A stretch of 64,000 nt of DNA from Saprospiraceae bacterium (GTDB taxonomy: Bacteria > Bacteroidota > Bacteroidia > Chitinophagales > Saprospiraceae). Position 1 is the stretch's first letter; each line of letters opens with the position of its first letter. The notes under the pieces are model-generated. The model was given only the letters and a program-made list of their open reading frames with translations, searched no databases and was not told where the DNA came from. Positions 1 through 64,000 of this stretch are shown here, piece after piece. The stretch covers positions 77,654 to 141,653 of the forward strand of contig JADJJU010000011.1 in the NCBI GenBank assembly GCA_016706365.1, read 5' to 3'. The position numbers were made by a program, and so were the translations under genes.

Positions 1-117
1 TTGCTGGCAAAGCAGGGGCATTATGAATTATCTGAAAGAATATATGAGCGATTACGCTTGATATATCCGGAAAAAAGTAGTTACTTTGCGGGCCTAATTA
101 AAAAATTAAAATCATAA
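1..117 (+). CDS. 3-prime end of an upstream CDS (partial; helical TPR-like tail LLAKQGHYELSERIYERLRLIYPEKSSYFAGLIKKLKS*)
   Basis: Frame 1 is open from the window edge to TAA at 115-117, on the same strand and 9 nt upstream of secG. Confidence 0.5.
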   Translation: MLAKQGHYELSERIYERLRLIYPEKSSYFAGLIKKLKS

Positions 118-126
118 TCATAAGTT

Positions 127-390
127 ATGTTAACTGGAATTACAATTTTGATCGCTCTGGTATGTGTTGTATTGATGGCAGCGGTATTGATCCAGAATCC
201 AAAAGGAGGAGGAATTGATTCTACTTTCGGAGGTGCCGGAGCAAACCAGATGTTTGGTGCAGCGAAATCTGCGGACTTCATCGTGAAGATCACATGGGGA
301 TTGGCAGCAGCTTTAATGATACTTTGTGTATTAGCAGCAGTATTCATTGATACTCCCGGAGCTACAGATGTTCCATTGTTGACTCAATAA
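127..390 (+). CDS. secG: preprotein translocase subunit SecG
   Basis: 87 aa with two TM helices and the SecG signature LIQNPKGGGIDSTFGGAGANQMFG; followed by an intrinsic terminator. Confidence 0.9.
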   Translation: MLTGITILIALVCVVLMAAVLIQNPKGGGIDSTFGGAGANQMFGAAKSADFIVKITWGLAAALMILCVLAAVFIDTPGATDVPLLTQ

Positions 391-426
391 GAGAAAGCTT
401 CCTAAAAGCGATATAGCAGAATCAGA

Positions 427-452
427 GCAACTCCATATGGGGTTGCTTTTTT
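427..452 (+). terminator. rho-independent terminator after secG
   Basis: GCAACTCC-atat-GGGGTTGC stem (8 bp, one G.U) followed by TTTTTT. Confidence 0.75.
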
Positions 453-468
453 AGTTTCGGGGAGAATG

Positions 469-735
469 AACAGCCGCTTAGGCAATATAATGTTAAAAAC
501 GAAAAAATAGGAAAAAAATTTAGCTTCTGCAAAGAAGGGAAGAATCAGTGAGAAGAAAAGAGAAGCTAAGAACATTGGGAAGGAATTGAACATGAGTTAG
601 AAGGGACGGAGGAGCGAAAGCGAAGTGCGCACCCCCCGGGAAATCTAAGACCTTAGGCTGTTGGCTTTTAGCTATTGGCGAACAGCCGAAGGCTTCTAGC
701 TTCTGGCCTCTGGCCTGTGGCTGAACAGCCAGTTT
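469..735. repeat. mosaic low-complexity intergenic block (AACAGCC-punctuated)
   Basis: AACAGCC at 469, 681 and 724; purine-rich stuttered words at about 490-640; hairpin GGCTGTT(656-662)/AACAGCC(681-687); words TTGGCTTTTAGCTATTGGC and GCTTCTAGCTTCTGGCCTCTGGCC are shared with other loci. Confidence 0.8.
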
Positions 736-956
736 GAGTGAAGCGTTGGGGTTGGTATCTTCTCCGACTCAAACAGACTCACACCCAAACAAACTCACAC
801 TCTACACCCCAGACTCAGCCGCGGGCTCCGCACGCACATCACCTCCGAAAAAAATTGACTGCGAAGCAGACAATTTTTTTCGGAGACATCACTTCTTCGT
901 GGCGTAGCCGGGAAGAAACATCACCTTTCAAGCCGTAGGCGTGGAAAGACATCACC
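724..956 (+). repeat. copy A of a conserved ~235-nt intergenic module (AACAGCCAG, G/T arm, C/A-rich words, ACATCAC hairpin array 836-956)
   Basis: Aligns by eye along its whole length with 3542-3774; ACATCAC(C) at 836, 886, 918 and 949. Confidence 0.85.
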
Positions 957-1018
957 TTATCACGTGTTAAGCCGGGAGAGCAGTCGCTATTGTTTCACAA
1001 ATCATTTACAATTCTGAA

Positions 1019-3364
1019 TCAAATACTGTACTTCGCACTCAGCAGGAATATTCTTGTTTCTCTTTTAGAATAGAAGGTATGGGAAAAGGTATCGGTCAAA
1101 CTGTTACCGGCAAAGCGGCGGGTATCGAATATGTCCCGAACACTTAGAGAAACAGATGCTTTTTTATTGAACAATGTTTTCTGAATACTGGCATCCATGA
1201 AATACTGTTCCAGGTCTTTGCCCTGAGCCTCGATTTCAGGAGAATCATAATTGAAAACAAGTTGCAGGGTAAATCCAAGCGGGAGTCTGAAATCTGATGT
1301 AATTTTTGTGTTAAACGCTACACCACTATTCACAAATTCATCACTGATATTGGATCCATCCACATCAATCATGAAAGCTGTGGCACTACCGGTAAGAGTA
1401 ATCCAGGAAGCAAACTCAGAAACACCGATTGCCTCCACTCCATAAGATTCCGCACTATTTAAATTTTCAGGTTGCGAATAGGAAATACCATCCTCTACAT
1501 AGGTGATAAAATCCAACTGTCCATTGACTTGTCGGTAAAAGAAATTCGTTGTGAAGCTTGCCTTGTCCACTTCAAAAATATGACCGAGCTCCAGGGAGTT
1601 AATTAATTCAGGTTGTAGATTAGGATTCCCTCTTCTTACATTCAATGAATCTGTTATATCCGGGAATGGATTCAATCTCCAGGCAGTTGGTCTGTCAATC
1701 CTGCGGCTGTATGTGAATTTTGCAGCATGCTTATCATTAAGACGATATAGAGTCTGTAGGCTGGGAAATAAATTGAAATAGCTCTGGGTATTGCGCTGAT
1801 CTGTATTGTGCAGGTAAGTTTCGAAGTTGGTCAATTCTCCCCGGAGACCTGCTGTGATGTCCCATTTACCAGAAGTTCTTGCAAGAATTACATAAGCTGC
1901 GTGAATTCTATCCCTGTAATCAAAGCGATTACTGATAGCAGGATCTTCCTCAAAGATTTGACCTGGTTCATTGAATCGGGCAAAGTCATAATCGTATTCA
2001 AAATTTCTGATATTGGACTTCAGACCTGCCTCCATTTTCATACTCTCATTAATAGGATGGATGTAATCCCCCTGAAAAATATAATTAAAACGCTTTTCAT
2101 CCGTAAATGCTCTCTCCTGCCCTTCCGGATCAAATCCAGGAATTTGTACGTCTCTGAAAATGTCTATTTGCTGAGTTTTATACTGATTTGTGTATGATTG
2201 ACTCGCCATCATTTTGAATGAACGCTCTTTATTGTCGAAAGTCCTTTCGTAAATCAAGGCATTGTCTAATCCATCATCAGTTTCGGACTCAGTATTTCTT
2301 CTGACATATTCCTGCAATAATTCGCCGGATTCCAGGCTTGTTAACCTTGAATATAGCGTATTCAAATCATTATCAAGGCTGGTATTATATACTCCCTCGT
2401 AGCTCAGAATATTTTTTCCAAAATAATAATCTCCGCCATAAGTAAAGTTGTGCCCCAGATTATCGCTTTTATTGGCTGTTTCCTGTCGCAGAAATTCACC
2501 TTCTCCAAAAATTTCTCTGTCTCTTACCCTTGTGCCTACATTAAGCCATCGTCTCAAGTTGTAACCACCATAGATATTGAATTCAATAGCCCGATGATTG
2601 AGTTGTGCCCCCAGATTCATACGTCCCCGAGTACCATAAAGTGCATCGATATTGGCATTGGTGCCTAAATTATCCCCTTTTTTCAGAATGATATCTATAA
2701 TTCCTGCTTCGGCTTCTGCATCATAGCGGGCATTTGGATTGTTGATGATTTTGATTTGCTCGATAGCTGAGGCCGGTATTCTTTCAAGGTTTTGAGTCAG
2801 AGAAGAATTGCGGCCATTTATCAGCACATTGGTACCTGAACTACCACGCAGAGATACAGATCCATCATCGCTCACACTTACTGAAGGTGTATTTCTAAGA
2901 ATATCCAGCAAAGTACCACCAAGATTAGAAAGATTTTGATCAGGATTGATGGTGAGCCCCTCGACATTTGTTCGCATTTGAAGCTTCGAACTTTGAACTA
3001 CGACTTCACCGAGCTGCATGGATTCATCTGCCAACTCGATTTCTCCCATATCTACATCTGAATCAACAATTACATTTGGAATTACCAGATCTTCATATCC
3101 CAACAGGAAAAATTTAATTGTGTAAGTTCCAGTATATATTTTCATACTAAAATTACCATCAAGGTCTGTTTCAGCGGACACTAAAGGTGTTGTCTGCTCT
3201 CCTGTAAATGCTGCTACCTGAAGGAAGGAAACGGGTTGATTTGTCTTTTCATCGAGCACTTTTCCGCTGACTGTGAGCAGCTCAATATCGTATTGAGCGA
3301 ATGTATTTGCAGAGAAAAATAATAAGATAAAAGTAAATATGCTATATTTTATTAATATATTCAT
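1019..3364 (-). CDS. TonB-dependent-receptor-like outer membrane beta-barrel protein with N-terminal carboxypeptidase-regulatory-like domain
   Basis: 781 aa; signal peptide ending FAQ; CarbopepD_reg-like VSGKVLDEKTNQPVSFLQV; plug-like SVSLRGSSGTNVLINGR; long beta-rich C-terminal part. Confidence 0.8.
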   Translation of the reverse strand: MNILIKYSIFTFILLFFSANTFAQYDIELLTVSGKVLDEKTNQPVSFLQVAAFTGEQTTPLVSAETDLDGNFSMKIYTGTYTIKFFLLGYEDLVIPNVIVDSDVDMGEIELADESMQLGEVVVQSSKLQMRTNVEGLTINPDQNLSNLGGTLLDILRNTPSVSVSDDGSVSLRGSSGTNVLINGRNSSLTQNLERIPASAIEQIKIINNPNARYDAEAEAGIIDIILKKGDNLGTNANIDALYGTRGRMNLGAQLNHRAIEFNIYGGYNLRRWLNVGTRVRDREIFGEGEFLRQETANKSDNLGHNFTYGGDYYFGKNILSYEGVYNTSLDNDLNTLYSRLTSLESGELLQEYVRRNTESETDDGLDNALIYERTFDNKERSFKMMASQSYTNQYKTQQIDIFRDVQIPGFDPEGQERAFTDEKRFNYIFQGDYIHPINESMKMEAGLKSNIRNFEYDYDFARFNEPGQIFEEDPAISNRFDYRDRIHAAYVILARTSGKWDITAGLRGELTNFETYLHNTDQRNTQSYFNLFPSLQTLYRLNDKHAAKFTYSRRIDRPTAWRLNPFPDITDSLNVRRGNPNLQPELINSLELGHIFEVDKASFTTNFFYRQVNGQLDFITYVEDGISYSQPENLNSAESYGVEAIGVSEFASWITLTGSATAFMIDVDGSNISDEFVNSGVAFNTKITSDFRLPLGFTLQLVFNYDSPEIEAQGKDLEQYFMDASIQKTLFNKKASVSLSVRDIFDTRRFAGNSLTDTFSHTFYSKRETRIFLLSAKYSI

Positions 3365-3451
3365 TATTGAAGAATCAAGGAGTTACTGTTTGAGGGTACA
3401 ATAAAAATGATACGAAATTGTTTTTGCAAATATCTTAAATAAAACTTAAAA

Positions 3452-3548
3452 AACAGCTGCAACCTTGTTGCTGGTTGCTGGTTGCTGGTTGCTGGTTGCT
3501 GGTGAACAGCCGCTTCTAGCTCTGGCTTTTGGCTTTTGGCAAACAGCC
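3452..3548. repeat. AACAGCC-punctuated module including heptanucleotide microsatellite (GTTGCTG)x5 at 3467-3501
   Basis: AACAGCT at 3452, AACAGCC at 3505 and 3542; five exact tandem GTTGCTG units; words CTTCTAGCTCTGGCTTTTGGCTTTTGGC. Confidence 0.85.
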
Positions 3549-3774
3549 AGTGTGGGTGAAACGCTTGGTGTTTGTATCTTCTCCAACTCAAACTGACTCA
3601 CACCCATACAAACTCACGCTCTACACCCTGAACTCAATCGGGGGCTCCGCACGCACATCACCTCAGCAATAAATTGACTGCAAAGCAGACAATTTATTGC
3701 TGAGACATCACTTCTTCGCGGCGTAGCCATGAAGAAACATCACCTTTCCAGCCGCAGGTGCAGAAAGACATCAC
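3542..3774 (+). repeat. copy B of the ~235-nt intergenic module (ACATCAC hairpin array 3655-3774)
   Basis: Collinear with 724-956; ACATCAC(C) at 3655, 3705, 3737 and 3768. Confidence 0.85.
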
Positions 3775-3819
3775 AGCAGCTCCACACTCAAATTTAAAAT
3801 TAAAACAAAAAATATTTCC

Positions 3820-3846
3820 GCAATCAAATAATTGCACATATATTTG
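3820..3846 (+). promoter_or_regulatory. candidate promoter/operator of the arsR-SRPBCC pair
   Basis: Inverted repeat GCAAT-caaata-ATTGC (3820-3835) next to a Bacteroidota-type -7 box TATATTTG (3839-3846), 30 nt upstream of the ATG at 3876. Confidence 0.3.
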
Positions 3847-3875
3847 CAACCATTCAGTAGCACAAATAAATCATT

Positions 3876-4202
3876 ATGAGAAGAGACATATTTCAAGCCA
3901 TAGCAGATCCTACCAGAAGGGCAATTCTGAGTTTGATAGCTCTGCAGGCAATGACACCCAATGCACTTGCCACCCATTTTGACAGCAGCAGACAGGCAGT
4001 TTCGAAGCATATCAAGATCCTGACAGAATGCAAACTGATAGAACAAAAACAGGATGGCAGGGAAATTTATTACCATTTTAATCCCGAGAAAATGAAAGAA
4101 GTAGATCAATGGATAGAGCAATTCCGTAAAATATGGGAGCGACGATTTGATCAATTGGACCAGGTATTGCTCAACATGAAAAATAAAAAGAATGAGAAGT
4201 GA
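3876..4202 (+). CDS. ArsR/SmtB family winged-helix transcriptional regulator
   Basis: 108 aa; [16 protein letters not shown] ... [28 protein letters not shown] pattern. Confidence 0.85.
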
Positions 4203-4698
4203 TCGTCCAACGGAAATTGTAAAAGACTTACCAAATAAAGTAATTACAATCATGCGATACTTCCATGCTGATCCTGAACAAGTCTGGAGGGCATGGACAG
4301 AAAGTGCATTCCTGGATCTATGGTGGGCGGCAAAACCATATAGGGCAGAAACCAAATTACATGATTTCAGAAACGGAGGTCATTGGCTATATGCGATGGT
4401 TGGTCCTGACGATTCCAGGATTTACGCAAGAGCAGACTATTCTGACATTGAAAATGGAAAAAGCTTTAGGGCTGTGGACAGCTTTTGCGATGAAAATGGA
4501 GAAGCTGAAACAGGTTTTCCGGGAATGAAATGGTACAACCAATTTATTCAGGATGAGCAAGGCACAAAAGTGATCGTTGAAATTCACTTCAAAGATGAAG
4601 ATACATTGAATTCCATAATTGAAATGGGCTTCCAGGAAGGATTCACAGCCGCTATGAGCAATTTAGATCTGTATCTCAAAACGCAATTCAGAAACTGA
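4192..4698 (+). CDS. SRPBCC (AHSA1/Aha1-like) domain protein
   Basis: 168 aa; [22 protein letters not shown] motif; overlaps arsR by 11 nt, which is the usual ArsR+SRPBCC pairing. Confidence 0.8.
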
Positions 4699-5057
4699 AA
4701 GTGAAAGGAAAAAGCAGGGCCTTGAGGCGGATCGGCTTATTAGAGTAAGATAGTAGATTGGGCAAAATCATTCCTACATTGGATGCATTCAAAATAAAAG
4801 AATCAGGGACTGATTTCGAGGCTGAAAAGCAGAAATGGATTTTATTAATCAATGCGTATGAGCATTTTTCCAATCCTGGATTCATTCATGTTTCTTTGGA
4901 AAAATGACCATTGAACAAATTGGTATTCTGGCATTTAAGCATTAAGACCATCATCTCAGGCAGTTTAATGTCTGATCTAAAACATAGAGTTGTGAACAAC
5001 GATTTTTGAAAGTATCTGTTAGCAGGATAATTAAGAATTGTTAATTTACAGCCTTCT

Positions 5058-6215
5058 ATGAAAATAACCAGACTATTTAAAGAATTTTTTGATACTGAAA
5101 AAGCAGGCGGTCTTACGCTAATTGCATTCACTTTATTGTCACTCATCCTGGCAAATTCAGGTTTTGGTGAATCATATCATCATTTGTGGGAGGGATCTAT
5201 TGCAGGTCTCAGTTTAGAACATTGGATCAATGATGGTCTGATGGCGATTTTCTTTTTACTAATAGGGCTGGAACTGGAAAGAGAGATTTACAAAGGAGAG
5301 CTGTCAAATATAAAAGATGCAATGTTTCCCATATTTGGAGCATTGGGAGGAATGTTCGTCCCTGCTGCTTTGTTCTTGGCATACAATTATGGAACATCCA
5401 CTCAATCAGGAGCGGGTATTCCTATGGCCACCGATATTGCTTTTGCACTAGGAATATTGTCCTTACTTGGCAACAGAGTTCCGGCATCTCTAAAAATATT
5501 TTTGACTGCACTTGCAGTGATAGATGATCTTGGAGCAATTATGATTATTGCCATTTTTTATACAAAGACATTAATATGGGCAAATCTTTTATTTGCTTTA
5601 GGGATATTTAGTGTTCTTCTGGTGTTAAACCGCCTCAAAGTGCATAACTTAATTCCGTACATAATAGGTGGAATAGTTATGTGGTACTTCATGCTGCATT
5701 CAGGGGTTCATGCAACTATCACAGGTGTATTATTAGCTTTTGCCATTCCATTTGGGGATGGAGGAAAACAATCTCCATCTTACATTCTGCAGCATATTTT
5801 ACATAAGCCGGTCGCTTTTCTGATTATACCCATATTTGCATTGGCCAACACAGCCATTATATTCAGCGGTGACATAGTTGATATTTTAAGTCAGGATTAC
5901 AGCATAGGAATTGTCCTTGGTTTGGTTGTTGGTAAGCCACTGGGGATTTTCCTGTTAGCATATTTTGCAGTTGCAATCGGACTTTGCAAACTCCCTGAAG
6001 ATCTAAACTGGAAGGCTATAATAGGCGTCGGTTTTTTAGGCGGAATAGGATTTACAATGTCTATATTCATAACACTCCTTGCCTTCGATGATGCAGCTAT
6101 CATTAATAATGCCAAGCTTGTCATTTTAATTTCCTCCCTAATTGCCGGTCTTATTGGTTTTTTAAGTTTGAAATTCAGCTTGAAAAAAGAGGTGGTGGAG
6201 GATTTGGTGGAGTAA
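5058..6215 (+). CDS. nhaA: Na+/H+ antiporter NhaA
   Basis: 385 aa polytopic; NhaA motifs GIPMATDIAFALGIL and AVIDDLGAIMIIAIFY. Confidence 0.9.
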   Translation: MKITRLFKEFFDTEKAGGLTLIAFTLLSLILANSGFGESYHHLWEGSIAGLSLEHWINDGLMAIFFLLIGLELEREIYKGELSNIKDAMFPIFGALGGMFVPAALFLAYNYGTSTQSGAGIPMATDIAFALGILSLLGNRVPASLKIFLTALAVIDDLGAIMIIAIFYTKTLIWANLLFALGIFSVLLVLNRLKVHNLIPYIIGGIVMWYFMLHSGVHATITGVLLAFAIPFGDGGKQSPSYILQHILHKPVAFLIIPIFALANTAIIFSGDIVDILSQDYSIGIVLGLVVGKPLGIFLLAYFAVAIGLCKLPEDLNWKAIIGVGFLGGIGFTMSIFITLLAFDDAAIINNAKLVILISSLIAGLIGFLSLKFSLKKEVVEDLVE

Positions 6216-6282
6216 TCAGAAATTTTTAACACCAGGAATACGATGCATTGTTTTTTGCTATCATTCGCCGATACCTAGTTTA

Positions 6283-7050
6283 ATGCAAATAAATAATACT
6301 TTGAAAATGACAAAATCACTGATATCTCTTCTTTTTTTATTCACTATGCTCACTTCCTTCGGTCAGAAAAAATTTGATAATAAACTAAGCGAAACTCACA
6401 TTGCAGTTAAGGGCACTAAAATCAGTTTGATTCCACCTCCAGATTTCACTAAAGCCAGCAACTTCAATGGTTTTGAAGAAGAGGAAAGCAGTTCCAGTAT
6501 CATGGTTCTTGACTTGCCAACGTCTTATGCAGACATAAGCGGAAGTCTTACTAAAGCAAATCTTGCAAAGCAAGGTGTAGAAGCAGAACAAATTGAAGAA
6601 ATAATAGTAAATGGCTTGCCTGCGCTTTTTATATCAGGTCAGCAAATGGCTTATGGTGAACTATTTGGGAAGTACATATTGGTTTTCGGGACTGAGAAGG
6701 AGACAATAATAATCAATGGAGCATTTCCAAAGGAACTTGAAGAGCTGGGTCCAGAGATCAAAAAAGCCATGCTTACCATTTATTATGAAAGGGAGAAAAT
6801 ATTAGATCCGTTTGAAAACCTTGATTTTTCCGTTGATCCAAAAGGCACTAAATTAAAATTTGCAGGTAATGTTTCTGGTTCACTATTGTTCACTGTGGAT
6901 GCACAAGTACCGACATTGACTGATGACAAAACTAACCTGATTGTAGCAAAATCAATATCCGCGGTAAATGCGGGCGATAAAAAAACTTTTTCAATCAACA
7001 GATTAAATAAAACTCCACTTAAACATAGAAAAAATACAATATACAAATGA
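6283..7050 (+). CDS. hypothetical secreted protein, N-terminal part of a frameshifted gene
   Basis: Signal peptide; the reading frame continues in frame +1 as ORF 7067-7249. Confidence 0.6.
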   Translation: MQINNTLKMTKSLISLLFLFTMLTSFGQKKFDNKLSETHIAVKGTKISLIPPPDFTKASNFNGFEEEESSSSIMVLDLPTSYADISGSLTKANLAKQGVEAEQIEEIIVNGLPALFISGQQMAYGELFGKYILVFGTEKETIIINGAFPKELEELGPEIKKAMLTIYYEREKILDPFENLDFSVDPKGTKLKFAGNVSGSLLFTVDAQVPTLTDDKTNLIVAKSISAVNAGDKKTFSINRLNKTPLKHRKNTIYK

Positions 7051-7066
7051 GATCAGTATTGATGGT

Positions 7067-7249
7067 TTGGATGGATATGAAATCCTGGCATTAGGAAAAG
7101 ACAAGAAAACCGGAGAAATGGAAAGCATTTATCAAGTAATTCTATTTACAGATAGTGTCTATTATATGCTTCTTGGAACAACTAATGATCAGACTGAAAG
7201 TAGTATTGCAGATATAAGAAAAGTTGTAAAGACGTTTAGGAGAAAATAG
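7067..7249 (+). pseudogene. C-terminal part of the 6283 gene (frame-shifted continuation)
   Basis: Frame 2 is open from 7007 (..IEKIQYTNEISIDGLDGYEIL..) and overlaps the end of the frame-1 ORF; an A6 run lies at 7027-7032. Confidence 0.5.
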
Positions 7250-7330
7250 TTATTCTTGAATATTTATGAACTTCGTCATTGCAACGCTACTTTCTTAACC
7301 TACATCAATGGTATCTTGTTTATTAGCTTA

Positions 7331-7338
7331 TAACTTTG
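7331..7338 (+). promoter_or_regulatory. candidate -7 promoter box TAACTTTG
   Basis: Matches the Bacteroidota TAnnTTTG consensus 27 nt upstream of the pirin ATG; no well-spaced -33 TTG. Confidence 0.35.
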
Positions 7339-7364
7339 TTATATCAAATTAATAAACAAATATC

Positions 7365-8243
7365 ATGTCAACAAGAAGCATAGAAGTAGTAGTCCCGCCA
7401 AGAGAGCCACATTATGTAGGCGATGGATTTAGAGTACATAATTTCATTCCGGGAGGATACAGACTGGATATGAAAAGAATGGATCCCTTCATCATGCTGG
7501 ACTACAATTCAAAATTTTATTTTCCACCATCTGATACTCCCAGAGGGGTCAGTGTGCATCCGCATCGCGGCTTTGAAACGGTCACCATTGCATATCATGG
7601 CAAAGTGGCGCATCATGATAGCAGTGGAGGTGGCGGAGTCATTGCTGAGGGAGATGTACAGTGGATGACTGCTGCATCCGGGATATTGCATAAGGAATAT
7701 CACGAAGAAAATTTCAGCAAAGCAGGAGGTGATTTTCAGATGGTACAGTTGTGGGTGAATTTACCCGCAAAGGATAAAATGTCTGCTCCAAAATACCAGG
7801 CTATTACAAATGATGCTATGGCCAAATATTCTTTGGCGGATAATGCAGGGACTATAGAAGTAATAGCTGGTGAATACCAAAACTTAAAAGGAAGTGCCAG
7901 CACCTTCACACCTGTATACTTGTTGAATGCAAAATTGAATAAAGGTGGAAAGGCAAGCTTCGATTTTCCGCTTAATTTCAATACAGGATTGTTGGTCATA
8001 GAGGGAAGTATCAGAGTAAATGGAGAAGAAGTAGTCCCTACAAATCATTTTGTACTGTTTGAGAATGACGGGACCTCATTCGAAGTAGAAGCAAGTGAAA
8101 ATGCTGTGGTACTGATCCTAAGCGGGGAACCGTTGAACGAACCGATTGCAGCTCATGGCCCATTTGTTATGAATACGCATCAGGAAATTGTCCAGGCTAT
8201 GCAGGATTTTCATGGGGGAAAATTTGGGGAATTGGAAGATTGA
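7365..8243 (+). CDS. pirin family protein (bicupin, YhhW-like)
   Basis: 292 aa; HPHRGFETVTIAYHGKVAHHDS and QWMTAASGILHKE motifs. Confidence 0.9.
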   Translation: MSTRSIEVVVPPREPHYVGDGFRVHNFIPGGYRLDMKRMDPFIMLDYNSKFYFPPSDTPRGVSVHPHRGFETVTIAYHGKVAHHDSSGGGGVIAEGDVQWMTAASGILHKEYHEENFSKAGGDFQMVQLWVNLPAKDKMSAPKYQAITNDAMAKYSLADNAGTIEVIAGEYQNLKGSASTFTPVYLLNAKLNKGGKASFDFPLNFNTGLLVIEGSIRVNGEEVVPTNHFVLFENDGTSFEVEASENAVVLILSGEPLNEPIAAHGPFVMNTHQEIVQAMQDFHGGKFGELED

Positions 8244-8249
8244 GAAAAT

Positions 8250-8441
8250 CTGGTTGCTGGTTGCTGGTTGAACAGCTAATTGGTGACTTGGTGAATTGGC
8301 GAATCAAACAGCCAATGAAACAGCCAATTACCAGCCTCGAAAACTACGAACTTAGGAGTTTTGCCCTGCATAGTCATGTGAGTGTGAGTGTGAGTGTCGT
8401 AGCTGGAAGCTACTGGAAGCATGGATGTGTGAGAAACAGCC
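8250..8441. repeat. AACAGCC-punctuated stuttered-word block
   Basis: (GGTTGCT)n at 8252-8270, AACAGCT at 8271, AACAGCC at 8307, 8319 and 8435; stutters TTGGTGACTTGGTGAATTGGCG, GTGAGTGTGAGTGTGAGTGT, GCTGGAAGCTACTGGAAGC. Confidence 0.8.
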
Positions 8442-8479
8442 GGGAAAAATTTTGAGTTATGAGATGCAATACGTTTCTG

Positions 8480-8760
8480 GAATTGAGCCTTTTCTGTGAT
8501 GGATTTAGCCCTGAAAGGGCGCCATATACCAGCGAGGCGGCGCAGCCCCTCGCGAAAAAGCCGCGAGATTACGCTTCAAACCACCCATCGGCAAAAAGCA
8601 GTGAAGCGTTTTTTCATTTAATTGTTAACAGCCGGTGTATAGAAGATCCAGCAGTGGCCAGACCTGACGCTCGCGGCAGGGCCGGGCGACAGCGAGCTGC
8701 GAAACGTAGCGCAGCCCGCAGGGATGACCGCCCAAAATATTGCCTTGAGAGACTATGGAA
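8480..8760 (+). other. GC-rich mosaic of short perfect hairpins (possible structured RNA or REP-like cluster)
   Basis: GCCC-tgaaa-GGGC 8508-8520; CGAGG/CCTCG 8533-8552; CTCGCG/CGCGAG 8549-8567; ACGCTTCA/TGAAGCGT 8571-8609 followed by a T-run; GCTCGC/GCGAGC 8669-8697; GCTGCG/CGCAGC 8696-8715. Confidence 0.6.
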
Positions 8761-8845
8761 TTCGATTTAACAGTATCTTGGGCAAAAGTAAAGGCAGAGT
8801 ATTCTTTGGTCTTGCTTCATTTCAACAACAGTATAAAGTAGGGAT

Positions 8846-9781
8846 ATGCTTAACTTCATCCGGAGGTTCAAACTGACATACATGATTTACAACCTTTTCC
8901 AAAGGCGTAAATTGAAGCATAATGAAAAATTGTACAAATTACTGGGGCTAAAAAAGCGGTATTATTCTCCGATTTCAAGTGCCGACTTTGCTAACTGTGA
9001 CCCTTCGCGTATAAATAAAATTGTACAAACGCTTCCAGTGGAGTCGTCCTCACTCTATAAGGATCTGGATGCAGAATCACAGGAAAGCATTCGGAAATTT
9101 GATAAGGAAGGATATGCGGTAATCAAGAACTATCTTGACAAGGATACTGTATCTGCTGCAAATGCTGAAATCGCAGAATTGCTGAAAAGCGGAAAACTGA
9201 AATTCCGGTATAAGAACAAGATCATGTTTGCCATCCATCAATCAGAGCTCTTATATAAGATAGGGCAGGATGTAAGGCTGCTGGAGCTTCTGAATTCTTT
9301 GGCCGGTGATGAGATGAAGCTATTCCAAAGTATCAACTTCATCATGGGAAGCGAGCAAAAAACGCACTCTGACAGCATTCATATGACAACATATCCCTTA
9401 GGCGGACTGCTGGGAGTATGGATTGCACTCGATGATGTTGATGGGGACAATGGTCCATTACAATATTACCCTGGCAGTCATAAACTTCCATACTATCTGA
9501 ATTCGGATTATGATAATTCCGGCAATGCATTTATGATTGGGAATAAAGACTATTCGGCATATGAGGCGATGATTGCTAAAAAACTGGAGGATCAGAAAGA
9601 GAACAAAAAAATATTCACAGCAAAGAAGGGAGATTTGTTGATTTGGCATGCAAATCTGTTCCACGGAGGAGAGCCCCATACCAATAAATCAAAGACCAGA
9701 AGAAGTATGGTGTTTCATTATTATTCGGCAAACAGGATCTGTTATCATGAGATTTCGCAGAGGCCGGCGCTGATGAGTTGA
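8846..9781 (+). CDS. phytanoyl-CoA dioxygenase (PhyH) family Fe(II)/2-oxoglutarate oxygenase
   Basis: 311 aa; HSDSIHMTT ... GPLQYYPGSHKLP ... LLIWHANLFHGG pattern. Confidence 0.8.
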   Translation: MLNFIRRFKLTYMIYNLFQRRKLKHNEKLYKLLGLKKRYYSPISSADFANCDPSRINKIVQTLPVESSSLYKDLDAESQESIRKFDKEGYAVIKNYLDKDTVSAANAEIAELLKSGKLKFRYKNKIMFAIHQSELLYKIGQDVRLLELLNSLAGDEMKLFQSINFIMGSEQKTHSDSIHMTTYPLGGLLGVWIALDDVDGDNGPLQYYPGSHKLPYYLNSDYDNSGNAFMIGNKDYSAYEAMIAKKLEDQKENKKIFTAKKGDLLIWHANLFHGGEPHTNKSKTRRSMVFHYYSANRICYHEISQRPALMS

Positions 9782-9960
9782 GCAGCCGGTAAACAGCCTC
9801 GTTAAAGCGGTAAAGCGTTGAATCGGAAACAGCCGAAAAGAAGCTGCAAGCTACAAGATGCAAGCTGCAAGAAAACAGCCGGAACAGCATTGTTAAAGAT
9901 TTGAGTAGGGAGCTGCTGTAGGGGCCAATCAAGATTCGTCATATCTCTGCAGGAACAGCC
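9781..9960. repeat. AACAGCC-punctuated stuttered-word block
   Basis: AGCAGCC at 9781; AACAGCC at 9792, 9828, 9874 and 9954; AACAGCA at 9883; stutters GTTAAAGCGGTAAAGCG and AAGCTGCAAGCTACAAGATGCAAGCTGCAAG. Confidence 0.8.
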
Positions 9961-9973
9961 TGTTTAATTACTA

Positions 9974-10822
9974 CTAAAAACCAGGAATGATCAAGGGCAC
10001 TTCCTTTCTATATTTTGCAAAATCGGGATAGCGGGATAACATGTGTTTTTCTTTCATAGGAATACTGACAAAAATGAACATAATGGTTAGAGCGACAATA
10101 CCAATCAAAGTGTACCAGGCAGCTCCAAATGAAATTCCGCAAATCGCCATTCCTAGCCAGAAAAGTATTTCTCCCAGATAATTGGGATGCCTGCATTTTG
10201 CCCAGATTCCTTTATCGAGCATTTTTCCGGTTTTTAATTTCCTGAATGCTGCCAATTGGTTATCTGAAATGAATTCAAGGTAAATACCTAAAGTAGCAAC
10301 TGCGACTCCCGCGACACATAATAATTTGGATACATCGCCACCCGCAGGAATACTGAATAAAGGCCACATACATAAAAACACCATACAGGTTGGGAATAAA
10401 TGGATACCCAGGAAATTAACAATCGGGTAATACTGTCCGGTTTGTGTTGCCAGATTTCTGTAACGCCAGTCTTCATGCTGGAAACCATCCCAGGATCTTG
10501 CCCAGTTGAGCGTGAGTCTCCAGGACCAAATAAAGAGCGTCAAATAAGTCAGTCCTGACCAAAACGTTAACGTGGCCGGCTCCAAAATAATCCATCCCAC
10601 AACAAAGTAAAATGGAATCACACTCCAGTAAGCATCATAAACTGAACTGTTCCTATTCCAAAGACTGAAAATAAAAGCAACTATGGTCATTACAATGTCT
10701 GCTATGAGAAAGGATTCGAGATAAGGGCTACTTTGAAACTTTATGTAGGTAATGAATCCAGCTACCGCAATGACTATATATATGACTACAATAACCCATA
10801 AATCTTGTTGCTTTTGCTTCAT
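9974..10822 (-). CDS. DUF1295 / steroid 5-alpha-reductase-like membrane protein
   Basis: Polytopic; C-terminal RHPNYLGEILFWLG motif; start chosen at MKQKQQDLW (10822) rather than the upstream alternative at 10942. Confidence 0.7.
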   Translation of the reverse strand: MKQKQQDLWVIVVIYIVIAVAGFITYIKFQSSPYLESFLIADIVMTIVAFIFSLWNRNSSVYDAYWSVIPFYFVVGWIILEPATLTFWSGLTYLTLFIWSWRLTLNWARSWDGFQHEDWRYRNLATQTGQYYPIVNFLGIHLFPTCMVFLCMWPLFSIPAGGDVSKLLCVAGVAVATLGIYLEFISDNQLAAFRKLKTGKMLDKGIWAKCRHPNYLGEILFWLGMAICGISFGAAWYTLIGIVALTIMFIFVSIPMKEKHMLSRYPDFAKYRKEVPLIIPGF

Positions 10823-10985
10823 GCTGATTGTGTGGTTTTGAACGGGAAACATACAATTGAAAAAGCAAGATATGGAATTTTTCAAATGAGAAATGCCCTG
10901 GTTGTAATCCCTTAATCCTGAATAAAATATAGTATTCCACAATTAAAATAAATGCTGTAAATTTACTATTCGTCGCACCAACCTT

Positions 10986-12647
10986 ATGCTAACCTTAAAA
11001 GTGTATAGACACAAAAAAATGCGCAGCACAATTACATGCCTTCTTTTACTGATAATATGCACTACTCTCAGTGCAGCTTTGTATCAGGTCGGGCCAGGAA
11101 AACCTTACGCTAACCTGCAGGCAGTGACAGGTCTTTTGAATCCCGGAGATATTGTTGAAGTGGACGGGGATGAGACCTATCCCGGAGGCGTTGTATTCAA
11201 CAGGCCCGGTGCTCCCGGTAATAAAATCATTATTCGGGGTATTCGAATCAACAATCAGCGGCCTATTATAAGTGGAGCTGTTAATACTGTAACATTTGCA
11301 ACACCATTTCCATATAATAATCCGAATGGAGGGCATCATTATATTTTTGAAGGATTCGAAATCACTGCAGGAAGCTTCAGAGGGATTTTTCATCAGGCAA
11401 AAGATCTGACTATCAGAGATTGCTATGTTCATGACTGTCCCGCTCACGGAATATTGGGTGCAGATCAGGGGGCCGGATCATTGCTGCTGGAATACACAGA
11501 AGTGACAAAATGCGGATCGGGAACAAGCCAACATCAGGTATATATGGCAACAGATCAGATTAATAATCCCGGGAGTGTTTTCCGAATGCAATTTTGTTAT
11601 ATACATGAAGCAACAGGTGGAAATAATGTAAAATCCAGAGCTGAGAGAAATGAAATATACTTCAATTGGGTGGAAGGGGCTTTTTATCATGAGTTGGAGC
11701 TGATCGGTGCCGATTTTAATGCAGATGGTGGCAATCCACAACTTGCCAGAGAGGACAGCGACGTAGTGGGAAATGTGTTAATAAAAAGATCAACACTCGC
11801 AGGGAATGAAATCAATTTTTCTGTCACCCGAATTGGTGGTGACGGTACAGGTGCTAGTCATGGACGATATCGATTTGTGAATAATACTATCATCTGCGGA
11901 ACAGGAGCGGTATTTCGTATTTTCGATCAATTGCAGTCTGCAGAATTTCATAATAATGTCTTATATAATCCCTCTGGCGTTCCCAGATTTAAGCGCACAG
12001 TTGAAGCTATCTGGATAGAAGGAATGGAAATTATTGCAGGGCAAAACAATTGGCTGGAGACTGGAATACTTGAAGTTCCAGCAGGAATTAGCGGTACCAT
12101 TTTTGGCTCGGATCCAGGCTTTCAGGATCTCAACAATAATATACTTATCCCGATTGCAGGAAGCCCTTTAATCAATTCAGGCAATTTGCCTACTTCCTCT
12201 CCGGCCGGATTCCCATTTCCCAATCCCCTTCCCTCTCCTACTCATCATCCTCCTTCAGGAACCTGGATGTCACCGGAAGAAAATACACCCCGATTTATAG
12301 TAAATATCATTGATATCGGAGCCTTTGAATTTGGATCCAGTTTACCTGTTTCACTCCTGCACTTCGATGCTAAAACTCTGGATGATTCCAGAATTAAACT
12401 CGATTGGAAGATAAGTGAAGCAGATGATTTGGAATATTTTGAAGTATACAAAAGTACAGATGCAAGCAACTGGACAAAAGCTGGTATTATTCCGTCCGGG
12501 CATGAATCTGAAAATCTGGAAAGTTATACCTGGACTGATGATTCCTCTACGAATGGAATTAATTATTACAAACTAAGAATTATCAATCGGGACGGAAGCT
12601 TCAAATATTCACCACTTGCAAGTGCAAGCATTCTCAAGGAAGATTAA
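10986..12647 (+). CDS. secreted right-handed parallel beta-helix protein, truncated before its T9SS sorting domain
   Basis: Signal peptide; beta-helix-like repeats with NN/H-rich turns; Ig-like region near the C-terminus; ends at TAA 12645-12647, with the frame continuing afterwards. Confidence 0.7.
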   Translation: MLTLKVYRHKKMRSTITCLLLLIICTTLSAALYQVGPGKPYANLQAVTGLLNPGDIVEVDGDETYPGGVVFNRPGAPGNKIIIRGIRINNQRPIISGAVNTVTFATPFPYNNPNGGHHYIFEGFEITAGSFRGIFHQAKDLTIRDCYVHDCPAHGILGADQGAGSLLLEYTEVTKCGSGTSQHQVYMATDQINNPGSVFRMQFCYIHEATGGNNVKSRAERNEIYFNWVEGAFYHELELIGADFNADGGNPQLAREDSDVVGNVLIKRSTLAGNEINFSVTRIGGDGTGASHGRYRFVNNTIICGTGAVFRIFDQLQSAEFHNNVLYNPSGVPRFKRTVEAIWIEGMEIIAGQNNWLETGILEVPAGISGTIFGSDPGFQDLNNNILIPIAGSPLINSGNLPTSSPAGFPFPNPLPSPTHHPPSGTWMSPEENTPRFIVNIIDIGAFEFGSSLPVSLLHFDAKTLDDSRIKLDWKISEADDLEYFEVYKSTDASNWTKAGIIPSGHESENLESYTWTDDSSTNGINYYKLRIINRDGSFKYSPLASASILKED

Positions 12648-12860
12648 ATAAAATTCTATCCCAATCCAGCCGGTGATTTTTTGCAAATTGAGAATGCAAA
12701 ATCCGAAATTCTCATAGTAAATTCCCATGGGAAAATGATGAAGAGATTTGTTCCCGGGGATCAGGAAAAAAATAATTACACAATCGAACTCAGTGGATTA
12801 TTACCCGGAATATATTGGTTGAAAACTAAAGGACTTAGTAAATCATTTGTGAAAAAATAA
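12648..12860 (+). pseudogene. detached T9SS C-terminal sorting domain, in frame directly after the TAA at 12645
   Basis: Translates as IKFYPNPAGDFLQIENAKSEILIVNSHGKMMKRFVPGDQEKNNYTIELSGLLPGIYWLKTKGLSKSFVKK*, a typical Por_Secre_tail; no start codon of its own. Confidence 0.75.
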
Positions 12861-13039
12861 AGTCATGCAATGCAAATTTTTGTTTGCAACTTAATAATGA
12901 AATCCTGACTCCATTTACTTGTAAAAACTCTTTAACGACTTGGTAAAACTTGTTAATATTCAAGGATTTAAATATGTAGCGCATACATTTGATGAGTATC
13001 AAAATTGTAGAATTAATACTTATCTAAATCCTTTTAATT

Positions 13040-14149
13040 ATGAAACAATTCAATTCCATTAATCTTCTCTGTTTAATGTTGGTTTTTTTAACAGCATGCA
13101 ATGAAAAACCGCAGATTTTAGAGGCACAAGTTCCTCCCCCTTATTTGATAGCTAGCGTTAAAACCAACAATTCAAACAACTTTCTGAATATAATATGGCC
13201 TGATTCTACACATCAAATCAGTGAATATATTCGAGAAATATTTGAGGACAAAAAAGGCAACTTATGGTTTGGAACCAATGGAGACGGAGTTTGTAAATAT
13301 GATGGTAAATTTCTGCAGTATTTCAATGTGAACGAAGGTTTTAGCGGAGGTGCTGTCAGAGGAATCGCAGAAGATTCATCAGGAAATTTATGGTTTGCTA
13401 CCGATGGTGGAGTTTGTCGATGGGACGGAAAGGAATTCACAAAATTTACAACGGCAGACGGTTTAGCCAGCAATGATATATGGAGCCTGATGATTGATAG
13501 CGGAGGAACTGTCTGGGTTGGAACTTTGGCTGGAATTTGCAGTTTTGATGGTCAATTCTTCAGAAAATTTCCGATTCCGGCGATTGAAAAAGATAACAGT
13601 TCACGGTTTAATCCCGACCTGGCATGGTGCATTTTAGAAGATAAAAATGGTATTATTTGGTTTGGAATGGATGGCGGAGGACTCAGAAAATATGATGGCA
13701 AATCAATTACTACTTATACTGAAAAAGAGGGCTTAGCAAGCAATAATATATATTCAATTTTAGAGGATTCAAAGGGCAATTTATGGCTGGGCACAAAAGA
13801 TAAAGGTATAACAAAATATGATCGCCACCCAAATGACAGTGTCAGACATGATAAATTATTTACTACTTTCAGTACACAGGATGGACTTGCTAATAATTCA
13901 ATATGGACGATTTCAGAAGACAAAACCGGCAATATTTGGTTTGGTACCGGAGGCGGTGGAGCAAGTAAATATGATGGCAAAGCATTCACAAATTTCAAAG
14001 AACAAAGAGGGCATACAAAAAATCACATTCAAAGTATTACAGAAGACAAATACGGTAATTTGTGGTTTGGATTTTCAGGTGGATTATATCGATTTGATGG
14101 GCATGAATTTATCAATGTTCAGAAGAAAGATTTGGTAGATGGATGTTGA
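13040..14149 (+). CDS. lipoprotein with two-component-regulator propeller (Reg_prop) repeats
   Basis: 369 aa; LTAC lipobox; repeated GNLWFGTxGGGvxKYDGK units. Confidence 0.75.
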   Translation: MKQFNSINLLCLMLVFLTACNEKPQILEAQVPPPYLIASVKTNNSNNFLNIIWPDSTHQISEYIREIFEDKKGNLWFGTNGDGVCKYDGKFLQYFNVNEGFSGGAVRGIAEDSSGNLWFATDGGVCRWDGKEFTKFTTADGLASNDIWSLMIDSGGTVWVGTLAGICSFDGQFFRKFPIPAIEKDNSSRFNPDLAWCILEDKNGIIWFGMDGGGLRKYDGKSITTYTEKEGLASNNIYSILEDSKGNLWLGTKDKGITKYDRHPNDSVRHDKLFTTFSTQDGLANNSIWTISEDKTGNIWFGTGGGGASKYDGKAFTNFKEQRGHTKNHIQSITEDKYGNLWFGFSGGLYRFDGHEFINVQKKDLVDGC

Positions 14150-14378
14150 AAAACGATCCTGTGAAGGTTCTCGATTTCAAATTTAAATTAGAACGCGCGC
14201 TCTAAAAGAAAAGAGGAAATTGCAATAAAAAGCGGTTTCCCTTTTTGCAATGGAATGCAGGAGGATACTGCTTTGGGACTGAATAATTTTGGACTAAAGC
14301 TGAAATTCACATAGATTTGATACTAATTCAAAATGCAATTTTCAGTTATAATTCTGCTCGCTCAGGCAATTATTAAAT

Positions 14379-14813
14379 ATGACAAATCAAAGGCTCATTC
14401 ATCCAGATTTTCAGTTTTATTTAGATCTAAAGCAGCAGGATTTAATTGATCTTTTCAAAAGCTTGAGACAATTAATTCTTGATTTATATCCTGATAGTAA
14501 TGAGCTTCTATACCATACCCATGCCCTGACTTCGGTTTTCTCAATTTCAGAAAAGCTGTCTGATGCATTTTGCATGATTCCGATTTATACAAATCATCTG
14601 AATCTGGGATTTAATAAAGGGACACTTTTAAATGACCCTCATAAAATATTAACAGGAACTGGTAATTTAATCAGGCATGTTGATGTTAAAACTCAATCAG
14701 ACTTTCAGAAAGATTCTATTAAGGAATTAATTCTGGAAGCAATAAATTTTGCTATCTCGGACATGGATAAAGCTACCAAATCAAAAGGTATGACTATATC
14801 AAAGATCAAATAA
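14379..14813 (+). CDS. DUF1801 (YdhG-like) domain protein
   Basis: 144 aa; the size and pattern resemble the YdhG family; weak recognition. Confidence 0.45.
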   Translation: MTNQRLIHPDFQFYLDLKQQDLIDLFKSLRQLILDLYPDSNELLYHTHALTSVFSISEKLSDAFCMIPIYTNHLNLGFNKGTLLNDPHKILTGTGNLIRHVDVKTQSDFQKDSIKELILEAINFAISDMDKATKSKGMTISKIK

Positions 14814-14972
14814 TTTTGACTTCTGATCAGGATATTAAATGGAGGAAAACCGGATTTATTATTTGATTATTCTCAATTAATCATGTAATTCCGTAACATT
14901 CAATAAGATATAGTAGAGCAGCATCCAGAATGGGTGGTTAAATATTCACGTTTGCCCTGAAAATCAATTCAT

Positions 14973-16280
14973 ATGAAGGCTCTATTACTCATTTTTGCAC
15001 TTTTCGTTTCAATACATTTGTTTGCTCAGAACTACATCCCGCTCAGACTTGACAGCACTTATAGATATTCCTGGAATATAGGATTGCATCAGGAAATCAT
15101 TACGAATGAATTTCATTCGGCTTATACTTATGACGCAAATGATAGCGTAATTCAACTCAGATATCCGGAATACAGATTTAATTTTGTTTATTCTCAGGAT
15201 ACTACCTATCATGTTACCGAGAGGCCACTTCCGGGTGATCAATGGACAGAATCCAACCGGTCAATCAATACATACCAGGATGGAAAATTAATCTCAAAGA
15301 TAGATGAGTTAAATAATGGTGGCACCTGGGAAAAGTCTGCCCGATATATTCACACATATACAACTGATAATCAATTATTGGTTACTCTTCTGCAACACTG
15401 GAAAAATGGTGCATGGGTAGACTTTTATAAAAAAGAACACAGTTATGATGACAATGGAAATCTTCTTGAGGAAGCAGAATATTATGCCATTGAAAGTAGT
15501 GAATTCAAGTACAACAGAGGTAAGCAATATTCTTACGATGATTCGAATAATTTAATTGAGAGTATCAGTCTTAGTTCTGCTTTCAATGGGCCCTATATTT
15601 CGGGCAAGTATACATGGTTTTATCAGGGAAATAAGTTGGATTCACTGATAATATATGATTACGATAATAACCAATGGAAAGAATTATCACGATTCGAATA
15701 TGATTACTCAAATCCAGAAGTTGAGAGCGCTAATCATTATCATTATACAGGAGGAAACTGGAAATATATCGGCCAAAATAACACTTATAAAGGTCCCGGA
15801 ATTTACAGTGAAAAGCCGGATTCCATCCTTTCCTACCAATATATAGAAGCTGACGATATTTTAAAACCAACTCAAAGAAAATATCTGACTTACGAGGATT
15901 TGGGCAATGGTAAGATTTATTTCAAAGAAGTTGAATACACCTATTTTAATTCCTTACAGGAATGGAAGCTTTCATTGTTGAATGAAGAATGGTACACTGT
16001 CAAATCCACAGTCAGCACGGAACAAAACTTCTCGCATGAATCTGCCGTATCTTTCTTTCCCAATCCCTGTAAAAGCGGCGAAAACATCTATCTTAAAAAT
16101 GCAGAACCAATGACCGAATCTGAAGCATTGATATTTGATATGCAGGGAAAACTGGTCAGCCGTGAAAGTTTGAATAACAAATCAAGTATAAATGCTCCTT
16201 CATCAGCAGGTATTTATTCTGTTCTGATCAGATCTGTGAACGGAATTCATAGTATTTCAAAGATTGTTGTTTTGGATTGA
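14973..16280 (+). CDS. secreted hypothetical protein with YD-like repeats and T9SS C-terminal domain
   Basis: Signal peptide; YSYDDNGNLLEE / YSYDDSNNLIES repeats; CTD FFPNPCKSGENIYLKN...GIYSVLIRSVNG. Confidence 0.7.
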   Translation: MKALLLIFALFVSIHLFAQNYIPLRLDSTYRYSWNIGLHQEIITNEFHSAYTYDANDSVIQLRYPEYRFNFVYSQDTTYHVTERPLPGDQWTESNRSINTYQDGKLISKIDELNNGGTWEKSARYIHTYTTDNQLLVTLLQHWKNGAWVDFYKKEHSYDDNGNLLEEAEYYAIESSEFKYNRGKQYSYDDSNNLIESISLSSAFNGPYISGKYTWFYQGNKLDSLIIYDYDNNQWKELSRFEYDYSNPEVESANHYHYTGGNWKYIGQNNTYKGPGIYSEKPDSILSYQYIEADDILKPTQRKYLTYEDLGNGKIYFKEVEYTYFNSLQEWKLSLLNEEWYTVKSTVSTEQNFSHESAVSFFPNPCKSGENIYLKNAEPMTESEALIFDMQGKLVSRESLNNKSSINAPSSAGIYSVLIRSVNGIHSISKIVVLD

Positions 16281-16464
16281 GCTAAAATGCAAGTTGAAAG
16301 TACCAAAGCCAATTTCAATAACTTCCATCTCAATTGTCCATGATTGTTTCTGATGTTAAATTTCAAATAAGGTAAAATATTTCCAGGCAGAACACCTTAA
16401 TTGAGGAATCATTAGAATCTTAAGCTTTTAAAGCATTAACTCCTTATTCAACAATCTCCTACCC

Positions 16465-16950
16465 ATGAACAACCTGTGTATAAGTGTTCTTCTGTCTATA
16501 TTTTGCATCGCCACTAGTTATAGTCAGGAATCAAGTGGTCCTATAACTATGAAAAAAATGCTTGGCGGATATCAGTTTTATCAAGGGACAAAGAGACTGA
16601 ATATGACACAATTGAAAAGAGTTGTAGAACCCAATGCAGAAGCCTACCAACTTGCTAAATCAGCCAAATCAAATACTATTTTCTCTTCCATTATTGGAGG
16701 TGTTGGAGGATTCATGCTCGGCTGGAATATAGGAACTGCCATCGGAGGTGGAGATCCCAATTGGTGGGTTGCCGGAGCAGGTGCCGGATTGATTGTAGTA
16801 TCCATTCCAATCAGCAATAAATCAATGAGACAGGCAAAGTCAGCTGCTGAGTTGTACAATAATACCACAGGATATGGATCGCTAAAGGACCAAGGAGAGT
16901 GGCATCTGTCACTTGGTTCTCAGGGTACTGGATTGGTTTTTAAATTTTGA
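16465..16950 (+). CDS. hypothetical secreted/membrane protein with glycine-zipper segment
   Basis: 161 aa; signal peptide; Gly-rich TM-like IIGGVGGFMLGWNIGTAIGGG. Confidence 0.55.
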   Translation: MNNLCISVLLSIFCIATSYSQESSGPITMKKMLGGYQFYQGTKRLNMTQLKRVVEPNAEAYQLAKSAKSNTIFSSIIGGVGGFMLGWNIGTAIGGGDPNWWVAGAGAGLIVVSIPISNKSMRQAKSAAELYNNTTGYGSLKDQGEWHLSLGSQGTGLVFKF

Positions 16951-16991
16951 TAATATGTAAAGCATTTTATTTAACCTTCCTGTCCCTCCCC

Positions 16992-18413
16992 TCACCTCTT
17001 CAGCACCTTAAACCTCTCCACCTGAATCTGCTTGCTATCTGATACTTCCAATATATACAGTCCCGGCATCAAATGACTGATATCCAGAGATCCACCATCT
17101 GAATTGTGTAGTACAATATTGCCGCGAATATCCCTGACAATGACTACCGGAATATCCTGAGAACTGCCATTGATATGAATAATATCATCTGCTGGATTAG
17201 GATAAATGTTCCAGCCATTTTGCTTGATTGTGATAACTTTCATAGGAGAGTATTTCACCATACCATCCTGAGTGCTTAGCTTCAGCCGATAATAATTCTT
17301 ACCATTAAAAGGATTATTGTGAAAATATCTTATGGCTTGATCTGTTGAAGTCTCAGATCGAAATGAATGTATTGTTTGGAAAATCTGCTTTGAATCACTA
17401 TGCTGCAATTCGATTGAAGCCAGCGTTTCAGATGATTCCACTTTAAACTGAATCAGTACCTGTTTACCCGCCTCAGAAGCCTCAAACATTGTAAAATCGG
17501 TATTAAGAAACTGGTACACCCCTGTTGGAGGGTAAGAAGTAACCACTTCCCAAATCATATTTTGAAGATACGCAGCGAGCTGTGGGGAAGGGATAGGTGT
17601 CCCGCCGGGAGCATTGGGCAACAGATTATTTGGCAATCCAACAGGACTCAAATTATAAATACAGGCATAATGAATCATTGCAATTGCATATGCTCCCAGT
17701 TCATTAGTGTGTATATTATCAGAAAAGAAATCAGAAATATGATCCACATCCGGCACCAGATCAAGCTGAATGTCATCATACAGCCGGGCCATCATTTTAT
17801 GTCCCGGAATCAAATAAACAGGAGGGCTTCCTGGCAGAAGATTTTCGTTGGCAAATTCCTGCATATTCTCCCATTCTTCTCCCAGAACATCCAGCATGGT
17901 TCGCCATGGGCCGTCAGAATTGTCGATATTTGTCCAGGTGGTCCATAATAATGTCGGAGCTCCATCGCCTCCATTCCCATTTGCCCAGGCATTATTTGTA
18001 AAATCGGATAATTTTTGCCTTTGCTCAGCAATGGCTTCTATATACCATTGTTGTGTACTGCCCCCTTCATAATATAGGGGCACACTTTGCGTGATACTCA
18101 ATAATTCCCAGTCAGCAATATCATGCCTGGCATCGGGGGCGCCACAGCAGGGAGGATTATCCCAACGCCATGACAATGAAGATCCTGGAATGGTTGACTT
18201 CCCAATCATATCTCCGGACCATTCTCCTAAAACTTCGTTCATCAAATTTACATATTGACCCGGCCAGTGAGGATAAAACAAAGGATCTGTGAGACTGTGG
18301 CCGGAATGGATCTGAAGTACATTGAAAGGATAAGCTTCTTTAGGTGGTAATTGAGCCTGAGCGTTCAATGTTAATATCAGGAAGCTCAACATCAAAAGTC
18401 CAATTCGTGTCAT
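16992..18413 (-). CDS. secreted SGNH/GDSL-like hydrolase-fold protein with T9SS C-terminal domain
   Basis: 473 aa; signal peptide; IHSGHSLTD (block I-like) and DNIHTNELG (block V-like); CTD WNIYPNPADDIIHI...GLYILEVSD. Confidence 0.55.
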   Translation of the reverse strand: MTRIGLLMLSFLILTLNAQAQLPPKEAYPFNVLQIHSGHSLTDPLFYPHWPGQYVNLMNEVLGEWSGDMIGKSTIPGSSLSWRWDNPPCCGAPDARHDIADWELLSITQSVPLYYEGGSTQQWYIEAIAEQRQKLSDFTNNAWANGNGGDGAPTLLWTTWTNIDNSDGPWRTMLDVLGEEWENMQEFANENLLPGSPPVYLIPGHKMMARLYDDIQLDLVPDVDHISDFFSDNIHTNELGAYAIAMIHYACIYNLSPVGLPNNLLPNAPGGTPIPSPQLAAYLQNMIWEVVTSYPPTGVYQFLNTDFTMFEASEAGKQVLIQFKVESSETLASIELQHSDSKQIFQTIHSFRSETSTDQAIRYFHNNPFNGKNYYRLKLSTQDGMVKYSPMKVITIKQNGWNIYPNPADDIIHINGSSQDIPVVIVRDIRGNIVLHNSDGGSLDISHLMPGLYILEVSDSKQIQVERFKVLKR

Positions 18414-18570
18414 GAAGGGTTCTGTTTGGCATTTTTAAAGACTGATAAAAGTAAACAATTTTATTAACCGGGCAAAAGGGGATTGGGTTTGGAGAGATAA
18501 TATATGTGCGTTTGAGTGAGAGTATTTTGAGTTGTTTTTTTGACGAAATGAAGTGGCTGGCTCCTGGAGA

Positions 18571-18951
18571 GGTGATGTCCCGGCTTCGCTGCGCTATGCC
18601 GGGGTGATGTCTTTTCACAGCTTCGCTGTTAAAAGGTGATGTTTTTTTGTTTTCTGCAGCTTCGCTTAGAAAACAAAAAGGTGATGTGCAAGCGGAGCTT
18701 GCGGATGAGTAGTGTGTCTTGTGCATGAGTCTGTTTGAGAGTTGAGTCTGTGCGTGTTTTGACAAGTACCAAACTCCTCACTCGAACAAACCCACACTCA
18801 AAACAATGAACCCAACCGCGAGTCCGCGAGATCGCACATCACCTTTGTTCTATTGAGGCGTAGCCGAAAATAGAATAAAGACATCACTTCTTCGCAGCGC
18901 AGCTGTGAAGAAACATCACCTTGCAAGCCGTAGGCGCAGCAAGACATCACC
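18571..18951. repeat. head-to-head inverted pair of ACATCAC hairpin-array modules
   Basis: GGTGATGT at 18571, 18603, 18635 and 18680 (reverse orientation) faces ACATCAC(C) at 18836, 18881, 18913 and 18944; G/T-rich arm 18705-18760 opposite C/A-rich arm 18768-18815. Confidence 0.85.
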
Positions 18952-19296
18952 TCGTTTCGACCATATCACCGGAAATAGTTGCAATTATTTGAAGTCGAAG
19001 CTGTGTAAGTTTGAGTACACGCATTACTGAATGTTACTTCGAGCAAGTGGGAGAAAACAGCCAGTTTAATGGCTACACAATTTTTTAAAATCTGGTATTT
19101 GGATAAAATGCAAGTGCAAATAAATTGACAATGTTAACAGTGGAGTTTGAGATGCGTGTGCTTTTGATTGCTAATAAATTAGCAAAACCAAAGAGCCAGT
19201 GAACAAGAGTAGGTTCAATAATTCACTATATTTGACAGTAGGAAATATATTAATCAACTTATTAAATTTTCTGGTAAATACTCTTTAATAAATCCC

Positions 19297-19668
19297 ATGG
19301 ATCACCGCTTTGAAATTTATAGTATAAATAATGTCAGGATTGCAAGAATTCTTCCGGAAGGAATAGTCATAAAAAATGAACAGGACGCCCTCGACTTGAT
19401 AGCAAACTGCTATTACAGCGGAGCATCAAAACTGCTCATTCATGAAACCCAAATACACCCTGATTTCTTTGACCTGAAAAGCGGATTGGCGGGTGAAATA
19501 TTACAAAAGTTCTCAAATTATCAGGCTCAACTAGCTATCATTGGTGATTTTTTAAAATACTCAAGCAATAGTCTGCAGGATTTTATTCGTGAAAGTAATC
19601 GGGCGGGAAGAATATTTTTTACAGCAAATGAGGAAGATGGAATAAACAAACTGGCGCAGGGTTCTTAG
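19297..19668 (+). CDS. DUF4180 domain protein
   Basis: 123 aa; ALDLIANCYY...HPDFFDLKSGLAGEILQKFSNYQAQLAIIGDF pattern typical of the family. Confidence 0.6.
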   Translation: MDHRFEIYSINNVRIARILPEGIVIKNEQDALDLIANCYYSGASKLLIHETQIHPDFFDLKSGLAGEILQKFSNYQAQLAIIGDFLKYSSNSLQDFIRESNRAGRIFFTANEEDGINKLAQGS

Positions 19669-19892
19669 CCTTCCTGAAAGAAAATGGTTGAAATTCTTCC
19701 TGCAAATGCCTTCACTTTGAGAGAATTAAGCATTAATCTCTGGCATTTAATGTAAAATCATTACGTATTTCGAATGATGCTGTGCAGTTCATCACCTGGT
19801 GAATTCAACAATTCATGAACTTCGCTTATTTCGGTCAAACCTAAACTTTGTGGCAAAATAGTTTGCGCAATAAACATATAGTAAAAAACATA

Positions 19893-20801
19893 ATGTATAA
19901 AAATACAAAATTTGATGCAATTATCATTGGAGGAAGTTATGCCGGATTATCCGCCGCAATGACACTCGGAAGATCTCTGAGAAATGTACTTGTCATTGAC
20001 AGTGGCAAACCCTGCAATGCTCAGACACCTCATACCCATAATTTGATCACATTAGATGGAGAAACCCCTGCCTCTATAATCGACAAAGCCAAACAGCAAG
20101 TCTTAAAATATGAAACAATTCAATTTTTCAACGGCCATGTTACTGAAGTCAAAGGCAGCAATAAGTTATTTCAAGTTTACACGACTTCCGGCCAAAAATA
20201 TGAATGCTCTAAATTGCTCTTTGCTACCGGTATCAATGATATCAGCCCTGAAATTCCAGGATACACAGAATGCTGGGGCATTTCAGTACTGCATTGTCCA
20301 TATTGTCATGGGTATGAGGTTCGCAATTCTGATATTGGGATTCTCGGAAATGGAGAATTCGGATTTGAATTATGCAAAATGTTGTTCAATTGGAGCAAAA
20401 AAATTACCCTTTATACTAACGGCAAATCAGAACTTTCCAAAGCCCAACACTCAAAATTAGAATCTCATAATATTGAAATAATTGAAAAAGAAGTCCAATC
20501 CTTAAGACATGTAAATGGGCAATTAGAAGAGTTGGTTTTTATTGATCAATCGACACATAAATCCAATGCACTATTTGTAAGGACAAATTTCATCCAGCAT
20601 TGTGATATTCCTGAGAAACTAGGTTGCAAACTCACAGAATCAGGATATATATTTATTGTGGATTCTCAGCGAACCAGTGTAGAAGGGATCTACGTAGCTG
20701 GAGACAACTCAAGTATATACAGGGCTGTAGGTAGTGCAATGGCTGACGGAACAAAAGCAGCAGCATACATAAATAAAGCTTTGAATGAAGAGTCCTTTTA
20801 A
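19893..20801 (+). CDS. NAD(P)/FAD-dependent oxidoreductase (thioredoxin-reductase-like)
   Basis: FDAIIIGGSYAGLSAAM dinucleotide fold; HCPYCHGYE motif; ATG at 19893 preferred to the TTG at 19848. Confidence 0.8.
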   Translation: MYKNTKFDAIIIGGSYAGLSAAMTLGRSLRNVLVIDSGKPCNAQTPHTHNLITLDGETPASIIDKAKQQVLKYETIQFFNGHVTEVKGSNKLFQVYTTSGQKYECSKLLFATGINDISPEIPGYTECWGISVLHCPYCHGYEVRNSDIGILGNGEFGFELCKMLFNWSKKITLYTNGKSELSKAQHSKLESHNIEIIEKEVQSLRHVNGQLEELVFIDQSTHKSNALFVRTNFIQHCDIPEKLGCKLTESGYIFIVDSQRTSVEGIYVAGDNSSIYRAVGSAMADGTKAAAYINKALNEESF

Positions 20802-20841
20802 TCATTACCTGTATCTTTGGAATTCATCAACATCGATCCAC

Positions 20842-21327
20842 ATGAATAGCAACATGTTTAACCTTACTAAAGTTAGTTTCAAAGCTTGCGCCTTAATACT
20901 AACCTTATTTATTTCAAGCTTTGTAGCTTGTAAGAAAGACATTCCACTTGAGCCCGAAGTTATTGAAACCAGCTTGTGTCTTGTAGAAATCAACGGTGTA
21001 TTTCAAGAACTGGAATTAGATCAGATGCCCATTTTTATTAATGGTGGAGATGAAGGCCTTGCAATGGAATTATCCCGGGTAATCAAGTATCCTACAGAAG
21101 CCAGAGAGAACGGAATTGCCGGCCAGGCAATCGTTCAATATGATATTCTAATAGATGGTAGCACTGATAATTACAACATCATTCTGGACCCGGGCCATGG
21201 CATAGGAGACTCCCTGAAAGGGGCCATGCAAGAAGTTATGTCTGGTATCGTCTTTACCCCTGCAATCCTTAATGGTCAAGCCGTGAAAGTCAGAAAAGAA
21301 ATAAAGGCAACATACAGATTGGAATAA
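20842..21327 (+). CDS. lipoprotein with TonB C-terminal-like domain
   Basis: Lipobox FVAC; FINGGDEGLAMELSRVIKYPTEARENGIAGQAIVQYDI matches the TonB_C pattern. Confidence 0.55.
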   Translation: MNSNMFNLTKVSFKACALILTLFISSFVACKKDIPLEPEVIETSLCLVEINGVFQELELDQMPIFINGGDEGLAMELSRVIKYPTEARENGIAGQAIVQYDILIDGSTDNYNIILDPGHGIGDSLKGAMQEVMSGIVFTPAILNGQAVKVRKEIKATYRLE

Positions 21328-21358
21328 GAATTTCCGCCTTACTTAACATCTAAAAAAA

Positions 21359-21478
21359 ATGAAACTATTCTTACTGCCTGCCATTGGAACATCTGAATTA
21401 CTTATTTTAATAGCCGTTGTAGCGCTATTAATCTTTTCATTGTTCGGAAAGAAATTAATTCAGGGATTTAAAAGATAA
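21359..21478 (+). CDS. possible 39-aa single-TM peptide (weakly TatA-like)
   Basis: MKLFLLPAIGTSELLILIAVVALLIFSLFGKKLIQGFKR; not in the ORF track (<60 aa); resemblance to the TatA G-x-x-E-L-L..FG-KKL motif is partial. Confidence 0.3.
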   Translation: MKLFLLPAIGTSELLILIAVVALLIFSLFGKKLIQGFKR

Positions 21479-21551
21479 TAAGAAGGCAAAAAATCCACCG
21501 CGCATAACGGTTGCTTTATCCGGCCAAATTTAAAACTATGCGCATTTCAGC

Positions 21552-21559
21552 TATATTTG
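21552..21559 (+). promoter_or_regulatory. candidate -7 promoter box TATATTTG
   Basis: TAnnTTTG match 52 nt upstream of the bestrophin ATG. Confidence 0.3.
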
Positions 21560-21611
21560 CGCCTGCATAGAGATAATTTCTCACAATGTTTTAACAGCAA
21601 CAAACACATCC

Positions 21612-22523
21612 ATGCTTTATTATAATCCCAAGGAATGGTTCATCGCCATTTTCAGGTTTCATAAGTCTGACACTTTTCGGGCACTTTTTCCTTTACTGAT
21701 TTTCATGAGCATATATTCCTGGGGAATAGTATTTCTCGAAACTGAATATTTGAAATTGGGTGCCAACAGTAATGCGAGAAATATAACGGTAATGCACACC
21801 TTGTTGGGATTCGCGATCTCAATGCTACTCGTTTTTAGAACTAATACTGCCTACGACAGATGGTGGGAAGGAAGAAAACTATGGGGAAACCTGGTCAATA
21901 ACAGCAGAAATCTGGCCATCAAACTGAAAGCTATGTTGCCCGAAAATGATCATGCATCCCGCTCCTTTTTCAGGCAGGTCATCCCATTATATGCTATCTC
22001 TCTTCAGAAACATCTCCAAAAAGAAACCACCAAATTTGAACTCGACGAGAAACCTCATCCAGAACTGCCAAGCTTAAAAGATATCCACCATATACCCAAT
22101 CGTGTCTCTGAGAGTATGATTACTAAGATAAATAGTTTATACAAGCAAGGTGTTCTATCCGGGGATCAACTGATTATCATAAATAATGAAATCAGCTCCT
22201 TTACAAATATTTGTGGTGCTTGTGAGCGAATTAAGAATACCCCTATCCCCTATAGCTACAGTGCTTTTATCAAAAAATTTATCTTCATTTATGTAGCCAC
22301 CCTTCCTTTTGGGTTTGCTTTTAATCTTGGATATTTTACAATCCCGGTAACTACATTTATATTTTATGTTCTTGCGAGTCTTGAATTGATTGCCGAAGAA
22401 ATTGAAGATCCATTCGGCAAGGACAACAATGATTTGCCAATGATCAAATTATCAGATGCAATCAAGGCCAATGTGAACGAAATATTTGATTTTAAGGAAG
22501 AGGAAGAAGTAATACCAGTATGA
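21612..22523 (+). CDS. bestrophin-family (UPF0187/YneE-like) ion channel
   Basis: 303 aa; FRTNTAYDRWWEGRKLWG signature and TM layout. Confidence 0.8.
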   Translation: MLYYNPKEWFIAIFRFHKSDTFRALFPLLIFMSIYSWGIVFLETEYLKLGANSNARNITVMHTLLGFAISMLLVFRTNTAYDRWWEGRKLWGNLVNNSRNLAIKLKAMLPENDHASRSFFRQVIPLYAISLQKHLQKETTKFELDEKPHPELPSLKDIHHIPNRVSESMITKINSLYKQGVLSGDQLIIINNEISSFTNICGACERIKNTPIPYSYSAFIKKFIFIYVATLPFGFAFNLGYFTIPVTTFIFYVLASLELIAEEIEDPFGKDNNDLPMIKLSDAIKANVNEIFDFKEEEEVIPV

Positions 22524-22761
22524 GAGAATAGTTGAAATTCATCTGTATTAAGAGTTGCATAACGATATCAATCAAAAAACAATTTTCACTATTCAAGTTG
22601 AAAATTTGTCACTCATCAAAATTTCTACTTCGACTTTAATTTTTTATCTCAATCTTTGAGAAGAATAATCAGAGTTTGCATCGTTATTCATTTGCAGAGG
22701 CGTTCTGCAAGGCGGATTCCGAAAAGCCATAAGAGTAGGAAAAATATTTAAATAACTAAAA

Positions 22762-23166
22762 ATGAAATTTATAATTTTATCTATCAGCTTATTATGGTCA
22801 TTCCAGACGCTGACCGCCCAAAGTATTTCAGGCCATATCCTGGAACTTGAATCCTATACCAAATGGGATGCCGTGGAAAAAGAATGGGCAGGTGTTCGCA
22901 AAGATTGGGAAGTTCAAGCCAAAAAGGAAAATACGGCTGTTATTAGTGCCGGCTTATTGCTGTCATTTGAATCATACATCAAATGGGATGCGGTGGAAAC
23001 ATCATGGAAAAAACGCCGTGACAAATGGGTAAAAGAAGTTGAAAAAGCAGTCACTAACGCACAGGTTGCAGCGCTTCTCATTGAACTGGAATCCAACATT
23101 AAATGGACCGCAGTGGATGAAAAATGGAAAGGACGCAGAGAGGCCTGGATTAGTGAATTGAAATAA
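22762..23166 (+). CDS. small secreted protein made of three Trp-rich ~38-aa repeats
   Basis: Signal peptide, then LELESYTKWDAVEKEWAGVRKDW / LSFESYIKWDAVETSWKKRRDKW / IELESNIKWTAVDEKWKGRREAW. Confidence 0.65.
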   Translation: MKFIILSISLLWSFQTLTAQSISGHILELESYTKWDAVEKEWAGVRKDWEVQAKKENTAVISAGLLLSFESYIKWDAVETSWKKRRDKWVKEVEKAVTNAQVAALLIELESNIKWTAVDEKWKGRREAWISELK

Positions 23167-23169
23167 TGG

Positions 23170-23275
23170 TCTGAACAGCCGTTGAATCGGTTAATCGGTT
23201 AAGTGTATAAGCGAAGTGTGAAGAAACAGCCGCTATTGGCTTTTGGCTGTTAGCTTTTGGCTAACAGCCGGAGCT
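23170..23275. repeat. AACAGCC-punctuated module with perfect 10-bp hairpin
   Basis: AACAGCC at 23174, 23225 and 23263; GGCTGTTAGC(23245-23254)-ttttg-GCTAACAGCC(23260-23269); stutter GAATCGGTTAATCGGTTAAG. Confidence 0.85.
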
Positions 23276-23309
23276 GAGTTACTGAGTATGCCAGGAGCTA
23301 TCCAGATTT

Positions 23310-23487
23310 AATGCCTTCCGGATTTCCCAACCTTAAATGTATTCCCTCCACTAGTATGTCATATTTTTCAAGATGTCTCAAATGTGCCCTCTTAAAACTC
23401 CGTATGGAGTTTAACATGAATAACCCCGTGCAAGTGAAACGCAGCTCGGGATACATAATCACTCCTCCCCGAACTCCGTAGGTGTTC
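23310..23487. repeat. three-hairpin element locus (left copy truncated, right copy complete at 23395-23487)
   Basis: AATGCCTTCCGGATT at 23310-23324; AAACTCC-gtat-GGAGTTT at 23395-23412; CCCGTGC..GCTCGGG; GAACTCC-gta-GGTGTTC at 23471-23487; homologous to 46159-46409. Confidence 0.8.
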
Positions 23488-23581
23488 AATTTGAAATGAA
23501 CCGGCATTCTCCAGGTTTAGATTCAATTCCAATTAATGCTGGCTTTATTGACTTTCGAGTTATATGTGAATTACTGTTTTG

Positions 23582-24183
23582 TCCTCACCATTCACTTTTC
23601 AAATTTCACATTTCAATTTTCACATCTTACTTCTAACCATTTACCATTTACTATTCACCATTTACTTTTCTCATCTCACATTTCACATTTGACATCTCAC
23701 CCTTCTCTTCCTGCCATTTACTATTCCCTTTTCACTTTTCACTTTTTTTCCTCTTCTAACCATTCACCATTTACTATTCACCATTTACTTTTCTCATCTC
23801 ACATTTCACATTTGACATCTCACCCTTCTCTTCTTACCATTTACTATTCACCATTTACTATTCACTTTTCAATTTTCACATTTCACTTTTCACGTCTTAC
23901 TTCTAACCATTCACCATTTACTATTCACCATTTACTATTCTCATCTCACATTTCACATTTGACATCTCACACTTCTCTTCTTACCATTTACTATTCACCA
24001 TTTACTATTCACTTTTCACTTTTCACATTTCACTTTTCACTTCTTACTTCTAACCATTCACTATTCACCATTCACTATTCACCATTTACTTTTCTCATCT
24101 CACATTTCACATTTGACATCTCACCCTTCTCTTCCTGCCATTTACTATTCCCTTTTCACTTTTCACTTTTTTCTCCCTCCTTT
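23582..24183 (+). repeat. G-depleted tandem repeat (4 units; unit starts 23631, 23754, 23901 and 24048; periods 123, 147 and 147 nt)
   Basis: Only 7 G counted in 602 nt on the + strand; built from words TCACTTTTCAC, CCATTTACTATTCAC, CATCTCACATTTCACATTTGACATCTCAC. Confidence 0.9.
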
Positions 24184-24296
24184 GGAAAAATAAATTCCAA
24201 ATCGTACCTTCCCGTTTTATACCCGCCAAGATCTATGAACTGCTCAACCCGAGCCTGTCTTCTATTTATTGATATCACAAAAATTCAATTCAGCCC

Positions 24297-26246
24297 ATGC
24301 AAAAGTTCTTGCTCCTACTGTCCTTGACATTTTTAACACTCATCCTGAATGCTCAAAGTAATGAAGCATATTTCATGTCACATTCCACGCTGACACCAGA
24401 CGGACAAACGATTATTTTTGATTATGACAATGATCTTTGGAAGGTCAGCACCGCGGGTGGCTCTGCCTCCAGATTGACTGCGATGGATGGAAATGAACAG
24501 TATCCCCGTGTCTCACCTGATGGGAAATGGCTTGCATTTTCGGGCAATCAATATGGGGGGACCGATGTATATATTATGCCACTTAATGGGGGCGATATCA
24601 AACAATTAACTTATCATGAAGCCTTTGATCACGTGGATAGCTGGTCCTGGGATTCAAAAAATATTTACTTCACATCCAATCGTTACAATCGTCAGTCAGG
24701 TTATAAAGTTTCCATTGATGGGGGAACTCCTGTGAGGTTATTTGCCAATTATTTCAATACTGTCCATTCCATTGTTGAGCATCCCAATGGTGAAATATTC
24801 TTCAATGAAACCTGGGAAAGCAAGTCATCAGCTAACCGCAAAAGATACAAGGGAGCATATAATCCAGATTTACAATCATATAACCCCAAAACAAAAGAAT
24901 TTAAAGTTTACACTTCATGGAACGGCAAAGATTTCTGGCCGACTTTTGACAAGCAGGGCAAAATTTATTTTGTATCGGATGAGGCAAATGGGGAATACAA
25001 TCTTTATGAACTGGAAGGGAAAAATAAAAAACAACTTAGCAAATTCAATACCTCCATCAGCAGGCCACAAGTAAGTGCTAATGGAGAAAAAATAGTATTC
25101 GAAAAGGATTACCAGTTATGGGTATATGATGTGAAGTCTAAGGATAGCAAAAAAGTGAATATCAATATTTTCAACAATAGTGTTCTTACCAAAAGCCAGG
25201 ATTTTGATGTTAAAGGGAAAATTGAAAGCTTTGATGTTTCCCCTGATGGGAAAAAAATGGCTTTCGTGTCAAGAGGTAAACTTTTTGCTTCTGATATAAA
25301 AGGTCAATTTGTCAATCTTTTATCCACCGGTACAGGACGGGTGCTGGAAGTTAACTGGATGGCAGACAATAAAACAATGATCTATGGTAAAACCAATGAA
25401 AATGGCTATGCTAATTATTTCACCATTGCTGCTGATGGATCCTCAGCTGAAAAACAAATCACCAATGTAAGTCGTAACGATCGTGATCTCAGTCTCAATC
25501 ATGACAAAAGTATGGGAGTATATATCAGCGGTCGCGATGAAGTGAGAACAATTGACCTCAAATCGCTGACGACTTCATTAATTGTAAAGGACGAAATCTG
25601 GGGATTTCAAAATCCGGCTCCGGGCTTTTCACCGGACGGAGAGTATGTTGTTTTCACAGTTCGCCGCAATTTTGAACAAGATATTGTAGTACATCATTTG
25701 AAATCAAAAACCACTACTAATCTTACAAAAACTGCCATCACAGAAACCAATCCTGTTTGGTCTCCGGATGGAAAATGGATTTATTTTATTTCCGACCGGC
25801 TTGGCCCGGGATATCCATATGGGCTTAGAGATGCACATATCTATCGCATACCCCTTGAGAAACATGAGGATCCCTATAAGAGCGACAAGTATGCAGAACT
25901 TTTTGCAGCGGACTCTACTAAAAAAGATGACGTAAAAAAAGAGGATAAACAGGATGAAAAGAAAGACGATAAGAAAAGCGACAAGAAAGATGACAAGAAA
26001 GATGACAAGAAAGATGAGAAAAAAGATTCAATAAAAATTGTAACCCCTCTCAGTATTAATCCGGAAGGATTGACACGCTTGGTGGAGCAGGTGGGGCCTA
26101 CTTTTGGAACCCAAAGCAATTTATTTCTGTCAAAGAAAGATGATAAGATTACTATGATTTTTGCATCTAATCATAGTGAAGGTAAATCCAATTGGTGGAA
26201 GACAACCTATGAACCATTCACTCCTCCCAAGACAGAAAAAAATTGA
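24297..26246 (+). CDS. tricorn-protease-like S41 peptidase, N-terminal beta-propeller part (frameshifted gene)
   Basis: Signal peptide; repeated SPDGKWLAF/SPDGKKMAF PD40-type blades; Lys/Asp-rich insert; ends 4 nt after the A7 run at 26236-26242. Confidence 0.8.
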   Translation: MQKFLLLLSLTFLTLILNAQSNEAYFMSHSTLTPDGQTIIFDYDNDLWKVSTAGGSASRLTAMDGNEQYPRVSPDGKWLAFSGNQYGGTDVYIMPLNGGDIKQLTYHEAFDHVDSWSWDSKNIYFTSNRYNRQSGYKVSIDGGTPVRLFANYFNTVHSIVEHPNGEIFFNETWESKSSANRKRYKGAYNPDLQSYNPKTKEFKVYTSWNGKDFWPTFDKQGKIYFVSDEANGEYNLYELEGKNKKQLSKFNTSISRPQVSANGEKIVFEKDYQLWVYDVKSKDSKKVNINIFNNSVLTKSQDFDVKGKIESFDVSPDGKKMAFVSRGKLFASDIKGQFVNLLSTGTGRVLEVNWMADNKTMIYGKTNENGYANYFTIAADGSSAEKQITNVSRNDRDLSLNHDKSMGVYISGRDEVRTIDLKSLTTSLIVKDEIWGFQNPAPGFSPDGEYVVFTVRRNFEQDIVVHHLKSKTTTNLTKTAITETNPVWSPDGKWIYFISDRLGPGYPYGLRDAHIYRIPLEKHEDPYKSDKYAELFAADSTKKDDVKKEDKQDEKKDDKKSDKKDDKKDDKKDEKKDSIKIVTPLSINPEGLTRLVEQVGPTFGTQSNLFLSKKDDKITMIFASNHSEGKSNWWKTTYEPFTPPKTEKN

Positions 26247-27513
26247 AGGGGCAGTTCAGGGGTCTGTCTATATCGTCGAGGTGAGCGGGAAAATGTATGG
26301 ATTGATTTCGGGCGATATTCATACTGTCAATCTGGAAGGTAAAAAAGTCGAGAAGGTCGAAATCTCTTACAAATTCCGCAAGAATTTACAGGAAGAATTC
26401 AATCAAATGTTTCATGAAACCTGGGCGAATATTGAGGAGAATTTTTACAATGAGACTTTCCATGGCATTGACTGGCCCGGAATGAAAAAAAGGTATGCGG
26501 CATATCTCCCTCATCTGGGATCAAGAGCTGATTTGCGAGTAGTATTGAATGACATGCTTGGAGAGTTAAATGCTTCCCATCTCGGATTTAATTCTGCAGG
26601 AGATGAGGAGAAAATATTTTACAAAACACAAAATGCTGAAACCGGAATTATTTTTGAAGAAGAGAAGCCATACACTGTCAAATACGTGGTTAAAAACAGT
26701 CCAGCTGATAAGAAAGGTAAAGATATCAAAGCAGGTGATGTGTTGACACATGTCAATGGTCAGGCAGTGGATACAAAAATGTCCAGACACTACTATTTCG
26801 CTCAGCCTTCGCTGGATGAAGAACTAAGTCTCAGCTTTAGTCGCGGCTCAGAAAAATACGATGTCAAAGTAAGACCTCAGGCTTTTAGTGCGCTTGTATC
26901 CCTGCTGTATGATGAGTGGATCGACAACAATAGAAGTCTTGTTCGCAGCAAAGGAAAAAACAGAATTGCCTACTCACATATGCGTAACATGGGCAAAGGA
27001 GAATTGGATAAATTCATGATGGAAATGAATAGCGAAGAATATGCAAAAGAGGGCTTAATTCTGGATTTAAGATTCAACACCGGAGGAAATGTTCATGATG
27101 ATGTTTTGCGCTTCCTTAATCAGCGTCCATACTTAAAGTGGAAATATCGTGAAGGAGCATTCACAGTCCAACCCAATTTTACCCCTGCTGCCCATCCGAT
27201 TGTATTGCTTATCAATGAACAATCATTGAGCGATGCTGAAATGACAGCCGCAGGATTCAAGGAACTCGGACTAGGAAAAATCGTCGGAACGGAGACATAC
27301 AGATGGATTATTTTCACTTCCGGAAAAGGACTGGTGGATGGTTCCTTCTATCGGATTCCGGGATGGGGATGTTATACCCTGGATGGAAAGAATCTGGAGC
27401 AGGAGGGTGTTCAGCCTGATATTCCTGTAGCCAATACATTCAAGGATCGTTTGGAAGGCAGAGATCCGCAATTGGAGAGAGCTGTGAGTGAAATTATGGG
27501 GCAGTTGAAGTAG
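26161..27513 (+). CDS. tricorn-protease-like S41 peptidase, C-terminal PDZ plus S41 catalytic part
   Basis: Frame +1 relative to 24297-26246; PDZ-like VVKNSPADKKGKDIKAGDVLTHVNGQAV; S41 motifs LILDLRFNTGGNV and LINEQSLSDAEM; the real continuation begins at about 26236. Confidence 0.8.
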   Translation: MHLIIVKVNPIGGRQPMNHSLLPRQKKIEGAVQGSVYIVEVSGKMYGLISGDIHTVNLEGKKVEKVEISYKFRKNLQEEFNQMFHETWANIEENFYNETFHGIDWPGMKKRYAAYLPHLGSRADLRVVLNDMLGELNASHLGFNSAGDEEKIFYKTQNAETGIIFEEEKPYTVKYVVKNSPADKKGKDIKAGDVLTHVNGQAVDTKMSRHYYFAQPSLDEELSLSFSRGSEKYDVKVRPQAFSALVSLLYDEWIDNNRSLVRSKGKNRIAYSHMRNMGKGELDKFMMEMNSEEYAKEGLILDLRFNTGGNVHDDVLRFLNQRPYLKWKYREGAFTVQPNFTPAAHPIVLLINEQSLSDAEMTAAGFKELGLGKIVGTETYRWIIFTSGKGLVDGSFYRIPGWGCYTLDGKNLEQEGVQPDIPVANTFKDRLEGRDPQLERAVSEIMGQLK

Positions 27514-27600
27514 CAGCCGGCCTTTAGCTGTTGGCTATTGGCTATTGGCAAACAGCCGGGAAGAAGTTAGAAGTTTTGGAAGAGCCTTTTCCAACAGCAG
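27512..27600. repeat. AACAGCC-punctuated module starting at a stop codon
   Basis: AGCAGCC at 27512 overlaps the TAG at 27511-27513; AACAGCC at 27551; AACAGCA at 27593; stutters TTGGCTATTGGCTATTGGC and GAAGAAGTTAGAAGTTTTGGAAG. Confidence 0.8.
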
Positions 27601-27697
27601 CCTGCATTTTGCGGATAAAGTTGAAGTTAACTTGTTTAAAGTGTTGTGCACTACAATACTTGACAAGAGTTATCGTCAAGCTTTCACATTTAATATA

Positions 27698-28498
27698 ATG
27701 ACCACAGAACAATTTACAAACGAGTTTGAACTGGCAAGGCCACAGTTAAAATCCTACATTCTTAGGATAACTGCAAGTATGGAAGACTCTGAGGATATTG
27801 TGCAGGATACATATGTAAAAGCACTTATTAAACTTGACACATTTAGAGGCGACAGCTCCGTAAAGACCTGGATTTTTACTATTGCTTCAAATACTGCAAA
27901 GGATAATTTGAGAGCTAAGAAAAGATGGCCTGAAACGGTGACAGACATTTGCAGAGAAAAGGCTTTAGCTAATCCGGGCTATTTTCCTGAAATCAACTCA
28001 TTGATGCAAAATTCTGCACAGACAGCATTTGAAATAAAGGAACACATCACATTTTGTTTGACTTGCATTTCAAAATCGCTTCCATTAGAGCAACAAATTT
28101 GTATCCTGCTTAAAGAAATTTATGATTTTAAAATTGCTGAAATAGCAGAAATCATGGAGACTACCGAAGCAATGGCTAAATACTATTTACATACAGCTCG
28201 CTCAAAAATGGTCGAAATCTATGAAGGCAGATGCGCCTTGATTAATAAAAATGGTGCTTGCCATCAATGTTCTGAACTAAATGGTATATTTAATCCGAAA
28301 CAGGATTTTGAAGTAGAAAAGAAGAAAATAGAATTTGCTAAAAAAGCAAATGACCCTGACAGGGAACATCTATTGGATTTGCGATTTAAAATTATGAAGG
28401 AAATTGACCCATTTAATTCAAATGGCTCCAATTTACAGTTGTTCCATTTAGAGCACAACAAAAAAATAATGGAGAATTTTGAAATAAAAGATGAATAA
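27698..28498 (+). CDS. ECF-type sigma-70 family factor with Cys-containing insert and ~85-aa C-terminal extension
   Basis: Region 2 DIVQDTYVKAL, region 4 ILLKEIYDFKIAEIAEIMETTEAMAKYYLHTARSKM; FCLTC and RCALINKNGACHQC; ATG at 27698 preferred because the 5-prime part of ORF 27545 lies in repeat sequence. Confidence 0.8.
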   Translation: MTTEQFTNEFELARPQLKSYILRITASMEDSEDIVQDTYVKALIKLDTFRGDSSVKTWIFTIASNTAKDNLRAKKRWPETVTDICREKALANPGYFPEINSLMQNSAQTAFEIKEHITFCLTCISKSLPLEQQICILLKEIYDFKIAEIAEIMETTEAMAKYYLHTARSKMVEIYEGRCALINKNGACHQCSELNGIFNPKQDFEVEKKKIEFAKKANDPDREHLLDLRFKIMKEIDPFNSNGSNLQLFHLEHNKKIMENFEIKDE

Positions 28499-28557
28499 AT
28501 CCTATCGATTTGTCTTTGCCAAGCGTCCAAAGGTATTAACAAACAAAATCAGGAACA

Positions 28558-29025
28558 ATGATTTCAGTAACATCAAATGGCCAAGCCATCACCGAAAAGA
28601 AAGTCTTTAGTCGTGAAACCGCCGTAAGCATTGATATTCAGGCTGACAAAAGTATCATATGGGCATTACTTACCAATGCCAATGACTTTCCACGCTGGAA
28701 CTCTACAATTATTTCTATTGATGGAATCATTGCAGCGAATGAAAAAATCAAACTTAAATCAAAACTGGACCCCAAAAGAGAATTCAAATTAGTAGTAAAG
28801 GAATTAGTTCCTGAAACCAAACTCGTTTGGGGAGATGCCATGGGTAAACGCATTTATGCTCTAAAAACTATTGGCCCCAATTTGACAAACTACTATATGA
28901 GTGAAAAAATTGGTGGCCCTATTTTCCCTTTATTTGCAAAAATGATACCTCCGTTTGACCAGGCATTTGAGCAATTTGCAAAAGACCTGAAAACCGAAGC
29001 AGAAATAATTTCTAAAACAAAATAA
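28558..29025 (+). CDS. SRPBCC (polyketide cyclase/START-like) family protein
   Basis: 155 aa; IWALLTNANDFPRWNS pattern. Confidence 0.7.
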   Translation: MISVTSNGQAITEKKVFSRETAVSIDIQADKSIIWALLTNANDFPRWNSTIISIDGIIAANEKIKLKSKLDPKREFKLVVKELVPETKLVWGDAMGKRIYALKTIGPNLTNYYMSEKIGGPIFPLFAKMIPPFDQAFEQFAKDLKTEAEIISKTK

Positions 29026-29036
29026 AATATACTGAC

Positions 29037-29444
29037 ATGGCACATAATATAGGCACAAAAGATAAACCTATGGTATTAAAAACGCCACCTCTGACAAGTG
29101 AATACACCATGCACAATGGCGAAAAAGATGGGAAGGAAGTAATAGTTTGTACAGTTGGTAAAACAGTATTACTATATAACCCGGATTGTATCGACGACTT
29201 ACACAAAATGTTGAAAAAGCACGGAGATTGGATGGAGCTAGGCAGTGCAGACGAACAAAAACCAGCCAAAGATGGGACGGTTGAAGCATGGGGTCGTTCA
29301 GAAAACAATCCAGTTGGGGGTTGGTATGGACTTAAAAAAGGGCTACGCGGACGTTTCGGAATGTATATACCACCATTAATGGAGGCTCTTGGGCTTGCTG
29401 AAGTAACTCACGATCCAAAGGGAAACAAGATGAGAGCAATTTAA
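29037..29444 (+). CDS. conserved hypothetical protein (GGWYGLKKGLRGRFG motif family)
   Basis: 135 aa; I recall this motif family as widespread and uncharacterised but cannot name it reliably. Confidence 0.6.
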   Translation: MAHNIGTKDKPMVLKTPPLTSEYTMHNGEKDGKEVIVCTVGKTVLLYNPDCIDDLHKMLKKHGDWMELGSADEQKPAKDGTVEAWGRSENNPVGGWYGLKKGLRGRFGMYIPPLMEALGLAEVTHDPKGNKMRAI

Positions 29445-29538
29445 GAGTCGAAAGCTCCCTCCACTTGAATTATTTAGATCATATTCGGATGACTGAGTTC
29501 ATGAAGAAAAATTTTACATTTATCTAAAATTATAAATC

Positions 29539-30066
29539 ATGACCCGTTCTGACATCAACCCAATGCCTTTCTATTATGATCGCTACATCAATTTGGTGCC
29601 TGACATCGGCTTGATAGAAGCTTTTCAACAAAGCCTTGAGACCCTGCAAAATCTGGACCTTGAACCATATCACCAATTAGGAGATCAGGTATATGCGGAG
29701 GGGAAATGGACGACCCGACAAATCTTCAGACATCTTAGTGATTGGGAACGTATTTTTTGTTTTAGAGCACTTGTCACAATTCGGGATGTTGGAGCAAGTT
29801 TAGAGCCTTATGATGAAAATGTGATGGCCGATAACAGCAAAGCCAACAACCATAGCCTGGAAGAGACACTTAATGACTTGATCAGGGTTCGAATATCCAC
29901 TATCAGCTTATTCAATGCTTTCGACAATCATGATCTGATGCGTATGATTCAGATGCCAACGAGTCAGATACAGGTATTAGCCAAAGCATTTACCATTATT
30001 GGGCATCAAACGCATCATTTAAATGTGATTGAAGAAAGGTATATGCCGCTTTTGAAAATGAGCTAA
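29539..30066 (+). CDS. DinB family protein
   Basis: 175 aa; four-helix pattern with HLSDWERIF ... IIGHQTHHLNVI. Confidence 0.7.
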   Translation: MTRSDINPMPFYYDRYINLVPDIGLIEAFQQSLETLQNLDLEPYHQLGDQVYAEGKWTTRQIFRHLSDWERIFCFRALVTIRDVGASLEPYDENVMADNSKANNHSLEETLNDLIRVRISTISLFNAFDNHDLMRMIQMPTSQIQVLAKAFTIIGHQTHHLNVIEERYMPLLKMS

Positions 30067-30119
30067 AATCTCAGCTATAATTGATTCAACCTTCCTTATG
30101 ATTTGGCAGTTTATCCTCC

Positions 30120-30677
30120 ATGAAGAGAAAAGTTCTTCCATTGGTATTTACAGTATTGGTATTAACAATAATTATTAAGGGTACTAGTCTGCCCCTGGGG
30201 ATGCTCATCGCCGGACTAAGTATTGCATTTACAGGAGATTTTTATGCCGTACGCAACTCACTTTTACAGATCAGAACGAGATTGGACAAACAAGGCCTGG
30301 AACTCGGTAAGGTAATACCCACGACTCTGGTAATATTTGTGTGGCTGATATACGCTGTGGTGCATTTTCAGGTTTTCATTGCAATGGTGCATTACTTCGA
30401 TTTACCACCGGAATCATTGAAATGGGTTTTTCCTTTGACAGCTTTTAAGGCGCTTTGGCTTGCTTACTATTTGGGGAGTAAACTATCCCCGGCAAAAATA
30501 GAGCCCGGTTATTCTATCTATGATGTTGCATTTCAAATCCCATGGGCAATAGGAGGAGCTATTGCCTGGTACAATTCAAATGCCGGCGGGTACTTCGAAT
30601 GGTCTTTATTAATTTATTCTCTATTCTTGGTCGCAATAATACTTTTGCCATCAATATGCAGACTAAGGATAAAATAA
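30120..30677 (+). CDS. hypothetical polytopic membrane protein
   Basis: 185 aa; about 5 hydrophobic helices. Confidence 0.6.
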   Translation: MKRKVLPLVFTVLVLTIIIKGTSLPLGMLIAGLSIAFTGDFYAVRNSLLQIRTRLDKQGLELGKVIPTTLVIFVWLIYAVVHFQVFIAMVHYFDLPPESLKWVFPLTAFKALWLAYYLGSKLSPAKIEPGYSIYDVAFQIPWAIGGAIAWYNSNAGGYFEWSLLIYSLFLVAIILLPSICRLRIK

Positions 30678-32054
30678 TCATTCAAAAGGGGTCTCGACAA
30701 AGCGGTAGGATTGAGTACTATCCGGAAAGATAAAATATCGCGGATTGAGCTTAGGATAATCAAATACTCCCCAATTGGTAATAAAAGCATCTTTCCTTTC
30801 CATTGTCCAGGATAATTCATTCGCTTCGTTCTCAAGCACAACAGATTGCGTCTTTCCTGTTTTCATTGTAGAAAGCAACCACATTTCATATGGAAATCCC
30901 CAGTTCATCTTCAATAACTTATTGTCTACTCCACTTGCAGGGGTGATAATTTTATCTAAGTTTTTTTCGTTCAATTTATCAGATATGGATTCCAGGTAAG
31001 TAACTCTATCAGTATACTGGCCTGAGATAGAATATATATCGATCATCCTTACAATGAATACAATTGAAATTAAAGCAGTCAAAACTGCTTCTCGTTTGAT
31101 TGATTTAAATACATCCAAAACCAATGGAAACAGCAGCATCATTCCGAGTGGTAAATACAAATTCTCAATGTAAAACTTCTCAGGATTTCTTCCTGCATAA
31201 GTGACATTGATCAACAACAGAAAGAATGCTGAAAAAAGCAGATAATTCAGCAATTGAAACCAATTTTTGGATTTGATATAAAATGCAATGACTGCAATAG
31301 CTCCCAACAACAGCAGATAGTAATCATTTACCAAATACTTTAAAAATTGAACATTTGTATCAATAGTAAAGTAATTTGGAAACAAACTTTTAAAGCTGCT
31401 CAAGCCTCCCATAGCCTGTGAATCGTAGGCAGCTTTGAAGAACAATTGCTTAATGATCAAAATGGAAAAATATATTACTAACTGGCTCCAAAAAAACTGT
31501 GTTCGTTTGTACTTTATTCCAAAGAAAGCAAAACAGTATAAAAATGGGAAAATAAGCAATGGATGCGCAAAGGCAAGAAAGAATGCAATCAGTGTTAAAA
31601 ATGATTGGTACCAAATATTTGGATATTCTTGTAGTAACGATTTATGAAATAAAGCAAAATACAAAACCATGGCCCACATCCCTTGAGGTAACTCAGACTG
31701 AATCCAGAAAAATGTATCAGAAACCAACCAAAAAGTGGACAAAACCACAATTAATGGAAGATCCCGGTCTTTAACTATATATCTGATCAATAAAAAATAT
31801 AGAAACGGAACTACTACAAATGCCATGGAATATAGCATCATAATGGGCTTCAAACTCAGGCCCAGTGCCATTCCACTCAATGGGAAAAGTTGTGTAAGAA
31901 AAGCTATAAATCGTGAATTCTGAATCGCAAAATCTCCCTTTGTGAGGAAAAACAAATGAAAGCTAATATCCAGAAAAACAGTACGCTCCAGATAAAAGTA
32001 AATAGAGGCGATCAAAAGAACAAGGAAGATTGTGTAGCTGAGGCGGGTTATCAT
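30678..32054 (-). CDS. large polytopic membrane protein with C-terminal soluble domain (GT-C-like topology)
   Basis: 458 aa; about 10 TM helices then an ~110-aa hydrophilic tail; no motif I can name. Confidence 0.6.
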   Translation of the reverse strand: MITRLSYTIFLVLLIASIYFYLERTVFLDISFHLFFLTKGDFAIQNSRFIAFLTQLFPLSGMALGLSLKPIMMLYSMAFVVVPFLYFLLIRYIVKDRDLPLIVVLSTFWLVSDTFFWIQSELPQGMWAMVLYFALFHKSLLQEYPNIWYQSFLTLIAFFLAFAHPLLIFPFLYCFAFFGIKYKRTQFFWSQLVIYFSILIIKQLFFKAAYDSQAMGGLSSFKSLFPNYFTIDTNVQFLKYLVNDYYLLLLGAIAVIAFYIKSKNWFQLLNYLLFSAFFLLLINVTYAGRNPEKFYIENLYLPLGMMLLFPLVLDVFKSIKREAVLTALISIVFIVRMIDIYSISGQYTDRVTYLESISDKLNEKNLDKIITPASGVDNKLLKMNWGFPYEMWLLSTMKTGKTQSVVLENEANELSWTMERKDAFITNWGVFDYPKLNPRYFIFPDSTQSYRFVETPFE

Positions 32055-32330
32055 ACTTTATAAAATAAGCATCATGAATCAAACACAAAAAAGAAAGCAA
32101 TCTATAACAATTAAGAGAAATCTCAAATTTAATTCATGCTATTCCAATGCTGGGGGGATTTGACAATTCAAGCCCAATCCAAAGTACTTATGAGTACTGG
32201 AATATTCCATTCTGATGATTGCCAAATACTTTTCTTTAAAACATTTTTCCAGTAAGTACAGCATATCTCCAATATCGATATCGCTAAATTTGAATTTTGT
32301 GATTTACTTTACAGGACAATTGATCTTCCT

Positions 32331-34133
32331 ATGAATCGCTCCGCCTACGCTCTCATATTCTGCTTTTTCATTATGGCATTGGCAGGGAATTTATATTATC
32401 CCAAATGGCAAAAGACCAGAGGAGAAGCAACAATAAGCTGGGATGTGGCAGGTTATTATTTGTATTTACCTGCTTTGTTTATTTATGAAGATATCAAAGG
32501 CTGTGGATTTGCTGACAGTCTCCTCAGAAAATATGAATCATCTCCATATTTTGATCAGGCTTTCAAGCATGAATCCGACAATTATGTCATGAAATATACA
32601 GCAGGGATGGCTGTTCAATATTTGCCATTTTTTGCCATTGCTCATGCCTGGGCATTGAATTCTGATGAATATCCGGCTGATGGATATTCAAGACCATATC
32701 AGTTCATGATTTACTTCGGATGCTTGCTCATTGCCTTCCTGGGTTTATTTTACCTGAGGAAAGTATTGCTTACTTACTTTAATGATAATTCAGTTGCGAT
32801 TACCTTAATACTCATAGCACTGGGAACCAATTTCCTTGAATATGCCTCCATTACTAATGCTATGACACATGGGACGCTGTTTGCCTGGTATTCGATATTG
32901 ATCTACATATCTATGCAACTTCATAAGAATCCCAGCAAATGGTTGGCAATAGGTGCCGGCCTCATCTGTGGCTTGATTGCTTTGACCCGCCCGACTGAAT
33001 TAATTTCTATACTTATTCCGCTTTTATGGGGATCAGATCTACTAAGCAAAAAAGGAATCAGCGATAGATATGATTGGTGGAAGAAGCATTTTGGCTTATT
33101 GATTCTCATGGGAGTCTGCAGCATTATTGCTGGAAGTATTCAGATGATTTACTGGAAATATGCAAGTGGAGACTGGATCGTGTACAGCTATCAGGATCAG
33201 GGCTTCAGTTGGCTCAAACCACATATTTGGAAAGGTCTTTTCAGTTATAATAATGGATGGCTTCCCTACTCGCCGGTCATGATTTTTGCACTGATTGGAT
33301 TCATTTCTCTTTATAGAAAAAGCAAACAAGTTTGGACGGTCCCGGCTTTATACTCTTCACTTTTTATTTACATCGCATTTGCCTGGGATATCTGGTGGTA
33401 TGGGGGCAGTCTGGGACAGAGAACTATGGTTCAGGTATACCCATTATTAGCCTTTCCTTTAGCTGCATTTCTTCAATCTATCAGCAGCACAAAATGGATT
33501 AAATATCCGGTTTACCTGATCATGTTTGCTTGTATTTATGTATCTATGTGGTGGGTCCATCAGGCACATAAGGGTGGTATGTTTCTGACCGAACAAATGA
33601 CCAAAAGATATTACTGGAACGTACTTGGCACATATGAAATAAAAGATGACAATCTAAAATTTCTGGATACAAAAGATGTGTATAAAAGATCTCCCAAAAA
33701 TACCAAAGTGATTTATGAGAATAAGTTAAACGATGGTTCAGTTTATACCGATTGTTCCCTCCCTCCTATTGAAGGAACCGGCACATTTTGTGTAACAAAG
33801 GATGTTAAAAATAGCCCCATTTTTTCAATACCGCTTTTGCCTGGAGCAGCAAAATGGCTTAGAGCTACTGCTACTTTTCAAACAGGATATAAAGAATGGA
33901 ATCATCACAACATGACACAGTTTCACATTCGGGCAATGAAAGGAGATCATCCTGTCAAAGAGAGATTTATCAGAGTCCACCGCTTGCTGCATGATGGGCA
34001 ATTGAAAGATATTCATCAGGACTTTAAACTTCCCAAAGATGATTTTGACAGAATAGAAATATTTTTCTGGCATCCAAATGAAGATAAAGAGCTCAGAATC
34101 GGTAATATCAAAGCTGAGATATTTGACAATTGA
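32331..34133 (+). CDS. putative GT-C fold glycosyltransferase (ArnT/PMT-like topology)
   Basis: 600 aa; first-loop acidic/aromatic motif ISWDVAGYYLYLPA; more than 10 TM helices then a ~190-aa soluble C-terminal domain. Confidence 0.5.
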   Translation: MNRSAYALIFCFFIMALAGNLYYPKWQKTRGEATISWDVAGYYLYLPALFIYEDIKGCGFADSLLRKYESSPYFDQAFKHESDNYVMKYTAGMAVQYLPFFAIAHAWALNSDEYPADGYSRPYQFMIYFGCLLIAFLGLFYLRKVLLTYFNDNSVAITLILIALGTNFLEYASITNAMTHGTLFAWYSILIYISMQLHKNPSKWLAIGAGLICGLIALTRPTELISILIPLLWGSDLLSKKGISDRYDWWKKHFGLLILMGVCSIIAGSIQMIYWKYASGDWIVYSYQDQGFSWLKPHIWKGLFSYNNGWLPYSPVMIFALIGFISLYRKSKQVWTVPALYSSLFIYIAFAWDIWWYGGSLGQRTMVQVYPLLAFPLAAFLQSISSTKWIKYPVYLIMFACIYVSMWWVHQAHKGGMFLTEQMTKRYYWNVLGTYEIKDDNLKFLDTKDVYKRSPKNTKVIYENKLNDGSVYTDCSLPPIEGTGTFCVTKDVKNSPIFSIPLLPGAAKWLRATATFQTGYKEWNHHNMTQFHIRAMKGDHPVKERFIRVHRLLHDGQLKDIHQDFKLPKDDFDRIEIFFWHPNEDKELRIGNIKAEIFDN

Positions 34134-34184
34134 GATTTTTCGGTAAGATGTAAACTTAAACCTTCCATTAACCAAAACACAATC

Positions 34185-35819
34185 ATGAAAATCAATTTTC
34201 CCGGATGGCAAATTCAAAAAATTGAACCCTGGATTTTTGGTCTGATGGTTCTGGTGAATTTAGTACCAATATACTTCAATACTTACTTTCTTACAGGAGA
34301 TGGCCCATGCCACATATATAATGCAAAAGTTCTGCTGGATTTCTGGACAGGTCACAATCAGGAATTTTATGCTCCCTACTACTACCTTAATACAAACTTC
34401 GAACCCAATTATCTGACCAGCTATTTATTGGCATTTTTTCTAAGCTTTTTACCAGATTATCTGGCAGAAAAAGCTTTGCTTACTACGTACCTCCTGACTT
34501 TTGCCTTTTCATTGAGATGGTTACTGGGAAAAATCCATCCGGCTAATAAAATATTTGCGCTCGCAGGATTACCATTCATTTACCAACAGGCATTACAGAT
34601 GGGATTCTTCAATTACTCGATGAGTATTGCACTTATGTTTTTAATTCTGGCTTACTGGCTACATAACAGAGAAAAATTTACTCCATTTAAACAACTGCTA
34701 ATTAGCATTTTAGGAGTCCTGATGTTTTTTACACATGCAGGTGGATTAACCCTTACTATTCTGATACTTGGTTCATTTTGGCTCATGGATTTAATAGTAA
34801 AAACTATTAAGGACAGAAGCGTGGTTAGTAAAAATATAAAAACCTGGAAGAACGAAGCCATCAACTTAATTATCTGTTTTTTGCCGGCAGTTCTATTGCT
34901 ATTAGCTTATATTTCCAGAAAGGGCTTGTCGGTTTCTCCCGGCGCTGATTCATTTGAACAGCTAAAGGAAAGAATTTTTAATCTCAGCGCTTTGGTCAAC
35001 CTTTCAGCTAAGGAGGAAATCTATGCAAGCTATCTTGCATATTTCTTCATTTTTCTTTTAATTGCCGGGATCATAACCAAGATATATTCCAGAAAATTCA
35101 ATGCATTTGATGTATTCTTTCTATTAGCCATACTAGCGATATATGTCTATTTCAATATGCCAAATACGCTGGCTGGAGGAAGCATACTCAGTATCAGGTT
35201 TCAATGTATTCCATATTTCCTATTGATATTATGGTACGGAAGTTTACACTGGCATAATCTGTTTCGCTGGATCACTTTAATTGTGTGTAGCATAATAGGA
35301 ATTGGCTTCATCGCTGTTAGGCAGCCCATTCATAGGTTGGCGTCTAATGGAGTTGTCGAATATACCTCTGTCAGAGAGCACATACCTGATCAATCCACTG
35401 TTCTGCCTTTAAGTTATTCTCACAATGGCAAAACTCCTGAAGGAGACTTAATATGTGAAAAATTGTGGTTATTCATGCATGCTGCTGACTATATCGGTAC
35501 AGATAAAAGCATGGTACTATTTGGCAATTATGAAGCAAACACAGGTTATTTTCCATTATTGTGGCACTGGGATCGCAATCCATTCAGACAACTGGCGGTA
35601 GCTGGAAGAGGATTTGAAGAACAGCCACCCAGTGCTGATATTCGTGCATATCCTGAAAAATCACAAACAGGAAGAATTGATTATGTCATACTTTGGTGCA
35701 TTGAAGAGGATTCTGGTCAGATCGATCATACCAGAAATATTCTAACGCAGCTTGGTGAAAGCTACGAAGCTATTTTCACTTCAGAAAATGGATTAGCTGT
35801 ACTCTACAAACGCAAATAA
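34185..35819 (+). CDS. putative GT-C-like polytopic membrane protein
   Basis: 544 aa; first loop LTGDGPCHIYNAKVLLDF; more than 10 TM helices and a ~170-aa soluble C-terminal domain. Confidence 0.45.
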   Translation: MKINFPGWQIQKIEPWIFGLMVLVNLVPIYFNTYFLTGDGPCHIYNAKVLLDFWTGHNQEFYAPYYYLNTNFEPNYLTSYLLAFFLSFLPDYLAEKALLTTYLLTFAFSLRWLLGKIHPANKIFALAGLPFIYQQALQMGFFNYSMSIALMFLILAYWLHNREKFTPFKQLLISILGVLMFFTHAGGLTLTILILGSFWLMDLIVKTIKDRSVVSKNIKTWKNEAINLIICFLPAVLLLLAYISRKGLSVSPGADSFEQLKERIFNLSALVNLSAKEEIYASYLAYFFIFLLIAGIITKIYSRKFNAFDVFFLLAILAIYVYFNMPNTLAGGSILSIRFQCIPYFLLILWYGSLHWHNLFRWITLIVCSIIGIGFIAVRQPIHRLASNGVVEYTSVREHIPDQSTVLPLSYSHNGKTPEGDLICEKLWLFMHAADYIGTDKSMVLFGNYEANTGYFPLLWHWDRNPFRQLAVAGRGFEEQPPSADIRAYPEKSQTGRIDYVILWCIEEDSGQIDHTRNILTQLGESYEAIFTSENGLAVLYKRK

Positions 35820-36401
35820 ATGAAACCTCAGAAGATATTGTGTGACATTCACTTCTCAATTTTCATTTCATTGATGAAGTTCATATAAGTCAAATCACTT
35901 TGTGTGGCTGAAAAATAATATATAATTAACAAAATCGGGGTGTGTTAATATGTTAATTATTTAGAATATATATTCATTTATTTTACAGCATTTAACATGA
36001 TTGCGTATTGATGATTTAATAAAATCACTTAGACTTTTATTAGAAATCAGAAGTAAACATAGAATATCAACTACAAAAACAAAAATTATATAATAATCAG
36101 CTTACCTTTATTCAAATTTTTATTTGATATGAATAGCTTGATATTCTTCGATTTAGAATAGGTATTTGACTTTGTTTGTAATTCAGGGGCTGTAATTTTG
36201 ATAAACCTATGTGCTGAAATTATTGTAGTTGCTTTACTTGAAATCTTAACCAATTTGGATGCTACGATTTTCTCAGTCAACATTAAAATATTGGCAGTTC
36301 TGTTTCCATCTTTCTTTCAATTTCAATTATGTTATATAATTTTAAAATGATACACATAAAATGTTAAATTTTTATTTTAGAACTAATTCTACTTCCAAAA
36401 T

Positions 36402-37943
36402 ATGAAACTTAAAAATACTCTCCACAGATATTTTAAATCTGGAATGTGCCTATTATTTATTATAGGCTTTTCTACGTCAATAAAAGCCCAATACCTGGAA
36501 CCCTTCTCTACCCCAAACAAAGGGTATCAGATCAATTGTGTAAATGATATCACGGCAATAAACTGGTTTTTAACACCTTGGGATCCGACAGGTACTTGCC
36601 AAACCAGCCCTCCTGATCCTACCACCGATCTCCGGGATCCCACTGATTATTTCAATACAACTGCTGCAGGCCTTCTTGAATGCATTGATCTCGATCAGGA
36701 AGTTTGCTGGGAAAGCCCGCTATTGAATATCAGCTCTGCAGGCACCGTTTCATTTGCCGTTGACTTAGCCTGGAATGGCTTTGATGTGGATGCTGCAGGA
36801 AACAATTGTATAGGTGATTACATCAGAGTCAGTTATAGCCTTAATGGCGGTTCATATACAATGGTACCCAATGTGGTAGGCGGAAACCCATGTGCCACTA
36901 TAGCATATCCATTAAACGCCATGGGAGGGCCATTTAATTCGAGCACAACTGTATCTCAGGGAGGAATCACTGGCACAACATTAAAAATAAGAGTATGTGT
37001 TTTTACAAATGCAAATGCAGAACTTGTTACAATAGATAATGTCAGTGTACCGCAGGCAGGAGTAACCACAGGCTGTGCTGCGCCGATTCTAAGTGCTGTC
37101 ATGACGCAAGTAGGTTGCAGTAATCCCAACTCCGGAGCAATCAACCTAAGTGTATCAGGTGGCACCCCGGGTTATACCTATGATTGGAGCAACAATGGAC
37201 CACAGGCCCCTGACACTGATCTACAAGACCTCAGTGGATTAGCGATTGGAACATACACTGTAACAGTTACAGACGCAGCATCCTGTTCAGCAACAACTGC
37301 TGTCACAGTGACCAATGCCCCGGCTATAACACGCTCCACACAAGTATTAAATACAAATTGTTCAGGAACATCAGATGGAGAAATCGACCTTCTAGTCAGC
37401 GGAGGTGTGCCGGGTTATACTTATGACTGGAGTAACAATGGTGCACAGGCTCCTGATACTGATCCACAGGATTTATTAGGCGTCCCGACCGGAACTTATT
37501 CCGTCACAATCACTGATGCCAGTGGCTGTACTTCCACTACCAGTGCAATGGTAGGGGTTTTGCCCGAAACTGCCTATCTGGAACAATTTAATATTGCAAA
37601 CAAAGGATATCTGATCGGCTTCGTTGATGACTTTTCAGCTGTAAACTGGACATTAAGCTCCTGGACACAAACTGTGTTTGGCCGGCAGACTGAAGACTTT
37701 TTCCGGACATCCGGTGGAGCTTTAGTTGGACAAGATTTTGATCAGGACGTTTGCTGGACCAGTCCGGTTATAGACCGTAATACTGCCACTCAGTTTTCTC
37801 TTGATCTCGCCTGGACAGGATTTGATATTCAGGTAGATGAGTATATTAATGTAAAATACAGTATTGATGGCGGAGCATTTATCACAATACCTAATCAGGT
37901 AGGTGGAGGTACAGGCACGATTCAATATGCAGGAGGACTTTAG
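36402..37943 (+). CDS. secreted SprB-repeat adhesin-like protein, N-terminal part (frameshifted)
   Basis: Signal peptide; ~190-aa domain ending TIDNVSVP; two SprB repeats (GAINLSVSGGTPGYTYDWSNNG, GEIDLLVSGGVPGYTYDWSNNG); second copy of the 190-aa domain is cut at 37941. Confidence 0.8.
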   Translation: MKLKNTLHRYFKSGMCLLFIIGFSTSIKAQYLEPFSTPNKGYQINCVNDITAINWFLTPWDPTGTCQTSPPDPTTDLRDPTDYFNTTAAGLLECIDLDQEVCWESPLLNISSAGTVSFAVDLAWNGFDVDAAGNNCIGDYIRVSYSLNGGSYTMVPNVVGGNPCATIAYPLNAMGGPFNSSTTVSQGGITGTTLKIRVCVFTNANAELVTIDNVSVPQAGVTTGCAAPILSAVMTQVGCSNPNSGAINLSVSGGTPGYTYDWSNNGPQAPDTDLQDLSGLAIGTYTVTVTDAASCSATTAVTVTNAPAITRSTQVLNTNCSGTSDGEIDLLVSGGVPGYTYDWSNNGAQAPDTDPQDLLGVPTGTYSVTITDASGCTSTTSAMVGVLPETAYLEQFNIANKGYLIGFVDDFSAVNWTLSSWTQTVFGRQTEDFFRTSGGALVGQDFDQDVCWTSPVIDRNTATQFSLDLAWTGFDIQVDEYINVKYSIDGGAFITIPNQVGGGTGTIQYAGGL

Positions 37944-38038
37944 ACCAAAATGGTTCTACAACAATTACCAGAACCGGTCTTACCGGAACCACCCTACAAA
38001 TTCAGGTCTGCGGACAATTCAATGCTGATGCTGAAACC

Positions 38039-39070
38039 ATGACTATAGATAATGTGAGTGTTCCTGGAAGTACTACATATTGTCCCGCACCCGAGATTTC
38101 TATTACTCCCACTAATGTTACCTGCGCTGGTGGTAATAATGGAAGTATTCTGGTAACTGCAACTGGTGGTCTACAACCATATAATGTGAGCTGGAGCGGG
38201 GCGAGCAGTGGAAATCCGGGAGGAACGGAAATTGTTAGCTCAGGCGGAATGTACAATATCACGAATCTTGTGACAGGCATGTACAATGTCACTGTTACTG
38301 ATGCAAATTCACTAACTGCCGTCGCCAATACCACACTTATTGCTCTGAATCCTGCAGAAAATGCAGCCTTTGCTTATCCCCTATCCGGTTATTGCCGTGC
38401 AGGATCTGACCCTCTTCCTCAAATATATGGTAATACAGGAGGTACATTTACTGCACCAGTGCAAGTCAGTATAAACCCGGTAAATGGTCTTATTGATGTA
38501 TCAGCAAGCACAGCAGGAGGGCCATATAATATTACATATACTACTAATGGACCATGTCCTGCAATGATGACTTTTGCTGTAACAATCGTGAATTGTCAAC
38601 CCGGAGCAAGCTTGAGCGATAATATTATTATTGACAATGGAGCTCTTGCTAAAGCCGATCCGGGAGATCGGATCCGGCTTGCCGCCACCATCAGCAATAC
38701 TCAAACCGCCAATTATGAAGGGATGCAAATTACGCTCAATAATGATCCTCGTGTAACTTTTGTGAATAATTCATTCAAAACAACACCAGTTGCTGTTGAT
38801 GATGCCTACAATAGCGTTCAAAATACTCTTCTGACGATTTTAGTAGCTAATGGGCTTATTACCAATGACTTCGATGAAAACAAACCAGGATTAAGTGTAA
38901 CTTCCTTCAATTCAATGAGCGTCGCAGGGGGAACAGTAGTAGTAAATCCAAATGGCAGTTTTACTTATAACCCGCCAAATGGTTTTACAGGTAATGATAG
39001 CTTTAATTATACTATCACTGACTCAGATTTACAAACAAATTCAGCTACAGTAAAAATCAGAGTACAATGA
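38039..39070 (+). CDS. continuation of the SprB-repeat protein (frame open from 37943)
   Basis: DQNGSTTITRTGLTGTTLQIQVCGQFNADAETMTIDNVSVPG completes the duplicated domain; another SprB repeat; cadherin/VCBS-like VAVDDAY...NDSFNYTITD; the stop overlaps the next ATG (ATGA). Confidence 0.8.
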   Translation: MTIDNVSVPGSTTYCPAPEISITPTNVTCAGGNNGSILVTATGGLQPYNVSWSGASSGNPGGTEIVSSGGMYNITNLVTGMYNVTVTDANSLTAVANTTLIALNPAENAAFAYPLSGYCRAGSDPLPQIYGNTGGTFTAPVQVSINPVNGLIDVSASTAGGPYNITYTTNGPCPAMMTFAVTIVNCQPGASLSDNIIIDNGALAKADPGDRIRLAATISNTQTANYEGMQITLNNDPRVTFVNNSFKTTPVAVDDAYNSVQNTLLTILVANGLITNDFDENKPGLSVTSFNSMSVAGGTVVVNPNGSFTYNPPNGFTGNDSFNYTITDSDLQTNSATVKIRVQ

Positions 39071-42000
39071 AAAATCAACATAAAAATCCAAAGTGCAAAA
39101 GTATCAAGAATGCAATTTTAAAAACCAAGCTCCTGAATTGGATTAAAAATATAAATTTCATGCTTCCATTAAAACCTTACCTATTTGATTATAAGAGCTC
39201 ATCTAAAATGGGTATTTCAATCTTATTGTTGTGTCTAATTTGGACTGACATTCAGGCCCAAACCTATCCAGTACCGGGATTTACACTTCCTGCAGGTAAA
39301 ACCATTGTCATTACCTATGAAGTAGATGTCAATGCCAACTCATGCCCTACTGGTACTTTACCCACCCAAAATATAAGTAATCAAAGCAACGTGTCAGGTT
39401 CTAATTTTGCTACAGTACAGACGGATGATCCGGATATGGCTGGTGCATCTAATCCAACACTTACTCCCTTTAGCTCATTGAGTTTAGGAAATCTTGTCTA
39501 TCAGGACAATAATCGCAACAGTGTATTTGATGCTGGTGATGCAGGAATAAATGGTGTTTTATTAAATCTGTATTTGGACAATGGTGATGGTATACTTTCA
39601 ATATTGGATGGTGCTCCTTTAACCAACAGCACAACAGCCGGAGGTGGCTTATATTCCTTTTCTGTCTGTCCGGGTATTTATATTGTAGAGGTGGCTGCTT
39701 CCAATTTTCTCCCCGGTGGTACCTTGTATGATAATGGCCTGATGGCGGCATTAGTCAGCAGTCCCCTTACTTCTCCAGCCGACCCGGATTTTAGTGATAC
39801 CGATAACGACGACAACGGTAATCCAGTTACCGGTTTTGGCGTAGCCTCGGCAACCTTTTCGATGGCCTATGGCACGGAGCCTGACGGCGTCGATATGAAT
39901 ACCAATAATCGCGTCGATTTTGGTTTCAAAACTCCCACCACCGTTACGATCAATGATGTGACCATGCAGGAGAATACTGGGGGCGGTACTACCAACTTTA
40001 ACTTTACGATTACACGGAACGATAATTCGGAAGCATTCAACCTTACGGTTAATTCAGCCGACGGCACGGCTGTCAGCCCCTCGGATTTTACTGCTATTTC
40101 AGGCGCAACTCTTTCGTTCTTTGGAGGGGGCTCTTTCACACAAAACTTAACTGTGCTGGTGAATCAGGATAACATCGTGGAAGCCAATGAAACGTTTACG
40201 ATATTGTTGAGTGGCGCACCGGCAAGTGTGCTTATCACTGATGGCTCAGGACTCGGCACAATCACGAACGATGATGCCTCTGTAGTAACACTTACAGGTA
40301 CACAATCACTTAACGAAGGGGCCGGTGGTGCAACGACAGATTTTACATTTCAGGCTTCTTTGAACAATCCGGTTCAGGGTGGTTTTACGATTGCCTACAA
40401 CACTAATGACGGTTCGGCACAAATAATTGATTCTGACTATTCTGATAATGATAATTCTATCATTTTTACCGGTACAGCAGGTGAAAGTCATGATATAACA
40501 GTTGTCGTCAATGATGATAATAAAGTTGAAATTAATGAGACATTTACAGTGTCACTGGGTGCCATATCAGGCGCTCCTGCAGGAGTAAGCAGCGCGGGCT
40601 CTCCTCAGACAGGAACGATTTTGAATGATGATAGTGCAGTAGTCACTTTATCCGTTGGGGGAGCTGGAAATATGCTGAATGAAGGAAATGCCGGACCAAC
40701 GAATTTTGTCTATAATGTTACCTTAAATAATCCTGTCCAGGGTGGATTTACTATTGCATATTCCAGCGATGATGGAACTGCCACTTTAGCAGATAACGAT
40801 TACATTAATAATGATGCCTCTTTAATTTTTGCCGGAACTGCCGGAGAAATACAAAATATTACCATTCAGGCTAATGGCGATTTGAAAGTGGAGGCAAATG
40901 AGACGTTCACAGTAAATTTGGGTGCTATAACGCTTGCCCCTGCCGGTGTAACTTCAGCAGGCTCTCCTCAATCGGGAACTATTCTAAATGATGATTCTGC
41001 TACTGTTACTTTAACTGGGGGAGGTGCTGCAAATGAAGGAAATACAGGTACGACTCCAAGGGTGTTTACAGCAACTTTGAATAATCCTGTTCAGGGTGGT
41101 TTCTCAATTTCTTATGCAACAACAGATGGAACAGCCACCACAGCTGATAGTGACTATGCAGATAATGACGGTCCGGATCTGGTTTTTGCCGGGACTGCTA
41201 ATGAAACTGAATTGATTACAGTGCTGGTCAATGGCGATTTGAAAGTAGAAGCAAATGAAACTTTTACAGTAACGCTTGGAACAATTTCAGGAGCCCCGGC
41301 TGGTGTGACAGTGGGTGGAACAGCTCAAACAGGAACGATTTCAAATGATGAAATTGACTTCGGAGATGCCCCGGATCCTGCTTATCCAACATTACTCGCA
41401 TCTAATGGTGCAAGACATAACACTATTTTAGGATTTCATTTAGGGGCAACAATTGATGGAGACCTGGATGCACAACAAAGTGCAATGGCTAACGGCGATG
41501 GAGCAGATGAAGATGGAGTGACACTTCCAGCTGTCATGGTTACAGGAACAACTGCTGATATTGTAGTGAATGCAACGTCAATTGGACTTCTTAATGCATG
41601 GGTTGATTTCAATGACAATGGATCATGGGCTGATCCCGGAGAGCAGATATTTACAAATACACCTTTGGTTGCAGGCAATAATAATCTTTCATTTGCTGTT
41701 CCTCCGGGTGCAGTTGTAGGTACTTCATTTGCAAGATTTAGACTGTCAAGTGCTTCAGGTTTATCTTTCACAGGCGCAGCTGCAGATGGTGAAGTAGAAG
41801 ATTATCAGGTAAATATTCTTAATAACCAGTTCTCAATTGACAATCCAATAGTTACAGAAGGAGATGCCGGAACAACCACAATGACTTTTACCGTAAGCAG
41901 AACCACAAACGCCAATGATTCTTCCGTTGATTTTGACATCACAGGGGGAACAGCCACTTCTGGAACAGATTATACAAGCATACCAGGTGCAACTATTAAT

Positions 42001-45000
42001 TTTCTGACCGGAGGCTCACTTACTGAAACCATAGAGATTACTGTCAATGGAGATATAGTTGTTGAGGATAATGAGACGATTATTATCACTTTGAGCAATC
42101 CTGTAAATGGTGGTCTTGGCACAAATCCCGGAACTGGTACCATCAACAACGATGATTCTGCAACAATAACTCTAAGTGGTGGTGACTCCCAAAATGAAGG
42201 TGCTAGTTTCACAATGACAGCCACTTTGAGTGCGCCGGTGCAGGGTGGGTTTACTGTCGCATATGCAAGCAATGATGGAACTGCAACAACAGCAAATAAT
42301 GATTATGCCAATAATGACGGTAGCCTTGTTTTTGCCGGAAATACAAATGAAACTCAAACATTTATAATTGCAAGCAATGTTGATAACACCGTTGAATTGG
42401 ATGAAACATTTACGGCAACTCTCGGTGCAATTAGTGGTACTTCTGCTGTTCAAATAGCAGCGATATCTATTGCAGGTTCTCCGCAAACTGATACTATCTT
42501 AAATAATGATGCTGCCGTAGTGAATTTGGTCGGTAATTACACGGAAGAGGAATCCTTTTCTCCACATAACTTCACTGTGTCTCTCAGTAACCCTGTGGAC
42601 GTTCCTGTAACTGTTTTGTTCTCTACAGCAGATAATACAGCATTTGCCTCTGATAATGACTATGTAGCTGTTTCTAATCAAACGGTAACATTCCCCGCTA
42701 ATACGACTACAGCACAGTTCGTACCGGTTACAATCGTTAATGACAATAAGGTTGAGACAGATGAAATTTACAATGTTTCAATTAATACGCTAAATGCAAG
42801 CAGCCGAAATGTGGTCATAGGTACGAGTACAGCCATTGGTACAATTGAGAATGAAGACCAATCTGTGGTAACCTTAAGTGGAGGTGTAACATGGACTGAA
42901 GGCAATTCGGGAACAATTGCCTACGTATTTACAGCAACATTATTAAACCCTGTTCAGGGTGGACTTACTGTGAATTATACTACTAATGATGGTACTGCTA
43001 TGCTTTCAGACAACGATTATGTCAATAACGATGGTTCAATTGGTTTTGCAGGGACCATGGGTGAATCGCATAATATTACTGTATTAGTAAATGGAGATCT
43101 CAATATTGAATTTGTTGAAAACTTTAATGTTGCCATTAATAGTTTGAGTAGTGTGATAAATCCTCCTGCTGTTTTTATAGCCGGATCACCTCAGACGGGA
43201 ACGATCCTGAATGATGAGCAGGATTGGGGAGATGCACCGGACACATATAGCACAATTTCTGCTCCAAGTAATGGAGCAAGGCATGGCACAGAACCCGGAG
43301 CTTTGCGTTTGGGTGCAACCATCGATGCAGATTTGGATGGTCAGCCAAATGCCACAGCCACAGGCGACGGTGCAGACGAAGATGGGGTCACTTTGCCTTC
43401 GGCAATAGTAATTAATACTACCGCAAATATTACAGTCAATGCTTCAGGTGCAGGTCTTATTAATGCCTGGGTAGATTACAATTTAAATGGGAATTGGACC
43501 GATCCCGGAGAACAAATATTTACAAATCAAGCAGTTGTCGCCGGGAATAATGCATTAAGTTTCCCTGTACCGGGTGGTGCTACTTTAGGTAATTCATTTG
43601 CAAGATTCAGACTTTCAACTGCTTCCGGTCTCTCATTCACCGGCTATACTCCGAATGGTGAGGTTGAAGATTATGCAATTGAAATAGTAAACACTCAATT
43701 TTCCATCAGTGACCCTATGGTCACAGAAGGAAATGCCGGAACAGTTAATTTGGTGTATGAAGTGAGCAGAAATGTGAATGTAAATGATTGTTCAGTAAAC
43801 TTCATAGTTTCAGGAGGAACTGCTTCTCAGGGTGATTTTGATTTCCAGAATCTACCATCAGATATCTTAAATTTCAGTGCAGGTGGAGCATTTTCTCAAA
43901 CTATTACTATAGTTGTAAATGGTGATAATAAGGTGGAATTGGATGAAACTGTAGAAATCGCCTTATATAATCCTGTGGATGCAGGAATCCTTGATGGTCT
44001 GGGAGTTGGAACAATCGTAAATGATGATGCAGCGACTGTCACAATCACTAATCCTTCAATAATTGAAGGAGACGCAGGAACTTCCAATCTTGTGTTTACT
44101 GTAATGCTCAATAATCCTGTTGACGCTGCTGTCGACATAGATGCTGCAACTTTGGATGGACTGGCTACCCTTGCAAATTTAGACTATGTCGACTTCGACG
44201 AAACCATAACGATATTAGCCAATACACTTTCACAAACTGCAACAGTACTGATTAATGGAGATTGTACAATTGAACCAAATGAAAACTTCTCACTTGAACT
44301 TAGTAATATTGCTGCAAGCGGAAGAAATGTTATTTTCAGTGGAGGTGGTGCTTCACTTCAGGGAACAGGTACTATTCTGAATGATGATGTTTTACCAGTA
44401 ATCTCATGTCTGGCTGAAGATAGTTACAATACCAATTTAGGTACATGTGACGCCACAATTATGCTTGATTTGCCGACAGTTGTAACTTCCTGTGGTACAT
44501 TAATTTTAGAATTTCGATATCGTTCTATCGATGATTTGAATGTTCCGACAGGGCCATTTACTGCTTATATACCTTCTTCAGGGAACACCATCACTATTGC
44601 GAAAAACAGGTATGAAATACAATGGCGGATTACAGATGGATCAGGTTCTACTAACTGCAGTCAATATATTGAGATATTTGATTTGGAGAATCCAAGTATT
44701 ATTTGTCCGGGTTCGCAAACATTAAATTTAGATGGTGATTGTGAGGCCATTTTACCAAATTATACAAGTTTGGCCACAAACGATGATAATTGTGGCGGAA
44801 ATGTAGTTGTTCAATTAGCTGCGCCGGGAACCACAGTTTCGCAAACAGGTACTGAATTAATTACTTTGACTGTCACAGATGAAAATGGAAATTCGAATTC
44901 CTGCACTTTCAATGTCTCTAAAATCGATGCCATTCCACCTGTGGTGGTTTGTCAAAATGATACTGTGAATTTCAATGGAGAAACTACTCTTATTCTTACA

Positions 45001-46026
45001 CCTTCTGATTTTGTAACTGCTACAGATAATTGCGGAATTGACACAATTGCTGCTTCACCTTCAACTGTCAATATCAGTCAACTTGGTCAAACTATACCTG
45101 TTACATTGACTGTTACAGATTTAAGTGGAAACTCTTCAAGCTGTGTAAGCCAGGTGACCATCGGAGGCTTACCTCCGGGTTGGAGTCAGAATGAGAATGG
45201 TGTGAATTGTGAGGATGGAAACAATGTGGAATACCAACCTTCCACCCAAATTTGGACGATGAGCAGTACCGGATGTTTTTACGGACCTCCATTCACAAGT
45301 GATGAATTAGCATATGCACAATATACACTTTGTGGAAATGGACAGATCGTTGCTCAGGTGACTGGTATTTCCGGCAGTGGACTCGGATGGGCTGGAGTAT
45401 CAATGAGAGAAAGCACAGCTGCCGGTTCTAAAAAAGTACAGCTGACAACTAATCTCAGTAATTTTTCTAAACGAGAGGTGAGATCTGTGACAGGAGGGGC
45501 TTCTATTCCTCAGCAATTTAATTCCCTAAATCGATACTGGTTGAAAATTGTGCGCACAGGTAATCAATTCGTGGGATATACATCACCAAATGGAGTTACC
45601 TGGTATAATGTAATGGCAGTAACTGTGCCTATGAATTCATGCATCCAGCTCGGTTTAGTACTTACAAACTACAATACAAGTGGAACTGTAAATGCCACTT
45701 TTGCCAATGTAAGTACTGTAGGCAGTTCAGTTCCTTTGGCTGATATTCCATCAAATCTTGTCCAGGTTCCTGATTACGAATATTCTGTATATCCTAATCC
45801 AAGTAATGGAAAAATTCTGGTGGATTTAGGCGATTATGTGAACAAGGAGGTTCGACTTGAATTGGTAGATACTTATGGAAGAATTGTGTTTGTGAAAAAT
45901 TTGGATGTTGCAGTTGGAACTGAAAACATAGATCTGAATTCATTTACGAATGGAATTTACTTCCTGAAAGCAAGATCTCCCGGAATACCGGACAATATAA
46001 AGAAGGTCATTTTGTTAAAAAATTAG
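39067..46026 (+). CDS. giant T9SS-secreted adhesin (SdrD-B-like, ~10 Calx-beta, 2 GEVED, HYR/Ig-like, LamG-like and T9SS CTD domains)
   Basis: 2319-aa ORF; likely true start ATG 39208 (signal peptide MGISILLLCLIWTDIQAQ); recurring (E/D)xNETFT Calx-beta ends; DFGDAPD...GEVEDY twice (about 41350-41810 and 43215-43680); CTD YPNPSNGKILVDL...GIYFLKA. Confidence 0.9.
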   Translation: MKNQHKNPKCKSIKNAILKTKLLNWIKNINFMLPLKPYLFDYKSSSKMGISILLLCLIWTDIQAQTYPVPGFTLPAGKTIVITYEVDVNANSCPTGTLPTQNISNQSNVSGSNFATVQTDDPDMAGASNPTLTPFSSLSLGNLVYQDNNRNSVFDAGDAGINGVLLNLYLDNGDGILSILDGAPLTNSTTAGGGLYSFSVCPGIYIVEVAASNFLPGGTLYDNGLMAALVSSPLTSPADPDFSDTDNDDNGNPVTGFGVASATFSMAYGTEPDGVDMNTNNRVDFGFKTPTTVTINDVTMQENTGGGTTNFNFTITRNDNSEAFNLTVNSADGTAVSPSDFTAISGATLSFFGGGSFTQNLTVLVNQDNIVEANETFTILLSGAPASVLITDGSGLGTITNDDASVVTLTGTQSLNEGAGGATTDFTFQASLNNPVQGGFTIAYNTNDGSAQIIDSDYSDNDNSIIFTGTAGESHDITVVVNDDNKVEINETFTVSLGAISGAPAGVSSAGSPQTGTILNDDSAVVTLSVGGAGNMLNEGNAGPTNFVYNVTLNNPVQGGFTIAYSSDDGTATLADNDYINNDASLIFAGTAGEIQNITIQANGDLKVEANETFTVNLGAITLAPAGVTSAGSPQSGTILNDDSATVTLTGGGAANEGNTGTTPRVFTATLNNPVQGGFSISYATTDGTATTADSDYADNDGPDLVFAGTANETELITVLVNGDLKVEANETFTVTLGTISGAPAGVTVGGTAQTGTISNDEIDFGDAPDPAYPTLLASNGARHNTILGFHLGATIDGDLDAQQSAMANGDGADEDGVTLPAVMVTGTTADIVVNATSIGLLNAWVDFNDNGSWADPGEQIFTNTPLVAGNNNLSFAVPPGAVVGTSFARFRLSSASGLSFTGAAADGEVEDYQVNILNNQFSIDNPIVTEGDAGTTTMTFTVSRTTNANDSSVDFDITGGTATSGTDYTSIPGATINFLTGGSLTETIEITVNGDIVVEDNETIIITLSNPVNGGLGTNPGTGTINNDDSATITLSGGDSQNEGASFTMTATLSAPVQGGFTVAYASNDGTATTANNDYANNDGSLVFAGNTNETQTFIIASNVDNTVELDETFTATLGAISGTSAVQIAAISIAGSPQTDTILNNDAAVVNLVGNYTEEESFSPHNFTVSLSNPVDVPVTVLFSTADNTAFASDNDYVAVSNQTVTFPANTTTAQFVPVTIVNDNKVETDEIYNVSINTLNASSRNVVIGTSTAIGTIENEDQSVVTLSGGVTWTEGNSGTIAYVFTATLLNPVQGGLTVNYTTNDGTAMLSDNDYVNNDGSIGFAGTMGESHNITVLVNGDLNIEFVENFNVAINSLSSVINPPAVFIAGSPQTGTILNDEQDWGDAPDTYSTISAPSNGARHGTEPGALRLGATIDADLDGQPNATATGDGADEDGVTLPSAIVINTTANITVNASGAGLINAWVDYNLNGNWTDPGEQIFTNQAVVAGNNALSFPVPGGATLGNSFARFRLSTASGLSFTGYTPNGEVEDYAIEIVNTQFSISDPMVTEGNAGTVNLVYEVSRNVNVNDCSVNFIVSGGTASQGDFDFQNLPSDILNFSAGGAFSQTITIVVNGDNKVELDETVEIALYNPVDAGILDGLGVGTIVNDDAATVTITNPSIIEGDAGTSNLVFTVMLNNPVDAAVDIDAATLDGLATLANLDYVDFDETITILANTLSQTATVLINGDCTIEPNENFSLELSNIAASGRNVIFSGGGASLQGTGTILNDDVLPVISCLAEDSYNTNLGTCDATIMLDLPTVVTSCGTLILEFRYRSIDDLNVPTGPFTAYIPSSGNTITIAKNRYEIQWRITDGSGSTNCSQYIEIFDLENPSIICPGSQTLNLDGDCEAILPNYTSLATNDDNCGGNVVVQLAAPGTTVSQTGTELITLTVTDENGNSNSCTFNVSKIDAIPPVVVCQNDTVNFNGETTLILTPSDFVTATDNCGIDTIAASPSTVNISQLGQTIPVTLTVTDLSGNSSSCVSQVTIGGLPPGWSQNENGVNCEDGNNVEYQPSTQIWTMSSTGCFYGPPFTSDELAYAQYTLCGNGQIVAQVTGISGSGLGWAGVSMRESTAAGSKKVQLTTNLSNFSKREVRSVTGGASIPQQFNSLNRYWLKIVRTGNQFVGYTSPNGVTWYNVMAVTVPMNSCIQLGLVLTNYNTSGTVNATFANVSTVGSSVPLADIPSNLVQVPDYEYSVYPNPSNGKILVDLGDYVNKEVRLELVDTYGRIVFVKNLDVAVGTENIDLNSFTNGIYFLKARSPGIPDNIKKVILLKN

Positions 46027-46043
46027 ACAAGCTTTAGCCATAT

Positions 46044-46078
46044 AAAATAGCCCGGAACTACTTGTCCGGGCTATTTTT
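46044..46078. terminator. strong bidirectional-looking intrinsic terminator
   Basis: AAAATAGCCCGGA(46044-46056)-actacttg-TCCGGGCTATTTT(46065-46077), a 13-bp perfect stem with A and T tracts. Confidence 0.8.
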
Positions 46079-46158
46079 ATTTATAGTAAAAGTTAATTAA
46101 ATGCAATTCAATGTTGTGCTGGCAATTTGGTCCTGCAAATTGATTCCAACCTTTTGTT

Positions 46159-46409
46159 GAACACCTACGGAGTTCTTCATTAGATACACACTTACCCTGG
46201 GCTGCTCTTCGTTTGTCCGGGGTTATCCATGTTTAATGCCTTCCGGCATTCTATCAACTAGCTTGTCTTTTATCTTCCATCTGTCCAATAATCAAACTTG
46301 CGTCACATCTGTTTAAAAACTCCGCAAGGAGTTTAATTTGGATAACCCCGGGCAAGTAAAACGCAGCCCGGGGTGAGCAGACTCCCCGCTTCGAACACCG
46401 TAGGTGTTC
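46159..46409. repeat. inverted pair of the three-hairpin ~90-nt element (46159-46250 and 46317-46409, 66-nt spacer)
   Basis: GAACACC-tac-GGAGTTC, CCCTGGGC..GTCCGGGG and AATGCC-ttcc-GGCATT, mirrored by AAACTCC-gcaa-GGAGTTT, CCCCGGGC..GCCCGGGG and GAACACC-gta-GGTGTTC. Confidence 0.85.
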
Positions 46410-46592
46410 AATATCTTATAAACCCTGCAAGTCACCCGAACAAATGCAAGCCCCGGGTAGGTGATACCACAGAATCGTTTTGGACAATAAAGCGTTGAGG
46501 ACCTGAAAGAATCTAAAATTAACTTGTCCCCAATCCCAAAGCTTTGGGGAAGGATTACAAAACGAAAACTTTCTACTCCTTTCGAACTCATG

Positions 46593-48380
46593 CTATTTCA
46601 TAACTACAATTTGCTTTACAATTTGCTGACCCGGAATACTCAGACTGAGAATATAGGTCCCTCCTGCCAGGGATAATTCATGCGCATCAATAGTTAATTT
46701 AAATTCAGTTGAGACCTTTTCAAAGGTCCTTTTTAATCTGGATTTTCCTGCCAAATCGCTCAGTTCAATATGAAGCGTATCAGGGGATTGCTTGAATTCG
46801 GCATGTATGAATATCTTTTCAGATGCAGGATTAGGAGAAACTGTAAATGAAAACAAATCATTCTGGATCGCAATTGAGGAACTACCGGGCTCATAGATTT
46901 CTAAAGTCTTATTTAGCTCTGCATTAGACAATTCCTGCACTACTCCGGAAGGCCAATAAATTGTTAAGTTATCAACTATTTCGGTATCTGCCATTCCAAA
47001 ATGAACAGTCAAACTATTTTGACCCGCGTATCCGGTTTGAGAACTTATGATTCGGGTTTGATTGACCAATTCACCATTGATCTGGGCGGAGGCTACTATT
47101 CTTACTCCTATCCCATCCGCATTGGATTGCACACCCTTTAAGTTTAATTTCAACCAATTATTTTCATTTCCTTCATTTCTATAAATAAGGTTGTTGGGCA
47201 ACGCTGATGCCGAAGTATTTTTACAGGTAGCAATTACTAAATCCTGAAAACCATTGTTGTCCAAATCACTCCAGGCTACCCCAAAAGAGCAGGGTGTAGA
47301 AAGATCTGCAATACTTGAAGTATCTCTGGAAAAAATACCTTCACCATCATTCAGATACAAGAAATTCCTTAGCGATCCATTGCAATATCCATTAGTAATC
47401 ACAAGGTCCAGATCTCCATCATTATCATAATCAGCAAAGGCGGAGGAATATGAACAGCTAAGATCAGACTCTACAACACTTGAAGGATTTTCGAATGTTC
47501 CATCACCTTTATTTAAATAGATCAAATTATCCTGAGCAGTAAAAAAACCGGCATTCGTTGTGAGCAGATCCAGGTAACCATCATTGTTAATATCACCCCA
47601 GCTTGCACTCATCGTTGATCCTGTTTTTGCAAATAAATCCCCGGCCGCACTCACTTTACTATAAGTACCATCGCCATTATTTTTGAACAGGGTATTTCTG
47701 GTGTTATTTTCATTACAAATAAATAAATCAGAGTCGCCATCGTTGTCATAATCAATAAAGGACACTCCCCTGCTATGATCTGCATCTACCGTCAATGGAT
47801 GTTGTTGGAGCAAATTCAACTTGCCACTTCCATCATTTAAATAAACCTGATTTTTATTGTCGGCAGGACCATTTCCACTATTTGAAACATACAGATCAAG
47901 GAATCCATCATTGTTAATATCTGACAAAGCAACAGTTTCAGAATAAGTTCTCACCGGAGCATTTTGGCCTTTCCAAAAATCAGGAAATTCTGCCATATAA
48001 AATCCATTGAATTGATTATACCAAGTCGCCACAAAAATGGATCGCATCCCAGAATTCGAAATATCACCTATGCTTGCTCCTACAGAAGATTGGCCCAGAG
48101 ATTGAAATTTCAATGTATCTTCTTCGAAATTAAAATCACCTTTATTGAAATACAAAAAGTCCTTTGCCCCACTTGATGGACCATTTGAAATAAAAATCTC
48201 ATCCAGTCCATCTCCATCCATGTCCACGAGGTTAATGCTCCTGCTATCCGAAGGGGTATTGACGACCGGACCCGTAGTCCATTTACTAAATGTGGTTTGA
48301 GCAACTAATTTATTATCCGAAAAACTACTGCCAACAGAGAATACAATAAATGCTAAAATTAGAAATTGAAGTCTTTTCAT
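46593..48380 (-). CDS. CRTAC1-family FG-GAP/VCBS repeat protein with UnbV/ASPIC region and T9SS CTD
   Basis: 595 aa; repeated D-x-D/N-x-D-G-x-x-D (DMDGDGLDEIF, DYDNDGDSDLFI, DINNDGYLDLL...); NENNWLKLNLKG; CTD SPNPASEKIFI. Confidence 0.85.
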   Translation of the reverse strand: MKRLQFLILAFIVFSVGSSFSDNKLVAQTTFSKWTTGPVVNTPSDSRSINLVDMDGDGLDEIFISNGPSSGAKDFLYFNKGDFNFEEDTLKFQSLGQSSVGASIGDISNSGMRSIFVATWYNQFNGFYMAEFPDFWKGQNAPVRTYSETVALSDINNDGFLDLYVSNSGNGPADNKNQVYLNDGSGKLNLLQQHPLTVDADHSRGVSFIDYDNDGDSDLFICNENNTRNTLFKNNGDGTYSKVSAAGDLFAKTGSTMSASWGDINNDGYLDLLTTNAGFFTAQDNLIYLNKGDGTFENPSSVVESDLSCSYSSAFADYDNDGDLDLVITNGYCNGSLRNFLYLNDGEGIFSRDTSSIADLSTPCSFGVAWSDLDNNGFQDLVIATCKNTSASALPNNLIYRNEGNENNWLKLNLKGVQSNADGIGVRIVASAQINGELVNQTRIISSQTGYAGQNSLTVHFGMADTEIVDNLTIYWPSGVVQELSNAELNKTLEIYEPGSSSIAIQNDLFSFTVSPNPASEKIFIHAEFKQSPDTLHIELSDLAGKSRLKRTFEKVSTEFKLTIDAHELSLAGGTYILSLSIPGQQIVKQIVVMK

Positions 48381-48662
48381 AATAAATCCATTAAATGATG
48401 AATAAAAAAATAGAGGCAGTCTCCAAAAATTATCATTATACTACACTTTGAATCACTTGTTACTGCCTCCGAAAACAAGTTTAATGACATATGCTGAATA
48501 TTAAAACTGGCATCAAACAGTTAGCATTTCCCGCACCCCAGAACACCTCTTAACTATGCTAAATGAAAGTATATAGTGAAATTTATCTTTTGTAGGTAGC
48601 AACTGGTAGTTGGTTGGTCGCCCGCTATATTATATCTTTAAGTAATCGAATTTTGCCGGACA

Positions 48663-49742
48663 ATGAAAAACAGGCATTTACAATTTTGGGGAGCATATTT
48701 GATATTTCACTGGTTGCTGATCAGTAGCAGCTTATTGCGTCCGGAATCTAACACCTCATTCTTCACAATAATTTTTATTTCACTGGGAGCGGTGTTATCT
48801 CTTTTACCTGCTCAATTAGCTGCTGTATATCTTGGCATACCGACGCTTGTCAAAAAGCTTTCAGGAGCAGATCTTACCTGGGTATACGTCCTGATGAGAG
48901 TGCTCACAGGAACGATTGTGGGTATTATCTTATACAGGACAGCTATACACTTTATTGTTTATCCATATTTATACGAACAAGCAATAGCATGGACTCAGTT
49001 TTACAGCATTGCCAGATGGCTTTCCAATTTTGCAGATCTTTGTATGCCAATGCTTCTTTTTGCAGGAATCTGGCTTTGGGACGAACAAAGGAAATCCAGA
49101 CAGTCGGCAAAAGATCTCGAAATGGAAAAATTAAAAATAGAGCTTCAATTCCTCAAATCTCAAACCAATCCCCATTTCTTATTTAATACTCTCAACAACA
49201 TTTACGGACTTTCAAGACGAAGTGATCCCAGAGCTCCGGAAGCCTTGCTGCAATTATCACAATTACTCAGATACCTGCTTTATGAATGTTCAGCAGAAAG
49301 AGTTCTACTGATCAAAGAAATAAAAATGCTGGAAGTGTATATTGAATTGATGCAACTCAGAAGATCAGAACCTGCACAAATCAGTATTAATACTACAATC
49401 AATGAATCACATTGGGGGATAGCACCAGGAATATTGTTACCATTAATGGAAAATGCATTCAAATTTGCTGGTGATTCTCCTGAGATGAGTACAACTATCA
49501 TTTGGAACTGCGAAGTCCATGATGATGGTCAATTTATTATGACCCTGAAAAACTCTGTGCAACATTCTAAGATGCATGAAAGTGGAGGTATCGGTTTATC
49601 CAATATTCGCAGACAACTTGAAATTGAATATCCGAATAGACATTCCATTGATATCGATTCAGAAAATGCCTATTTTCAAATTCAATTAACTATTCAACTG
49701 GAAGTATATGAAAGCGTTGAAATGTCTGATAGTCGAAGATGA
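48663..49742 (+). CDS. LytS/YehU-type sensor histidine kinase
   Basis: 359 aa; N-terminal TM helices; FLKSQTNPHFLFNTLNNIYGL (His_kinase) motif; GGIGLSNIRRQL. Confidence 0.85.
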   Translation: MKNRHLQFWGAYLIFHWLLISSSLLRPESNTSFFTIIFISLGAVLSLLPAQLAAVYLGIPTLVKKLSGADLTWVYVLMRVLTGTIVGIILYRTAIHFIVYPYLYEQAIAWTQFYSIARWLSNFADLCMPMLLFAGIWLWDEQRKSRQSAKDLEMEKLKIELQFLKSQTNPHFLFNTLNNIYGLSRRSDPRAPEALLQLSQLLRYLLYECSAERVLLIKEIKMLEVYIELMQLRRSEPAQISINTTINESHWGIAPGILLPLMENAFKFAGDSPEMSTTIIWNCEVHDDGQFIMTLKNSVQHSKMHESGGIGLSNIRRQLEIEYPNRHSIDIDSENAYFQIQLTIQLEVYESVEMSDSRR

Positions 49743-50424
49743 GCCTATAGCAGCAGGCATTATTGAAGATTATATCAAGTTGGTACCATTTCTCAGTCAT
49801 GAAACGACATTTCATGATCCGCTGAAAGCGCTTCATTATTTGAATGAAAATTCAGCAGATGTCATTTTCCTGGATCTGTCTATGCCTCATTTGAATGGTA
49901 AAGAATTTCTCAGCATTTTGAAAGAAAAATATCAGATAATCCTCACTACTGCTCACCACGAATTTGGTATCGAAAGTTATGACTGGGGTGTGGTTGATTA
50001 TCTGTTAAAGCCGATACCTTTTAGCAGGTTTATGATCGCAGTCAATAAATTAAGGCCGCCAGCAAATGCGGTATCAGAAGCTCCTGCTCCATTATCTGAA
50101 ACCTCGCAGGAAAGAGCTTTCAGATATTTCAATGTCAACAAGACGATGATAAGAGTTTTTCTGGATGAAATCGGAATGGTTGAAAGCATTAAAGATTATG
50201 TCCGTATTACCACCCAATCCCAAACCATTATTACGAAGGGTAATCTGCAGGAATTTGAAAATTTAATGCAGGCACATGGCGGGCTGCGCATTCACAGATC
50301 CTATCTGGTCAACCTCAATCATGTTGAGGCATTTACGACACATGATGTCATCATTCACGGCAAGACCATTCCAGTAGGGAGATTGTACAAAGAATCTGTA
50401 TTGGAGGTATTAAAGAGCATTTGA
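49708..50424 (+). CDS. LytTR-family response regulator
   Basis: 238 aa; receiver CLIVEDEP...DVIFLDLSMP; C-terminal LytTR IHRSYLVNLNHV; overlaps the kinase gene by 35 nt. Confidence 0.85.
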   Translation: MKALKCLIVEDEPIAAGIIEDYIKLVPFLSHETTFHDPLKALHYLNENSADVIFLDLSMPHLNGKEFLSILKEKYQIILTTAHHEFGIESYDWGVVDYLLKPIPFSRFMIAVNKLRPPANAVSEAPAPLSETSQERAFRYFNVNKTMIRVFLDEIGMVESIKDYVRITTQSQTIITKGNLQEFENLMQAHGGLRIHRSYLVNLNHVEAFTTHDVIIHGKTIPVGRLYKESVLEVLKSI

Positions 50425-50582
50425 ATAGATTAACTCTACTCTTTGCATAAATATTAAAACGATTCTGCTACTCTCTTAGAAAAGAGGTAAAAACCAGAAC
50501 AAAAAAGCCGTAGTATTCACCGAATTCAGCTTAATTTTTACTTTTTCTGCACACAGAAAGAAATATTCGTGTCGTTTATACT

Positions 50583-50602
50583 GACATTAAATAATTAATG
50601 TC
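50583..50602. promoter_or_regulatory. candidate TetR operator (perfect 8-4-8 inverted repeat)
   Basis: GACATTAA-ataa-TTAATGTC, 13 nt upstream of the tetR-family ATG at 50615. Confidence 0.45.
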
Positions 50603-50614
50603 TACATTCACGAC

Positions 50615-51220
50615 ATGAAATTAAATGAACCCCGAAAATACAACATGTCTCTCAGAGGTAAGACGGCTGCCATGACTGAGACTAATATCCTCAAAGCGAT
50701 CGGAGAATTGTGGTTAAGTTTTAACATACACGAAATAACTCTGGAAATGATTGCTTCAAAAGCAGGTGTTAATGAGAGGACGATATTGAGGAAATTTGGC
50801 TCAAAAGAAGGATTACTCGAAGCGGCACTCAAAGCTGACGATGTGGCAGGTATAAAATCCATCAAGGACGAAGCTGAAGCAGGCAATATTGAGCAAATCG
50901 TCCAAACTTTAATTAAAGAATACACAATTTCAGGCCAGGCTTCCTTGAGAACCCTGGCTATTGAGCATGAAATCCCGATCGCTGCAGAAATAATGTCCAA
51001 AGGTCGTCAAATGCACCGAGAATGGTGTGAACGTGTTTTTAGACCATACCTACCACTTAAAAAGAATAAATATTATCATTTAATCATTGGCGCCTTTTAC
51101 GCTGCCACCGATGTACATAACTGGAAATTACTGCATCAGGACCTGGGATATACCCAAAAAGAAACTGCTGAAATATTATCTATACTCTTGCGATCCATTA
51201 TAAACTCCATAAATAAATAA
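50615..51220 (+). CDS. TetR/AcrR family transcriptional regulator
   Basis: 201 aa; HTH ITLEMIASKAGVNERTILRKFGSKEGLL; alternative start at M11 (50645). Confidence 0.8.
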   Translation: MKLNEPRKYNMSLRGKTAAMTETNILKAIGELWLSFNIHEITLEMIASKAGVNERTILRKFGSKEGLLEAALKADDVAGIKSIKDEAEAGNIEQIVQTLIKEYTISGQASLRTLAIEHEIPIAAEIMSKGRQMHREWCERVFRPYLPLKKNKYYHLIIGAFYAATDVHNWKLLHQDLGYTQKETAEILSILLRSIINSINK

Positions 51221-51223
51221 GTC

Positions 51224-52177
51224 ATGAAACCTACAATGAACCTCACTTTTTTGGCACTATTAATCATATTTGCCGGATGCCAAAAAAATACTGATCAGAT
51301 TGAACCCGATGTCAAATCGATCAAAAAAGTATATACTACCCTCGTAGATGGTATCAGCAGGGAATATATTGTCAGTGTTCCAAAAAGCTATAACGGGCAA
51401 TCAAAAGTACCTGTGGTCTTTATGTTACATGGCACTAGTGGAGATGGTGAAAAATTCTACAATATTTCAGGCTGGAAAGAACTCGGAGAGCAAGAAAATA
51501 TTTTGACCGTATATCCCAGCTCATTATCAAAATGTATCACCGAGGGTACAGAAACTAAAACTATATCTAAATGGAATGCGCAGCCTTTATTAGATTGGAA
51601 TTACTGTCAGGGTGTAAACCCACCGGATGATGTAAAATTCCTGGAAAAGGTACTGAACGAAATTCAACTGAATTATACCATAGAAACAAAGCAGGTTTAT
51701 TTTGTAGGCTTCTCAAACGGCGGCCAAATGTGTGCTTTGCTCTCTATCTTTATGGGAGATAGAATCGCCGCAATAGTTGAAAGTGCCGGATCATTTAATA
51801 TAGACAGCACATTTATACCAAAACGAAATTTGCCCATTACCTTCCAAATTGGGAATAAAGATTATGGTCCTGGTGTGGAGGGCCCCGAAATTCCTCTCAG
51901 CGATTTTGAAACAGCTTTAAATAATCAAAGCTATTACCTTAACAGAGTTAAAGAAACTCATATAAATAGTTTTCATCTTAATCCAAATTATTCCATTTCC
52001 GGAGATACAAGCACAGCAATGACTGCTACTTTTCTTCCGCTGAGTGGAAGCGAAAACAACAGCTTTAATTTTGTGTACATAAAAGGGTTGGGACATGAAT
52101 ACCCAAATGGAAAAAACCATTGGTTAAATGGAGCAAGGGCAAATTGGGACTGGTTGAAAAATTTCAAACTCCCTTAA
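51224..52177 (+). CDS. alpha/beta-hydrolase lipoprotein (PHB-depolymerase/esterase family-like)
   Basis: Lipobox FAGC; VVFMLHGTSGDGEKF and nucleophile elbow GFSNGG. Confidence 0.55.
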   Translation: MKPTMNLTFLALLIIFAGCQKNTDQIEPDVKSIKKVYTTLVDGISREYIVSVPKSYNGQSKVPVVFMLHGTSGDGEKFYNISGWKELGEQENILTVYPSSLSKCITEGTETKTISKWNAQPLLDWNYCQGVNPPDDVKFLEKVLNEIQLNYTIETKQVYFVGFSNGGQMCALLSIFMGDRIAAIVESAGSFNIDSTFIPKRNLPITFQIGNKDYGPGVEGPEIPLSDFETALNNQSYYLNRVKETHINSFHLNPNYSISGDTSTAMTATFLPLSGSENNSFNFVYIKGLGHEYPNGKNHWLNGARANWDWLKNFKLP

Positions 52178-52223
52178 ATTCATGAAATAAAGTCAGTACT
52201 ATTCATTTCAAATTCAGAATGCC

Positions 52224-53465
52224 ATGAAAAAGAGATTTCTCATCGTAACCATAGAAGGCGGTGGCAATATTCCACCCGTTTTACATACCATAAGAACTCT
52301 TCAGGAAAAAGGTCATTCAGTTTATCTGCTTAGTGAGCCATGGTTCAAAGAGTTGGCAGAAACTAATGGGGCCATTTTCATTCCTTTCCGGGAATACTTC
52401 ACAAAAACGGAAAGAAAAAAAGACATACTTGAAGACTGGAAGGATAAGAATAACTCATTCAAAATCATGTTTGGAACTGCCCGAATTGTGGTCAAAGAAA
52501 CCATTGAAGCAATTCGTAAATATCAAATAAATGCAGTCATTGCAGATTTGTTGATTCCCGGGGCACTGATAGCTGCTGAGATTATGAATATTCCCAGGGC
52601 AATGCTTTTTCACATGCCTGAGTATTTACCGGGACCCAACAGGCCGCCCGGAGGATTGGGAATTTTGCCACTTGACAATATCTTCGGCAGATTAAGAGAT
52701 AAATTATTGGCAAGTATCTTCCATATTATTTTTGATAAATATCTACCTGATATTAACATCCTCAGAAAAGAATTTGGATTATTACCATTTAATCATCTCA
52801 CAGAATTATTTCACTCGGCCGATTTACGAATTATACAAACCAGTAAATCGTTTGATTTTCCGATTGTTCCCGCTCCCGGCAATGTTTGGTATAGCGGCCC
52901 AATATTAGATGACCCGGACTGGGCAGGAGAGCATCCCATCCAATGGACAAACGAAGACAGAAGGCCTTTAGTAGTCATTGCCATTTCATCCACTTTTCAA
53001 AATCAAAAGCAAGTCATTCAAAACTGCATTTATGCCTTGAGTAAATTAGATGTTCAGGGATTAGTTACATTGGGTCCGGCTATGGAATCCGAAATTTTTG
53101 ATATTCCTTCCCGGAATGTGAAGGTAGTGGCCAATGCAGCTCATGCCCTTATTTTTCCTGATGCTTCCTGCATCATCACGCATGCAGGGCATGGAACAGT
53201 AATGCGAGCTCTGGTGAATGGCATCCCTCTGCTATGCCTTCCTATGGGAAGAGATCAGGGAGACAATGCAGCAAAAGTGGTTTATCACGGTGCCGGTATA
53301 AAACTTTCAAAGGGCGCCTCTTCGACTGTAATAAGAAAAGCTGTTACCAAAATTCTTTCAAACCCATCTTATCGTTTGAATGCGGAAATTATAGGCACCA
53401 AAATTAAGGCTGACGCAGAAATGGAATCAGTTGCAGTTGCACTGGAAAGTCTTTTTAAAGGCTAA
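52224..53465 (+). CDS. GT1 family UDP-glycosyltransferase (MGT/UGT-like)
   Basis: 413 aa; C-terminal UGT signature ITHAGHGTVMRALVNGIPLLCLPMGRDQGDNA. Confidence 0.75.
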   Translation: MKKRFLIVTIEGGGNIPPVLHTIRTLQEKGHSVYLLSEPWFKELAETNGAIFIPFREYFTKTERKKDILEDWKDKNNSFKIMFGTARIVVKETIEAIRKYQINAVIADLLIPGALIAAEIMNIPRAMLFHMPEYLPGPNRPPGGLGILPLDNIFGRLRDKLLASIFHIIFDKYLPDINILRKEFGLLPFNHLTELFHSADLRIIQTSKSFDFPIVPAPGNVWYSGPILDDPDWAGEHPIQWTNEDRRPLVVIAISSTFQNQKQVIQNCIYALSKLDVQGLVTLGPAMESEIFDIPSRNVKVVANAAHALIFPDASCIITHAGHGTVMRALVNGIPLLCLPMGRDQGDNAAKVVYHGAGIKLSKGASSTVIRKAVTKILSNPSYRLNAEIIGTKIKADAEMESVAVALESLFKG

Positions 53466-53535
53466 TTGCCTGTCAAATAGAAATGCCTTTTAAATATTCG
53501 TATGGGAGAACCATGAATATATCTTTATAAAAACC

Positions 53536-53955
53536 TCAATTCTTCTCCACCTTCACGCTAAGTACATAATCAACCGGAATATCAAATTCAGTCGGATAAG
53601 GTGACAGGTATAAAAACTGAAACTGATATCCCAGCGTATCGACAAAATTCCCGCAAGGATCCGGATTCGGTTCACAAAGTCCTTTAATTTCATAAGGAAT
53701 ATTGTGCACAGTATTGCCTATTTCAGCAGCCATAATTCCCCAGGCTGCTCCCTGCCAAACACAGACCACATCAAGTGCACATCTGCTATCATTTATTTCA
53801 CCAGTTAGCGTCGCTCTCATGCCGGGACCTTGTGTCCATTCATTATATTTTACTTCCATTAATACAGGAAGATCTGATCTTTTATTGCAGGCAGTAAACA
53901 GTATGCCGGTAAGTACCATCCAAAATGCAAAAGATAATTTGTTCATAATTTTCAA
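53536..53955 (-). CDS. hypothetical lipoprotein
   Basis: 139 aa; lipobox FTAC. Confidence 0.55.
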   Translation of the reverse strand: MKIMNKLSFAFWMVLTGILFTACNKRSDLPVLMEVKYNEWTQGPGMRATLTGEINDSRCALDVVCVWQGAAWGIMAAEIGNTVHNIPYEIKGLCEPNPDPCGNFVDTLGYQFQFLYLSPYPTEFDIPVDYVLSVKVEKN

Positions 53956-54102
53956 GATTTAAATTTTGAATCAAGCGTGTACTTATATGGACGTAAAATT
54001 ACTACTTTTTGGTTGGGGGATTGTGAGAAAATATTTGACTATTAATTTGTCTGGTTTCAAACTCTGCTTTATTCCCTATTTTTATTCCAAAATTAATCTT
54101 GC

Positions 54103-55134
54103 ATGCTAATTAAAGCATTACTTATCAGCCTCCTGCTTTTACCCCTAATTTTGTTTTCACAAGAATCAGAATTTATTAATTCAAGCTTTATAGTCATTGC
54201 TCCTAATGGTTTAAAATTGCGGGAAGGGCCGGGTACAAAATTCAAGGCAATAGATGCTGCAGCATTCGGAGCTGAAGTCACAATGTTGGGAGTAGCTGAT
54301 GTTCCAATTGATACCGTACAAAGCTATATTCGATATTTTACTCCAACAGATAGTTTTGAAATGCATGTTGAAGCAAGCTGGATGAAAGTAAAATATGGGA
54401 AAAATACCGGTTATATGTATTCACTCTATCTGCATCCAAAATGTGACAATTTGGAAGATAAGCTATTTCCTCATGCCAATAAAAGCTATCAATTATTTCA
54501 CAGAGAAAACGATTATCCCTGCATCAATTTTAAATCACCCAAACAGAATTTTTGGTATGAACTTATCAAAGGTTCTGATGGTAATTTTAGCCTTAACAAT
54601 ATACAAGTGGAAATGATGAGTAGCTACACTTATCTTGAACATTGTGGTGGTGACAGATGGCAATTAATTGTTCAAAGGGCAGATAGAAAATCAAATTCTT
54701 TGGTGCTGTATTCTGACAATAAGCTTACACCTGGAGAATTAAATACTCATGTTATTGAAGACTCTAACTTACGACTCCAATCTATAAATATGGGATATTA
54801 TGATATGGGGAATGGAAAATCAAAGGAAGAATTTTATGCACTTAAAAATAAAGTTCTTGAAAGATATTCATTGAGAGAAATTCAGGACAAAGAACTTAAA
54901 ACAAAGTTGTTCTATAAAAGAAATGGTAAAGAATATTTACTGGCTGAGATATCCGGTCCTGGCGTATCCTCAATTGAAATGGTATCTGATCTGGATTCTG
55001 ATGGGGTAATGGATTTTATAATTATTTCAGGTGATGAAAATATGACAAAAGGCCTGCTATTTTTAAGCTCAGAGGCTGAAGCAGGAAAAAGTCACAAATT
55101 AGTAGCTACCACACCTCCCGGATTCATTTGTTAA
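54103..55134 (+). CDS. hypothetical secreted protein with bacterial SH3-like N-terminal domain
   Basis: Signal peptide; APNGLKLREGPGTKFKAIDAAAFGAEVTMLG. Confidence 0.55.
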   Translation: MLIKALLISLLLLPLILFSQESEFINSSFIVIAPNGLKLREGPGTKFKAIDAAAFGAEVTMLGVADVPIDTVQSYIRYFTPTDSFEMHVEASWMKVKYGKNTGYMYSLYLHPKCDNLEDKLFPHANKSYQLFHRENDYPCINFKSPKQNFWYELIKGSDGNFSLNNIQVEMMSSYTYLEHCGGDRWQLIVQRADRKSNSLVLYSDNKLTPGELNTHVIEDSNLRLQSINMGYYDMGNGKSKEEFYALKNKVLERYSLREIQDKELKTKLFYKRNGKEYLLAEISGPGVSSIEMVSDLDSDGVMDFIIISGDENMTKGLLFLSSEAEAGKSHKLVATTPPGFIC

Positions 55135-55168
55135 GATCCTTAAAATGAAATAAGAACAGGTATAAATA

Positions 55169-55690
55169 TCATTCTTTTGCATATGGAAACTCCTCCACCC
55201 CAGGAAAATGTATGGAATAAATCACATCCGTGATCAGCCATTTCCCCTGATCATTCACCAGATTCCATTTCTCATTTCCCCATTGAATCATTTTATCTCC
55301 TGAAGTAAAGCTGTAGTCAAACATGATACTGGCTATCATCCCGTCTGAATTAATGTCGATATTGTAAAAATCCTCTCTTTGAGACTTATCAGTTTTGCAA
55401 ATTTCACGGATGAATTTTCGTGAATTAGAAATGGATACACCTTCAAAATCAGACACATTTTTTTTGATGGAATTTTCAGTTTTTGGCGACATAATTCCCA
55501 CAAATGGCACTTCATTTTGAAAGAATAATTTGTTGAATTTCACACTATCCTTTTCAAAGATTGCAGCCTGAAAATCCAGGATGACTTGTTGCAATTTAAT
55601 TCTTGAAGCGGAAGATTCCTGTGCTAAAACTGCTATTGGAACCAGCAAAATACCAGCAAGAATAATATTGAAAAACTTACCTAAATACAT
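55169..55690 (-). CDS. hypothetical secreted protein (NTF2/SnoaL-like fold suspected)
   Basis: 173 aa; signal peptide; weak pattern only. Confidence 0.45.
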   Translation of the reverse strand: MYLGKFFNIILAGILLVPIAVLAQESSASRIKLQQVILDFQAAIFEKDSVKFNKLFFQNEVPFVGIMSPKTENSIKKNVSDFEGVSISNSRKFIREICKTDKSQREDFYNIDINSDGMIASIMFDYSFTSGDKMIQWGNEKWNLVNDQGKWLITDVIYSIHFPGVEEFPYAKE

Positions 55691-55753
55691 GGGGCGATGT
55701 TTGATAATTTAAATTTAATAACTTGATTTAAAATAATATAAATATTATGTATT

Positions 55754-56299
55754 CTAATATATCAATAAGAAATACTTGCTAAGGATTCTCCATGTTTCAA
55801 TTTCTGCTTCATTGTTATCATCAAAAATAGATCTGAAAAAATTACTGAAAATATTTTCGTGGACTCCAAACTGAAAGGTGAAATCAGATTCATTCATTGA
55901 TACAGGAAAATGAAAAATATTCTGAGTGCCGTCTGCATTATTTTGGACGCCTATATTTCCATGATGATGAATGACGCTGCTCTTGCCATTAGAATCCATT
56001 ATGTTAATTATATTACCATTTACAATTGCAGCCGAATGGGTCCCATTTGAATTCACCATAACCAGCATATTCCCATTGACATGTCCTGTAGAATGGGTTC
56101 CATCTGAATTTATTCCTGTAATCATATTTCCGTTTTGATGCATTATACTCTGACTTCCATCGGTGTTAATTCCTATTATTGTATTTCCATGATGATGCAA
56201 TACTGTGTGCGTTCCATCCGAATTTACTTGCACAGATATTTGAGAAAAAAGACTTGCACTCATCAACAGGAATGCGACTAAAATTGAATGGGTTCTCAT
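55754..56299 (-). CDS. secreted His/Asn-rich protein built from ~19-aa repeats
   Basis: Six units of the type (V/I)N(S/T)DG(T/S)(H/Q)S..H.NGN.I.. (VNSDGTHTVLHHHGNTIIG, INTDGSQSIMHQNGNMITG, INSDGTHSTGHVNGNMLVM ...). Confidence 0.6.
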   Translation of the reverse strand: MRTHSILVAFLLMSASLFSQISVQVNSDGTHTVLHHHGNTIIGINTDGSQSIMHQNGNMITGINSDGTHSTGHVNGNMLVMVNSNGTHSAAIVNGNIINIMDSNGKSSVIHHHGNIGVQNNADGTQNIFHFPVSMNESDFTFQFGVHENIFSNFFRSIFDDNNEAEIETWRILSKYFLLIY

Positions 56300-56443
56300 G
56301 GCATTAGAATTTAAATGTTAGTAAGTAGTTTGTCAAACAAACTGCTGTTAATTAATTCATTAGCATGAATCAAATGTAAGCTGAAGCCGCACAGTTTTAT
56401 ATTAAGGATAAGTTATTATTGTCGGTAGGAAATGTTACAATTA

Positions 56444-57073
56444 TCAACTCCTGACTGCTATAAGAATGGTATGTATATCTGCTCCTTCAGGTCTGGGATA
56501 CTCCACTCGAAAGATTTTATTGTCAATAAATCCATGTTCTTTTAAAAGGGACTCTAGGTTTTCCAAAGTGTGGAAATGGAAGAAAACCTTATCGCCGGTG
56601 CTGCCGGTTTTGAATTCGGATTTTTCAGGATCGTCATCCATAAAACTGATATAAATTATTCCATTTACATTTAATAAGTGAGTACAGTCTGATATCAGTT
56701 TTTCAATATCCTCATGTGTTAAAAATGGTAAACAAAACCCACAGACGATCCCATCGTACTTTTCATTCATTTGACCAATATCTCTGGCGTCCATTATTTC
56801 AAATTTCGCCTGAGGGCAATTCCGGCTTGCCAGTTCGATCATATTTGGAGCTACGTCCGTTCCAAAGATGTTAAAGTCAGGTCTTTTGGACAATAGATAT
56901 CTGGTTATATTTCCAGGGCCACAGCCTATCTCAAGAATGCTTGCGTTCTCCTTCAAAATTTTATCACAGAAGTAATCATAGGTCTCATTGTAGAGATCGA
57001 GGTCCATGAATTTATCCTGGTAGATATTGGCCAGTTTATTCCAGGTGTGGGCAGTTTCTTTGTAATGGTCCAT
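56444..57073 (-). CDS. class I SAM-dependent methyltransferase
   Basis: 209 aa; motif I ILEIGCGPGNIT. Confidence 0.8.
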   Translation of the reverse strand: MDHYKETAHTWNKLANIYQDKFMDLDLYNETYDYFCDKILKENASILEIGCGPGNITRYLLSKRPDFNIFGTDVAPNMIELASRNCPQAKFEIMDARDIGQMNEKYDGIVCGFCLPFLTHEDIEKLISDCTHLLNVNGIIYISFMDDDPEKSEFKTGSTGDKVFFHFHTLENLESLLKEHGFIDNKIFRVEYPRPEGADIHTILIAVRS

Positions 57074-57097
57074 GATAAATTTATCTTTAAAATAAGC

Positions 57098-57478
57098 TCA
57101 GGAATTCAACATCCAAAGCGCTCCATTTTTGCGCACATCCCTCTCTCGATATTCTGCCAATTCGCGAATGAGATCTGCCGGAAGTGGTTTATTATATGGA
57201 AACTGGATAGTGTCTCTTCCACATACATAATCTTCCAGTTCATCTTTGAACACATCCAGAGTTGATCTGGTAGGCATGAAATTGATATGGGTTTTGTATG
57301 CCATATATGCAAACAAAATTCGCTTTTCTTCAAATACAGGATTACCCCATTTCAGAGATTCAATTGCATTGGGAGCGACTGAGCGTAAAATTGCTCTGAT
57401 TTCGTGAAGTTTTTCCTGTGCTTGTGGAGGAGCAGATAGGATATATTCTTCTATAGTGGTGGGTTTAGGGGCTTTCAT
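57098..57478 (-). CDS. DUF1801 (YdhG-like) domain protein
   Basis: 126 aa; IEEYILSAPPQAQEKLHEIRAILRSVAPNAIESLKWGNPVF pattern. Confidence 0.65.
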   Translation of the reverse strand: MKAPKPTTIEEYILSAPPQAQEKLHEIRAILRSVAPNAIESLKWGNPVFEEKRILFAYMAYKTHINFMPTRSTLDVFKDELEDYVCGRDTIQFPYNKPLPADLIRELAEYRERDVRKNGALWMLNS

Positions 57479-57635
57479 GTATAATACTTTTTACTAATGT
57501 ATTGTAATTTGAAATACAAATGGAATTCAAATTAGCATTAGCTCACAAAATTAATCATTAATACCAAAGGAAAATCTTCAATAATACAATTGAAGAGAAT
57601 TCAGCAAATTTTAGGGATTGTATTTACGATATACA

Positions 57636-57866
57636 TTATTCCTTTAATATCTTCTTAGTATAAACGTTTCGGCTTGATATTGATTGAACTTGCAATAAAT
57701 AAATCCCGGCTTGCAAATCTCTTAAATTCAGATTAATCAGATTCTGCCCTTTTTGAGTTTGGAGTAACTTACCATTTAACTGGAACAATTTGAGCATATA
57801 CTCCCCCTCCGGTAATTGGACCTGAACAAAATCAGCTGTTGGATTGGGCCATATTTTAATATCCAA
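57636..57866 (-). pseudogene. T9SS C-terminal sorting domain separated from the peroxidase by a frameshift
   Basis: IKIWPNPTADFVQVQLPEGEYMLKLFQLNGKLL...GIYLLQVQS; its frame is open back to 57899 and overlaps the end of the upstream ORF. Confidence 0.7.
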
Positions 57867-57867
57867 A

Positions 57868-59031
57868 TCACTGTCTGATTTCAGAAACGGAAGTACTCAG
57901 CGGAATAATATCCAGTTCACCATTTTCATTGAAAGGATTAGACCATTTTGGATCTGTATAAAGATTTTGTCCGCTTAGTGTTCGCATGAATGCCTCCAAA
58001 GCTTGCTTCTGAGCCTCAGTGAAATTCAATTGCTGACCTGCCCCCTGAGGACCTCTGAGTCTGGGATCCAGGCGGGGATTGGATGGCTGCGGGACTATAT
58101 TATTATAATGGTCTATCACTTCTCTGAAATTACGAAAATGACCGGTATGCATCATCGGACCATTGAGAATTCCATCAGGTCTGTAAAGATCTCTAAGGCT
58201 TGGAGATCGGGTATTGTTGAAGTCAGGACTCGTAGTTCCGGGGATAAATGCAATCACTCCGTTGTTTCCTGTATTGGGATCTATGTCAAATTCCGGTGCT
58301 CTGTGGCATCCCTGACAACCACCACCTCCCTGAGCCGGCGGAGCAAAAAACAACATTTTACCCTGATTTTCCTGAGGAGTGAAATTCGGGAAGGGCATAT
58401 TATTATTTCCGGTGAGCAATCTCCCTTCATCAAACCGGGAATCAAAAGATACAATACTTCTGACAAACTGGGACAATGCTTTCTGTATCCTGAGTTCCGA
58501 AATTTCTTCGTCTCCAAATGCATATTCAAATAACATTGGATAATAATCAACACCTTCCAGCCTCCTCAACAGAGAATCCATACCAGGATCTCCTGAAAAA
58601 CCACTGAATCCCATTTCCACATGATCCTGAATGGGCATAGTGGTTTGTATCTCCAGCGAAGCTGCCCGTCTATCCCAAAAAAATAAGGAATCATCCGCAA
58701 ATCTGATATTAGCCAAACGCATAGAATGTCTGCCGGTCAATTCTCCTTCAAGTCCCCTGCTGAAAACAGCAGTATCACCAAAAGCAAACTCCTGCTTGTG
58801 ACAAGATGCGCAGGAAATACTCCCGTTCCTCGATAATTGTTTGTCATAAAATAAAACTCTGCCTAAAGTAGCAGCGCGATCATCGATCCTGTTGCTTTCG
58901 GGAATATTGTCTTTAGTGATATATGCCGCAATATCAGGCTCAGAATAATTGTCAGGGGCATTCAGATTGATCAGGGCCAGGGAGGCAAAGCTCAGCAGAA
59001 TTAATAATATCAGAAGGGATTGGCGTTTCAT
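57868..59031 (-). CDS. di-haem cytochrome c peroxidase (CCP/MauG family)
   Basis: Two CxxCH sites (CASCHKQ, CQGCHRA); signal peptide from MKRQSLLILL (start 59031 preferred to 59103). Confidence 0.85.
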   Translation of the reverse strand: MKRQSLLILLILLSFASLALINLNAPDNYSEPDIAAYITKDNIPESNRIDDRAATLGRVLFYDKQLSRNGSISCASCHKQEFAFGDTAVFSRGLEGELTGRHSMRLANIRFADDSLFFWDRRAASLEIQTTMPIQDHVEMGFSGFSGDPGMDSLLRRLEGVDYYPMLFEYAFGDEEISELRIQKALSQFVRSIVSFDSRFDEGRLLTGNNNMPFPNFTPQENQGKMLFFAPPAQGGGGCQGCHRAPEFDIDPNTGNNGVIAFIPGTTSPDFNNTRSPSLRDLYRPDGILNGPMMHTGHFRNFREVIDHYNNIVPQPSNPRLDPRLRGPQGAGQQLNFTEAQKQALEAFMRTLSGQNLYTDPKWSNPFNENGELDIIPLSTSVSEIRQ

Positions 59032-59192
59032 GGAGTAAATATAGGAAAATTGAAGTCTGGGTAAATCAATCAGAAAATGATCTTGATCATCATTTAGTAT
59101 CATTTGATGTAATTTAGTCTCATGGGTTTAAGCTTTTCCAGAATTAATTTTCTTAAGAATTGAAGATTTATATTTCGCTGTCTATTTCCTAA

Positions 59193-59765
59193 TCATTTAA
59201 TAATAAATTCAGCATGAATATCAGAATTGTTCAAGTGGATAATCTCAAAATCTTGCTTAAGTTCGCTCTTGAATTTTTCACTAAACACAGTCTTATCTTT
59301 TTGATCAGAATAAGGATGCTTCTCATTTGCCATTTTAACATAAATAATTCCATCAGTTGTGAGTAAACTTTGACATTGTTTCAAAATATTAATAATCTGA
59401 TCATGTGGATAAAAATGAAGAATTTTAGAAAGAATGATCAGATCATAAGAGTTAGAAGTGAGACAAATAAAGGTTTTGATATCTTTTCGATTAGATATAA
59501 ATTGAGATTTACCTTCCTGCCTGCATTCAGCATCAGAATTATATTCTGAATTCAGATCAAAGTTTTTTGGAGTCTTATCTTCTTCCTCCCATAAATCAAT
59601 TCCTTCCATCAAATGAAAGCTCAAATCAGGGTCATCAAATAATCCAAATAAAAAATATCCTTTTGCACAGCCTAAATCGACTACAGACAAACCCTGCTGT
59701 TTGTGCAAGTACTTTTTAATCAATCTTATACTATCATAAGGTATTACGCTACTTTCTTCATCCAT
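59193..59765 (-). CDS. class I SAM-dependent methyltransferase
   Basis: 190 aa; motif I VVDLGCAKGYF; DLIILSKILHF. Confidence 0.7.
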   Translation of the reverse strand: MDEESSVIPYDSIRLIKKYLHKQQGLSVVDLGCAKGYFLFGLFDDPDLSFHLMEGIDLWEEEDKTPKNFDLNSEYNSDAECRQEGKSQFISNRKDIKTFICLTSNSYDLIILSKILHFYPHDQIINILKQCQSLLTTDGIIYVKMANEKHPYSDQKDKTVFSEKFKSELKQDFEIIHLNNSDIHAEFIIK

Positions 59766-59974
59766 AAGTTGTATTCATTTTTATTTAGGAATCTGTTGAA
59801 TTCATGAGGTGGGAAGGAAAGGATTTTTTTTGGTTTCTGACTATCTGGCCAAAGTCCCAAATGGAGATAAAGCTACGCTTCAACTGGAAGTTAAGATCGT
59901 AAAAGACTAAAATCACTTGCTGAAATCAATTTTCCATACGATATTTGAAATGAATACATTCAAATCAAACCATT

Positions 59975-60484
59975 ATGGAAAACAACTTTACCTACGACTG
60001 GACTCAATTTGTGATCCGTATTCCCGTCAATGCACCGGTTCAGGTAATCTATGATGCCTGGACCAGTCAGAACAAATTGGAAAACTGGTTTCTAAGAAAT
60101 GCAGTGTTTACTTCAGCTAATGCTCAGTTGCGAAATACAAACGAGCCTATTCAGGTGGGGGATACATATCAATGGCAATGGTTTGGCTGGAGTGATGATG
60201 TCACCGAGAAAGGAGAAATCCTGGAAGCGAACGGAAAAAATCAAATGAGTTTTGTGTTTGGAAAGGCAGGTATAGTTTCAGTGATTATCTATCCTGAAGG
60301 AGATCAGAGCATCGTAGAACTCAGTCAGAAAGACATCCCAACAGATGAAAAATCAAGAGTAAATTTCCATCTGGGCTGTTCCAACGGATGGACCTTTTAT
60401 TTGGCCAATCTCAAATCTCTCCTGGAAGGTGGACTTGATTTGCGGAACAAGAATGAGGACCTAAAAGGTGTACTGAATTCCTGA
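59975..60484 (+). CDS. SRPBCC (AHSA1-like) domain protein
   Basis: 169 aa; VIYDAWTSQNKLENWFL pattern. Confidence 0.7.
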   Translation: MENNFTYDWTQFVIRIPVNAPVQVIYDAWTSQNKLENWFLRNAVFTSANAQLRNTNEPIQVGDTYQWQWFGWSDDVTEKGEILEANGKNQMSFVFGKAGIVSVIIYPEGDQSIVELSQKDIPTDEKSRVNFHLGCSNGWTFYLANLKSLLEGGLDLRNKNEDLKGVLNS

Positions 60485-60532
60485 TTGCTAAAAACATTTT
60501 TATTCAAGATATAAAAAAACAAAACCTTTCCC

Positions 60533-61468
60533 TTACCAGCTCATTTTGCACCTGTAAATCATGGACTCTTTGCCATCGCTGTCGGTGACTAGTATTACTG
60601 TTAAATGTCGATCAGAATGGATGGTCTCGACTCCAATAGACTCGACTTTTACGGGTTTGCTACCAGTATTCAGCTGGATGGTCCTGATGGAAGATGTGAG
60701 GCGATCATCCTTTAATTTGATGGCTCCTGCGAAGCTCCCAAGAATGGCACCATCACTGGTGGAATTGTCATTCGATTCGACCGAGGCTGTGAAAATCAGG
60801 TAAGGGATGTAATTAACTGATGTTGCGCCTGAAAAACCTGCCCTTACACCATTGACAGATGGTAATTTGTAAGTGTGAGTTTCTATGGATGGGAGTGTCG
60901 ATCCGTCCAGTATATGTTCCAGAAATGCACTGTAATCCATCTCAAATATAAGGCTCGGAATTCTATTGAAAAGATACATTTTATTCTTGCGAATGGTGAC
61001 ACCTTCAATATTCAATTCCTTGCCTTCCAGTTCTTTTTGATTCCTGAGATGTTGATAAAATGAGGTCATTGAATAAGTCTCAACATTATTCGGATCTTCC
61101 GGATTGATCCGCACAAAAACATCGCGTTGAGGGGATTTAGATCCGGAGCCAAATATAAGAAGGATGCTGTCTCCCTGATTTTCAAGCGCTTCGAAATCCG
61201 GCTTAATATTTCCGGGTATCCGGAGAATACTTGTATCTGCCGGAAAAAACTGCCACTTTTTCTTCACATTAAACTGACTGTCCACCAGAAACATAAATGG
61301 GGTATCATCCCCGATTACAAAATATTTTCCACCATACATAGCCAATCCGGAAGCACTGGCCACGCCATTCAATTCAGAGGTATGAGTGATTTCAAGCACT
61401 TTATGATACCGGTGGCAGGAACTTAGAAAGAACAGAATGAAAAGGAAATAAAGAACTGTTCGGAACAT
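60533..61468 (-). CDS. hypothetical lipoprotein (beta-propeller/phytase-like fold suspected)
   Basis: 311 aa; lipobox LSSC; weak similarity pattern only. Confidence 0.5.
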   Translation of the reverse strand: MFRTVLYFLFILFFLSSCHRYHKVLEITHTSELNGVASASGLAMYGGKYFVIGDDTPFMFLVDSQFNVKKKWQFFPADTSILRIPGNIKPDFEALENQGDSILLIFGSGSKSPQRDVFVRINPEDPNNVETYSMTSFYQHLRNQKELEGKELNIEGVTIRKNKMYLFNRIPSLIFEMDYSAFLEHILDGSTLPSIETHTYKLPSVNGVRAGFSGATSVNYIPYLIFTASVESNDNSTSDGAILGSFAGAIKLKDDRLTSSIRTIQLNTGSKPVKVESIGVETIHSDRHLTVILVTDSDGKESMIYRCKMSW

Positions 61469-61499
61469 CAGAAAATGAATTTGCTGAATGGCAAAGATA

Positions 61500-61805
61500 G
61501 TAATAGTGATGATTTAAGGTTTCAGTTTTCAGGCGTCAGGTTTCAGATTTTAGATTGAACAGCCGCTTCTTTCCCAAAGCTTTGGGAACTAGCTCCTGGC
61601 TTAAACAGTCGCAAAACCGTTTAACCGATTGTCGGCTGTGTAACGGACTGTTTGTCGAGAGACAGGGCGTATGGCAATTCGCCCTTATATGCTTGCATCT
61701 ATCGGTTGTTTCCTTCTCAACGCCTCAACCTTTTAACGCCTTAACGAAACACCTCAACCACACACACACTCCCACCTCGATTAACCGATTACCCGATTAA
61801 CCGAT
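61500..61805. repeat. mosaic stuttered-word intergenic block
   Basis: GGTTTCAGTTTTCAGGCGTCAGGTTTCAG stutter; AACAGCC at 61558; 16-bp palindrome TCCCAAAGCTTTGGGA at 61572-61587; AACAGTC at 61604; TTAACCGATT word at 61621, about 61781 and about 61797; C/A-rich words. Confidence 0.8.
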
Positions 61806-61808
61806 TGT

Positions 61809-62420
61809 TCAAACACGTTGTGTTGACACCCAGCTCATCCAGATTTCCTGAGTAAGATAGAGGATCTTATTCTCCTGACAAACTTTAATGGTGTGTCCTG
61901 TACCACCGCCCAGTGGGTCTGTTGGATCTATGTAAAAGAAAGCAAAAGATACCGGATCCAGCGGAATGGATTTGGAGCCAATGATGGCCATCGTGTCCCG
62001 AAAAAGATAGGCTGCCTTCATGCCATTTCTATCTTTATGTCCATCCATGTATCGGTTGACAAGATTGGAATTCGCTTTGTTTGATCTGGTATAATATACG
62101 AGATCATCATCTGCTGCCAGGTCTACCTGATCCATTGAACACGACTGGGAATAAGGGTTTATATTCTTCTTGCGGTGATTTTCATATGGCAAAATAGATT
62201 CAAATCTGGAAGGATCGACACGACAAACTCCTTCTGAAAAAAGCGCATCAGATCCTTCTGCATTTCCGCTTCGGAATATGACATGAGGTAATTCTGTAGC
62301 CAGCAAAACACCGAGATGAGTTAGCTTTACTTTGTCTTGTTCGGGTACATTTCTTTTTCCGCCCAGAAAAATGCGGGAAGTGCTGATTGTGAGTTGGTCT
62401 TTAAAAGTTTGGAAATTCAT
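61809..62420 (-). CDS. hypothetical protein, possibly SLOG/DprA-LOG-like Rossmann fold
   Basis: 203 aa; RSGNAEGSDALF resembles the SLOG G-x-A-x-G-x-D loop and LGGGTGHT a distal Gly-rich loop; weak. Confidence 0.35.
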   Translation of the reverse strand: MNFQTFKDQLTISTSRIFLGGKRNVPEQDKVKLTHLGVLLATELPHVIFRSGNAEGSDALFSEGVCRVDPSRFESILPYENHRKKNINPYSQSCSMDQVDLAADDDLVYYTRSNKANSNLVNRYMDGHKDRNGMKAAYLFRDTMAIIGSKSIPLDPVSFAFFYIDPTDPLGGGTGHTIKVCQENKILYLTQEIWMSWVSTQRV

Positions 62421-62513
62421 GGTTGGGGGTGAAATTTAACCAGTAAAGATGGGAAAAAATGCGGAGCTGAAAGAAAAAAGGAAAAGGAAAAAGGAAAATC
62501 AAATCCGAAGACA

Positions 62514-63143
62514 CTAGAGGCTTTTTGACTTACTATTTATCGCCTTTAACTGTGGTAAATTCAAATGATATTTTACTGCAATCAAACGAAAGACAATCAC
62601 GGTCAACGCTGCAATCAACTCAGTAAACCCTCCGGGAAGATTTAAATAACTGCAAATAAAATAAATGACGCCACCTGCTACACAAGCGAGCGCATAAATG
62701 TCTTTTCGGAATAACAGTGGAACCTGATTGAGAAGCACATCTCTGACTACACCACCAACAGTTCCGGTAATCGTACCCATAATAATACAAACCCAAAAAG
62801 GAAGACCTGCATCCATACTTTTTGTAATTCCCACTACAGTAAATAAGCCAAGCCCTATAGTGTCAAATAAAAACAAGGTACTGCCTATTTTAAGCATTTT
62901 TTCTTTGAATAGCAGCACGGCAATCAGCGCAACTCCTGTTGTAATAAAGTACTTGCCATCCAATATCCAGAACGGAGTTACATCCAGCAACAAATCTCTT
63001 AATGTTCCTCCACCAATTGCGGTTACCAGCCCTAGAATATAAGCACCAAACCAGTCAATCTGCTTACCTGATGCGTGCCTGATACCGCTAACAGCGAAAG
63101 CAAATGTTCCCAGTAAATCTAAAAGTGTGGTGAAACGTCGCTT
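62514..63143 (-). CDS. UPF0126/TRIC-type (YadS-like) membrane protein lacking a canonical start codon
   Basis: Two UPF0126 repeats (GLVTAIGGGTLRDLL and GTITGTVGGVVRDVL); the frame is open to the in-frame TAA at 63144-63146, but there is no ATG/GTG/TTG before the conserved FTTLLDLLGTFAFAVSG; the track ORF starts at an internal Met (62993). Confidence 0.7.
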   Translation of the reverse strand, partial: KRRFTTLLDLLGTFAFAVSGIRHASGKQIDWFGAYILGLVTAIGGGTLRDLLLDVTPFWILDGKYFITTGVALIAVLLFKEKMLKIGSTLFLFDTIGLGLFTVVGITKSMDAGLPFWVCIIMGTITGTVGGVVRDVLLNQVPLLFRKDIYALACVAGGVIYFICSYLNLPGGFTELIAALTVIVFRLIAVKYHLNLPQLKAINSKSKSL

Positions 63144-63295
63144 TTATTGATTCGACCTTGCCAAAATTAATCAATTATTTGTTTTATGGCGGCCGCAGTA
63201 TGCCATTTATTCGGAAGGACTTGATCTCAAAAATAATGTTTATCAAATTGGTTCACCAACAGTTAATCGGATATTATGTCTTGTCCGGTTCCTTT

Positions 63296-63325
63296 GGGGG
63301 GGGGGGGGGGGCCCCCATCCCCCCC
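63296..63325. repeat. homopolymer tract G16-C5-AT-C7
   Basis: Read directly from the sequence; the only long G/C homopolymer in the window; a NotI site GCGGCCGC lies at 63189-63196. Confidence 0.9.
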
Positions 63326-63387
63326 TGCGTCTAATAGTTTATTTGATAATTTAGGTTTTGTCAATCCAAGCATATTCCCAAAAAAAA

Positions 63388-63418
63388 TTGACACTAATAA
63401 AAAAAGAAATTAACTTTG
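63388..63418 (+). promoter_or_regulatory. candidate Bacteroidota promoter (-33 TTG, 20-nt spacer, -7 TAACTTTG)
   Basis: TTG at 63388-63390 and TAACTTTG at 63411-63418, 35 nt upstream of the ATG at 63453. Confidence 0.4.
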
Positions 63419-63452
63419 AAGATCAACTGATTGTAAAATTAAATTATCAATT

Positions 63453-64000
63453 ATGAATACAAATGCGCTTGGGCTAATGGGTGTAGTATGTGTATTTTTT
63501 TTACTTCAATCATGCAGAGTCGCGAAAGATGACGAATGCAGAACGTTAGAAGTAAAAATTACACAAATCGGTTCTGATCAATTACAAGCAGTTGTTAAGA
63601 ACGGATTAGGTCCGTTTTCTTATAAATGGACCCATGGCCTTGGTGATTTTCCTTCAATTTCCGTAAGTGAATCAGGCGACTATTCTGTTACTGTTACTGA
63701 CCACGGAAATGCATGTACCAAAGATGCATCGTTTTCTTTCATAAAAGCCAGTGGAAATGGCTGCGGCTCTTCTAATGCGGTCATGGACGCTGAAAACAAT
63801 TTATATGATATTGTAACAATTGGAACTCAATGTTGGATGAAGTCTAATGTAGTCATCGAAGCTGGAATTCCAAAAGTTTCAGACGAAACTGAATGGAATT
63901 TTACTACAAATCCGGCCTGGTGTTATTACAACAATGATATTAACAATAGTCCAAAATATGGAAAACTGTACAACTGGTATGCTGCCAAATCGGGCAAATT
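63453..64000 (+). CDS. lipoprotein with SprB-like repeat and FISUMP (Fibrobacter succinogenes major paralogous) domain, partial
   Basis: Open to the window end; lipobox LQSC; GPFSYKWTHG; NLYDIVTIGTQCWMKSN ... KYGKLYNWYAA. Confidence 0.75.
   Translation, partial: MNTNALGLMGVVCVFFLLQSCRVAKDDECRTLEVKITQIGSDQLQAVVKNGLGPFSYKWTHGLGDFPSISVSESGDYSVTVTDHGNACTKDASFSFIKASGNGCGSSNAVMDAENNLYDIVTIGTQCWMKSNVVIEAGIPKVSDETEWNFTTNPAWCYYNNDINNSPKYGKLYNWYAAKSGK

What the first reader, a model, noticed from the sequence alone, without database searches (positions are those of the whole stretch)
836..956. ACATCAC(C)-punctuated arrays of two-tier hairpins whose stems co-vary between copies
Four arrays in the window share one grammar: 836-956 (+), 3655-3774 (+), 18836-18951 (+) and 18571-18687 (opposite strand). 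ACATCACC/ACATCAC occurs four times per array. Each interval is a hairpin with a variable outer stem (15, 6 and 5 bp in copies A and B) and a conserved GC mini-hairpin tip with a GNA triloop (GCGAAGC at 861-867; GGCGTAGCC; GCCGTAGGC; AGCGCAGCT). Outer stems keep pairing through paired substitutions. TCCGAAAAAAATTG/CAATTTTTTTCGGA (844-857/871-884) and TCAGCAATAAATTG/CAATTTATTGCTGA (3663-3676/3690-3703) differ at three positions per arm, and each difference is compensated. CTTTC/GAAAG (925-929/944-948) corresponds to CTTGC/GCAAG (18920-18924/18939-18943). This pattern indicates selection on structure (RNA or single-stranded/cruciform DNA) rather than on sequence. GNA-loop GCGAAGC-type mini-hairpins are known to be unusually stable as DNA. 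A hairpin plus a fixed flanking oligonucleotide is also how HUH enzymes (IS200/IS605 TnpA, REP-associated RAYT) recognise their substrates, although no such gene is in this window. I do not recognise this as a described element family.
Basis: partly seen in the sequence, partly recalled or inferred. Interest (0 to 1): 0.85.

Follow-up and report, generated by a model that had tools for sequence, protein, structure and literature searches.

The report
ACATCAC-punctuated three-hairpin repeat family
The four arrays are real copies of an apparently undescribed, multi-copy intergenic element of Saprospiraceae bacteria, in which three hairpins kept intact by compensating mutations are separated by an invariant seven-base single-stranded motif; what it does is still unknown.

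Summary
All four arrays sit at the stated coordinates. Each has four ACATCAC heptamers separated by three hairpins.

The family extends well beyond the window. A covariance model finds 39 members: 4 in the window, at least 14 in one Saprospiraceae MAG, and the rest on metagenome contigs. Seed copies are only 45-95% identical (median 66%), yet 91.5% of stem positions pair. 27 of 33 pairs show double (compensatory) changes, and 0 of 500 shuffles reach this.

G·T outnumbers A·C at stem positions (29 vs 14), so the ACATCAC strand is the folded one. The variable length of hairpin 1 argues against phased double-stranded DNA sites.

There is no Rfam, plasmid or viral match. No transposase lies nearby, and neighbouring genes are unrelated housekeeping genes. 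No canonical promoter or terminator was found.

- a further small hairpin ("hairpin 0") before the first heptamer
- a CA-rich leader
- co-oriented AACAGCC-punctuated heptad-repeat modules upstream (62 sense vs 1 antisense)
- a sister family with RYGTCAC linkers

My best reading (about 0.4) is an RNA module that displays four single-stranded ACAUCAC sites for a sequence-specific binder. The main rival (about 0.3) is a REP-like single-stranded DNA element, favoured by the DNA-type cGNAg and GCGNNAGC mini-hairpin loops.

The parts
836..955 (+). Array A. Heptamers at 836-842, 886-892, 918-924 and 949-955. Hairpin 1 is 843-885 (15-bp outer stem 843-857/871-885, tip CTGC-GAA-GCAG 859-869). Hairpin 2 is 893-917 (stem 893-898/912-917, tip 900-910 with GTA loop). 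Hairpin 3 is 925-948 (CTTTC/GAAAG, tip GCC-GTA-GGC 932-940).
   Evidence: covariance-model hit 111 bits
3655..3774 (+). Array B. Heptamers at 3655-3661, 3705-3711, 3737-3743 and 3768-3774. Hairpins at 3662-3704, 3712-3736 and 3744-3767. It is 87% identical to array A plus its leader.
   Evidence: (family D3)
18836..18950 (+). Array C. Heptamers at 18836, 18881, 18913 and 18944. Hairpins at 18843-18880 (12-bp stem, tip GGC-GTA-GCC), 18888-18912 and 18920-18943.
18572..18687 (-). Array D, arranged head-to-head with C. Heptamers (minus strand) at 18681-18687, 18636-18642, 18604-18610 and 18572-18578. Hairpins at 18643-18680, 18611-18635 and 18579-18603.
   Evidence: The same divergent pair occurs in L196 and L090.
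746..835 (+). Class-I leader of array A. It is CA-rich and G-poor, carries repeated ACTCA motifs, and ends in hairpin 0 (GCGGGC-TCC-GCACGC, 821-835). It is conserved with 3565-3654 upstream of array B.
3565..3654 (+). Class-I leader of array B.
18688..18835 (.). Region between arrays D and C. It holds the D leader on the minus strand (hairpin 0 GCAAGC-TCC-GCTTGC = 18688-18702) and the C leader on the plus strand (conserved block CAAACCCACACTCAAAAC..GAACCCAA).
656..730 (+). Upstream module of array A. AACAGCC at 681-687 and 724-730 (inverted copy at 656-662), separated by GGCCTCT-type heptad tandem repeats (691-721).
3467..3548 (+). Upstream module of array B. GTTGCTG x5.3 (3467-3503), AACAGCC 3505-3511, TGGCTTT x2.6 (3523-3540), AACAGCC 3542-3548.

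Best explanation
Shown: this is a multi-copy, dispersed, strictly intergenic element family of Saprospiraceae (Bacteroidota). Its conserved unit is about 116-121 nt, in a fixed order: a small hairpin 0, then (A/C)CATCAC, hairpin 1, ACATCAC, hairpin 2, ACATCAC, hairpin 3, ACATCAC. The stems diverge freely but stay paired. The heptamers, the loop classes (cGNAg triloops, CTTGYN) and the purine-rich internal loops are held constant.

Supported: the structure forms on the ACATCAC strand as a single strand, not as double-stranded DNA.

Inferred (my commitment): the element works as RNA, transcribed in the ACAUCAC sense, often together with a 5' CA-rich leader or AACAGCC-repeat module. The three rigid hairpins act as spacers that hold four copies of ACAUCAC single-stranded and exposed. 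The RNA would then be a multivalent platform for a sequence-specific single-strand binder. That binder could be an RNA-binding protein that the RNA titrates or assembles, as in CsrB/RsmZ/CrcZ-style decoys, or a nuclease that processes at the heptamers. Copies exchange modules in register by recombination, which explains the mosaic make-up.
For: - Family size and spread: 39 covariance-model hits, found across a genome scan and a metagenome scan.
- Covariation: 91.5% paired, 27 of 33 pairs with double changes, 163 such cells, 0 of 500 shuffles as high, slid controls 43-52%. Median pairwise identity is 66%.
- Uniform fold: all 27 seed copies form three hairpins with unpaired 7-nt linkers. For copy A, z = -6.1 on the plus strand against -3.2 on the minus strand as RNA.
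- Strand: G·T exceeds A·C at stem positions, 16 vs 6 in an ungapped register and 29 vs 14 on the model alignment, p = 0.016.
- Not phased double-stranded DNA sites: hairpin 1 is 38 or 43 nt long, so heptamer spacing is 45 or 50 bp.
- Polarity typical of a transcription unit: AACAGCC occurs 62 times sense vs 1 antisense within 300 nt upstream, and 3 vs 2 downstream. There is a conserved CA-rich leader. The 3' end of the array abuts the next gene (median about 60 nt) while the 5' side always has at least 140 nt.
- Not a UTR of one gene class: the same divergent pair sits between convergent genes in L196 and between divergent genes in the window. Neighbours are unrelated housekeeping genes and none is a transposase.
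- One orthologous pair upstream of mutS (97% amino-acid identity) shows two compensated stem changes.
- A sister family keeps the same grammar with RYGUCAC linkers, so the linker is a recognised element rather than filler.
Against: - No expression data are available.
- No Bacteroidetes -33/-7 promoter lies at a consistent position. No sigma-70-like promoter or intrinsic terminator lies at the arrays.
- The 5' flank falls into three unrelated classes.
- Copy number looks too high for a classical sRNA gene family. There are 4 copies in 64 kb, and 2-3 per 8 kb in several loci. That density is typical of REP/BOX-like repeats.
- The loops match the DNA mini-hairpin rules cGNAg and GCGNNAGC, and their RNA versions are much less stable.
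- RNA folding energy does not favour the plus strand over the minus strand across copies: -37.4 vs -37.3 kcal/mol.
- No binding protein is identified, and no RRM protein is encoded in the window.
- The mutS orthologue pair also shows three uncompensated disruptions, and the array there evolves about as fast as the flanking intergenic DNA.
Confidence: 0.4

Rival explanations
1. REP-like single-stranded DNA element. The hairpins form on the ACATCAC DNA strand when it is single-stranded, for example at the replication fork. The heptamer plus hairpin is then the recognition or cleavage site of an HUH (RAYT / IS200-IS605-type) or other structure-specific enzyme. That enzyme spreads the arrays and recombines them at the heptamers.
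For: - The loops follow DNA mini-hairpin rules. GNA triloops are closed by C-G in hairpins 1 and 3 and in some copies of hairpin 2. Hairpin 0 reads GCGAAGC or GCGYYAGC, matching GCGNAGC/GCGNNAGC, and the RNA counterparts are far less stable.
- The DNA fold of copy A has z = -7.3.
- Local density is high, and the copies are dispersed beside unrelated housekeeping genes.
- Copies combine hairpin types in a mosaic, with the heptamers as natural crossover points. L132 lacks hairpin 2 exactly between two heptamers.
- Arrays within one locus share orientation: L081 3 of 3; L039, L042, L077, L121 and L174 2 of 2 each.
- No promoter or terminator was found.
Against: - No transposase lies next to any copy.
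- There is no GTAG head and no inverted doublets; the arrays are direct and keep a fixed 1-2-3 order.
- No two of the 27 seed copies are identical, and there is no master-copy burst pattern.
- The related genomes carry a separate classic GTAG palindrome that would be the expected RAYT substrate.
- The strong 5' polarity with the leader and AACAGCC modules is not explained.
Confidence: 0.3
2. A purely structural RNA punctuation module. The element is co-transcribed at the ends of transcription units. It acts as a barrier to 3' exonucleases, a pause or Rho-dependent termination module (CA-rich rut-like leader followed by pause hairpins), or an insulator between genes, in the way REP, SMAG or SPRITE elements do. 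The heptamers would be conserved only as linkers or processing sites.
For: - The 3' end of the array lies 0-100 nt from the end of a convergent gene in many loci. The downstream gene is opposite in 22 of 35 cases.
- The upstream gene is co-oriented in 18 of 31 cases.
- The leader is C-rich, G-poor and unstructured.
- AACAGCC modules begin right after stop codons, for example at 9792 after the gene ending at 9781.
- REP/SMAG/SPRITE precedents are reviewed in PMC3184786.
Against: - The orientation bias is not significant: 22 of 35 and 18 of 31.
- Array A follows a separate terminator-like hairpin at 424-449.
- No U-tract follows the hairpins.
- A simple barrier would not need four invariant heptamers, conserved loop classes and a fixed order of three different hairpins.
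Confidence: 0.15
3. Double-stranded DNA binding sites. ACATCAC would be an iteron-like site for a DNA-binding protein, and the palindromes between sites would be incidental or would extrude as cruciforms.
For: Four direct copies of a 7-mer sit at about 31-32 bp spacing, roughly three helical turns, for the last three sites.
Against: - The first spacing is 45 or 50 bp depending on the hairpin-1 type, so phasing is not conserved.
- Massive compensatory change in the spacers has no explanation for a duplex site.
- The G·T over A·C asymmetry points to one folded strand.
Confidence: 0.03

Closest known systems
REP / BIME / SMAG elements and their RAYT (Y1 HUH) transposases
   Same: [quoted passage not shown] A fixed short oligonucleotide sits next to a hairpin. 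Hairpins are maintained across copies.
   Different: There is no GTAG head and no inverted doublets. Instead there are direct arrays of three different hairpins in fixed order, with the constant part reduced to a 7-mer. The copies are deeply diverged (median 66% identity) rather than forming a master-copy cloud. No RAYT gene was seen. A separate GTAG palindrome coexists in the related genomes.
Pneumococcal BOX elements (boxA-boxB(n)-boxC) and SPRITE
   Same: Modular, mosaic intergenic repeats that fold stably, are dispersed beside unrelated genes, and have a suspected RNA-level role.
   Different: No sequence relation. BOX modules are about 45-60 nt conserved sequences. Here the sequence is free and only the fold and the 7-mer are kept.
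Protein-titrating sRNAs (CsrB/RsmZ with GGA motifs; CrcZ with A-rich motifs)
   Same: A short motif is repeated and displayed single-stranded between or on hairpins. This is the 'works like' model I propose.
   Different: Bacteroidota lack CsrA and Hfq. The motif is ACAUCAC. No promoter, terminator or partner protein is known, and the copy number appears much higher.
FopS/GibS multicopy sRNAs of Bacteroides (RbpB-associated)
   Same: A paralogous non-coding RNA family in Bacteroidota that is bound in single-stranded regions by an RRM protein (PMC11697453).
   Different: FopS RNAs are 65-70 nt with one 5' seed, a terminator and canonical promoters, and are restricted to Bacteroidaceae. They are in Rfam, which did not match here.
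DNA mini-hairpins d(GCGNAGC)/d(GCGNNAGC) at single-stranded DNA origins and promoters (phage G4 origin, ssiA, N4 vRNAP promoters)
   Same: The loop and closing-pair rule is identical. The G4 origin is also a set of three hairpins read in single-stranded DNA (PMC13037366).
   Different: Those are single sites on phage or plasmid replicons. Here there are dozens of chromosomal copies with an invariant linker heptamer.

Membership tests
REP/RAYT (REPIN) system | Imperfect palindrome of 20-40 nt preceded by a conserved GTAG tetranucleotide | tested here: not met
   The hairpins are flanked by ACATCAC(C) on the 5' side and (G/A)ACATCAC on the 3' side. None of the 27 aligned copies has a GTAG head.
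REP/RAYT (REPIN) system | Copies occur as inverted doublets or BIME clusters of alternating orientation | tested here: not met
   The three hairpins of every array are in direct order 1-2-3 on one strand. The D/C head-to-head pairs are whole arrays of different sequence.
REP/RAYT (REPIN) system | A cognate RAYT (Y1 transposase) gene in the genome, itself flanked by the repeats | not testable with these tools
   No such gene lies beside any copy.
MITE | Terminal inverted repeats | tested here: not met
   The unit begins and ends with the same heptamer in direct orientation. The 5' flanks fall into three unrelated classes and the 3' flanks are not conserved.
MITE | Target-site duplication, and filled/empty sites between relatives | tested here: inconclusive
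   Only one orthologous locus pair was found (L081/L146) and both sites are filled. Element ends are undefined, so duplications could not be scored.
CRISPR array | Direct repeats of 23-47 nt separated by unique spacers, usually with cas genes | tested here: not met
   The repeat is 7 nt. The 'spacers' are homologous hairpins in fixed order. There are only 4 repeats per array.
Any Rfam 15 family | Covariance-model score at or above the gathering threshold | tested here: not met
   The only window hit is DUF805b at 22709-22741. Permissive scans of the arrays gave only chance-level snoRNA and miRNA matches.
Protein-sponge sRNA (CsrB/RsmZ/CrcZ type) | Several copies of a short motif exposed in single-stranded context | tested here: met
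   Four ACAUCAC heptamers are unpaired in the MFE fold of all 27 seed copies.
Protein-sponge sRNA (CsrB/RsmZ/CrcZ type) | Discrete transcript with its own promoter and terminator | tested here: not met
   There is no consistent -33/-7 motif, and no sigma-70-like promoter or intrinsic terminator at the arrays. Expression itself cannot be tested here.
Protein-sponge sRNA (CsrB/RsmZ/CrcZ type) | A cognate RNA-binding protein that recognises the motif | not testable with these tools
   No candidate was identified. No RNP1-type RRM motif is present in the six-frame translation of the window.
DNA mini-hairpin motif (Hirao) | GCGNAGC or GCGNNAGC, i.e. a cGNAg or cGNNAg loop closed by C-G | tested here: met
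   Hairpin 0 reads GCGAAGC (class III) or GCGCTAGC/GCGCCAGC/GCGTCAGC (class II). Tip loops are GNA, with 23 of 23 at the hairpin-3 tip and 17 of 19 at the hairpin-1 tip. The consensus is taken from PMC13037366. Whether the motif folds as DNA in vivo was not tested.
FopS/GibS sRNAs | Conserved R1 seed at the 5' end followed by a terminator hairpin, 65-70 nt | tested here: not met
   The architecture is different and there is no Rfam match.

The most novel reading that the evidence does not exclude
The arrays are the Bacteroidota counterpart of CsrB/RsmZ/CrcZ. They would be a large family of decoy or scaffold RNAs whose hairpins present four ACAUCAC sites to a still-unknown global single-strand RNA-binding protein, in a phylum that lacks CsrA and Hfq. 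A coexisting sister family with RYGUCAC linkers would serve a paralogous binder. The upstream AACAGCC-punctuated, hypervariable heptad arrays would be further binding modules of the same transcripts.
Probability: 0.15. Interest if true: 0.85.

Novelty: new variant of a known kind. Interest (0 to 1): 0.62.

Why it matters
Saprospiraceae are abundant in wastewater and aquatic systems and almost nothing is known about their non-coding genome. This element is a clean, strongly covarying motif with an invariant single-stranded heptamer and no database match, which makes it a ready-made handle.

If it acts as RNA, it points to an unknown sequence-specific RNA-binding factor in a phylum that lacks the classical RNA chaperones. 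If it acts as single-stranded DNA, it is a new architecture of hairpin substrate: direct arrays, a 7-mer core and DNA mini-hairpin loops. That would extend the REP/RAYT paradigm.

Either way, the composite polar organisation suggests an unexplored system of modular intergenic repeats. Hypervariable AACAGCC-punctuated heptad arrays lie upstream of conserved ACATCAC hairpin arrays.

Tried and rejected
- Rfam gave no match to the arrays at gathering or permissive thresholds.
- blastn against PLSDB plasmids found nothing.
- The viral-contig pattern scan returned only chance hits. One locus passed the hairpin filter and it is a coding repeat.
- A literature search for the heptamer returned only miRNA and primer noise. 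A search for Saprospiraceae repeats or sRNAs found nothing relevant.
- A scan for the Bacteroidetes -33 TTG / -7 TAnnTTTG promoter upstream of 33 copies found no consistent site. The only recurrence is a weak TGGGTTTG in the three D-type copies.
- The sigma-70 promoter and terminator scan found nothing at the arrays.
- tblastn of the window's flanking proteins against all family loci found no shared neighbours, so I dropped my first assumption that the loci are syntenic orthologues. Only L081/L146 are orthologous.
- Comparing RNA folding energy between strands across copies was uninformative: -37.4 vs -37.3 kcal/mol.
- An exact-protein look-up of the window's NhaA, done to name the source genome, found nothing on record.
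- The resemblance of ACAUCACCUCC to the 16S 3' end (anti-Shine-Dalgarno) was considered and set aside. Only the long hairpin-1 type has CUCC, and there it is inside the stem.
- A K-turn reading of the internal loops was considered and rejected, because the strand lengths do not fit.

Full report
**1. The observation**

Reading the window confirms four arrays: A 836-955 (+), B 3655-3774 (+), C 18836-18950 (+) and D 18572-18687 (-). ACATCAC occurs 21 times against 7.8 +/- 3.0 expected, and no shuffle reaches 21. Sixteen of the 21 copies are in the arrays, so the motif is not enriched elsewhere in the window.

Each array reads heptamer, hairpin 1, heptamer, hairpin 2, heptamer, hairpin 3, heptamer. 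Copy A folds far better than shuffles as RNA (z = -6.1) and as DNA (z = -7.3). Its reverse complement folds less well (z = -3.2).

**2. The family**

The window is from a Bacteroidota genome, as shown by T9SS sorting domains and SusC-type receptors. A pattern scan of one genome per species found the same elements in a Saprospiraceae MAG (JALHRR01), on many contigs. A metagenome scan added about 20 more.

A covariance model built from 27 distinct copies finds 39 members in the sequence held. Only the four known ones are in the window. Several 8-kb loci hold two or three copies.

Pairwise identity among seed copies is 45-95%, median 66%, and no two are identical. This refutes the idea of a few recent duplicates.

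**3. Structure is under selection**

On the MAFFT alignment with a structure I wrote from the sequences, 91.5% of cells pair. 27 of 33 pairs have changes on both sides, in 163 cells. No shuffle of 500 reaches any of the five measures. Sliding the 3' partners by 1-3 columns drops pairing to 43-52%.

Every one of the 27 seed copies has the same MFE architecture, with the heptamers unpaired.

Hairpin 1 comes in at least six stem types. Examples are TTTTTGTTTTC, TTTGTTCYATT, TCCGMAATAAATTG, TTTATATTTTC, TTGYGATTATT and TTGCAACTTTT. All are paired, with a 3-4 bp tip carrying a GNA triloop above a purine-rich internal loop.

Hairpin 2 is usually a 10-bp stem with a CTTGYN loop. In the window type it is a shorter stem with a GNA-tipped mini-hairpin.

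Hairpin 3 is CTTKC..GMAAG with an AA/GCA internal loop and a 3-bp tip. The tip covaries (GCC/GGC, GGC/GCC, ACC/GGT, GCA/TGC) under a GNA loop. N is T in 11 copies, C in 5, A in 4 and G in 3.

The same hairpin-2 sequence occurs with different hairpin-1 types. L132 lacks hairpin 2 precisely between two heptamers. So copies exchange modules in register.

**4. Which strand, and which form of nucleic acid**

At homologous stem positions G·T outnumbers A·C: 16 to 6 in an ungapped register and 29 to 14 on the model alignment, binomial p = 0.016. The model alignment leans towards pairs, and the copies are not independent. Even so, the ACATCAC strand is the one that folds.

Hairpin 1 is 38 or 43 nt long, so the first heptamer spacing is 45 or 50 bp. 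This argues against phased sites on duplex DNA.

RNA and single-stranded DNA cannot be separated by energy. Mean RNA MFE is -37.4 on the plus strand against -37.3 on the minus strand across copies.

The loops speak for DNA. GNA triloops closed by C-G, and a hairpin 0 reading GCGAAGC or GCGYYAGC immediately before the first heptamer, match the extraordinarily stable DNA mini-hairpin consensus GCGNAGC/GCGNNAGC. The RNA versions are much weaker (PMC13037366).

**5. Context**

All copies are intergenic. Neighbours are unrelated housekeeping genes, including mutS, topA, mnmG, threonine dehydratase, acrB and a P-type ATPase. None is a transposase. None of the window's flanking genes recurs at other loci.

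Orientation relative to neighbours is not significantly biased: the downstream gene is opposite in 22 of 35 cases and the upstream gene is co-oriented in 18 of 31. Distances, however, are asymmetric. The array's 3' end lies a median of about 60 nt from the next gene, and the 5' side always has at least 140 nt.

That 5' space holds one of three flank classes:
- Class I is a CA-rich, G-poor leader of about 90 nt with repeated ACTCA and a 6-bp hairpin 0 that itself covaries (all four window copies).
- Class II is AACAGCCRGGAAGAAGYTGCC..CTTATTTTTTGCGCYAG followed by CCATCAC.
- Class III has varied sequence ending in CGCGAAGC.

AACAGCC is strikingly associated and polar. It occurs 62 times sense and once antisense within 300 nt upstream of 34 arrays, against 3 and 2 downstream. 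22 of the 34 arrays have at least one sense copy upstream.

The head-to-head D/C pair recurs in L196 and L090, but between different genes. In L196 it lies between two convergent genes, so the arrays there are not 5' UTRs. In the window they are not 3' UTRs. Arrays are therefore self-contained units.

No Bacteroidetes-type or sigma-70-type promoter, and no intrinsic terminator, is found at a consistent place.

**6. One true orthologous pair**

L081:1801-1933 and L146:704-836 both lie upstream of mutS, which is 97% identical in protein. The arrays are about 86% identical, similar to the adjoining intergenic DNA. Of 17 differences, four form two compensated pairs, three disrupt pairs and one hits a heptamer.

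Upstream of the AACAGCC nearest the array, the two sequences cannot be aligned at all. The heptad-repeat/AACAGCC modules therefore turn over very fast, while the hairpin array persists.

**7. A sister family**

Low-scoring model hits in the same MAG (L042:3553-3656, L077:1285-1391, and a degenerate one at L174:225-313) have the same grammar. Their linkers are ATGTCAC, GCGTCAC or ACGTCAC, and their hairpins are simpler and GNA-capped. None is in the window. All linkers within an array are of one type. This argues that the linker is a recognised element, with TCAC(C) as the shared core.

**8. Interpretation**

What is shown is a deeply diverged, multi-copy, modular intergenic element. Its single-strand fold and four exposed heptamers are maintained by selection.

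I commit, at about 0.4, to an RNA-level platform: transcription in the ACAUCAC sense, with the hairpins as rigid spacers and the heptamers as multivalent sites for a sequence-specific binder or nuclease. My reasons are the transcription-unit-like polarity, the fixed order of three different hairpins with conserved loops, the strand asymmetry, and the absence of any mobility signature.

The DNA-type loops, the high density, the mosaicism and the missing promoter all favour it. It is weakened by the lack of GTAG, of inverted doublets and of a nearby transposase, and by a separate classic GTAG palindrome in the related genomes.

A purely structural role at transcript ends is possible (about 0.15). 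Duplex DNA sites are unlikely.

**9. Comparison and novelty**

The element is not a member of REP/RAYT, MITE, CRISPR, FopS or any Rfam family on the features tested. It resembles REP/BOX elements in lifestyle and CsrB-type RNAs in layout.

I rate it a new variant of a known kind, namely dispersed structured intergenic repeats. It has an unusual grammar: an invariant 7-mer punctuating three covarying hairpins.

Nothing in the held literature describes it. That search is not exhaustive.

Noticed in passing
window 469-475, 656-730, 3505-3548, 8307-8633, 9792-9960, 19056, 23174-23269, 27551, 61558: AACAGCC occurs 29 times against 6.1 expected, 23 of them on the + strand, clustered in intergenic regions. 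It punctuates stretches of 25-45 nt made of short tandem heptads (GGCCTCT, GTTGCTG, AAGCTGC, GTTAAAGC and others). In the family loci it occurs 152 times against about 23 expected, and lies almost only upstream and co-oriented with the ACATCAC arrays (62 vs 1). It also occurs without them.
   Followed up: partly
L081:1337-1790 vs L146:230-690: The AACAGCC/heptad-repeat region upstream of an orthologous array cannot be aligned between two genomes whose adjacent MutS proteins are 97% identical. The array and the rest of the intergenic region align at about 86-90%. These modules are hypervariable.
   Followed up: partly
L042:3553-3656, L077:1285-1391, L174:225-313 (all minus strand): A sister family with the same hairpin-array grammar but linkers ATGTCAC, GCGTCAC or ACGTCAC, and simpler GNA-capped hairpins. 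It coexists with the ACATCAC family in the Saprospiraceae MAG and is absent from the window.
   Followed up: partly
window 23591-24170: A 580-nt tract of about 83 degenerate copies of the heptamer TTCACTT, with higher-order periods of 14, 70 and 147 nt. It overlaps a mechanical ORF at 23536-24327.
   Followed up: no
window 22709-22741 (+): A DUF805b RNA motif (Rfam RF02914, 44.6 bits against a gathering score of 35.6). It is the only Rfam hit in the window.
   Followed up: no
L051, L121 and L039 (upstream of arrays); window 8399-8413: Other small palindromic repeats with a GTAG head. GTAGGGGCGATTCATGAATCGCCCCTAC occurs in the related loci. GTAGCTGGAAGCTAC, which has a GGA triloop and is preceded by GT-rich hexamer repeats, occurs at window 8399-8413 and in L081. 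These look like classic REP-type elements, distinct from the ACATCAC arrays.
   Followed up: no
L081:2060-2110, L146, L039:2590-2640: A block of about 45 nt, ACATTTCTTGCTGCCATTTACGAAAAACTTGCAAATT, is 100% conserved between L081 and L146 and recurs upstream of a second array in L039. It is another repeated intergenic module, possibly a promoter.
   Followed up: no
window 424-449 (+): A terminator-like hairpin with a T-run (AGAGCAACTCC..GGGGTTGCTTT TTT) lies downstream of a small + strand ORF and upstream of the AACAGCC module and array A. Array A is therefore probably not part of that upstream transcript.
   Followed up: no
window 957-995, and downstream of arrays in L081 (x3), L153, L146, L213, L147: A subset of arrays, including window array C at 18951-18990, is followed by a conserved tail of about 35 nt: YTCGNNTCGACNANATCNCCGGAAATAGYTGCAA. 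Other copies lack it, so the 3' boundary of the element is also modular.
   Followed up: no

Follow-up and report, generated by a model that had tools for sequence, protein, structure and literature searches.

The quasi-palindrome lying between two divergent genes in the window (the whole 64,000-nucleotide stretch of Saprospiraceae DNA analysed here) consists of two members of a previously undescribed family of dispersed, folded elements of ~200 bases. Positions 18550–18972 correspond to these two divergent members, c3 on the minus strand and c4 on the plus strand. We regard the pair, with moderate confidence, as two divergent paralogs of a new multi-copy structured family, most likely one of RNAs of ~170–230 nt. 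The known range of the family is one Saprospiraceae clade, and the function discussed below is put forward as a proposal.

Layout of the pair and architecture of the module

The flanking open reading frames, at 16992–18413 (minus strand) and 19297–19668 (plus strand), are separated by 883 nt, which agrees with the divergent gap of ~880 nt described in the earlier note. The minus-strand gene encodes a 473-aa product with a T9SS C-terminal sorting domain, for which an exact look-up returned no record, and the plus-strand gene encodes a DUF4180 protein. T9SS sorting domains are present in proteins neighbouring the modules, and together with synteny to the MAG JALHRR01 they assign the window to a relative among the Saprospiraceae. 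The motif positions given for the two arrays all hold, with minus-strand ACATCACC at 18571, 18603, 18635 and 18680 and plus-strand ACATCAC at 18836, 18881, 18913 and 18944. The same is true of the two small GC hairpins (gcaagc-gga-gcttgc at 18688–18702 and cgcg-agtc-cgcg at 18817–18828) and of the G/T-rich (18705–18760) and C/A-rich (18768–18815) arms between the arrays. Counted as an octamer, the ACAUCAC(C) motif has 14 occurrences across the window where 1.78 would be expected, a number reached in none of 100 shuffles.

Module c3 covers 18550–18765 on the minus strand. It starts with a C/A-rich leader (~18703–18765) and the small hairpin P0 (18688–18702), continues with linkers 1 to 4 (18680–18687, 18635–18642, 18603–18610 and 18571–18578), which are separated by HP1 (18643–18680), HP2 (18611–18635) and HP3 (18579–18603), and ends in a 3′ tail reaching ~18550. 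The covariance model matches it at 18550–18714 with 117.4 bits (E = 7e-30), and its RNA fold has the local hairpins with the linkers unpaired. Module c4 covers 18768–19003 on the plus strand, with the C/A-rich leader at 18768–18815, P0 at 18817–18828, linkers at 18836–18843, 18881–18887, 18913–18920 and 18944–18951, and HP1, HP2 and HP3 at 18843–18880, 18888–18912 and 18920–18943. Its match is at 18806–18972 (152 bits, E = 3e-39), and its 3′ tail (~18955–19003) carries an extra hairpin, P4 (TTTCGAC...GTCGAA), which is kept at the loci L131, L133, L039 and L060. In the pair centre (18703–18815), the leaders stand back to back, and the plus strand is G/T-rich and then C/A-rich. The middle 25–30 nt of this centre are not conserved in alignments of orthologs. 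The earlier suggestion that the arms share their architecture and have diverged, so that no fresh duplication is involved, is borne out by the 62% identity of the c3 and c4 modules.

The same plan is found in each copy of the family: a small GC hairpin is followed by linker, HP1, linker, HP2, linker, HP3 and linker, with motif starts at the fixed spacing of 45–50, 32 and 31–32 nt. When each of the four window copies is folded alone, three hairpins are formed with 7-nt unpaired linkers, and z ranges from −3.2 to −5.7. The three hairpins within one module differ from each other. Among 40 copies, compensatory changes were found at 28 of the 33 base pairs, and the covariation score was 0.531 compared with 0.165 in shuffles, with 0 of 500 shuffles as high. 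Paired cells made up 94.9% of the alignment, compared with 74.9% after column shuffles and 43–53% with slid partners, although such cell counts overstate the number of independent covariation events because whole hairpins are exchanged between paralogs (HP1 of c1, for example, differs as a block from its ortholog). Despite this exchange, there are many distinct hairpin variants, and all of them are paired. Stem sequences therefore drift while pairing is retained, with invariance limited to the linkers and a few bases of the loops. The core CAUCAC is present in all four linkers of all 40 copies, and every fold leaves it unpaired.

On the ACAUCAC strand, G.U pairs outnumber A.C pairs by 27 to 14 (p = 0.03), and apical loops are mostly C-GNA-G triloops. 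Taken together, the G.U excess and the GNA loops indicate that this is the strand that folds, and point to selection acting on the ACAUCAC-bearing strand. C-GNA-G triloops are chiefly known from DNA, as mini-hairpins of unusual stability, and would also suit a role as single-stranded DNA.

The 5′ part of the module is more variable and falls into three types. Type A has the conserved C/A-rich, G-poor leader, with 27–39% C and 4–19% G over ~67 nt, and makes up about half of the copies. Type B has AACAGCCGG, a hairpin, a T-run and GCGCTAGCC, and type C has ...CGCGAAGC; these two types, together about half of the copies, have no C/A-rich leader and keep the array. A sigma-54 or ECF-type promoter centred on AACAGCC was considered by eye and rejected, since its distance from the downstream T-rich box differs between types (11 versus 20 nt). 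A coding reading of the ORFs at 18340–18765, 18629–18781 and 18798–18950 was rejected as well, because neither the indels between orthologs nor the differences in hairpin length come in multiples of three, and because the substitutions keep to the base pairing.

The long palindrome and the local hairpins

The earlier note proposed that the ~380-nt quasi-palindrome could act as one unit, as a DNA cruciform or a long G.U-rich RNA hairpin affecting both divergent promoters. Thermodynamically such a structure is possible. The best stretch of the inverted arms is 87 nt with 74% complementarity, and when the 411-nt region is folded as a single strand, a long hairpin forms, with −189.6 kcal/mol as RNA (z = −11.6) and −94 kcal/mol as DNA (z = −8.0). 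The arrangement as a pair is also conserved in five loci. In an alignment of these five pair loci, however, inter-arm pairing has a covariation score of 0.100 compared with 0.106 in shuffles, 352 of 500 of which are as high, whereas in this alignment the local hairpins reach 0.253, a value that none of 500 shuffles (0.106) attains. Folding energy therefore allows the long hairpin, and covariation supports the local hairpins only. Moreover, c3 and c4 of the same locus are 53–62% identical, which is not above the identity of c3 to unrelated copies, and c4 is nearer to solo copies elsewhere (up to 80%). Between orthologs, HP1 of c4 has been replaced entirely while c3 shows no corresponding change, and the centre tolerates a 160-nt insertion at L125.

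The 87.5% pairing of the long hairpin is due to the invariant linkers and to the U-rich/A-rich make-up that the stems share. The palindrome-like look comes from two modules placed head to head, rather than from a long hairpin under selection. In agreement with this, inverted module pairs are found in only 5 of ~35 loci, and most members of the family are single copies. A doublet of the c3 and c4 types is found at L118 and L125 as well as in the window, in contexts that are not syntenic with each other, which indicates that it has at some time been copied or relocated as one piece, and the c3 type is found only in doublets (5/5). At L118, the doublet lies between convergent methyltransferase and SDR genes. 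Considering these results, we judge control of both promoters by one long palindrome to be very improbable.

Promoter-like sequences in the gap also lie apart from the modules. TAnnTTTG is the −7 promoter consensus of Bacteroidota, which goes with TTTG at −33, and boxes of the −7 type occur in the 883-nt gap only outside the pair, each beside a flanking gene. One is TATATTTG at 19227–19234 (plus strand), ~63 nt upstream of the DUF4180 start codon and conserved at both L131 and L133. The other is a promoter-like −7 box at 18446–18453 (minus strand), and the 150 nt around it are ~90% conserved in orthologs.

Distribution, age and genomic context of the family

With the covariance model, the window yields four copies and no more, the best of the remaining matches having 11.8 bits. 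The remaining ACATCACC matches led to the two further modules, c1 and c2, which are both on the plus strand and do not figure in the earlier note. Module c1 (765–977, the recurring module at 809–977) lies between secG (plus strand) and a convergent TonB-dependent receptor gene (minus strand), has 129.9 bits and a fold z of −4.15, and has an ortholog at L136 8452–8616. Module c2 (3584–3796, the recurring module at 3628–3796) lies between the TonB-dependent receptor gene (minus strand) and an ArsR-family gene (plus strand), has 128.1 bits and a fold z of −5.71, and has its ortholog at L136 5456–5647. The four window copies align end to end.

The covariance model was built from 31 copies, and loci fetched later bring the total to 40, which are distributed among the window, the Saprospiraceae MAG JALHRR01 and the metagenomes SXGS01 and JGI 3300063261. 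A first pattern scan, of one genome per species, was too loose and gave at least 111 loci, mostly coding repeats or CACCACATCACC microsatellites; among the matches listed, true members came from JALHRR01 only. A stricter pattern gave 18 contigs, all of metagenome SXGS01. At least 14 copies are present in one MAG, and both this copy number and the taxonomic range of the family are lower bounds. Copies are only 50–80% identical to each other.

Two syntenic loci were reached through homologs of the DUF4180 protein: L131, where this protein is 81% identical, and L133 in JALHRR01 (72%). In both of them, the head-to-head pair, with the orthologs of c3, lies in the gap that separates the genes for the T9SS-tail and DUF4180 proteins. 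Comparison of orthologous gaps had been proposed in the earlier note as a check for insertion, and its outcome is thus presence of the pair in two relatives, together with ends at which a target-site duplication could not be defined. In another relative, L132, there is no pair beside the DUF4180 gene, and the left-hand neighbour gene is also different. L125 was rejected as an ortholog of the window locus, since its neighbouring 125-aa protein is unrelated to DUF4180. In JALHRR01, the ortholog of the TonB-dependent receptor gene (89%) is flanked by the orthologs of c1 and c2, and hence all four window copies are syntenic in this genome. Between the window and its relatives, four-fold degenerate sites of flanking genes are 37–59% identical, in contrast to 77–88% for the modules. 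For the pair alone, the module identity is 81–88%, and in the relative that has all four copies the silent-site identity is 41–59%. Since the modules are far more conserved than near-saturated silent sites, a fresh MITE is excluded, and the elements are old, vertically inherited and under purifying selection.

All copies are intergenic, and their neighbour genes are unrelated to each other, including secG, TBDR, ArsR, MutS, ABC-F, MgtC, thioesterase, OmpA, SDR and methyltransferase genes; no fixed neighbouring gene was found among the copies. For the 27 copies with both flanks called, 13 gaps are convergent, 8 divergent and 5 co-directional, and 1 came from a spurious ORF. In co-directional gaps, all five informative copies point as the genes do and none in the opposite direction, which likewise favours the ACAUCAC strand as the functional one. 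The 3′ end of the module is often 7–90 nt from the next gene, which for convergent neighbours means that it is often within ~7–90 nt of the stop codon, and the 5′ side has a spacer of 120–530 nt. Copies also occur in successive gaps, with three in 5.5 kb at L039, two at L120 and four in 19 kb in the window.

Signals for independent transcription units were looked for around the copies. No TAnnTTTG box at a consistent position was found upstream in 37 copies scanned, and ahead of the conserved leader orthologs show no sequence conservation; any promoter of the modules would be an unusual one. After the array, a terminator-like hairpin with a T-run was not found; a conserved tail and a P4 hairpin are present in some copies, again with no T-run. 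A strong intrinsic terminator of secG precedes copy c1.

Candidate functions and comparison with known families

If the modules are RNAs, as we favour, the hairpins would clamp and present four identical unpaired ACAUCAC sites, comprising a multivalent display. Several copies of one sequence-specific factor could then bind, either an RNA-binding protein or a complementary RNA carrying 5′-GGUGAUGU-3′, while the hairpins may serve as rigid spacers and as protection from nucleases. From such a display of multiple sites, a role as decoy or sponge, or as a multi-seed regulator, would follow. The complement GGTGATGT showed no enrichment elsewhere in the window. Mimicry of the 16S rRNA 3′ tail may also be considered, since AUCACCU resembles the E. 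coli tail that is bound by Era; the Bacteroidota tail may instead read AACACCU. A wider and more tentative reading is that the family represents a new class of regulatory RNA, positionally conserved and multi-copy, which displays four ACAUCAC heptamers between covarying hairpins, often behind a C/A-rich leader, and titrates or recruits a sequence-specific factor genome-wide in Saprospiraceae, for which an RNA-binding protein of KH, RRM or cold-shock type, Rho or a nuclease may be candidates; the surrounding AACAGCC-punctuated word arrays would then be part of the same intergenic signalling system. This is possible, and we consider it less than probable. The lack of a canonical promoter in most copies, the lack of a terminator and the unconserved upstream sequence count against small RNA genes.

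A different account is that these are repeats of REP, REPIN or BIME type, in which the hairpin and ACATCAC are read as single-stranded DNA by a RAYT-type Y1 (HUH) transposase, the doublet is the replicative form and single copies are remnants. Pairing would then persist because only foldable copies propagate. The earlier note had compared the locus with BIME-like clusters, and a repeated extragenic element built from hairpins is indeed what we find, REP-like in a loose sense. At least 14 copies in one MAG and clustering in consecutive gaps fit REP-type repeats better than typical small RNA genes, and the extragenic position, the 13 of 27 copies between convergent genes, the non-syntenic doublets with their doublet-only c3 type, the invariant short motif at the foot of each hairpin and the GNA triloops would all be expected of them. 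Short-read contigs are also broken within modules. However, hairpin sequences are not conserved as those of REPs are, and the alternating orientation that defines a BIME is absent: hairpin-linker units have one orientation per module, with pairing and the 7-nt linkers as the only conserved features. Stable positions and conservation far above that of silent sites over deep divergence also speak against mobile repeats, as do the facts that no transposase-like ORF adjoins any copy and that viral contigs, phage records and plasmid records gave no match to the modules. A tblastn search of 228 kb of family-bearing DNA, with an IS200 TnpA query, gave a single match, which was spurious and lay in a CinA-like gene. 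Hence we regard REP-type repeats as unlikely. For a non-autonomous transposon (MITE) with the two arrays as structured terminal inverted repeats, which had also been suggested, the inverted ends, the three genomic contexts of the doublet and the missing pair at L132 (where the left neighbour differs too) are what one would expect. This idea does not agree with a pair retained at the orthologous gap in two diverged relatives, with arms matched to only 62–74%, or with copies that are only 50–80% alike and old, under purifying selection, while silent sites are near saturation. Target-site duplications and an autonomous partner were not seen, and we consider a MITE highly improbable.

Modules may alternatively be Rho-loading terminators or insulators, in which the C-rich, G-poor leader and the C-containing ACAUCAC linkers, with hairpins as clasps, form a structured rut site that halts read-through before the next gene. 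In lambda tR1, the layout is rutA, a boxB hairpin and rutB, which offers a precedent. Such a device needs no promoter of its own and no fixed gene partner, would have a C-rich, G-poor leader like that of type A, and would be oriented as the upstream gene with its 3′ end close to the stop codon of a convergent gene, all of which is observed. However, the leaderless types B and C keep the array, and the loose sequence preference of Rho leaves a strictly invariant heptamer and conserved internal loops unexplained. Furthermore, c1 is already behind the secG terminator, and for pairs in divergent gaps there is no evident transcript arriving that could be stopped. We regard Rho loading as rather improbable, although it is, like REP-type repeats, a live rival to the RNA reading.

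Returning to the favoured RNA, the modules can be compared with known families. Like the REP, BIME and REPIN elements of Proteobacteria, they are short extragenic hairpin repeats with many copies, arranged in clusters, maintained in pairing, often located between convergent genes and sometimes arranged as inverted doublets. In contrast to those elements, stems of the modules vary freely and only the 7-nt linker is invariant; units are in tandem and whole modules alone are inverted; no RAYT was found in the 228 kb searched; each module has four differentiated hairpins, often with a 60-nt leader; and copies have stayed at their orthologous sites through deep divergence. The BOX elements of Streptococcus pneumoniae (boxA-(boxB)n-boxC) are likewise multi-copy, modular, folded intergenic repeats. 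However, BOX has a conserved sequence and a variable number of boxB units, whereas in the modules four units are fixed and the sequence varies under a pairing constraint.

[quoted passage not shown] FopS/GibS of Bacteroides and the modules have in common a dozen or more paralogous intergenic loci and a conserved single-stranded site that is likely functional. The modules differ from FopS in carrying four heptamers between hairpins, without recognisable promoter or terminator, and the two share no sequence similarity. Repetition of a short unpaired motif among hairpins, which makes a molecule multivalent, is also known from the sponge RNAs CsrB/RsmZ (GGA motifs) and CrcZ (CA motifs). The motif of the modules is instead ACAUCAC, and sponge RNAs, unlike the modules, are usually encoded by 1–3 genes in a genome, under a regulated promoter and with a terminator. 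CsrA is not known in this lineage. Yfr2-5/Cyano-1 RNAs of marine cyanobacteria are multi-copy and have a conserved unpaired motif flanked by hairpins, as the modules do, but motif, architecture and phylum are all different. A type III antitoxin array (ToxI-like) was considered and rejected, since hairpins of a module differ mutually and the neighbours are unrelated housekeeping genes. In genome anatomy the modules thus recall REP/BIME or pneumococcal BOX elements, and in their display of a motif CsrB, CrcZ or FopS-type RNAs. They differ from each compared family in its defining features, and are best filed as a new family among multi-copy structured intergenic elements and sRNA families.

Post-transcriptional control in Bacteroidota is poorly known, and almost nothing is known of it outside gut Bacteroides. 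Bacteroidota are not known to have Hfq, ProQ or CsrA or to use Shine–Dalgarno pairing. With unusually clean covariation, many copies, clear purifying selection and four identical single-stranded sites in each molecule, the family can be used as a bait for finding the factor that reads ACAUCAC, and it is a test case for distinguishing functional RNA families from REP-type genomic repeats. In addition, modules break short-read assemblies, as seen in contigs that end inside them, and the covariance model can annotate them.

Literature searches for the heptamer returned primers and siRNAs only, and a search on Saprospiraceae small RNAs and hairpins gave nothing relevant. In Rfam 15, no family matched the modules at gathering or permissive thresholds. 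The best Rfam match within 18000–19700 was to the Yfr2-5/Cyano-1 family; with 19.6 bits, where the gathering score is 41, and E = 2.8, it is at chance level. DUF805b, at 22709–22741, was the only Rfam match in the window that passed the threshold.

Hairpin exchange and insertions among the modules

Comparison of the module copy c1 (window 765-977, plus strand) with its syntenic ortholog in the JALHRR01 locus (L136, 8452-8616) showed that the first of the three module hairpins, HP1, is occupied by two different hairpins, namely a long one of the 'CTCCGAAAAAAATTG...' type in the window (845-885) and a 'TTTGTTTTATTGAGGC...' type, similar to that of module c4 (18768-19003, plus strand), in the ortholog. 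Despite this difference, the leader, HP2 and HP3 are kept between the two copies. This pattern implies that paralogous copies of the module have exchanged hairpins like cassettes, or have undergone gene conversion. In the same locus, the ortholog of c2 (window 3584-3796, plus strand) at 5456-5647 has linker 3 interrupted by a 23-nt insertion (ACTTGTGGTGAGGAATCGAAC). This was the sole disrupted linker heptamer seen, and the score of this copy against the covariance model of the family was down to 87 bits.

Longer additional stretches were found in and beside head-to-head pairs of modules. The non-syntenic pair L125 carries an insertion of ~160 nt at its centre (about 1700-1860), containing a lone GGTGATGT and then a small GC hairpin, which together represent a fragment of a third module. 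In the window, a ~130-nt stretch between module c4 and the promoter-like box of the DUF4180 gene (19040-19175) is missing from both orthologous gaps (L131 and L133), and carries a further AACAGCCAGTTT.

Four short-read contigs from public runs (L134, L135, L138 and L139) have ends inside modules. Breaks of this kind would arise if assemblies were tangled by near-identical parts of the family (HP2-HP3 with their linkers), and they hint at a high module copy number in the genomes behind these contigs.

Other repeats near the modules and in other genomes

Some module copies are preceded upstream by a second repeat (L115 ~2215-2240, L119 ~2385-2410, L127 ~1470-1495 and L021 ~560-595), in which GT(A/G)G precedes a perfect hairpin (AGACGCAA-TGCY-TTGCGTCT, or GGGGCGATTCATGAATCGCCCC). 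This repeat is similar to a classical REP, including the GTAG foot, and was not found in the window. In addition, non-coding, microsatellite-like arrays of C/A-rich words of the CACATCACC type occur in other Bacteroidota MAGs from Chitinophagales, Sphingobacteriales, Lewinellaceae and Paludibacter (L022, L054, L072, L078, L086, L098 and L099); the pattern used for searching favours such arrays by itself, and the covariance model gave no match to them. These C/A-rich words may conceivably be related to the ACAUCAC linkers.

The leaders and flanks of the modules are surrounded by intergenic arrays of tandem 7-8-nt words (window 460-760, 3455-3550, 8250-8445, 9785-9960 and 23170-23275), which begin directly 3' of the stop codons of plus-strand genes. 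Words such as GGTTGCT, GTGAGT, GTTAAAGCG and CTGCAAG are interspersed there with the heptamer AACAGCC, which occurs 29 times in the window against 6.1 expected, with 23 of the 29 occurrences on the plus strand. In one orthologous position, the (GGTTGCT)n of the window is replaced by (GAGTTAT)n in the relative, and AACAGCC is kept in both.

Neighbouring genes and RNA elements

The TonB-dependent receptor-like gene at window 1019-3364 (minus strand) has c1 and c2 at its two sides. Its close orthologs (98% and 89%) are confined to the same clade. After these, the best matches come from Cytophagales (Catalinimonas at 71% and Belliella at 66%), which may point to lateral transfer. At lower coordinates, a secG-like ORF has a clear intrinsic terminator 3' of it (terminator at 427-452, plus strand), made up of GCAACTCCATATGGGGTTGC and then TTTTTT; this terminator is nearly identical base for base in L136, and a conserved GAACAGCCG lies directly 3' of it. 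The sole Rfam family found in the window was the DUF805b RNA motif (RF02914) at 22709-22741 on the plus strand, with a score of 44.6 bits, over the gathering threshold.

Follow-up and report, generated by a model that had tools for sequence, protein, structure and literature searches.

AACAGCC marks the junctions of mosaic repeat blocks lying immediately outside genes in a Saprospiraceae genome and its relatives

Results

Repeat blocks between the genes of the window

The window, by which we mean the whole 64,000-nucleotide stretch of DNA from an uncultured Saprospiraceae lineage analyzed here, contains intergenic blocks of short stuttered words. The block flagged in the preliminary description (23167..23275, + strand) lies 3' of a 134-aa gene. 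It carries AACAGCC at 23174, 23225 and 23263 and two copies of AATCGGTT, with 7 nt between the stop at 23166 and the first heptamer. A perfect 10-bp hairpin reported at 23245-23269 was confirmed: GGCTGTTAGC at 23245 pairs with GCTAACAGCC at 23260, and the block folds with a z-score of -3.05. Further downstream, a 580-nt period-7 array of about 83 units (23591..24170) is TTCACTT-like on the + strand, the - strand being the G-rich one. This G-rich strand is directed away from the downstream gene (start 24297), and the array, which has no punctuation, behaves as a reversed array of the same kind. The 263-aa ORF at 23536-24327 is created by this array and is spurious.

At the left end of the window, a single AACAGCC (469..475, +) is located 20 nt after the intrinsic terminator of secG (stem 424-449), so that the secG block starts behind a canonical terminator. 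It is followed by a stutter block (656..735, +) with period-7 GGCTNTT/GGCCTCT words and AACAGCC at 681 and 724, in which GGCTGTT at 656 pairs with AACAGCC at 681. This block is the 5' part of a composite repeat of about 300 nt. The rest of the composite (746..960, +) consists of a CA-rich stretch and three hairpins separated by the conserved heptamer ACATCAC, and the hairpin array has an 87% identical copy at 3565-3774, within the second ACATCAC-separated array (3565..3779, +). The stutter block at 3452..3550 (+) contains (GGTTGCT)5 and GGCTTTT words with AACAGCT at 3452 and AACAGCC at 3505 and 3542; it is located 88 nt upstream of the start of a - strand OMP gene, on the antisense strand and directed outward. 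An inverted pair of ACATCAC-hairpin arrays free of stutter modules was found at 18565-18690 (-) and 18826-18950 (+), with a lone AACAGCC (+) nearby, which the exact search places at 19056.

Three further blocks adjoin stop codons. Directly after the pirin stop (8243), a block at 8244..8330 (+) contains (CTGGTTG)3 and (AATTGGTG)3, the word arrays beginning 7 nt from the stop. Its heptamers are AACAGCT at 8271 and AACAGCC at 8307 and 8319, with distal single copies at 8435 and 8627 (+). The first unit of the block at 9779..9960 (+) overlaps the PhyH stop (TG[AGCAGCC], unit in brackets); AACAGCC follows at 9792, 9828, 9874 and 9954, with modules such as TCGTTAAAGCG... and (AAGCTGC)4. Similarly, the S41 peptidase stop is overlapped (T[AGCAGCC]) by a block of GGCTATT words with AACAGCC at 27551 (27511..27560, +).

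The spacer at 61469-61811 had been described as keeping + orientation beside - strand genes. A + block is indeed present (61511..61612), composed of (TTTCAGG)n, AACAGCC at 61558, the palindrome TCCCAAAGCTTTGGGA and AACAGTC at 61604. This + block is placed 43 nt before the start of the - strand DUF6929 gene, on the antisense strand and directed outward, and relatives L149 and L150 carry exact GGCTGTT copies at the equivalent place. The spacer is not uniformly +, since it also houses a degenerate - strand block (61640..61811) that begins on the stop of a - strand gene, 61809-62420 (TG[AACAATC]GGTTAATCGG...). Its word families are those of other blocks (AATCGGTT, GTGTG, CGTTAAGGCGTT), and its punctuation has decayed to AACAACC, AACAGTC and CACAGCC, giving four variants and no exact heptamer. 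Exact matching misses this block at 61640-61811.

AACAGCC is enriched in the intergenic blocks

An exact search found 29 AACAGCC in the 64 kb, 23 on the + and 6 on the - strand. Dinucleotide shuffles gave 6.1 +/- 2.5 copies with a maximum of 12, and none of 100 shuffles reached 29. When the array region 23560-24200 was left out, AACAGCC was the top 7-mer of the intergenic DNA of the window (19 copies vs 2 of GGCTGTT). All 19 intergenic + copies listed earlier are present, the one given at 19055 moving by a single nucleotide. The listed near variants (AACAGCT 3452/8271; AGCAGCC 9781/27512; AACAGCA 9883/27593; AACAGTC 61604) and shared words (GCTTCTAGC at 692/3512; TAACCGATT at 61622/61782/61798) were correctly placed to within +/-1 nt. 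A spacing of 31-52 nt did not hold; neighboring heptamers are 12-212 nt apart in the window.

Coding DNA of the window contains eight AACAGCC, against about five expected. One coding copy had been noted near 39634, and the exact search recovers it at 39633 together with 35620, 41130 and 41949 on the + strand and 2474, 22935, 32609 and 60374 on the - strand. Thus the surplus is limited to the intergenic blocks, and AACAGCC is not a genome-wide skewed word, because its coding copies are at chance level and without strand bias (4:4). The + bias in the window arises because the genes that bear blocks there are mostly + strand genes. Most genes of the window have no block beside them.

Blocks are mosaics of tandem words punctuated by the heptamer

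In each module, a 6-9 nt word is repeated in a short tandem array behind AACAGCC. The heptamer sits at every module junction, and the blocks are mosaics of such tandem words. In every block, TRF detected arrays with a period of 6-8 and 2-5 copies, rising to about 83 copies at 23591-24170. At least ten different word families were distinguished, and the blocks do not repeat one or a few characteristic units. AACAGCC, the conserved unit, is mostly single and stands between arrays. A limited set of module types recurs at unrelated loci and also in different genomes, and the modules are, as first described, real, non-coding, dispersed and homologous between loci.

The strand asymmetry within blocks is likewise strong. 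Curated blocks (4.9 kb) contain 109 exact AACAGCC in sense and 2 in antisense orientation, together with 20 AGCAGCC and 26 other one-mismatch variants. Outside the motif, the AACAGCC strand has 30.4% G and 14.5% C, so the words are C-poor. Three exact cytosines in a C-depleted background look like selection on AACAGCC itself. The words do not contain regularly spaced runs of three or more G and hence are not quadruplex-type sequences.

Some modules of the window fold significantly (z -2.4 to -5). In contrast, the long blocks of relatives fold like shuffles (z about 0), and a consensus terminator scan near blocks found the secG terminator only. A hairpin or terminator as a general property of the blocks was therefore rejected. 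In the linked ACATCAC arrays, compensatory changes were seen in 18 of 25 stem pairs; these hairpins carry ACATCAC/ATGTCAC tags and lack GTAG and CGTC tags. Rho utilization (rut) sites are stretches of 70-80 nt or more in which the RNA is C-rich, G-poor and weakly structured. The inbound (complement) strand of the blocks is rut-like in 405 of 795 78-nt windows (51%) and the outbound strand in 0 of 795, with a background of 8-11%. The rut-like character is thus confined to the inbound strand and is a matter of composition only. Inbound RNA is weakly structured, with an MFE of -15.9 kcal/mol for 141 nt.

Orientation follows the nearest gene end

The statement that blocks often begin at stop codons was borne out in the window and in relatives. 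Besides PhyH and the S41 peptidase, stop codons of genes in L125, L128, L142 and L146 are overlapped. Reversed blocks were observed upstream of starts, in the window at 3452 and 61511 and elsewhere in L128, L149, L150 and L084. One rule describes both situations: the AACAGCC strand runs outward from the nearest gene end, sense after stops and antisense before starts. About 17 independent sites fit this rule vs one lone heptamer against it, in a census that is small, partly hand-curated and includes several orthologous sites. Curation was done by hand because the repeats create spurious ORFs, which confound an automated ORF-based census. Among loci chosen independently of the motif, 26 of the 32 exact non-coding AACAGCC point outward. 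An outward G>C skew is present at 5' flanks even where there is no block.

Both orientations occur inside single spacers, namely in the window (61469-61811) and in L142, L149 and L150. In L142, two convergent genes each have their own co-oriented block; in L149 and L150, a forward block at the stop is combined with a reversed block before the next start. In L128, opposite composites are 15 kb apart between + strand genes. These mixed orientations and the chance-level coding copies (4:4) contradict the chromosome-level, KOPS/Chi-like polarity that had been proposed. Orientation tracks the local gene and not the replichore, which is the outcome that the preliminary description had itself named as speaking against its proposal. 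The GC skew of the window is too weak for replichore placement. The polarity is gene-relative, a phenomenon of the repeat family and not a replichore signal. Nor do the observations support a purely transcript-level role of the blocks in 3' UTRs: some blocks precede starts in antisense, and the secG block follows an intrinsic terminator.

Blocks turn over rapidly between relatives

Relatives with 78-86% identical flanking coding DNA have blocks at the same sites, and these orthologous blocks differ in words, module number and length. PhyH coding DNA is 86% and 78% identical; spacer lengths come to 602/658/1086 and 192/303/865 nt, and the mosaics differ. In L002, a strain from another sample, the flagged block is shorter by one AATCGGTT unit, and its first heptamer is mutated. 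(AAGCGTTG)n is present in 2 copies in the window vs about 9 in L124, and L126 shows a tandem duplication at module level (117 nt x 3.9). The comparison therefore shows both copy-number change of word arrays between strains and tandem duplication of whole modules. Word slippage and tandem duplication of adjacent modules appear to account for the differences, with no defined inserted unit. Word arrays such as (GAAAGTT)n can contain an inserted small palindrome, CCCCAAAGCTTTGGGG.

Across four relatives, three different stop-codon/block junctions are found on a conserved C-terminus. This shows that the block boundary has repeatedly been reset onto the stop codon. We also considered that a block may donate the stop by truncating the gene. 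This was rejected, since the PhyH C-terminus is intact within 0-2 residues; the blocks reach the last dispensable codon and the protein is not truncated.

Occurrence in other genomes

The same exact heptamer and grammar were found by motif-based search in two distant Bacteroidota MAGs, L084 (Prolixibacteraceae) and L032. A scan of a genome collection for three AACAGCC at module spacing listed mostly unrelated coding or long-period repeats; Bacteroidota loci among the matches listed were L084, L032, L029, L046, L051, L055, L062, L106 and L117. A metagenome scan with AACAGCCTCGTTAAAGCG gave five contigs of the lineage, all from metagenome SXGS01, and the remaining matches were due to chance. Certain arrays of Flavobacteriia have GGCTGTT on the G-rich strand close to the stop, which is the opposite motif orientation. 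The factor common to the phylum may therefore be the G-rich-outward rule and not AACAGCC. At the cyanobacterial locus L059, AACAGCC alternates with the STRR word CCCCAGT.

Among the matches listed in a scan of viral contigs there were fixed-period tandem repeats and no such grammar. Rfam searches of the window and L084 at gathering and permissive thresholds placed no family on the blocks. The 64-kb window encodes no transposase, reverse transcriptase, HUH nuclease or RAYT. CRISPR arrays have repeats of 23 nt or more between unique spacers, usually alongside cas genes; the blocks are unlike them, as the repeat is 7 nt long, the low-complexity stutter "spacers" are shared between loci and the window has no cas genes. 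A literature search for AACAGCC and for heptamer repeats in Bacteroidetes returned analogues and no description of AACAGCC blocks.

Discussion

Relation to known repeats

Intergenic repeats of heptamers, known since 1990, were shown in 2007 to form the most abundant class of long simple repeats in bacteria. We know of no accepted function for them. Cyanobacterial STRR, which Mazel in 1990 and Elhai in 2008 are said to have described, reportedly comprise several intergenic tandem heptamer families with tiny palindromic elements nested inside. The blocks resemble STRR in having a palindrome inside arrays (CCCCAAAGCTTTGGGG in (GAAAGTT)n). To our knowledge, neither a punctuation heptamer between different word arrays nor stop-codon anchoring or outward polarity has been described for STRR. 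The blocks differ from STRR in all three features and in phylum. They share tandem units of 5-11 nt and copy-number polymorphism with repeats of the LSSR/STRR type, but are not built from a few characteristic units.

A closer parallel in placement is provided by the intergenic G-rich period-7 tandem repeats GGGAATC of Xanthomonas and GGGGAYT of Nostoc (Rehm et al. 2015, PMC4692102). These repeats lie less than 50 bp from a stop or overlap it, with the G-rich strand as coding strand, and also occur just upstream of ORFs on the antisense strand; convergent inverted pairs share one spacer, and length varies between species (PMC4692102). They consist of one quadruplex-capable G-tract unit, their loci were called genomically stable, and their function is unknown (PMC4692102). 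The AACAGCC blocks have the same stop-proximal, G-rich coding-strand or antisense-upstream placement. In contrast to them, the blocks contain many C-poor words without G-tracts, and the heptamer that divides these words is conserved and not itself repeated; modules are probably shuffled from locus to locus, spacers are hypervariable and the host is a member of the Bacteroidota. TAACTGA direct repeats of Beggiatoaceae, Cyanobacteria and five Bacteroidetes are likewise intergenic and fixed in orientation relative to the neighboring gene, but there the heptamer is the repeated unit and lies mostly just upstream of start codons in forward orientation (MacGregor 2015, PMC4679880). Gramella and Aequorivita have other intergenic heptamer repeats that are missing in close relatives (PMC4679880). 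AACAGCC differs from TAACTGA in being mostly single, between arrays of other words, in blocks that start at stop codons.

Mosaic and hairpin elements share other traits with the blocks. BIMEs are intergenic mosaics in which a small set of motifs varies in number and order, as it does here, and pneumococcal BOX elements are dispersed, intergenic and variable in the number of internal tandem modules. REP elements are imperfect palindromes of 20-40 nt, and the ACATCAC-hairpin arrays resemble them in their compensatory stems and constant unpaired tag. The palindromes of the REP superfamilies are tagged GTAG or CGTC (Di Nocera 2013, PMC3733652). The stutter modules differ from REP and BIME in being non-palindromic (z about 0 in long blocks), without these tags and without a RAYT in the window. 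BrickBuilt, a MITE/minisatellite of the Bacteroidetes species Porphyromonas gingivalis, contains a single 23-nt unit along with leader and tail subunits, has inverted ends and lies 49-591 nt from genes (PMC4596501). The blocks are dispersed, intergenic and variable in the number of internal tandem modules like BrickBuilt and BOX; unlike BrickBuilt, they have many word types and no defined ends, and abut or overlap stop codons. With no fixed ends, they lack the defined length, terminal inverted repeats and target-site duplication of a MITE, and convergent forward and reversed blocks are not sequence-matched termini. We read the blocks as a previously undescribed Bacteroidota variant of stop-codon-abutting heptameric repeats.

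Origin and maintenance of the blocks

On balance, AACAGCC is probably the conserved unit at which modules join in a family of mosaic simple sequences that is found across the lineage and fills unconstrained DNA immediately outside genes, with outward, gene-relative polarity. Arrays would grow via replication slippage and unequal exchange. Recombination or template switching at the heptamer that blocks have in common may spread modules and reshuffle them among blocks, a step suggested by the mosaic pattern only. Such shuffling would keep recently propagated heptamers exact while old copies decay. Selection on transcription may maintain the outward polarity: RNA leaving the gene would be C-poor, and RNA entering across the block would be C-rich, G-poor and weakly structured, like a Rho-loading region. 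The presence of AACAGCC in distant Bacteroidota, at loci that came from a motif-based search, is not readily explained if turnover is purely neutral or selfish, and it hints that a conserved factor recognizes the heptamer.

A stronger role for transcription would make the blocks selected host elements, that is, directional insulators or RNA-protein platforms at which inbound RNA loads Rho and terminates, outbound transcripts are C-poor and Rho-resistant, and AACAGCC/GGCUGUU is a putative site of a conserved factor. Outward polarity at both 3' and 5' gene ends would suit this function, as would the rut-like inbound windows (51% vs 0% outbound) and the weak structure of inbound RNA. The heptamer remains exact although its surroundings are C-depleted, heptamer and grammar recur in distant Bacteroidota, and the analogous published repeats are mostly transcribed (PMC4692102). 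Against it, block content and length are hypervariable in close relatives and the punctuation of one block has decayed, which speaks against strong selection on individual sites; most genes of the window do without a block, and the outward skew at 5' flanks exists without blocks as well. We consider this explanation unlikely. Its extension, that the blocks are selected directional gene insulators throughout the Bacteroidota with AACAGCC (GGCUGUU in inbound RNA) as putative site of a nucleic-acid-binding factor, is quite doubtful. If true, a conserved factor would explain the heptamer in Chitinophagia-like, Prolixibacteraceae and other Bacteroidota genomes.

Mobility of the modules or of the whole composite through a transposase or HUH nuclease encoded elsewhere, with AACAGCC as cleavage or target site and each insertion adding one copy, appears improbable. 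The 87% identity of the composite of about 300 nt at two unrelated loci, its occurrence in both orientations, the REP-like hairpins maintained by compensatory changes, the palindrome CCCCAAAGCTTTGGGG inserted in word arrays and the dispersed module types would all be expected of a non-autonomous element. However, relatives differ by slippage and tandem duplication instead of by a unit with terminal repeats, consistent terminal inverted repeats are absent, and the hairpins bear neither of the tags (GTAG, CGTC) known from REP superfamilies; the 64 kb contain no transposase, reverse transcriptase or HUH gene, and nothing similar was seen among the viral contigs listed. Two readings of the heptamer as a signal on the chromosome carry far less weight. 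Motifs such as KOPS and Chi are over-represented across all coding DNA and change strand at ori and ter. Like them, AACAGCC is short and asymmetric, and its strand bias in the 64-kb window is strong (23:6); a few + copies adjoin - strand genes. It is unlike them in being at chance level in coding DNA (4:4), clustered in repeat blocks, present in both orientations in single spacers and within 15 kb between co-oriented genes, and predictable from the nearest gene end; a polar motif for a DNA translocase or recombination enzyme is thus highly improbable. A DNA uptake sequence or self-recognition tag would match a short, exact, highly over-represented motif that sometimes lies in hairpins downstream of genes. 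Such tags are enriched in coding and non-coding DNA in both orientations, whereas AACAGCC is not enriched in coding DNA, is nearly unidirectional within blocks and is embedded in stutter arrays. Known uptake sequences are also longer than a 7-mer, and we are not aware of competence in this bacterial group. We give this possibility next to no credence.

Implications

The blocks matter for annotation. They give rise to spurious ORFs, such as the one at 23536-24327 (263 aa) and antisense open frames that reach 147 codons in relatives, break short-read assemblies and shift annotated stop codons. Recognizing them improves the annotation of Bacteroidota MAGs. A conserved heptamer amid hypervariable arrays separates a maintained signal from surroundings that drift freely, and the close relatives available in this lineage permit turnover to be watched. 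The outward rule makes the Rho-loading explanation of inbound RNA directly testable. As Xanthomonas and Nostoc repeats follow the same rule, it suggests a general cause across three phyla.

Structure of the AACAGCC blocks

An exact search found 29 copies of AACAGCC in the 64-kb window, 23 on the + strand and six on the − strand, compared with 6.1 ± 2.5 (maximum 12) in dinucleotide-preserving shuffles of the window. Although this AT-rich genome has a GC content of 38.8%, AACAGCC is its top-ranked intergenic 7-mer in the window (19 copies versus two of the complement). The eight coding copies are at about chance level and split 4:4 between the strands. The intergenic heptamers listed in the preliminary description were confirmed, and all its positions, including those of the near variants, the shared words and a 10-bp hairpin, were right within one base. 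Its heptamer spacing of 31–52 nt was not reproduced; neighbouring heptamers lie 12–212 nt apart with no fixed value.

Between the heptamers of the window, Tandem Repeats Finder detected short arrays of 6–8 nt words (such as GGTTGCT, GGCTTTT, GGCTATT, AAGCTGC, AATCGGTT, AATTGGTG and TTTCAGG). Blocks totalling 4.9 kb, taken from the window and its relatives, were curated and oriented by the AACAGCC strand. This sample contained 109 exact AACAGCC, 20 AGCAGCC and 26 other one-mismatch variants, with only two exact copies on the complementary strand. Outside the heptamer the words contain 30.4% G and 14.5% C; therefore the bulk of the cytosines lies in the punctuation. C was never found directly 5' of the heptamer. 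The segments between heptamers form a limited set of module types, for example TCGTTAAAGCG(TTGAAGCG)n, GCTTCTGGCTTCTGGCT and AATTGTCG...AATGA, which are shared by unrelated loci and different genomes, as the preliminary description had proposed for the window. Thus, the blocks are mosaics with AACAGCC at every junction.

Some window modules have words of the form GGCTNTT, which nearly complement the heptamer, and these fold into significant hairpins (z −2.4 to −5). The long blocks of relatives folded no more strongly than shuffles. A consensus intrinsic terminator near blocks was found only at secG, where the block begins past it. At 23591–24170, about 83 imperfect heptamers (TTCACTT/TTCACAT/CATTTAC) form a 580-nt array that also shows higher-order periods of 70, 123 and 147 nt. 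Most of ORF 23536–24327 (263 aa) is made up of this array; the ORF lacks any Pfam match and is almost certainly spurious.

Orientation relative to gene ends

The AACAGCC strand runs outward from the nearest gene end, and this one rule fits all cases: the heptamer is on the sense strand past stops and on the antisense strand 5' of starts. Antisense blocks of this kind lie at 3452 and 61511 in the window and in L128 and L084, two loci from other genomes. About 17 independent sites follow the rule, against one lone heptamer at 19056. At three loci picked without regard to the motif, an outward direction holds for 26 of the 32 exact copies in non-coding DNA; the other six comprise hairpin partners, copies in the distal part of long forward blocks and the lone 19056 copy. 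The array 23591–24170 follows the rule without punctuation.

The orientation had previously been read as chromosome-level polarity. This reading was rejected, as coding copies are neither enriched nor skewed, both orientations occur in single spacers and the nearest gene end predicts the orientation. In spacer 61469–61811, where + orientation beside − genes had been noted, the + block is real. However, the spacer also holds an old − strand block starting on the stop codon of the − gene 61809–62420, with the same word families and decayed punctuation. Relatives carry both orientations side by side (L142, L149, L150, L128). Each of two convergent genes in L142 has its own co-oriented block. The L149 and L150 spacers, orthologues of the window's spacer near 61 kb, show a forward block at the stop, then a hairpin array, then a reversed block with exact GGCTGTT immediately 5' of the next gene's start. 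L128 has opposite composites 15 kb apart among + genes.

Separately, C exceeds G on the sense strand in the 80 nt 5' of gene starts (window, L128, L149). The mean outward GC skew of these 5' flanks is 0.17 (p = 3e-4, n = 46), present even without an AACAGCC block; 3' flanks lack such skew unless a block is present.

Turnover in relatives

Contigs L124–L127 encode PhyH proteins with 93, 88 and 81% identity, retain the order pirin–PhyH–DUF1295 and have spacers likewise full of AACAGCC-punctuated words (L126: 26 copies on one strand, none on the other). While coding DNA is 78–86% identical, spacer lengths are 602, 658 and 1086 nt and 192, 303 and 865 nt, and orthologous spacers differ in words and module numbers. 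One word array has two units in the window and about nine in L124, a 117-nt unit of complete modules is repeated 3.9 times in tandem in L126, and a single AATCGGTT unit separates the window from a strain whose upstream protein is identical. Word copy-number change, tandem duplication of modules, fast remodelling and a dispersed module repertoire are thus shown.

The PhyH C-terminus is kept within 0–2 residues, with three kinds of stop/block junction in four relatives (TGA-GCAGCC, TAA-ACAGCC, TAG-TTGAAAG). Therefore, block turnover is fast, and every time the blocks reach the last dispensable codon. The first heptamer overlaps the stop codon in several unrelated genes, as TG[AACAGCC] in L146, T[AACAGCC] in L128 and T[AGCAGCC] in the window's S41 peptidase gene and L142, in agreement with the block starts at stop codons described earlier.

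A GC-rich stretch (~60% GC) at 8640–8790, 5' of PhyH (GGCCAGACCTGACGCTCGCGGCAGGGCCG...GTAGCGCAGCCCGCAGGGATGACCGCCC), is conserved in L124 and L126/L127 and in its 3' part in L125, whereas the adjoining blocks lack this conservation. The stretch may represent either a structured leader or a further repeat. Nearby, at 8507–8552 (−), Acido-Lenti-1 gave a weak match below threshold.

Linked hairpin arrays and other repeats

Often the modules make up the 5' portion of a composite, with a CA-rich stretch and three hairpins after them; two window copies at unrelated loci are 87% identical. Between the hairpins stands a second conserved heptamer, which reads ACATCAC in the window and ATGTCAC, ACGTCAC or GCGTCAC in relatives. 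Arrays of three to four hairpins lie at 838–960, 3657–3779 and 18826–18950 (+), with a further array at 18565–18690 (−); relatives carry them at L126 2953–3075, L128 17262–17395, L146 200–322 and L149 about 10900–11020. They are usually 3' of AACAGCC modules and co-oriented. Stems vary between copies yet remain paired, and 18 of 25 predicted pairs are preserved via changes on both sides. The arrays are REP-like, but without GTAG or CGTC tags.

A dispersed 16–20 nt palindrome, CCCCAAAGCTTTGGGG, with a HindIII-site centre, interrupts word arrays at several loci, often those of (GAAAGTT)n. Its positions are 46535–46550 and 61573–61588 in the window, L124 529, L142 2575, L149 11305 and L126 4371, where more near-copies occur. 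The arrangement resembles that in cyanobacteria, whose heptamer arrays contain nested, very small dispersed repeats. A further repeat dispersed in intergenic DNA, AAAACTCCGTATGGAGTTTAACATGAATAACCCCG...GAACTCCGTAGGTGTTCAA, has internal hairpins and occurs at 23394–23502 and 46316–46424 (direct, 76%), with an inverted partner at 46191–46246. It is conserved in L002, a strain from another sample, where the sequence directly upstream is replaced.

Host and distribution

The window encodes Por_Secre_tail domains, SprB repeats, TonB-dependent and OMP beta-barrel proteins and two-component propeller regulators, which points to a Bacteroidota that glides and has a type IX secretion system (T9SS). The nearest named PhyH homologues are in Chitinophagaceae and Pedobacter (~60–65% identity), with closer relatives in metagenomes. 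ORF 39067–46026 (2319 aa), preceded by two SprB/cadherin-repeat genes, has internal repeats of ~360 and ~1870 nt, whose GTILNDD-type motifs resemble Calx-beta by eye; its product is probably a large surface adhesin related to the T9SS. At 22709–22741 (+), a DUF805b RNA motif scoring above the gathering threshold (Rfam RF02914, 44.6 bits) sits 20 nt 5' of a 134-aa gene (22762–23166) with three 40-aa repeats (...YxKWDAVExxW...) and no Pfam match. A 16-G run (63296–63311) lies in a 1.1-kb stretch past 62898 without a long ORF.

Species-representative genomes were scanned by motif, a noisy search. Among the matches listed, non-coding period-7/14 AACAGCC/AATAGCC-type arrays were almost only from Bacteroidota, and the distant Bacteroidota MAGs L084 (Prolixibacteraceae) and L032 showed the same grammar and outward orientation. 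One cyanobacterium among these matches alternated AACAGCC with the STRR word CCCCAGT. Since loci were found by motif, a wider Bacteroidota spread is suggestive only. In some pure arrays GGCTGTT, the G-rich strand, follows the stop; therefore the common feature may lie in an outward-running G-rich strand and not in how the heptamer is oriented. L084 3464–4010 (MAG OY764876.1) contains three tandem ~215-nt units, each starting with AACAGCC and containing CTCTGTG..ACTCAGTGAAAAACTCCGTGATACTCTGTGGTTAAG, a CAAACTCACAC stretch and a hairpin (TCCCGCAAAGGCGGA), a layout that parallels the window's composite, though in a distant family.

Discussion

Cyanobacterial STRRs carry nested small repeats. The AACAGCC blocks can be related to these, to TAACTGA repeats (PMC4679880), to REP/BIME mosaics (PMC3733652) and to the BrickBuilt MITE of P. 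gingivalis (PMC4596501). By analogy, the nearest published counterpart is the G-rich heptameric repeats of Xanthomonas and Nostoc, which lie at or on stop codons on the coding strand, also 5' of ORFs on the antisense strand, and in convergent pairs (PMC4692102); placement at stops, upstream of ORFs and in convergent pairs is shared. In contrast to known repeats, many different word arrays are here punctuated by a conserved heptamer that is not itself repeated, modules appear to be shuffled among loci, turnover is extremely fast and a Bacteroidota is the host. Neither an Rfam family nor a paper in the literature matched the blocks.

We consider a repeat family the probable explanation of the blocks. 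Arrays would expand by slippage and unequal exchange, and modules would be shuffled by recombination or template switching at the shared heptamer; such heptamer-based exchange would keep newly propagated copies exact. That the blocks are a selected insulator or binding platform is unlikely. A transposase-driven element is more doubtful still, as no transposase, reverse transcriptase or HUH nuclease lies within the window. A KOPS/Chi-type chromosome signal is highly improbable, given the evenly split coding copies and the two orientations within single spacers.

Within the repeat-family explanation, the local outward polarity may, judging from base composition, reflect selection on transcription. 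Of the 78-nt windows on the strand transcribed inbound, heading into a gene across the block, 51% are rich in C, poor in G and weakly structured, against 0% on the outbound strand and 8–11% in background. In summary, the AACAGCC blocks are a real, well-defined repeat system, soundly described at the outset with an overinterpreted polarity, and they would be of greater interest if the outward polarity turns out to be functional.

Follow-up and report, generated by a model that had tools for sequence, protein, structure and literature searches.

The question raised by this locus is why one strand of a bacterial intergenic region should be nearly devoid of a single base over some 600 nt. The window analyzed here, i.e., the whole 64-kb stretch of DNA, was placed in the Saprospiraceae by its tricorn-like protease, and the tract in question (positions 23582 to 24183) lies in the 1.1-kb gap between the open reading frame (ORF) 22762-23166 and the protease gene, which starts at 24297. 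A base count of its 602 nt yielded 273 T, 192 C, 130 A, and, exactly as the initial annotation had stated, 7 G on the + strand. These G residues are located at 23691, 23713, 23814, 23894, 23961, 24115, and 24137; the first six positions had been listed correctly, and the last had been placed one nucleotide too far downstream, at 24138. With G accounting for 19.7% of the bases on average across the window, a naive binomial calculation returns P = 1e-46, a value that, for a repeat, exaggerates the surprise. No other 100-nt stretch with three or fewer of any base was found within the 64 kb, which makes the tract the sole single-base-depleted one in the window. Its longest G-free run measures 153 nt versus 63 nt elsewhere in the window, and the GC skew across it ranges from -0.88 to -0.97. 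The G-poor stretch ends 113 nt and the repeat register described below (last position 24173) 123 nt before the ATG, in keeping with the distance of about 110 nt proposed earlier, and the array passes into unique sequence at both ends. A compositional peculiarity of another kind is present at 63277-63316, where a run of about 16 G is followed by CCCCC (tgtcttgtccggttcctttggggggggggggggggccccc), possibly a homopolymer tract or a sequencing artifact.

The neighborhood comprises a gene for a bestrophin-type channel, a small ORF, the tricorn-like protease gene with PD40/DPPIV_N domains followed by Tricorn_C1/PDZ/Peptidase_S41, and a gene for an ECF-type sigma factor. The 134-aa ORF 22762-23166 has no Pfam match and is directly preceded by the DUF805b RNA motif RF02914 (22709-22741; 44.6 bits versus a gathering score of 35.6). 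An ORF on the - strand (23298-23507) was considered as a divergent gene and rejected: in a strain variant about 65 nt of it are exchanged, so that it does not represent a conserved gene. In this variant, represented by a contig of the Logan collection (L002), an unrelated segment of about 65 nt stands in place of window positions 23330-23395; the 85 nt after 23395 (from the hairpin AAACTCCGTATGGAGTTT onward) are kept, and the short-read contigs stop there. The features of the locus are compiled in Table 1.

Table 1. Coordinates of the G-poor array, its higher-order units, and adjoining features (positions in the window)
Feature	Coordinates	Strand	Remarks
Stutter modules right after the upstream gene	23170..23270	+	Bracketed by AACAGCC; include GCTTTTG x4.4
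Chance ORF through the array, 263 aa	23536..24327	+	In G-free DNA TAA is the sole possible stop
Degenerate heptanucleotide tandem array	23582..24173	+	84 in-register heptamers, NNTTYAC; TRF and register reading
Leading partial unit	23582..23630	+	7 heptamers, like the tails of the 147-nt units (TTTTCAA/ATTTCAC/ATCTTAC)
Higher-order unit U1	23631..23753	+	123 nt; tail TTCCTGC CATTTAC TATTCCC TTTTCAC TTTTCAC TTTTTTT matches the U4 tail
Higher-order unit U2	23754..23900	+	147 nt = 21 heptamers
Higher-order unit U3	23901..24047	+	147 nt; 4 positions differ from U2
Higher-order unit U4	24048..24183	+	One extra heptamer, U1-like tail; unique sequence from ~24174
Conserved block, shared with L004 (closest ortholog locus)	24202..24296	+	Promoter-proximal / 5' UTR; 83/97 aligned columns identical
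Tricorn-like S41 protease gene	24297..27513	+	Two overlapping ORFs (24297-26246, 26161-27513); frameshift in an A7 run

The anatomy of the tract, which is directly visible in the sequence, already offers most of the answer. Tandem Repeats Finder (TRF) reported a period of 7 nt (consensus TTCACTT, 83.3 copies, 66% matches) together with derived periods of 14 and 70 nt. Reading in register resolved 23 heptamer variants led by CATTTAC (14 copies), TTTTCAC (10), TATTCAC (9), ATCTCAC (8), ATTTCAC (7), and CATTCAC (5). Position 4 is a T in 81 of the 84 heptamers, position 6 an A in 69, and position 7 a C in 80, and the phase is broken only once, by a 3-nt deletion (TAAC at 23757-23760). Superimposed on this register are the four long tandem units of the initial annotation, which were recovered with lengths of 123, 147, 147, and about 130 nt; TRF detected them as a 123-nt period (2.0 copies, 94% matches, 23630-23869) and a 147-nt period (2.8 copies, 92% matches, 23753-24170). 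The words quoted for them were likewise found: CCATTTACTATTCAC has 6 exact matches and 16 with at most two mismatches versus 0.23 expected, and the 29-mer CATCTCACATTTCACATTTGACATCTCAC has 4 exact matches versus 0 expected. The earlier description of the repeat was thus right about the long units and the words and had overlooked the underlying 7-nt register, of which the 147-nt unit is an exact multiple (21 x 7).

The long copies are 92 to 94% alike, versus 66% agreement of the heptamers with their own consensus. Perfect heptamer runs do not exceed 2 units, and an identity of at least 0.8 at a lag of 7 or 14 nt is confined to short stretches. Diverged monomers nested in nearly identical long units are the expected product of heptamer slippage followed by block duplication, and since U1 and U4 have a distinct tail in common, the duplicated blocks included the end of the array. 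Within and around the tract, a search for inverted repeats returned one weak 14-nt pair and nothing more.

The same architecture bears on the rarity of G. Four of the seven G residues represent a single position (in ATTTGAC) that was copied across the four long units, two reflect a common TGC/TAC difference, and one is unique. About 10 differences separate the long units, and as 3 of them involve G, this base is not strictly excluded. A minimum-spanning network of the 23 heptamer types requires at least 26 substitutions, 3 of which involve G; this proportion corresponds to p = 0.012-0.026 under a uniform null and to 0.21 if 20% of the changes create G, and it points only weakly to selection against G. 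That a single heptamer array in constant register makes up the entire tract explains its single-base depletion without invoking selection: the scarcity of G is mainly inherited from G-free seed heptamers in a young array and not kept base by base. Mild selection or a strand-biased mutation process may contribute.

An open frame spans the entire array (ORF 23536-24327), and it might be taken for the gene of a repetitive protein with SPFTIHH-type heptad repeats. Screening of 5.8 billion predicted proteins with this ORF yielded 23 weak matches, i.e., database "proteins" whose repeats are similar. Each one that was inspected is the translation of another heptamer array; the flanks are unrelated, and nothing but the translated heptamers is common to them. 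The frame itself follows from the composition of the array: there is a single TAA per unit (in TCTAACC), and the unit lengths of 123 and 147 nt are divisible by 3, which by construction leaves two of the three frames open. Moreover, the sequence varies with a period of 7 nt and not of 3 nt, the ORF extends into the beginning of the tricorn gene, and it has no Pfam match. A protein-coding tandem repeat was therefore rejected for want of a family match, conserved flanks, and codon-phase variation, and we regard it as next to inconceivable. The deposited hypothetical proteins with SPFTIHH/SLFTFHF repeats (P0001 to P0023), among them P0006, a fusion with a genuine lipid A acyltransferase, are spurious ORF calls resulting from array DNA that is short of stop codons.

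These spurious proteins led to comparable DNA elsewhere. Behind them are eight unrelated contigs with G-free TTCAC-type heptamer arrays of 150 to 310 nt in loci with a GC content of 35 to 56%; the unit types are CATTCAC/TATTCAC/ACTCACC or TTTTCAC/CTTCTCA. The initial judgment that such a tract is very unusual in bacterial DNA was accordingly too strong, given these contigs and the heptameric SSRs described before (PMC4679880, PMC4692102). The arrays differ in their genomic context, e.g., one is located between convergent genes (L084), one directly upstream of a lipid A acyltransferase gene, into which it reads (L085), and one upstream of an oppositely oriented gene (L086). Two more, in L088 (4223-4502) and L089 (4033-4345), consist of TATTCAC/TATTTAC and TTTTCAC heptamers; the gene content of both contigs looks eukaryotic (BCS1_N, NAAA-beta, MRS2-like; sparse gene calls), so that three-letter heptamer satellites are not confined to bacteria. 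According to a direct reading of the sequences, some of the analogous arrays have longer-period internal repeats of their own, and several are accompanied by further heptamer arrays (AAGGCTA x17, GGCTGAA x11, AAACCTT x11, AGTGACA x6). A period of 7 nt is also the commonest tandem-repeat period in our material, being that of 7 of the window's 19 loci and, once the fetched loci are included, of 34 of 128.

Within the window the tract is in similar company, and its likeness to other word-stutter segments, which had been noticed initially, recurs in further intergenic regions of this genome. The stutter modules listed in Table 1 are the short form of the intergenic repeat habit to which the array also belongs. 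The heptamer AACAGCC (often G/A-AACAGCC) occurs 29 times versus 6.1 expected, with 23 occurrences on the + strand and a clustering between genes (469-730, 3505-3548, 8307-8633, 9792-9960, 23174-23269, and 61558; also 120-350 in L004). It brackets stutter modules and heptamer repeats of GTTGCTG, CTGGTTG, AAGCTGC, GCTTTTG, and TTTCAGG, is sometimes arranged in inverted pairs (GGCTGTT...AACAGCC), and appears as GGCTGTTY upstream of the L004 ortholog. This punctuation has the look of an intergenic repeat system peculiar to the lineage. A dispersed composite module of about 250 nt is present twice, at 640-960 and 3500-3780, the likeness of the copies having been judged by reading the sequence; each copy combines an AACAGCC-bounded stutter, a C/A-rich segment of ACTCACAC words, a long perfect hairpin (e.g., TCCGAAAAAAATTGACTGCGAAGCAGACAATTTTTTTCGGA), and repeated CATCACCT-hairpin units.

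In the closest ortholog locus (L004; 89% amino acid identity of the protease), the conserved block of 95 nt before the ATG is as similar as the coding sequence (254/300), and upstream of it the alignment drops to background identity (117/214). At the place of the array, L004 contains TATCTCA x4.7 within 120 nt that include 4 G, and further stutter modules come before this stretch. The array is thus not conserved even at L004, where the heptamer is a different one. In four further Saprospiraceae orthologs of 65 to 70% identity (L005, L006, L007, and L050), another gene lies upstream and the spacer is short and ordinary, without the tract, and two loci of 62 to 63% identity, L008 (Saprospiraceae) and L009 (Lewinellaceae), carry 16- to 18-nt tandem arrays instead. 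The latter, with units built on GGGCGACCGCAAGG / CCTTGCGGTCGCCC, are located upstream of the protease at 3197-3954 (L008) and 3627-3898 (L009) and are partly N-masked.

A conserved G-poor leader was not found across 70 tricorn orthologs, whose 150 nt upstream contain on average 0.176 G and 0.197 C, versus 0.162 and 0.181 for control genes of the window; G-poor upstream regions also occur in two of these orthologs, L004 and L080. Judged by these alignments, the array is lineage-specific and not tied to the tricorn gene family, and the last 95 nt before the ATG alone look like a conserved promoter or leader. The same locus was also sought in other strains: exact-protein look-ups retrieved only three Logan contigs of less than 2 kb, all of which stop before the array; no match listed in a protein search with the tricorn N terminus exceeded 69% identity; and the one exact match of a metagenome scan with a 24-mer of the unit is an unrelated short heptamer array.

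These results weigh on the idea that the array acts as a tunable cis-regulatory element, i.e., a contingency locus in which gain or loss of heptamers or 147-nt units would set tricorn expression, as modeled on the (ATCTTTC)n repeat of hmw1A. A codirectional gene 113 to 123 nt downstream, the 7-nt period, and the G-free coding strand would suit such a role, and an indel has in fact occurred nearby, in that L002 has one 8-nt AATCGGTT unit fewer than the window at 23196-23203 in the neighboring stutter module. Units as degenerate as these, with 66% matches and perfect runs of 2 units, are not expected to slip at a high rate, a complementary G-rich arm for an hmw-type hairpin is lacking, and the predicted RNA is unstructured. 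In addition, the conserved promoter-proximal block is situated downstream of the array, the analogous arrays elsewhere are inconsistent in position and orientation relative to genes, and the same-species contigs found all end before the array. We consider a contingency locus unlikely.

The array could also serve as a functional platform, either as a G-less leader or sponge RNA loading S1, cold-shock, or RRM proteins or, on the - strand, as a GTGAAW array for a DNA-binding regulator. The predicted fold of the + strand RNA has a minimum free energy (MFE) of -0.29 kcal/mol for 602 nt and is no better than that of shuffled sequences, which bears out by calculation the earlier statement that such a transcript would be unstructured; the - strand reaches -18.2 kcal/mol (z-scores of 0.92 for the + strand and 0.27 for the - strand). 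The AC at heptamer positions 6 and 7 is kept in about 80 of the 84 units, G-involving changes are slightly under-represented, and S1, Csp, and CsrA have been proposed as binders of the intergenic TAACTGA heptamers in Beggiatoaceae (PMC4679880). Recent shared ancestry of the units explains the kept AC just as well. Conservation of the tract in relatives was not observed, and upstream G depletion is not common to the 70 orthologs. With a spacing of 7 nt, the repeats do not keep the helical phase of typical direct-repeat regulators, and a protein-binding array is further weakened by the varied context and orientation of the analogous arrays elsewhere. Rfam matches in the tract were absent at the gathering threshold (whole window) and at E values of up to 10 (23100-24400), the two weak matches of the latter scan falling outside it at 23148-23270.

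A promoter motif was found neither within the tract nor upstream of it. The motif used by the primary sigma factors of Bacteroidota is TAnnTTTG, an exact copy of which is absent from both strands throughout 23100-24330; in its place, the scan returned CACATTTG once per unit. A sigma-70-type match (TTGACA-17-TACCAT) in units 2 and 3 was discounted, as the scan covers E. coli-type promoters only and may not suit this host. Taken together, a platform role appears distinctly improbable. Even bolder is the proposal that three-letter heptamer arrays, here and in other gliding or filamentous heptamer-rich lineages, are kept G-free as single-stranded platforms (S1/Csp/RRM-loading leaders or sponge RNAs in a phylum without Shine-Dalgarno pairing) or are made by a dedicated repeat-adding activity rather than by slippage. 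The deficit of G substitutions (3/26), the kept AC, and the recurring TTCAC-type arrays are compatible with this proposal without requiring it, and it strikes us as very improbable.

A more trivial concern is that the array exists but that its unit number or fine sequence is an expansion, collapse, or error of the assembly. Logan contigs assembled from short reads of the same organism end ahead of it, the contig of the closest relative begins only 553 nt upstream of the gene, and the adjacent tricorn gene contains a change of frame of the kind typical of consensus indel errors, which was located in an A7 run (GACAGAAAAAAATTG; about 26227-26261) by comparison with the 1,044-aa ortholog of L007. 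This change is either such an error or a real frameshift, and it suggests a long-read consensus with residual indel errors; the T-run lengths of the array and its single phase break should therefore be read with caution. Against an artifact stand the substitutions between the long units, the distinct tail of U1 and U4, and the unique sequence that both array ends enter, and the homopolymer error pattern itself suggests a long-read assembly, whose reads would span 600 nt. A misassembly of this kind thus seems quite improbable. The protease gene has a repeat of its own, an in-frame, Lys/Asp-rich 12-nt coding repeat (GATGACAAGAAA x6; 25919-26027), and L004 contains a different 12-nt repeat (GAAGAGAAAAAA x5.9; 2186-2256) at the same place; these repeats appear to be a variable low-complexity insert.

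Overall, we class the array as an extreme and decayed member of the heptameric SSRs with a higher-order structure, and we infer, with a probability of roughly two in three, that it is a fast-evolving spacer devoid of a sequence-specific function that originated by slippage, diversification, and 147-nt duplication. Set against this account are the G-poor upstream regions of two other tricorn orthologs, a length well beyond that of the bacterial heptamer arrays reported earlier, and the fact that the array has lasted long enough to diversify. A G-free 7-nt seed of the type YWTTYAC would have been amplified by slipped-strand mispairing, and point mutations would then have diversified the copies into about 23 variants. 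More recently, blocks of 21 heptamers (147 nt) would have been duplicated by unequal recombination or long-range slippage, resulting in the four units, and from the seed both strands would have inherited their composition, with hardly any G on the + strand and hardly any C on the - strand. As the array turns over quickly between relatives and is located upstream of the only conserved 95 nt, it is most likely a non-essential intergenic spacer. Any effect on the tricorn gene would be exerted via array length, the inability to pair, or copy number and not via a conserved site.

The array thus represents a well-documented extreme case of a repeat class whose biology stays poorly understood; to our knowledge, almost nothing is known about why heptamers are over-represented among bacterial long SSRs. 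The locus shows that heptamer arrays in a bacterium can reach about 600 nt, decay into many variants, and gain a satellite-like higher-order structure, and that they occur in the Saprospiraceae, a family abundant in activated sludge. Practical consequences arise as well: three-letter tracts break short-read assemblies and give rise to long spurious ORFs, which enter public databases as "proteins" (23 found here). If transcribed or variable in copy number, the array would provide a natural G-less leader for studying initiation without a Shine-Dalgarno sequence in Bacteroidota.

A comparison with known systems supports this placement. Iterons and direct-repeat regulators have spacings of about 10 to 11 or 21 to 22 bp, versus 7 or 14 nt here, and the tract adjoins no replication or partition gene and is not conserved. 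The hmw1A/hmw2A repeats (ATCTTTC)n of Haemophilus influenzae resemble the array in being sense-strand G-free heptamers upstream of a gene on the same strand (PMC12721329, PMC8262952). They differ in being perfect, in being located in a mapped 5' UTR, and in pairing with a G-rich arm to form a hairpin (PMC12721329, PMC8262952), which for hmw1A is a substrate of RNase III (PMC12721329). Our array has degenerate units, no pairing partner, and a predicted unstructured RNA, and its perfect runs of 2 units fall short of the long perfect runs of phase-variable loci. In architecture only, it resembles eukaryotic higher-order satellites, in which diverged short monomers are likewise nested in long units of more than 90% identity; these extend over kilobases to megabases, whereas the array comprises 0.6 kb of bacterial intergenic DNA without a centromeric or structural role.

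The closest counterparts are the heptameric LSSRs, e.g., the cyanobacterial STRR heptamers, TAACTGA of Beggiatoaceae, Cyanobacteria, and Bacteroidetes, and GGGAATC/GGGGAYT of Xanthomonas and Nostoc (PMC4679880, PMC4692102; Mrazek et al. 2007, as cited therein). In the literature searched, no description of the NNTTYAC motif family or of Saprospiraceae tandem-repeat arrays was found. Heptamers are reported to be the most abundant long SSR class in many bacteria, to be mostly intergenic, and to vary between close relatives; they have been ascribed to polymerase slippage and, tentatively, to the length of DNA that the slipping polymerase holds (Mrazek et al. 2007, as cited in PMC4679880 and PMC4692102). 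Arrays of Bacteroidetes and Cyanobacteria comprise up to 43 copies, several heptamers may share an intergenic region, and arrays are absent from close relatives with the same gene neighborhood (PMC4679880). Our array agrees with this class in its constant head-to-tail 7-nt register with one 3-nt break in 84 heptamers, its intergenic location, the several different heptamer arrays in the genome, including other heptamers in neighboring intergenic regions, and the lack of mobile-element features. It also shares the rapid turnover, as the heptamer of L004 differs and the relatives of 62 to 70% identity are without the array. It departs from the near-perfect unit identity of the class in its 66% matches and 23 variants, and it stands out by 84 units versus a reported maximum of 43 (PMC4679880), by its three-letter strand, and by the 147-nt higher-order repeat.
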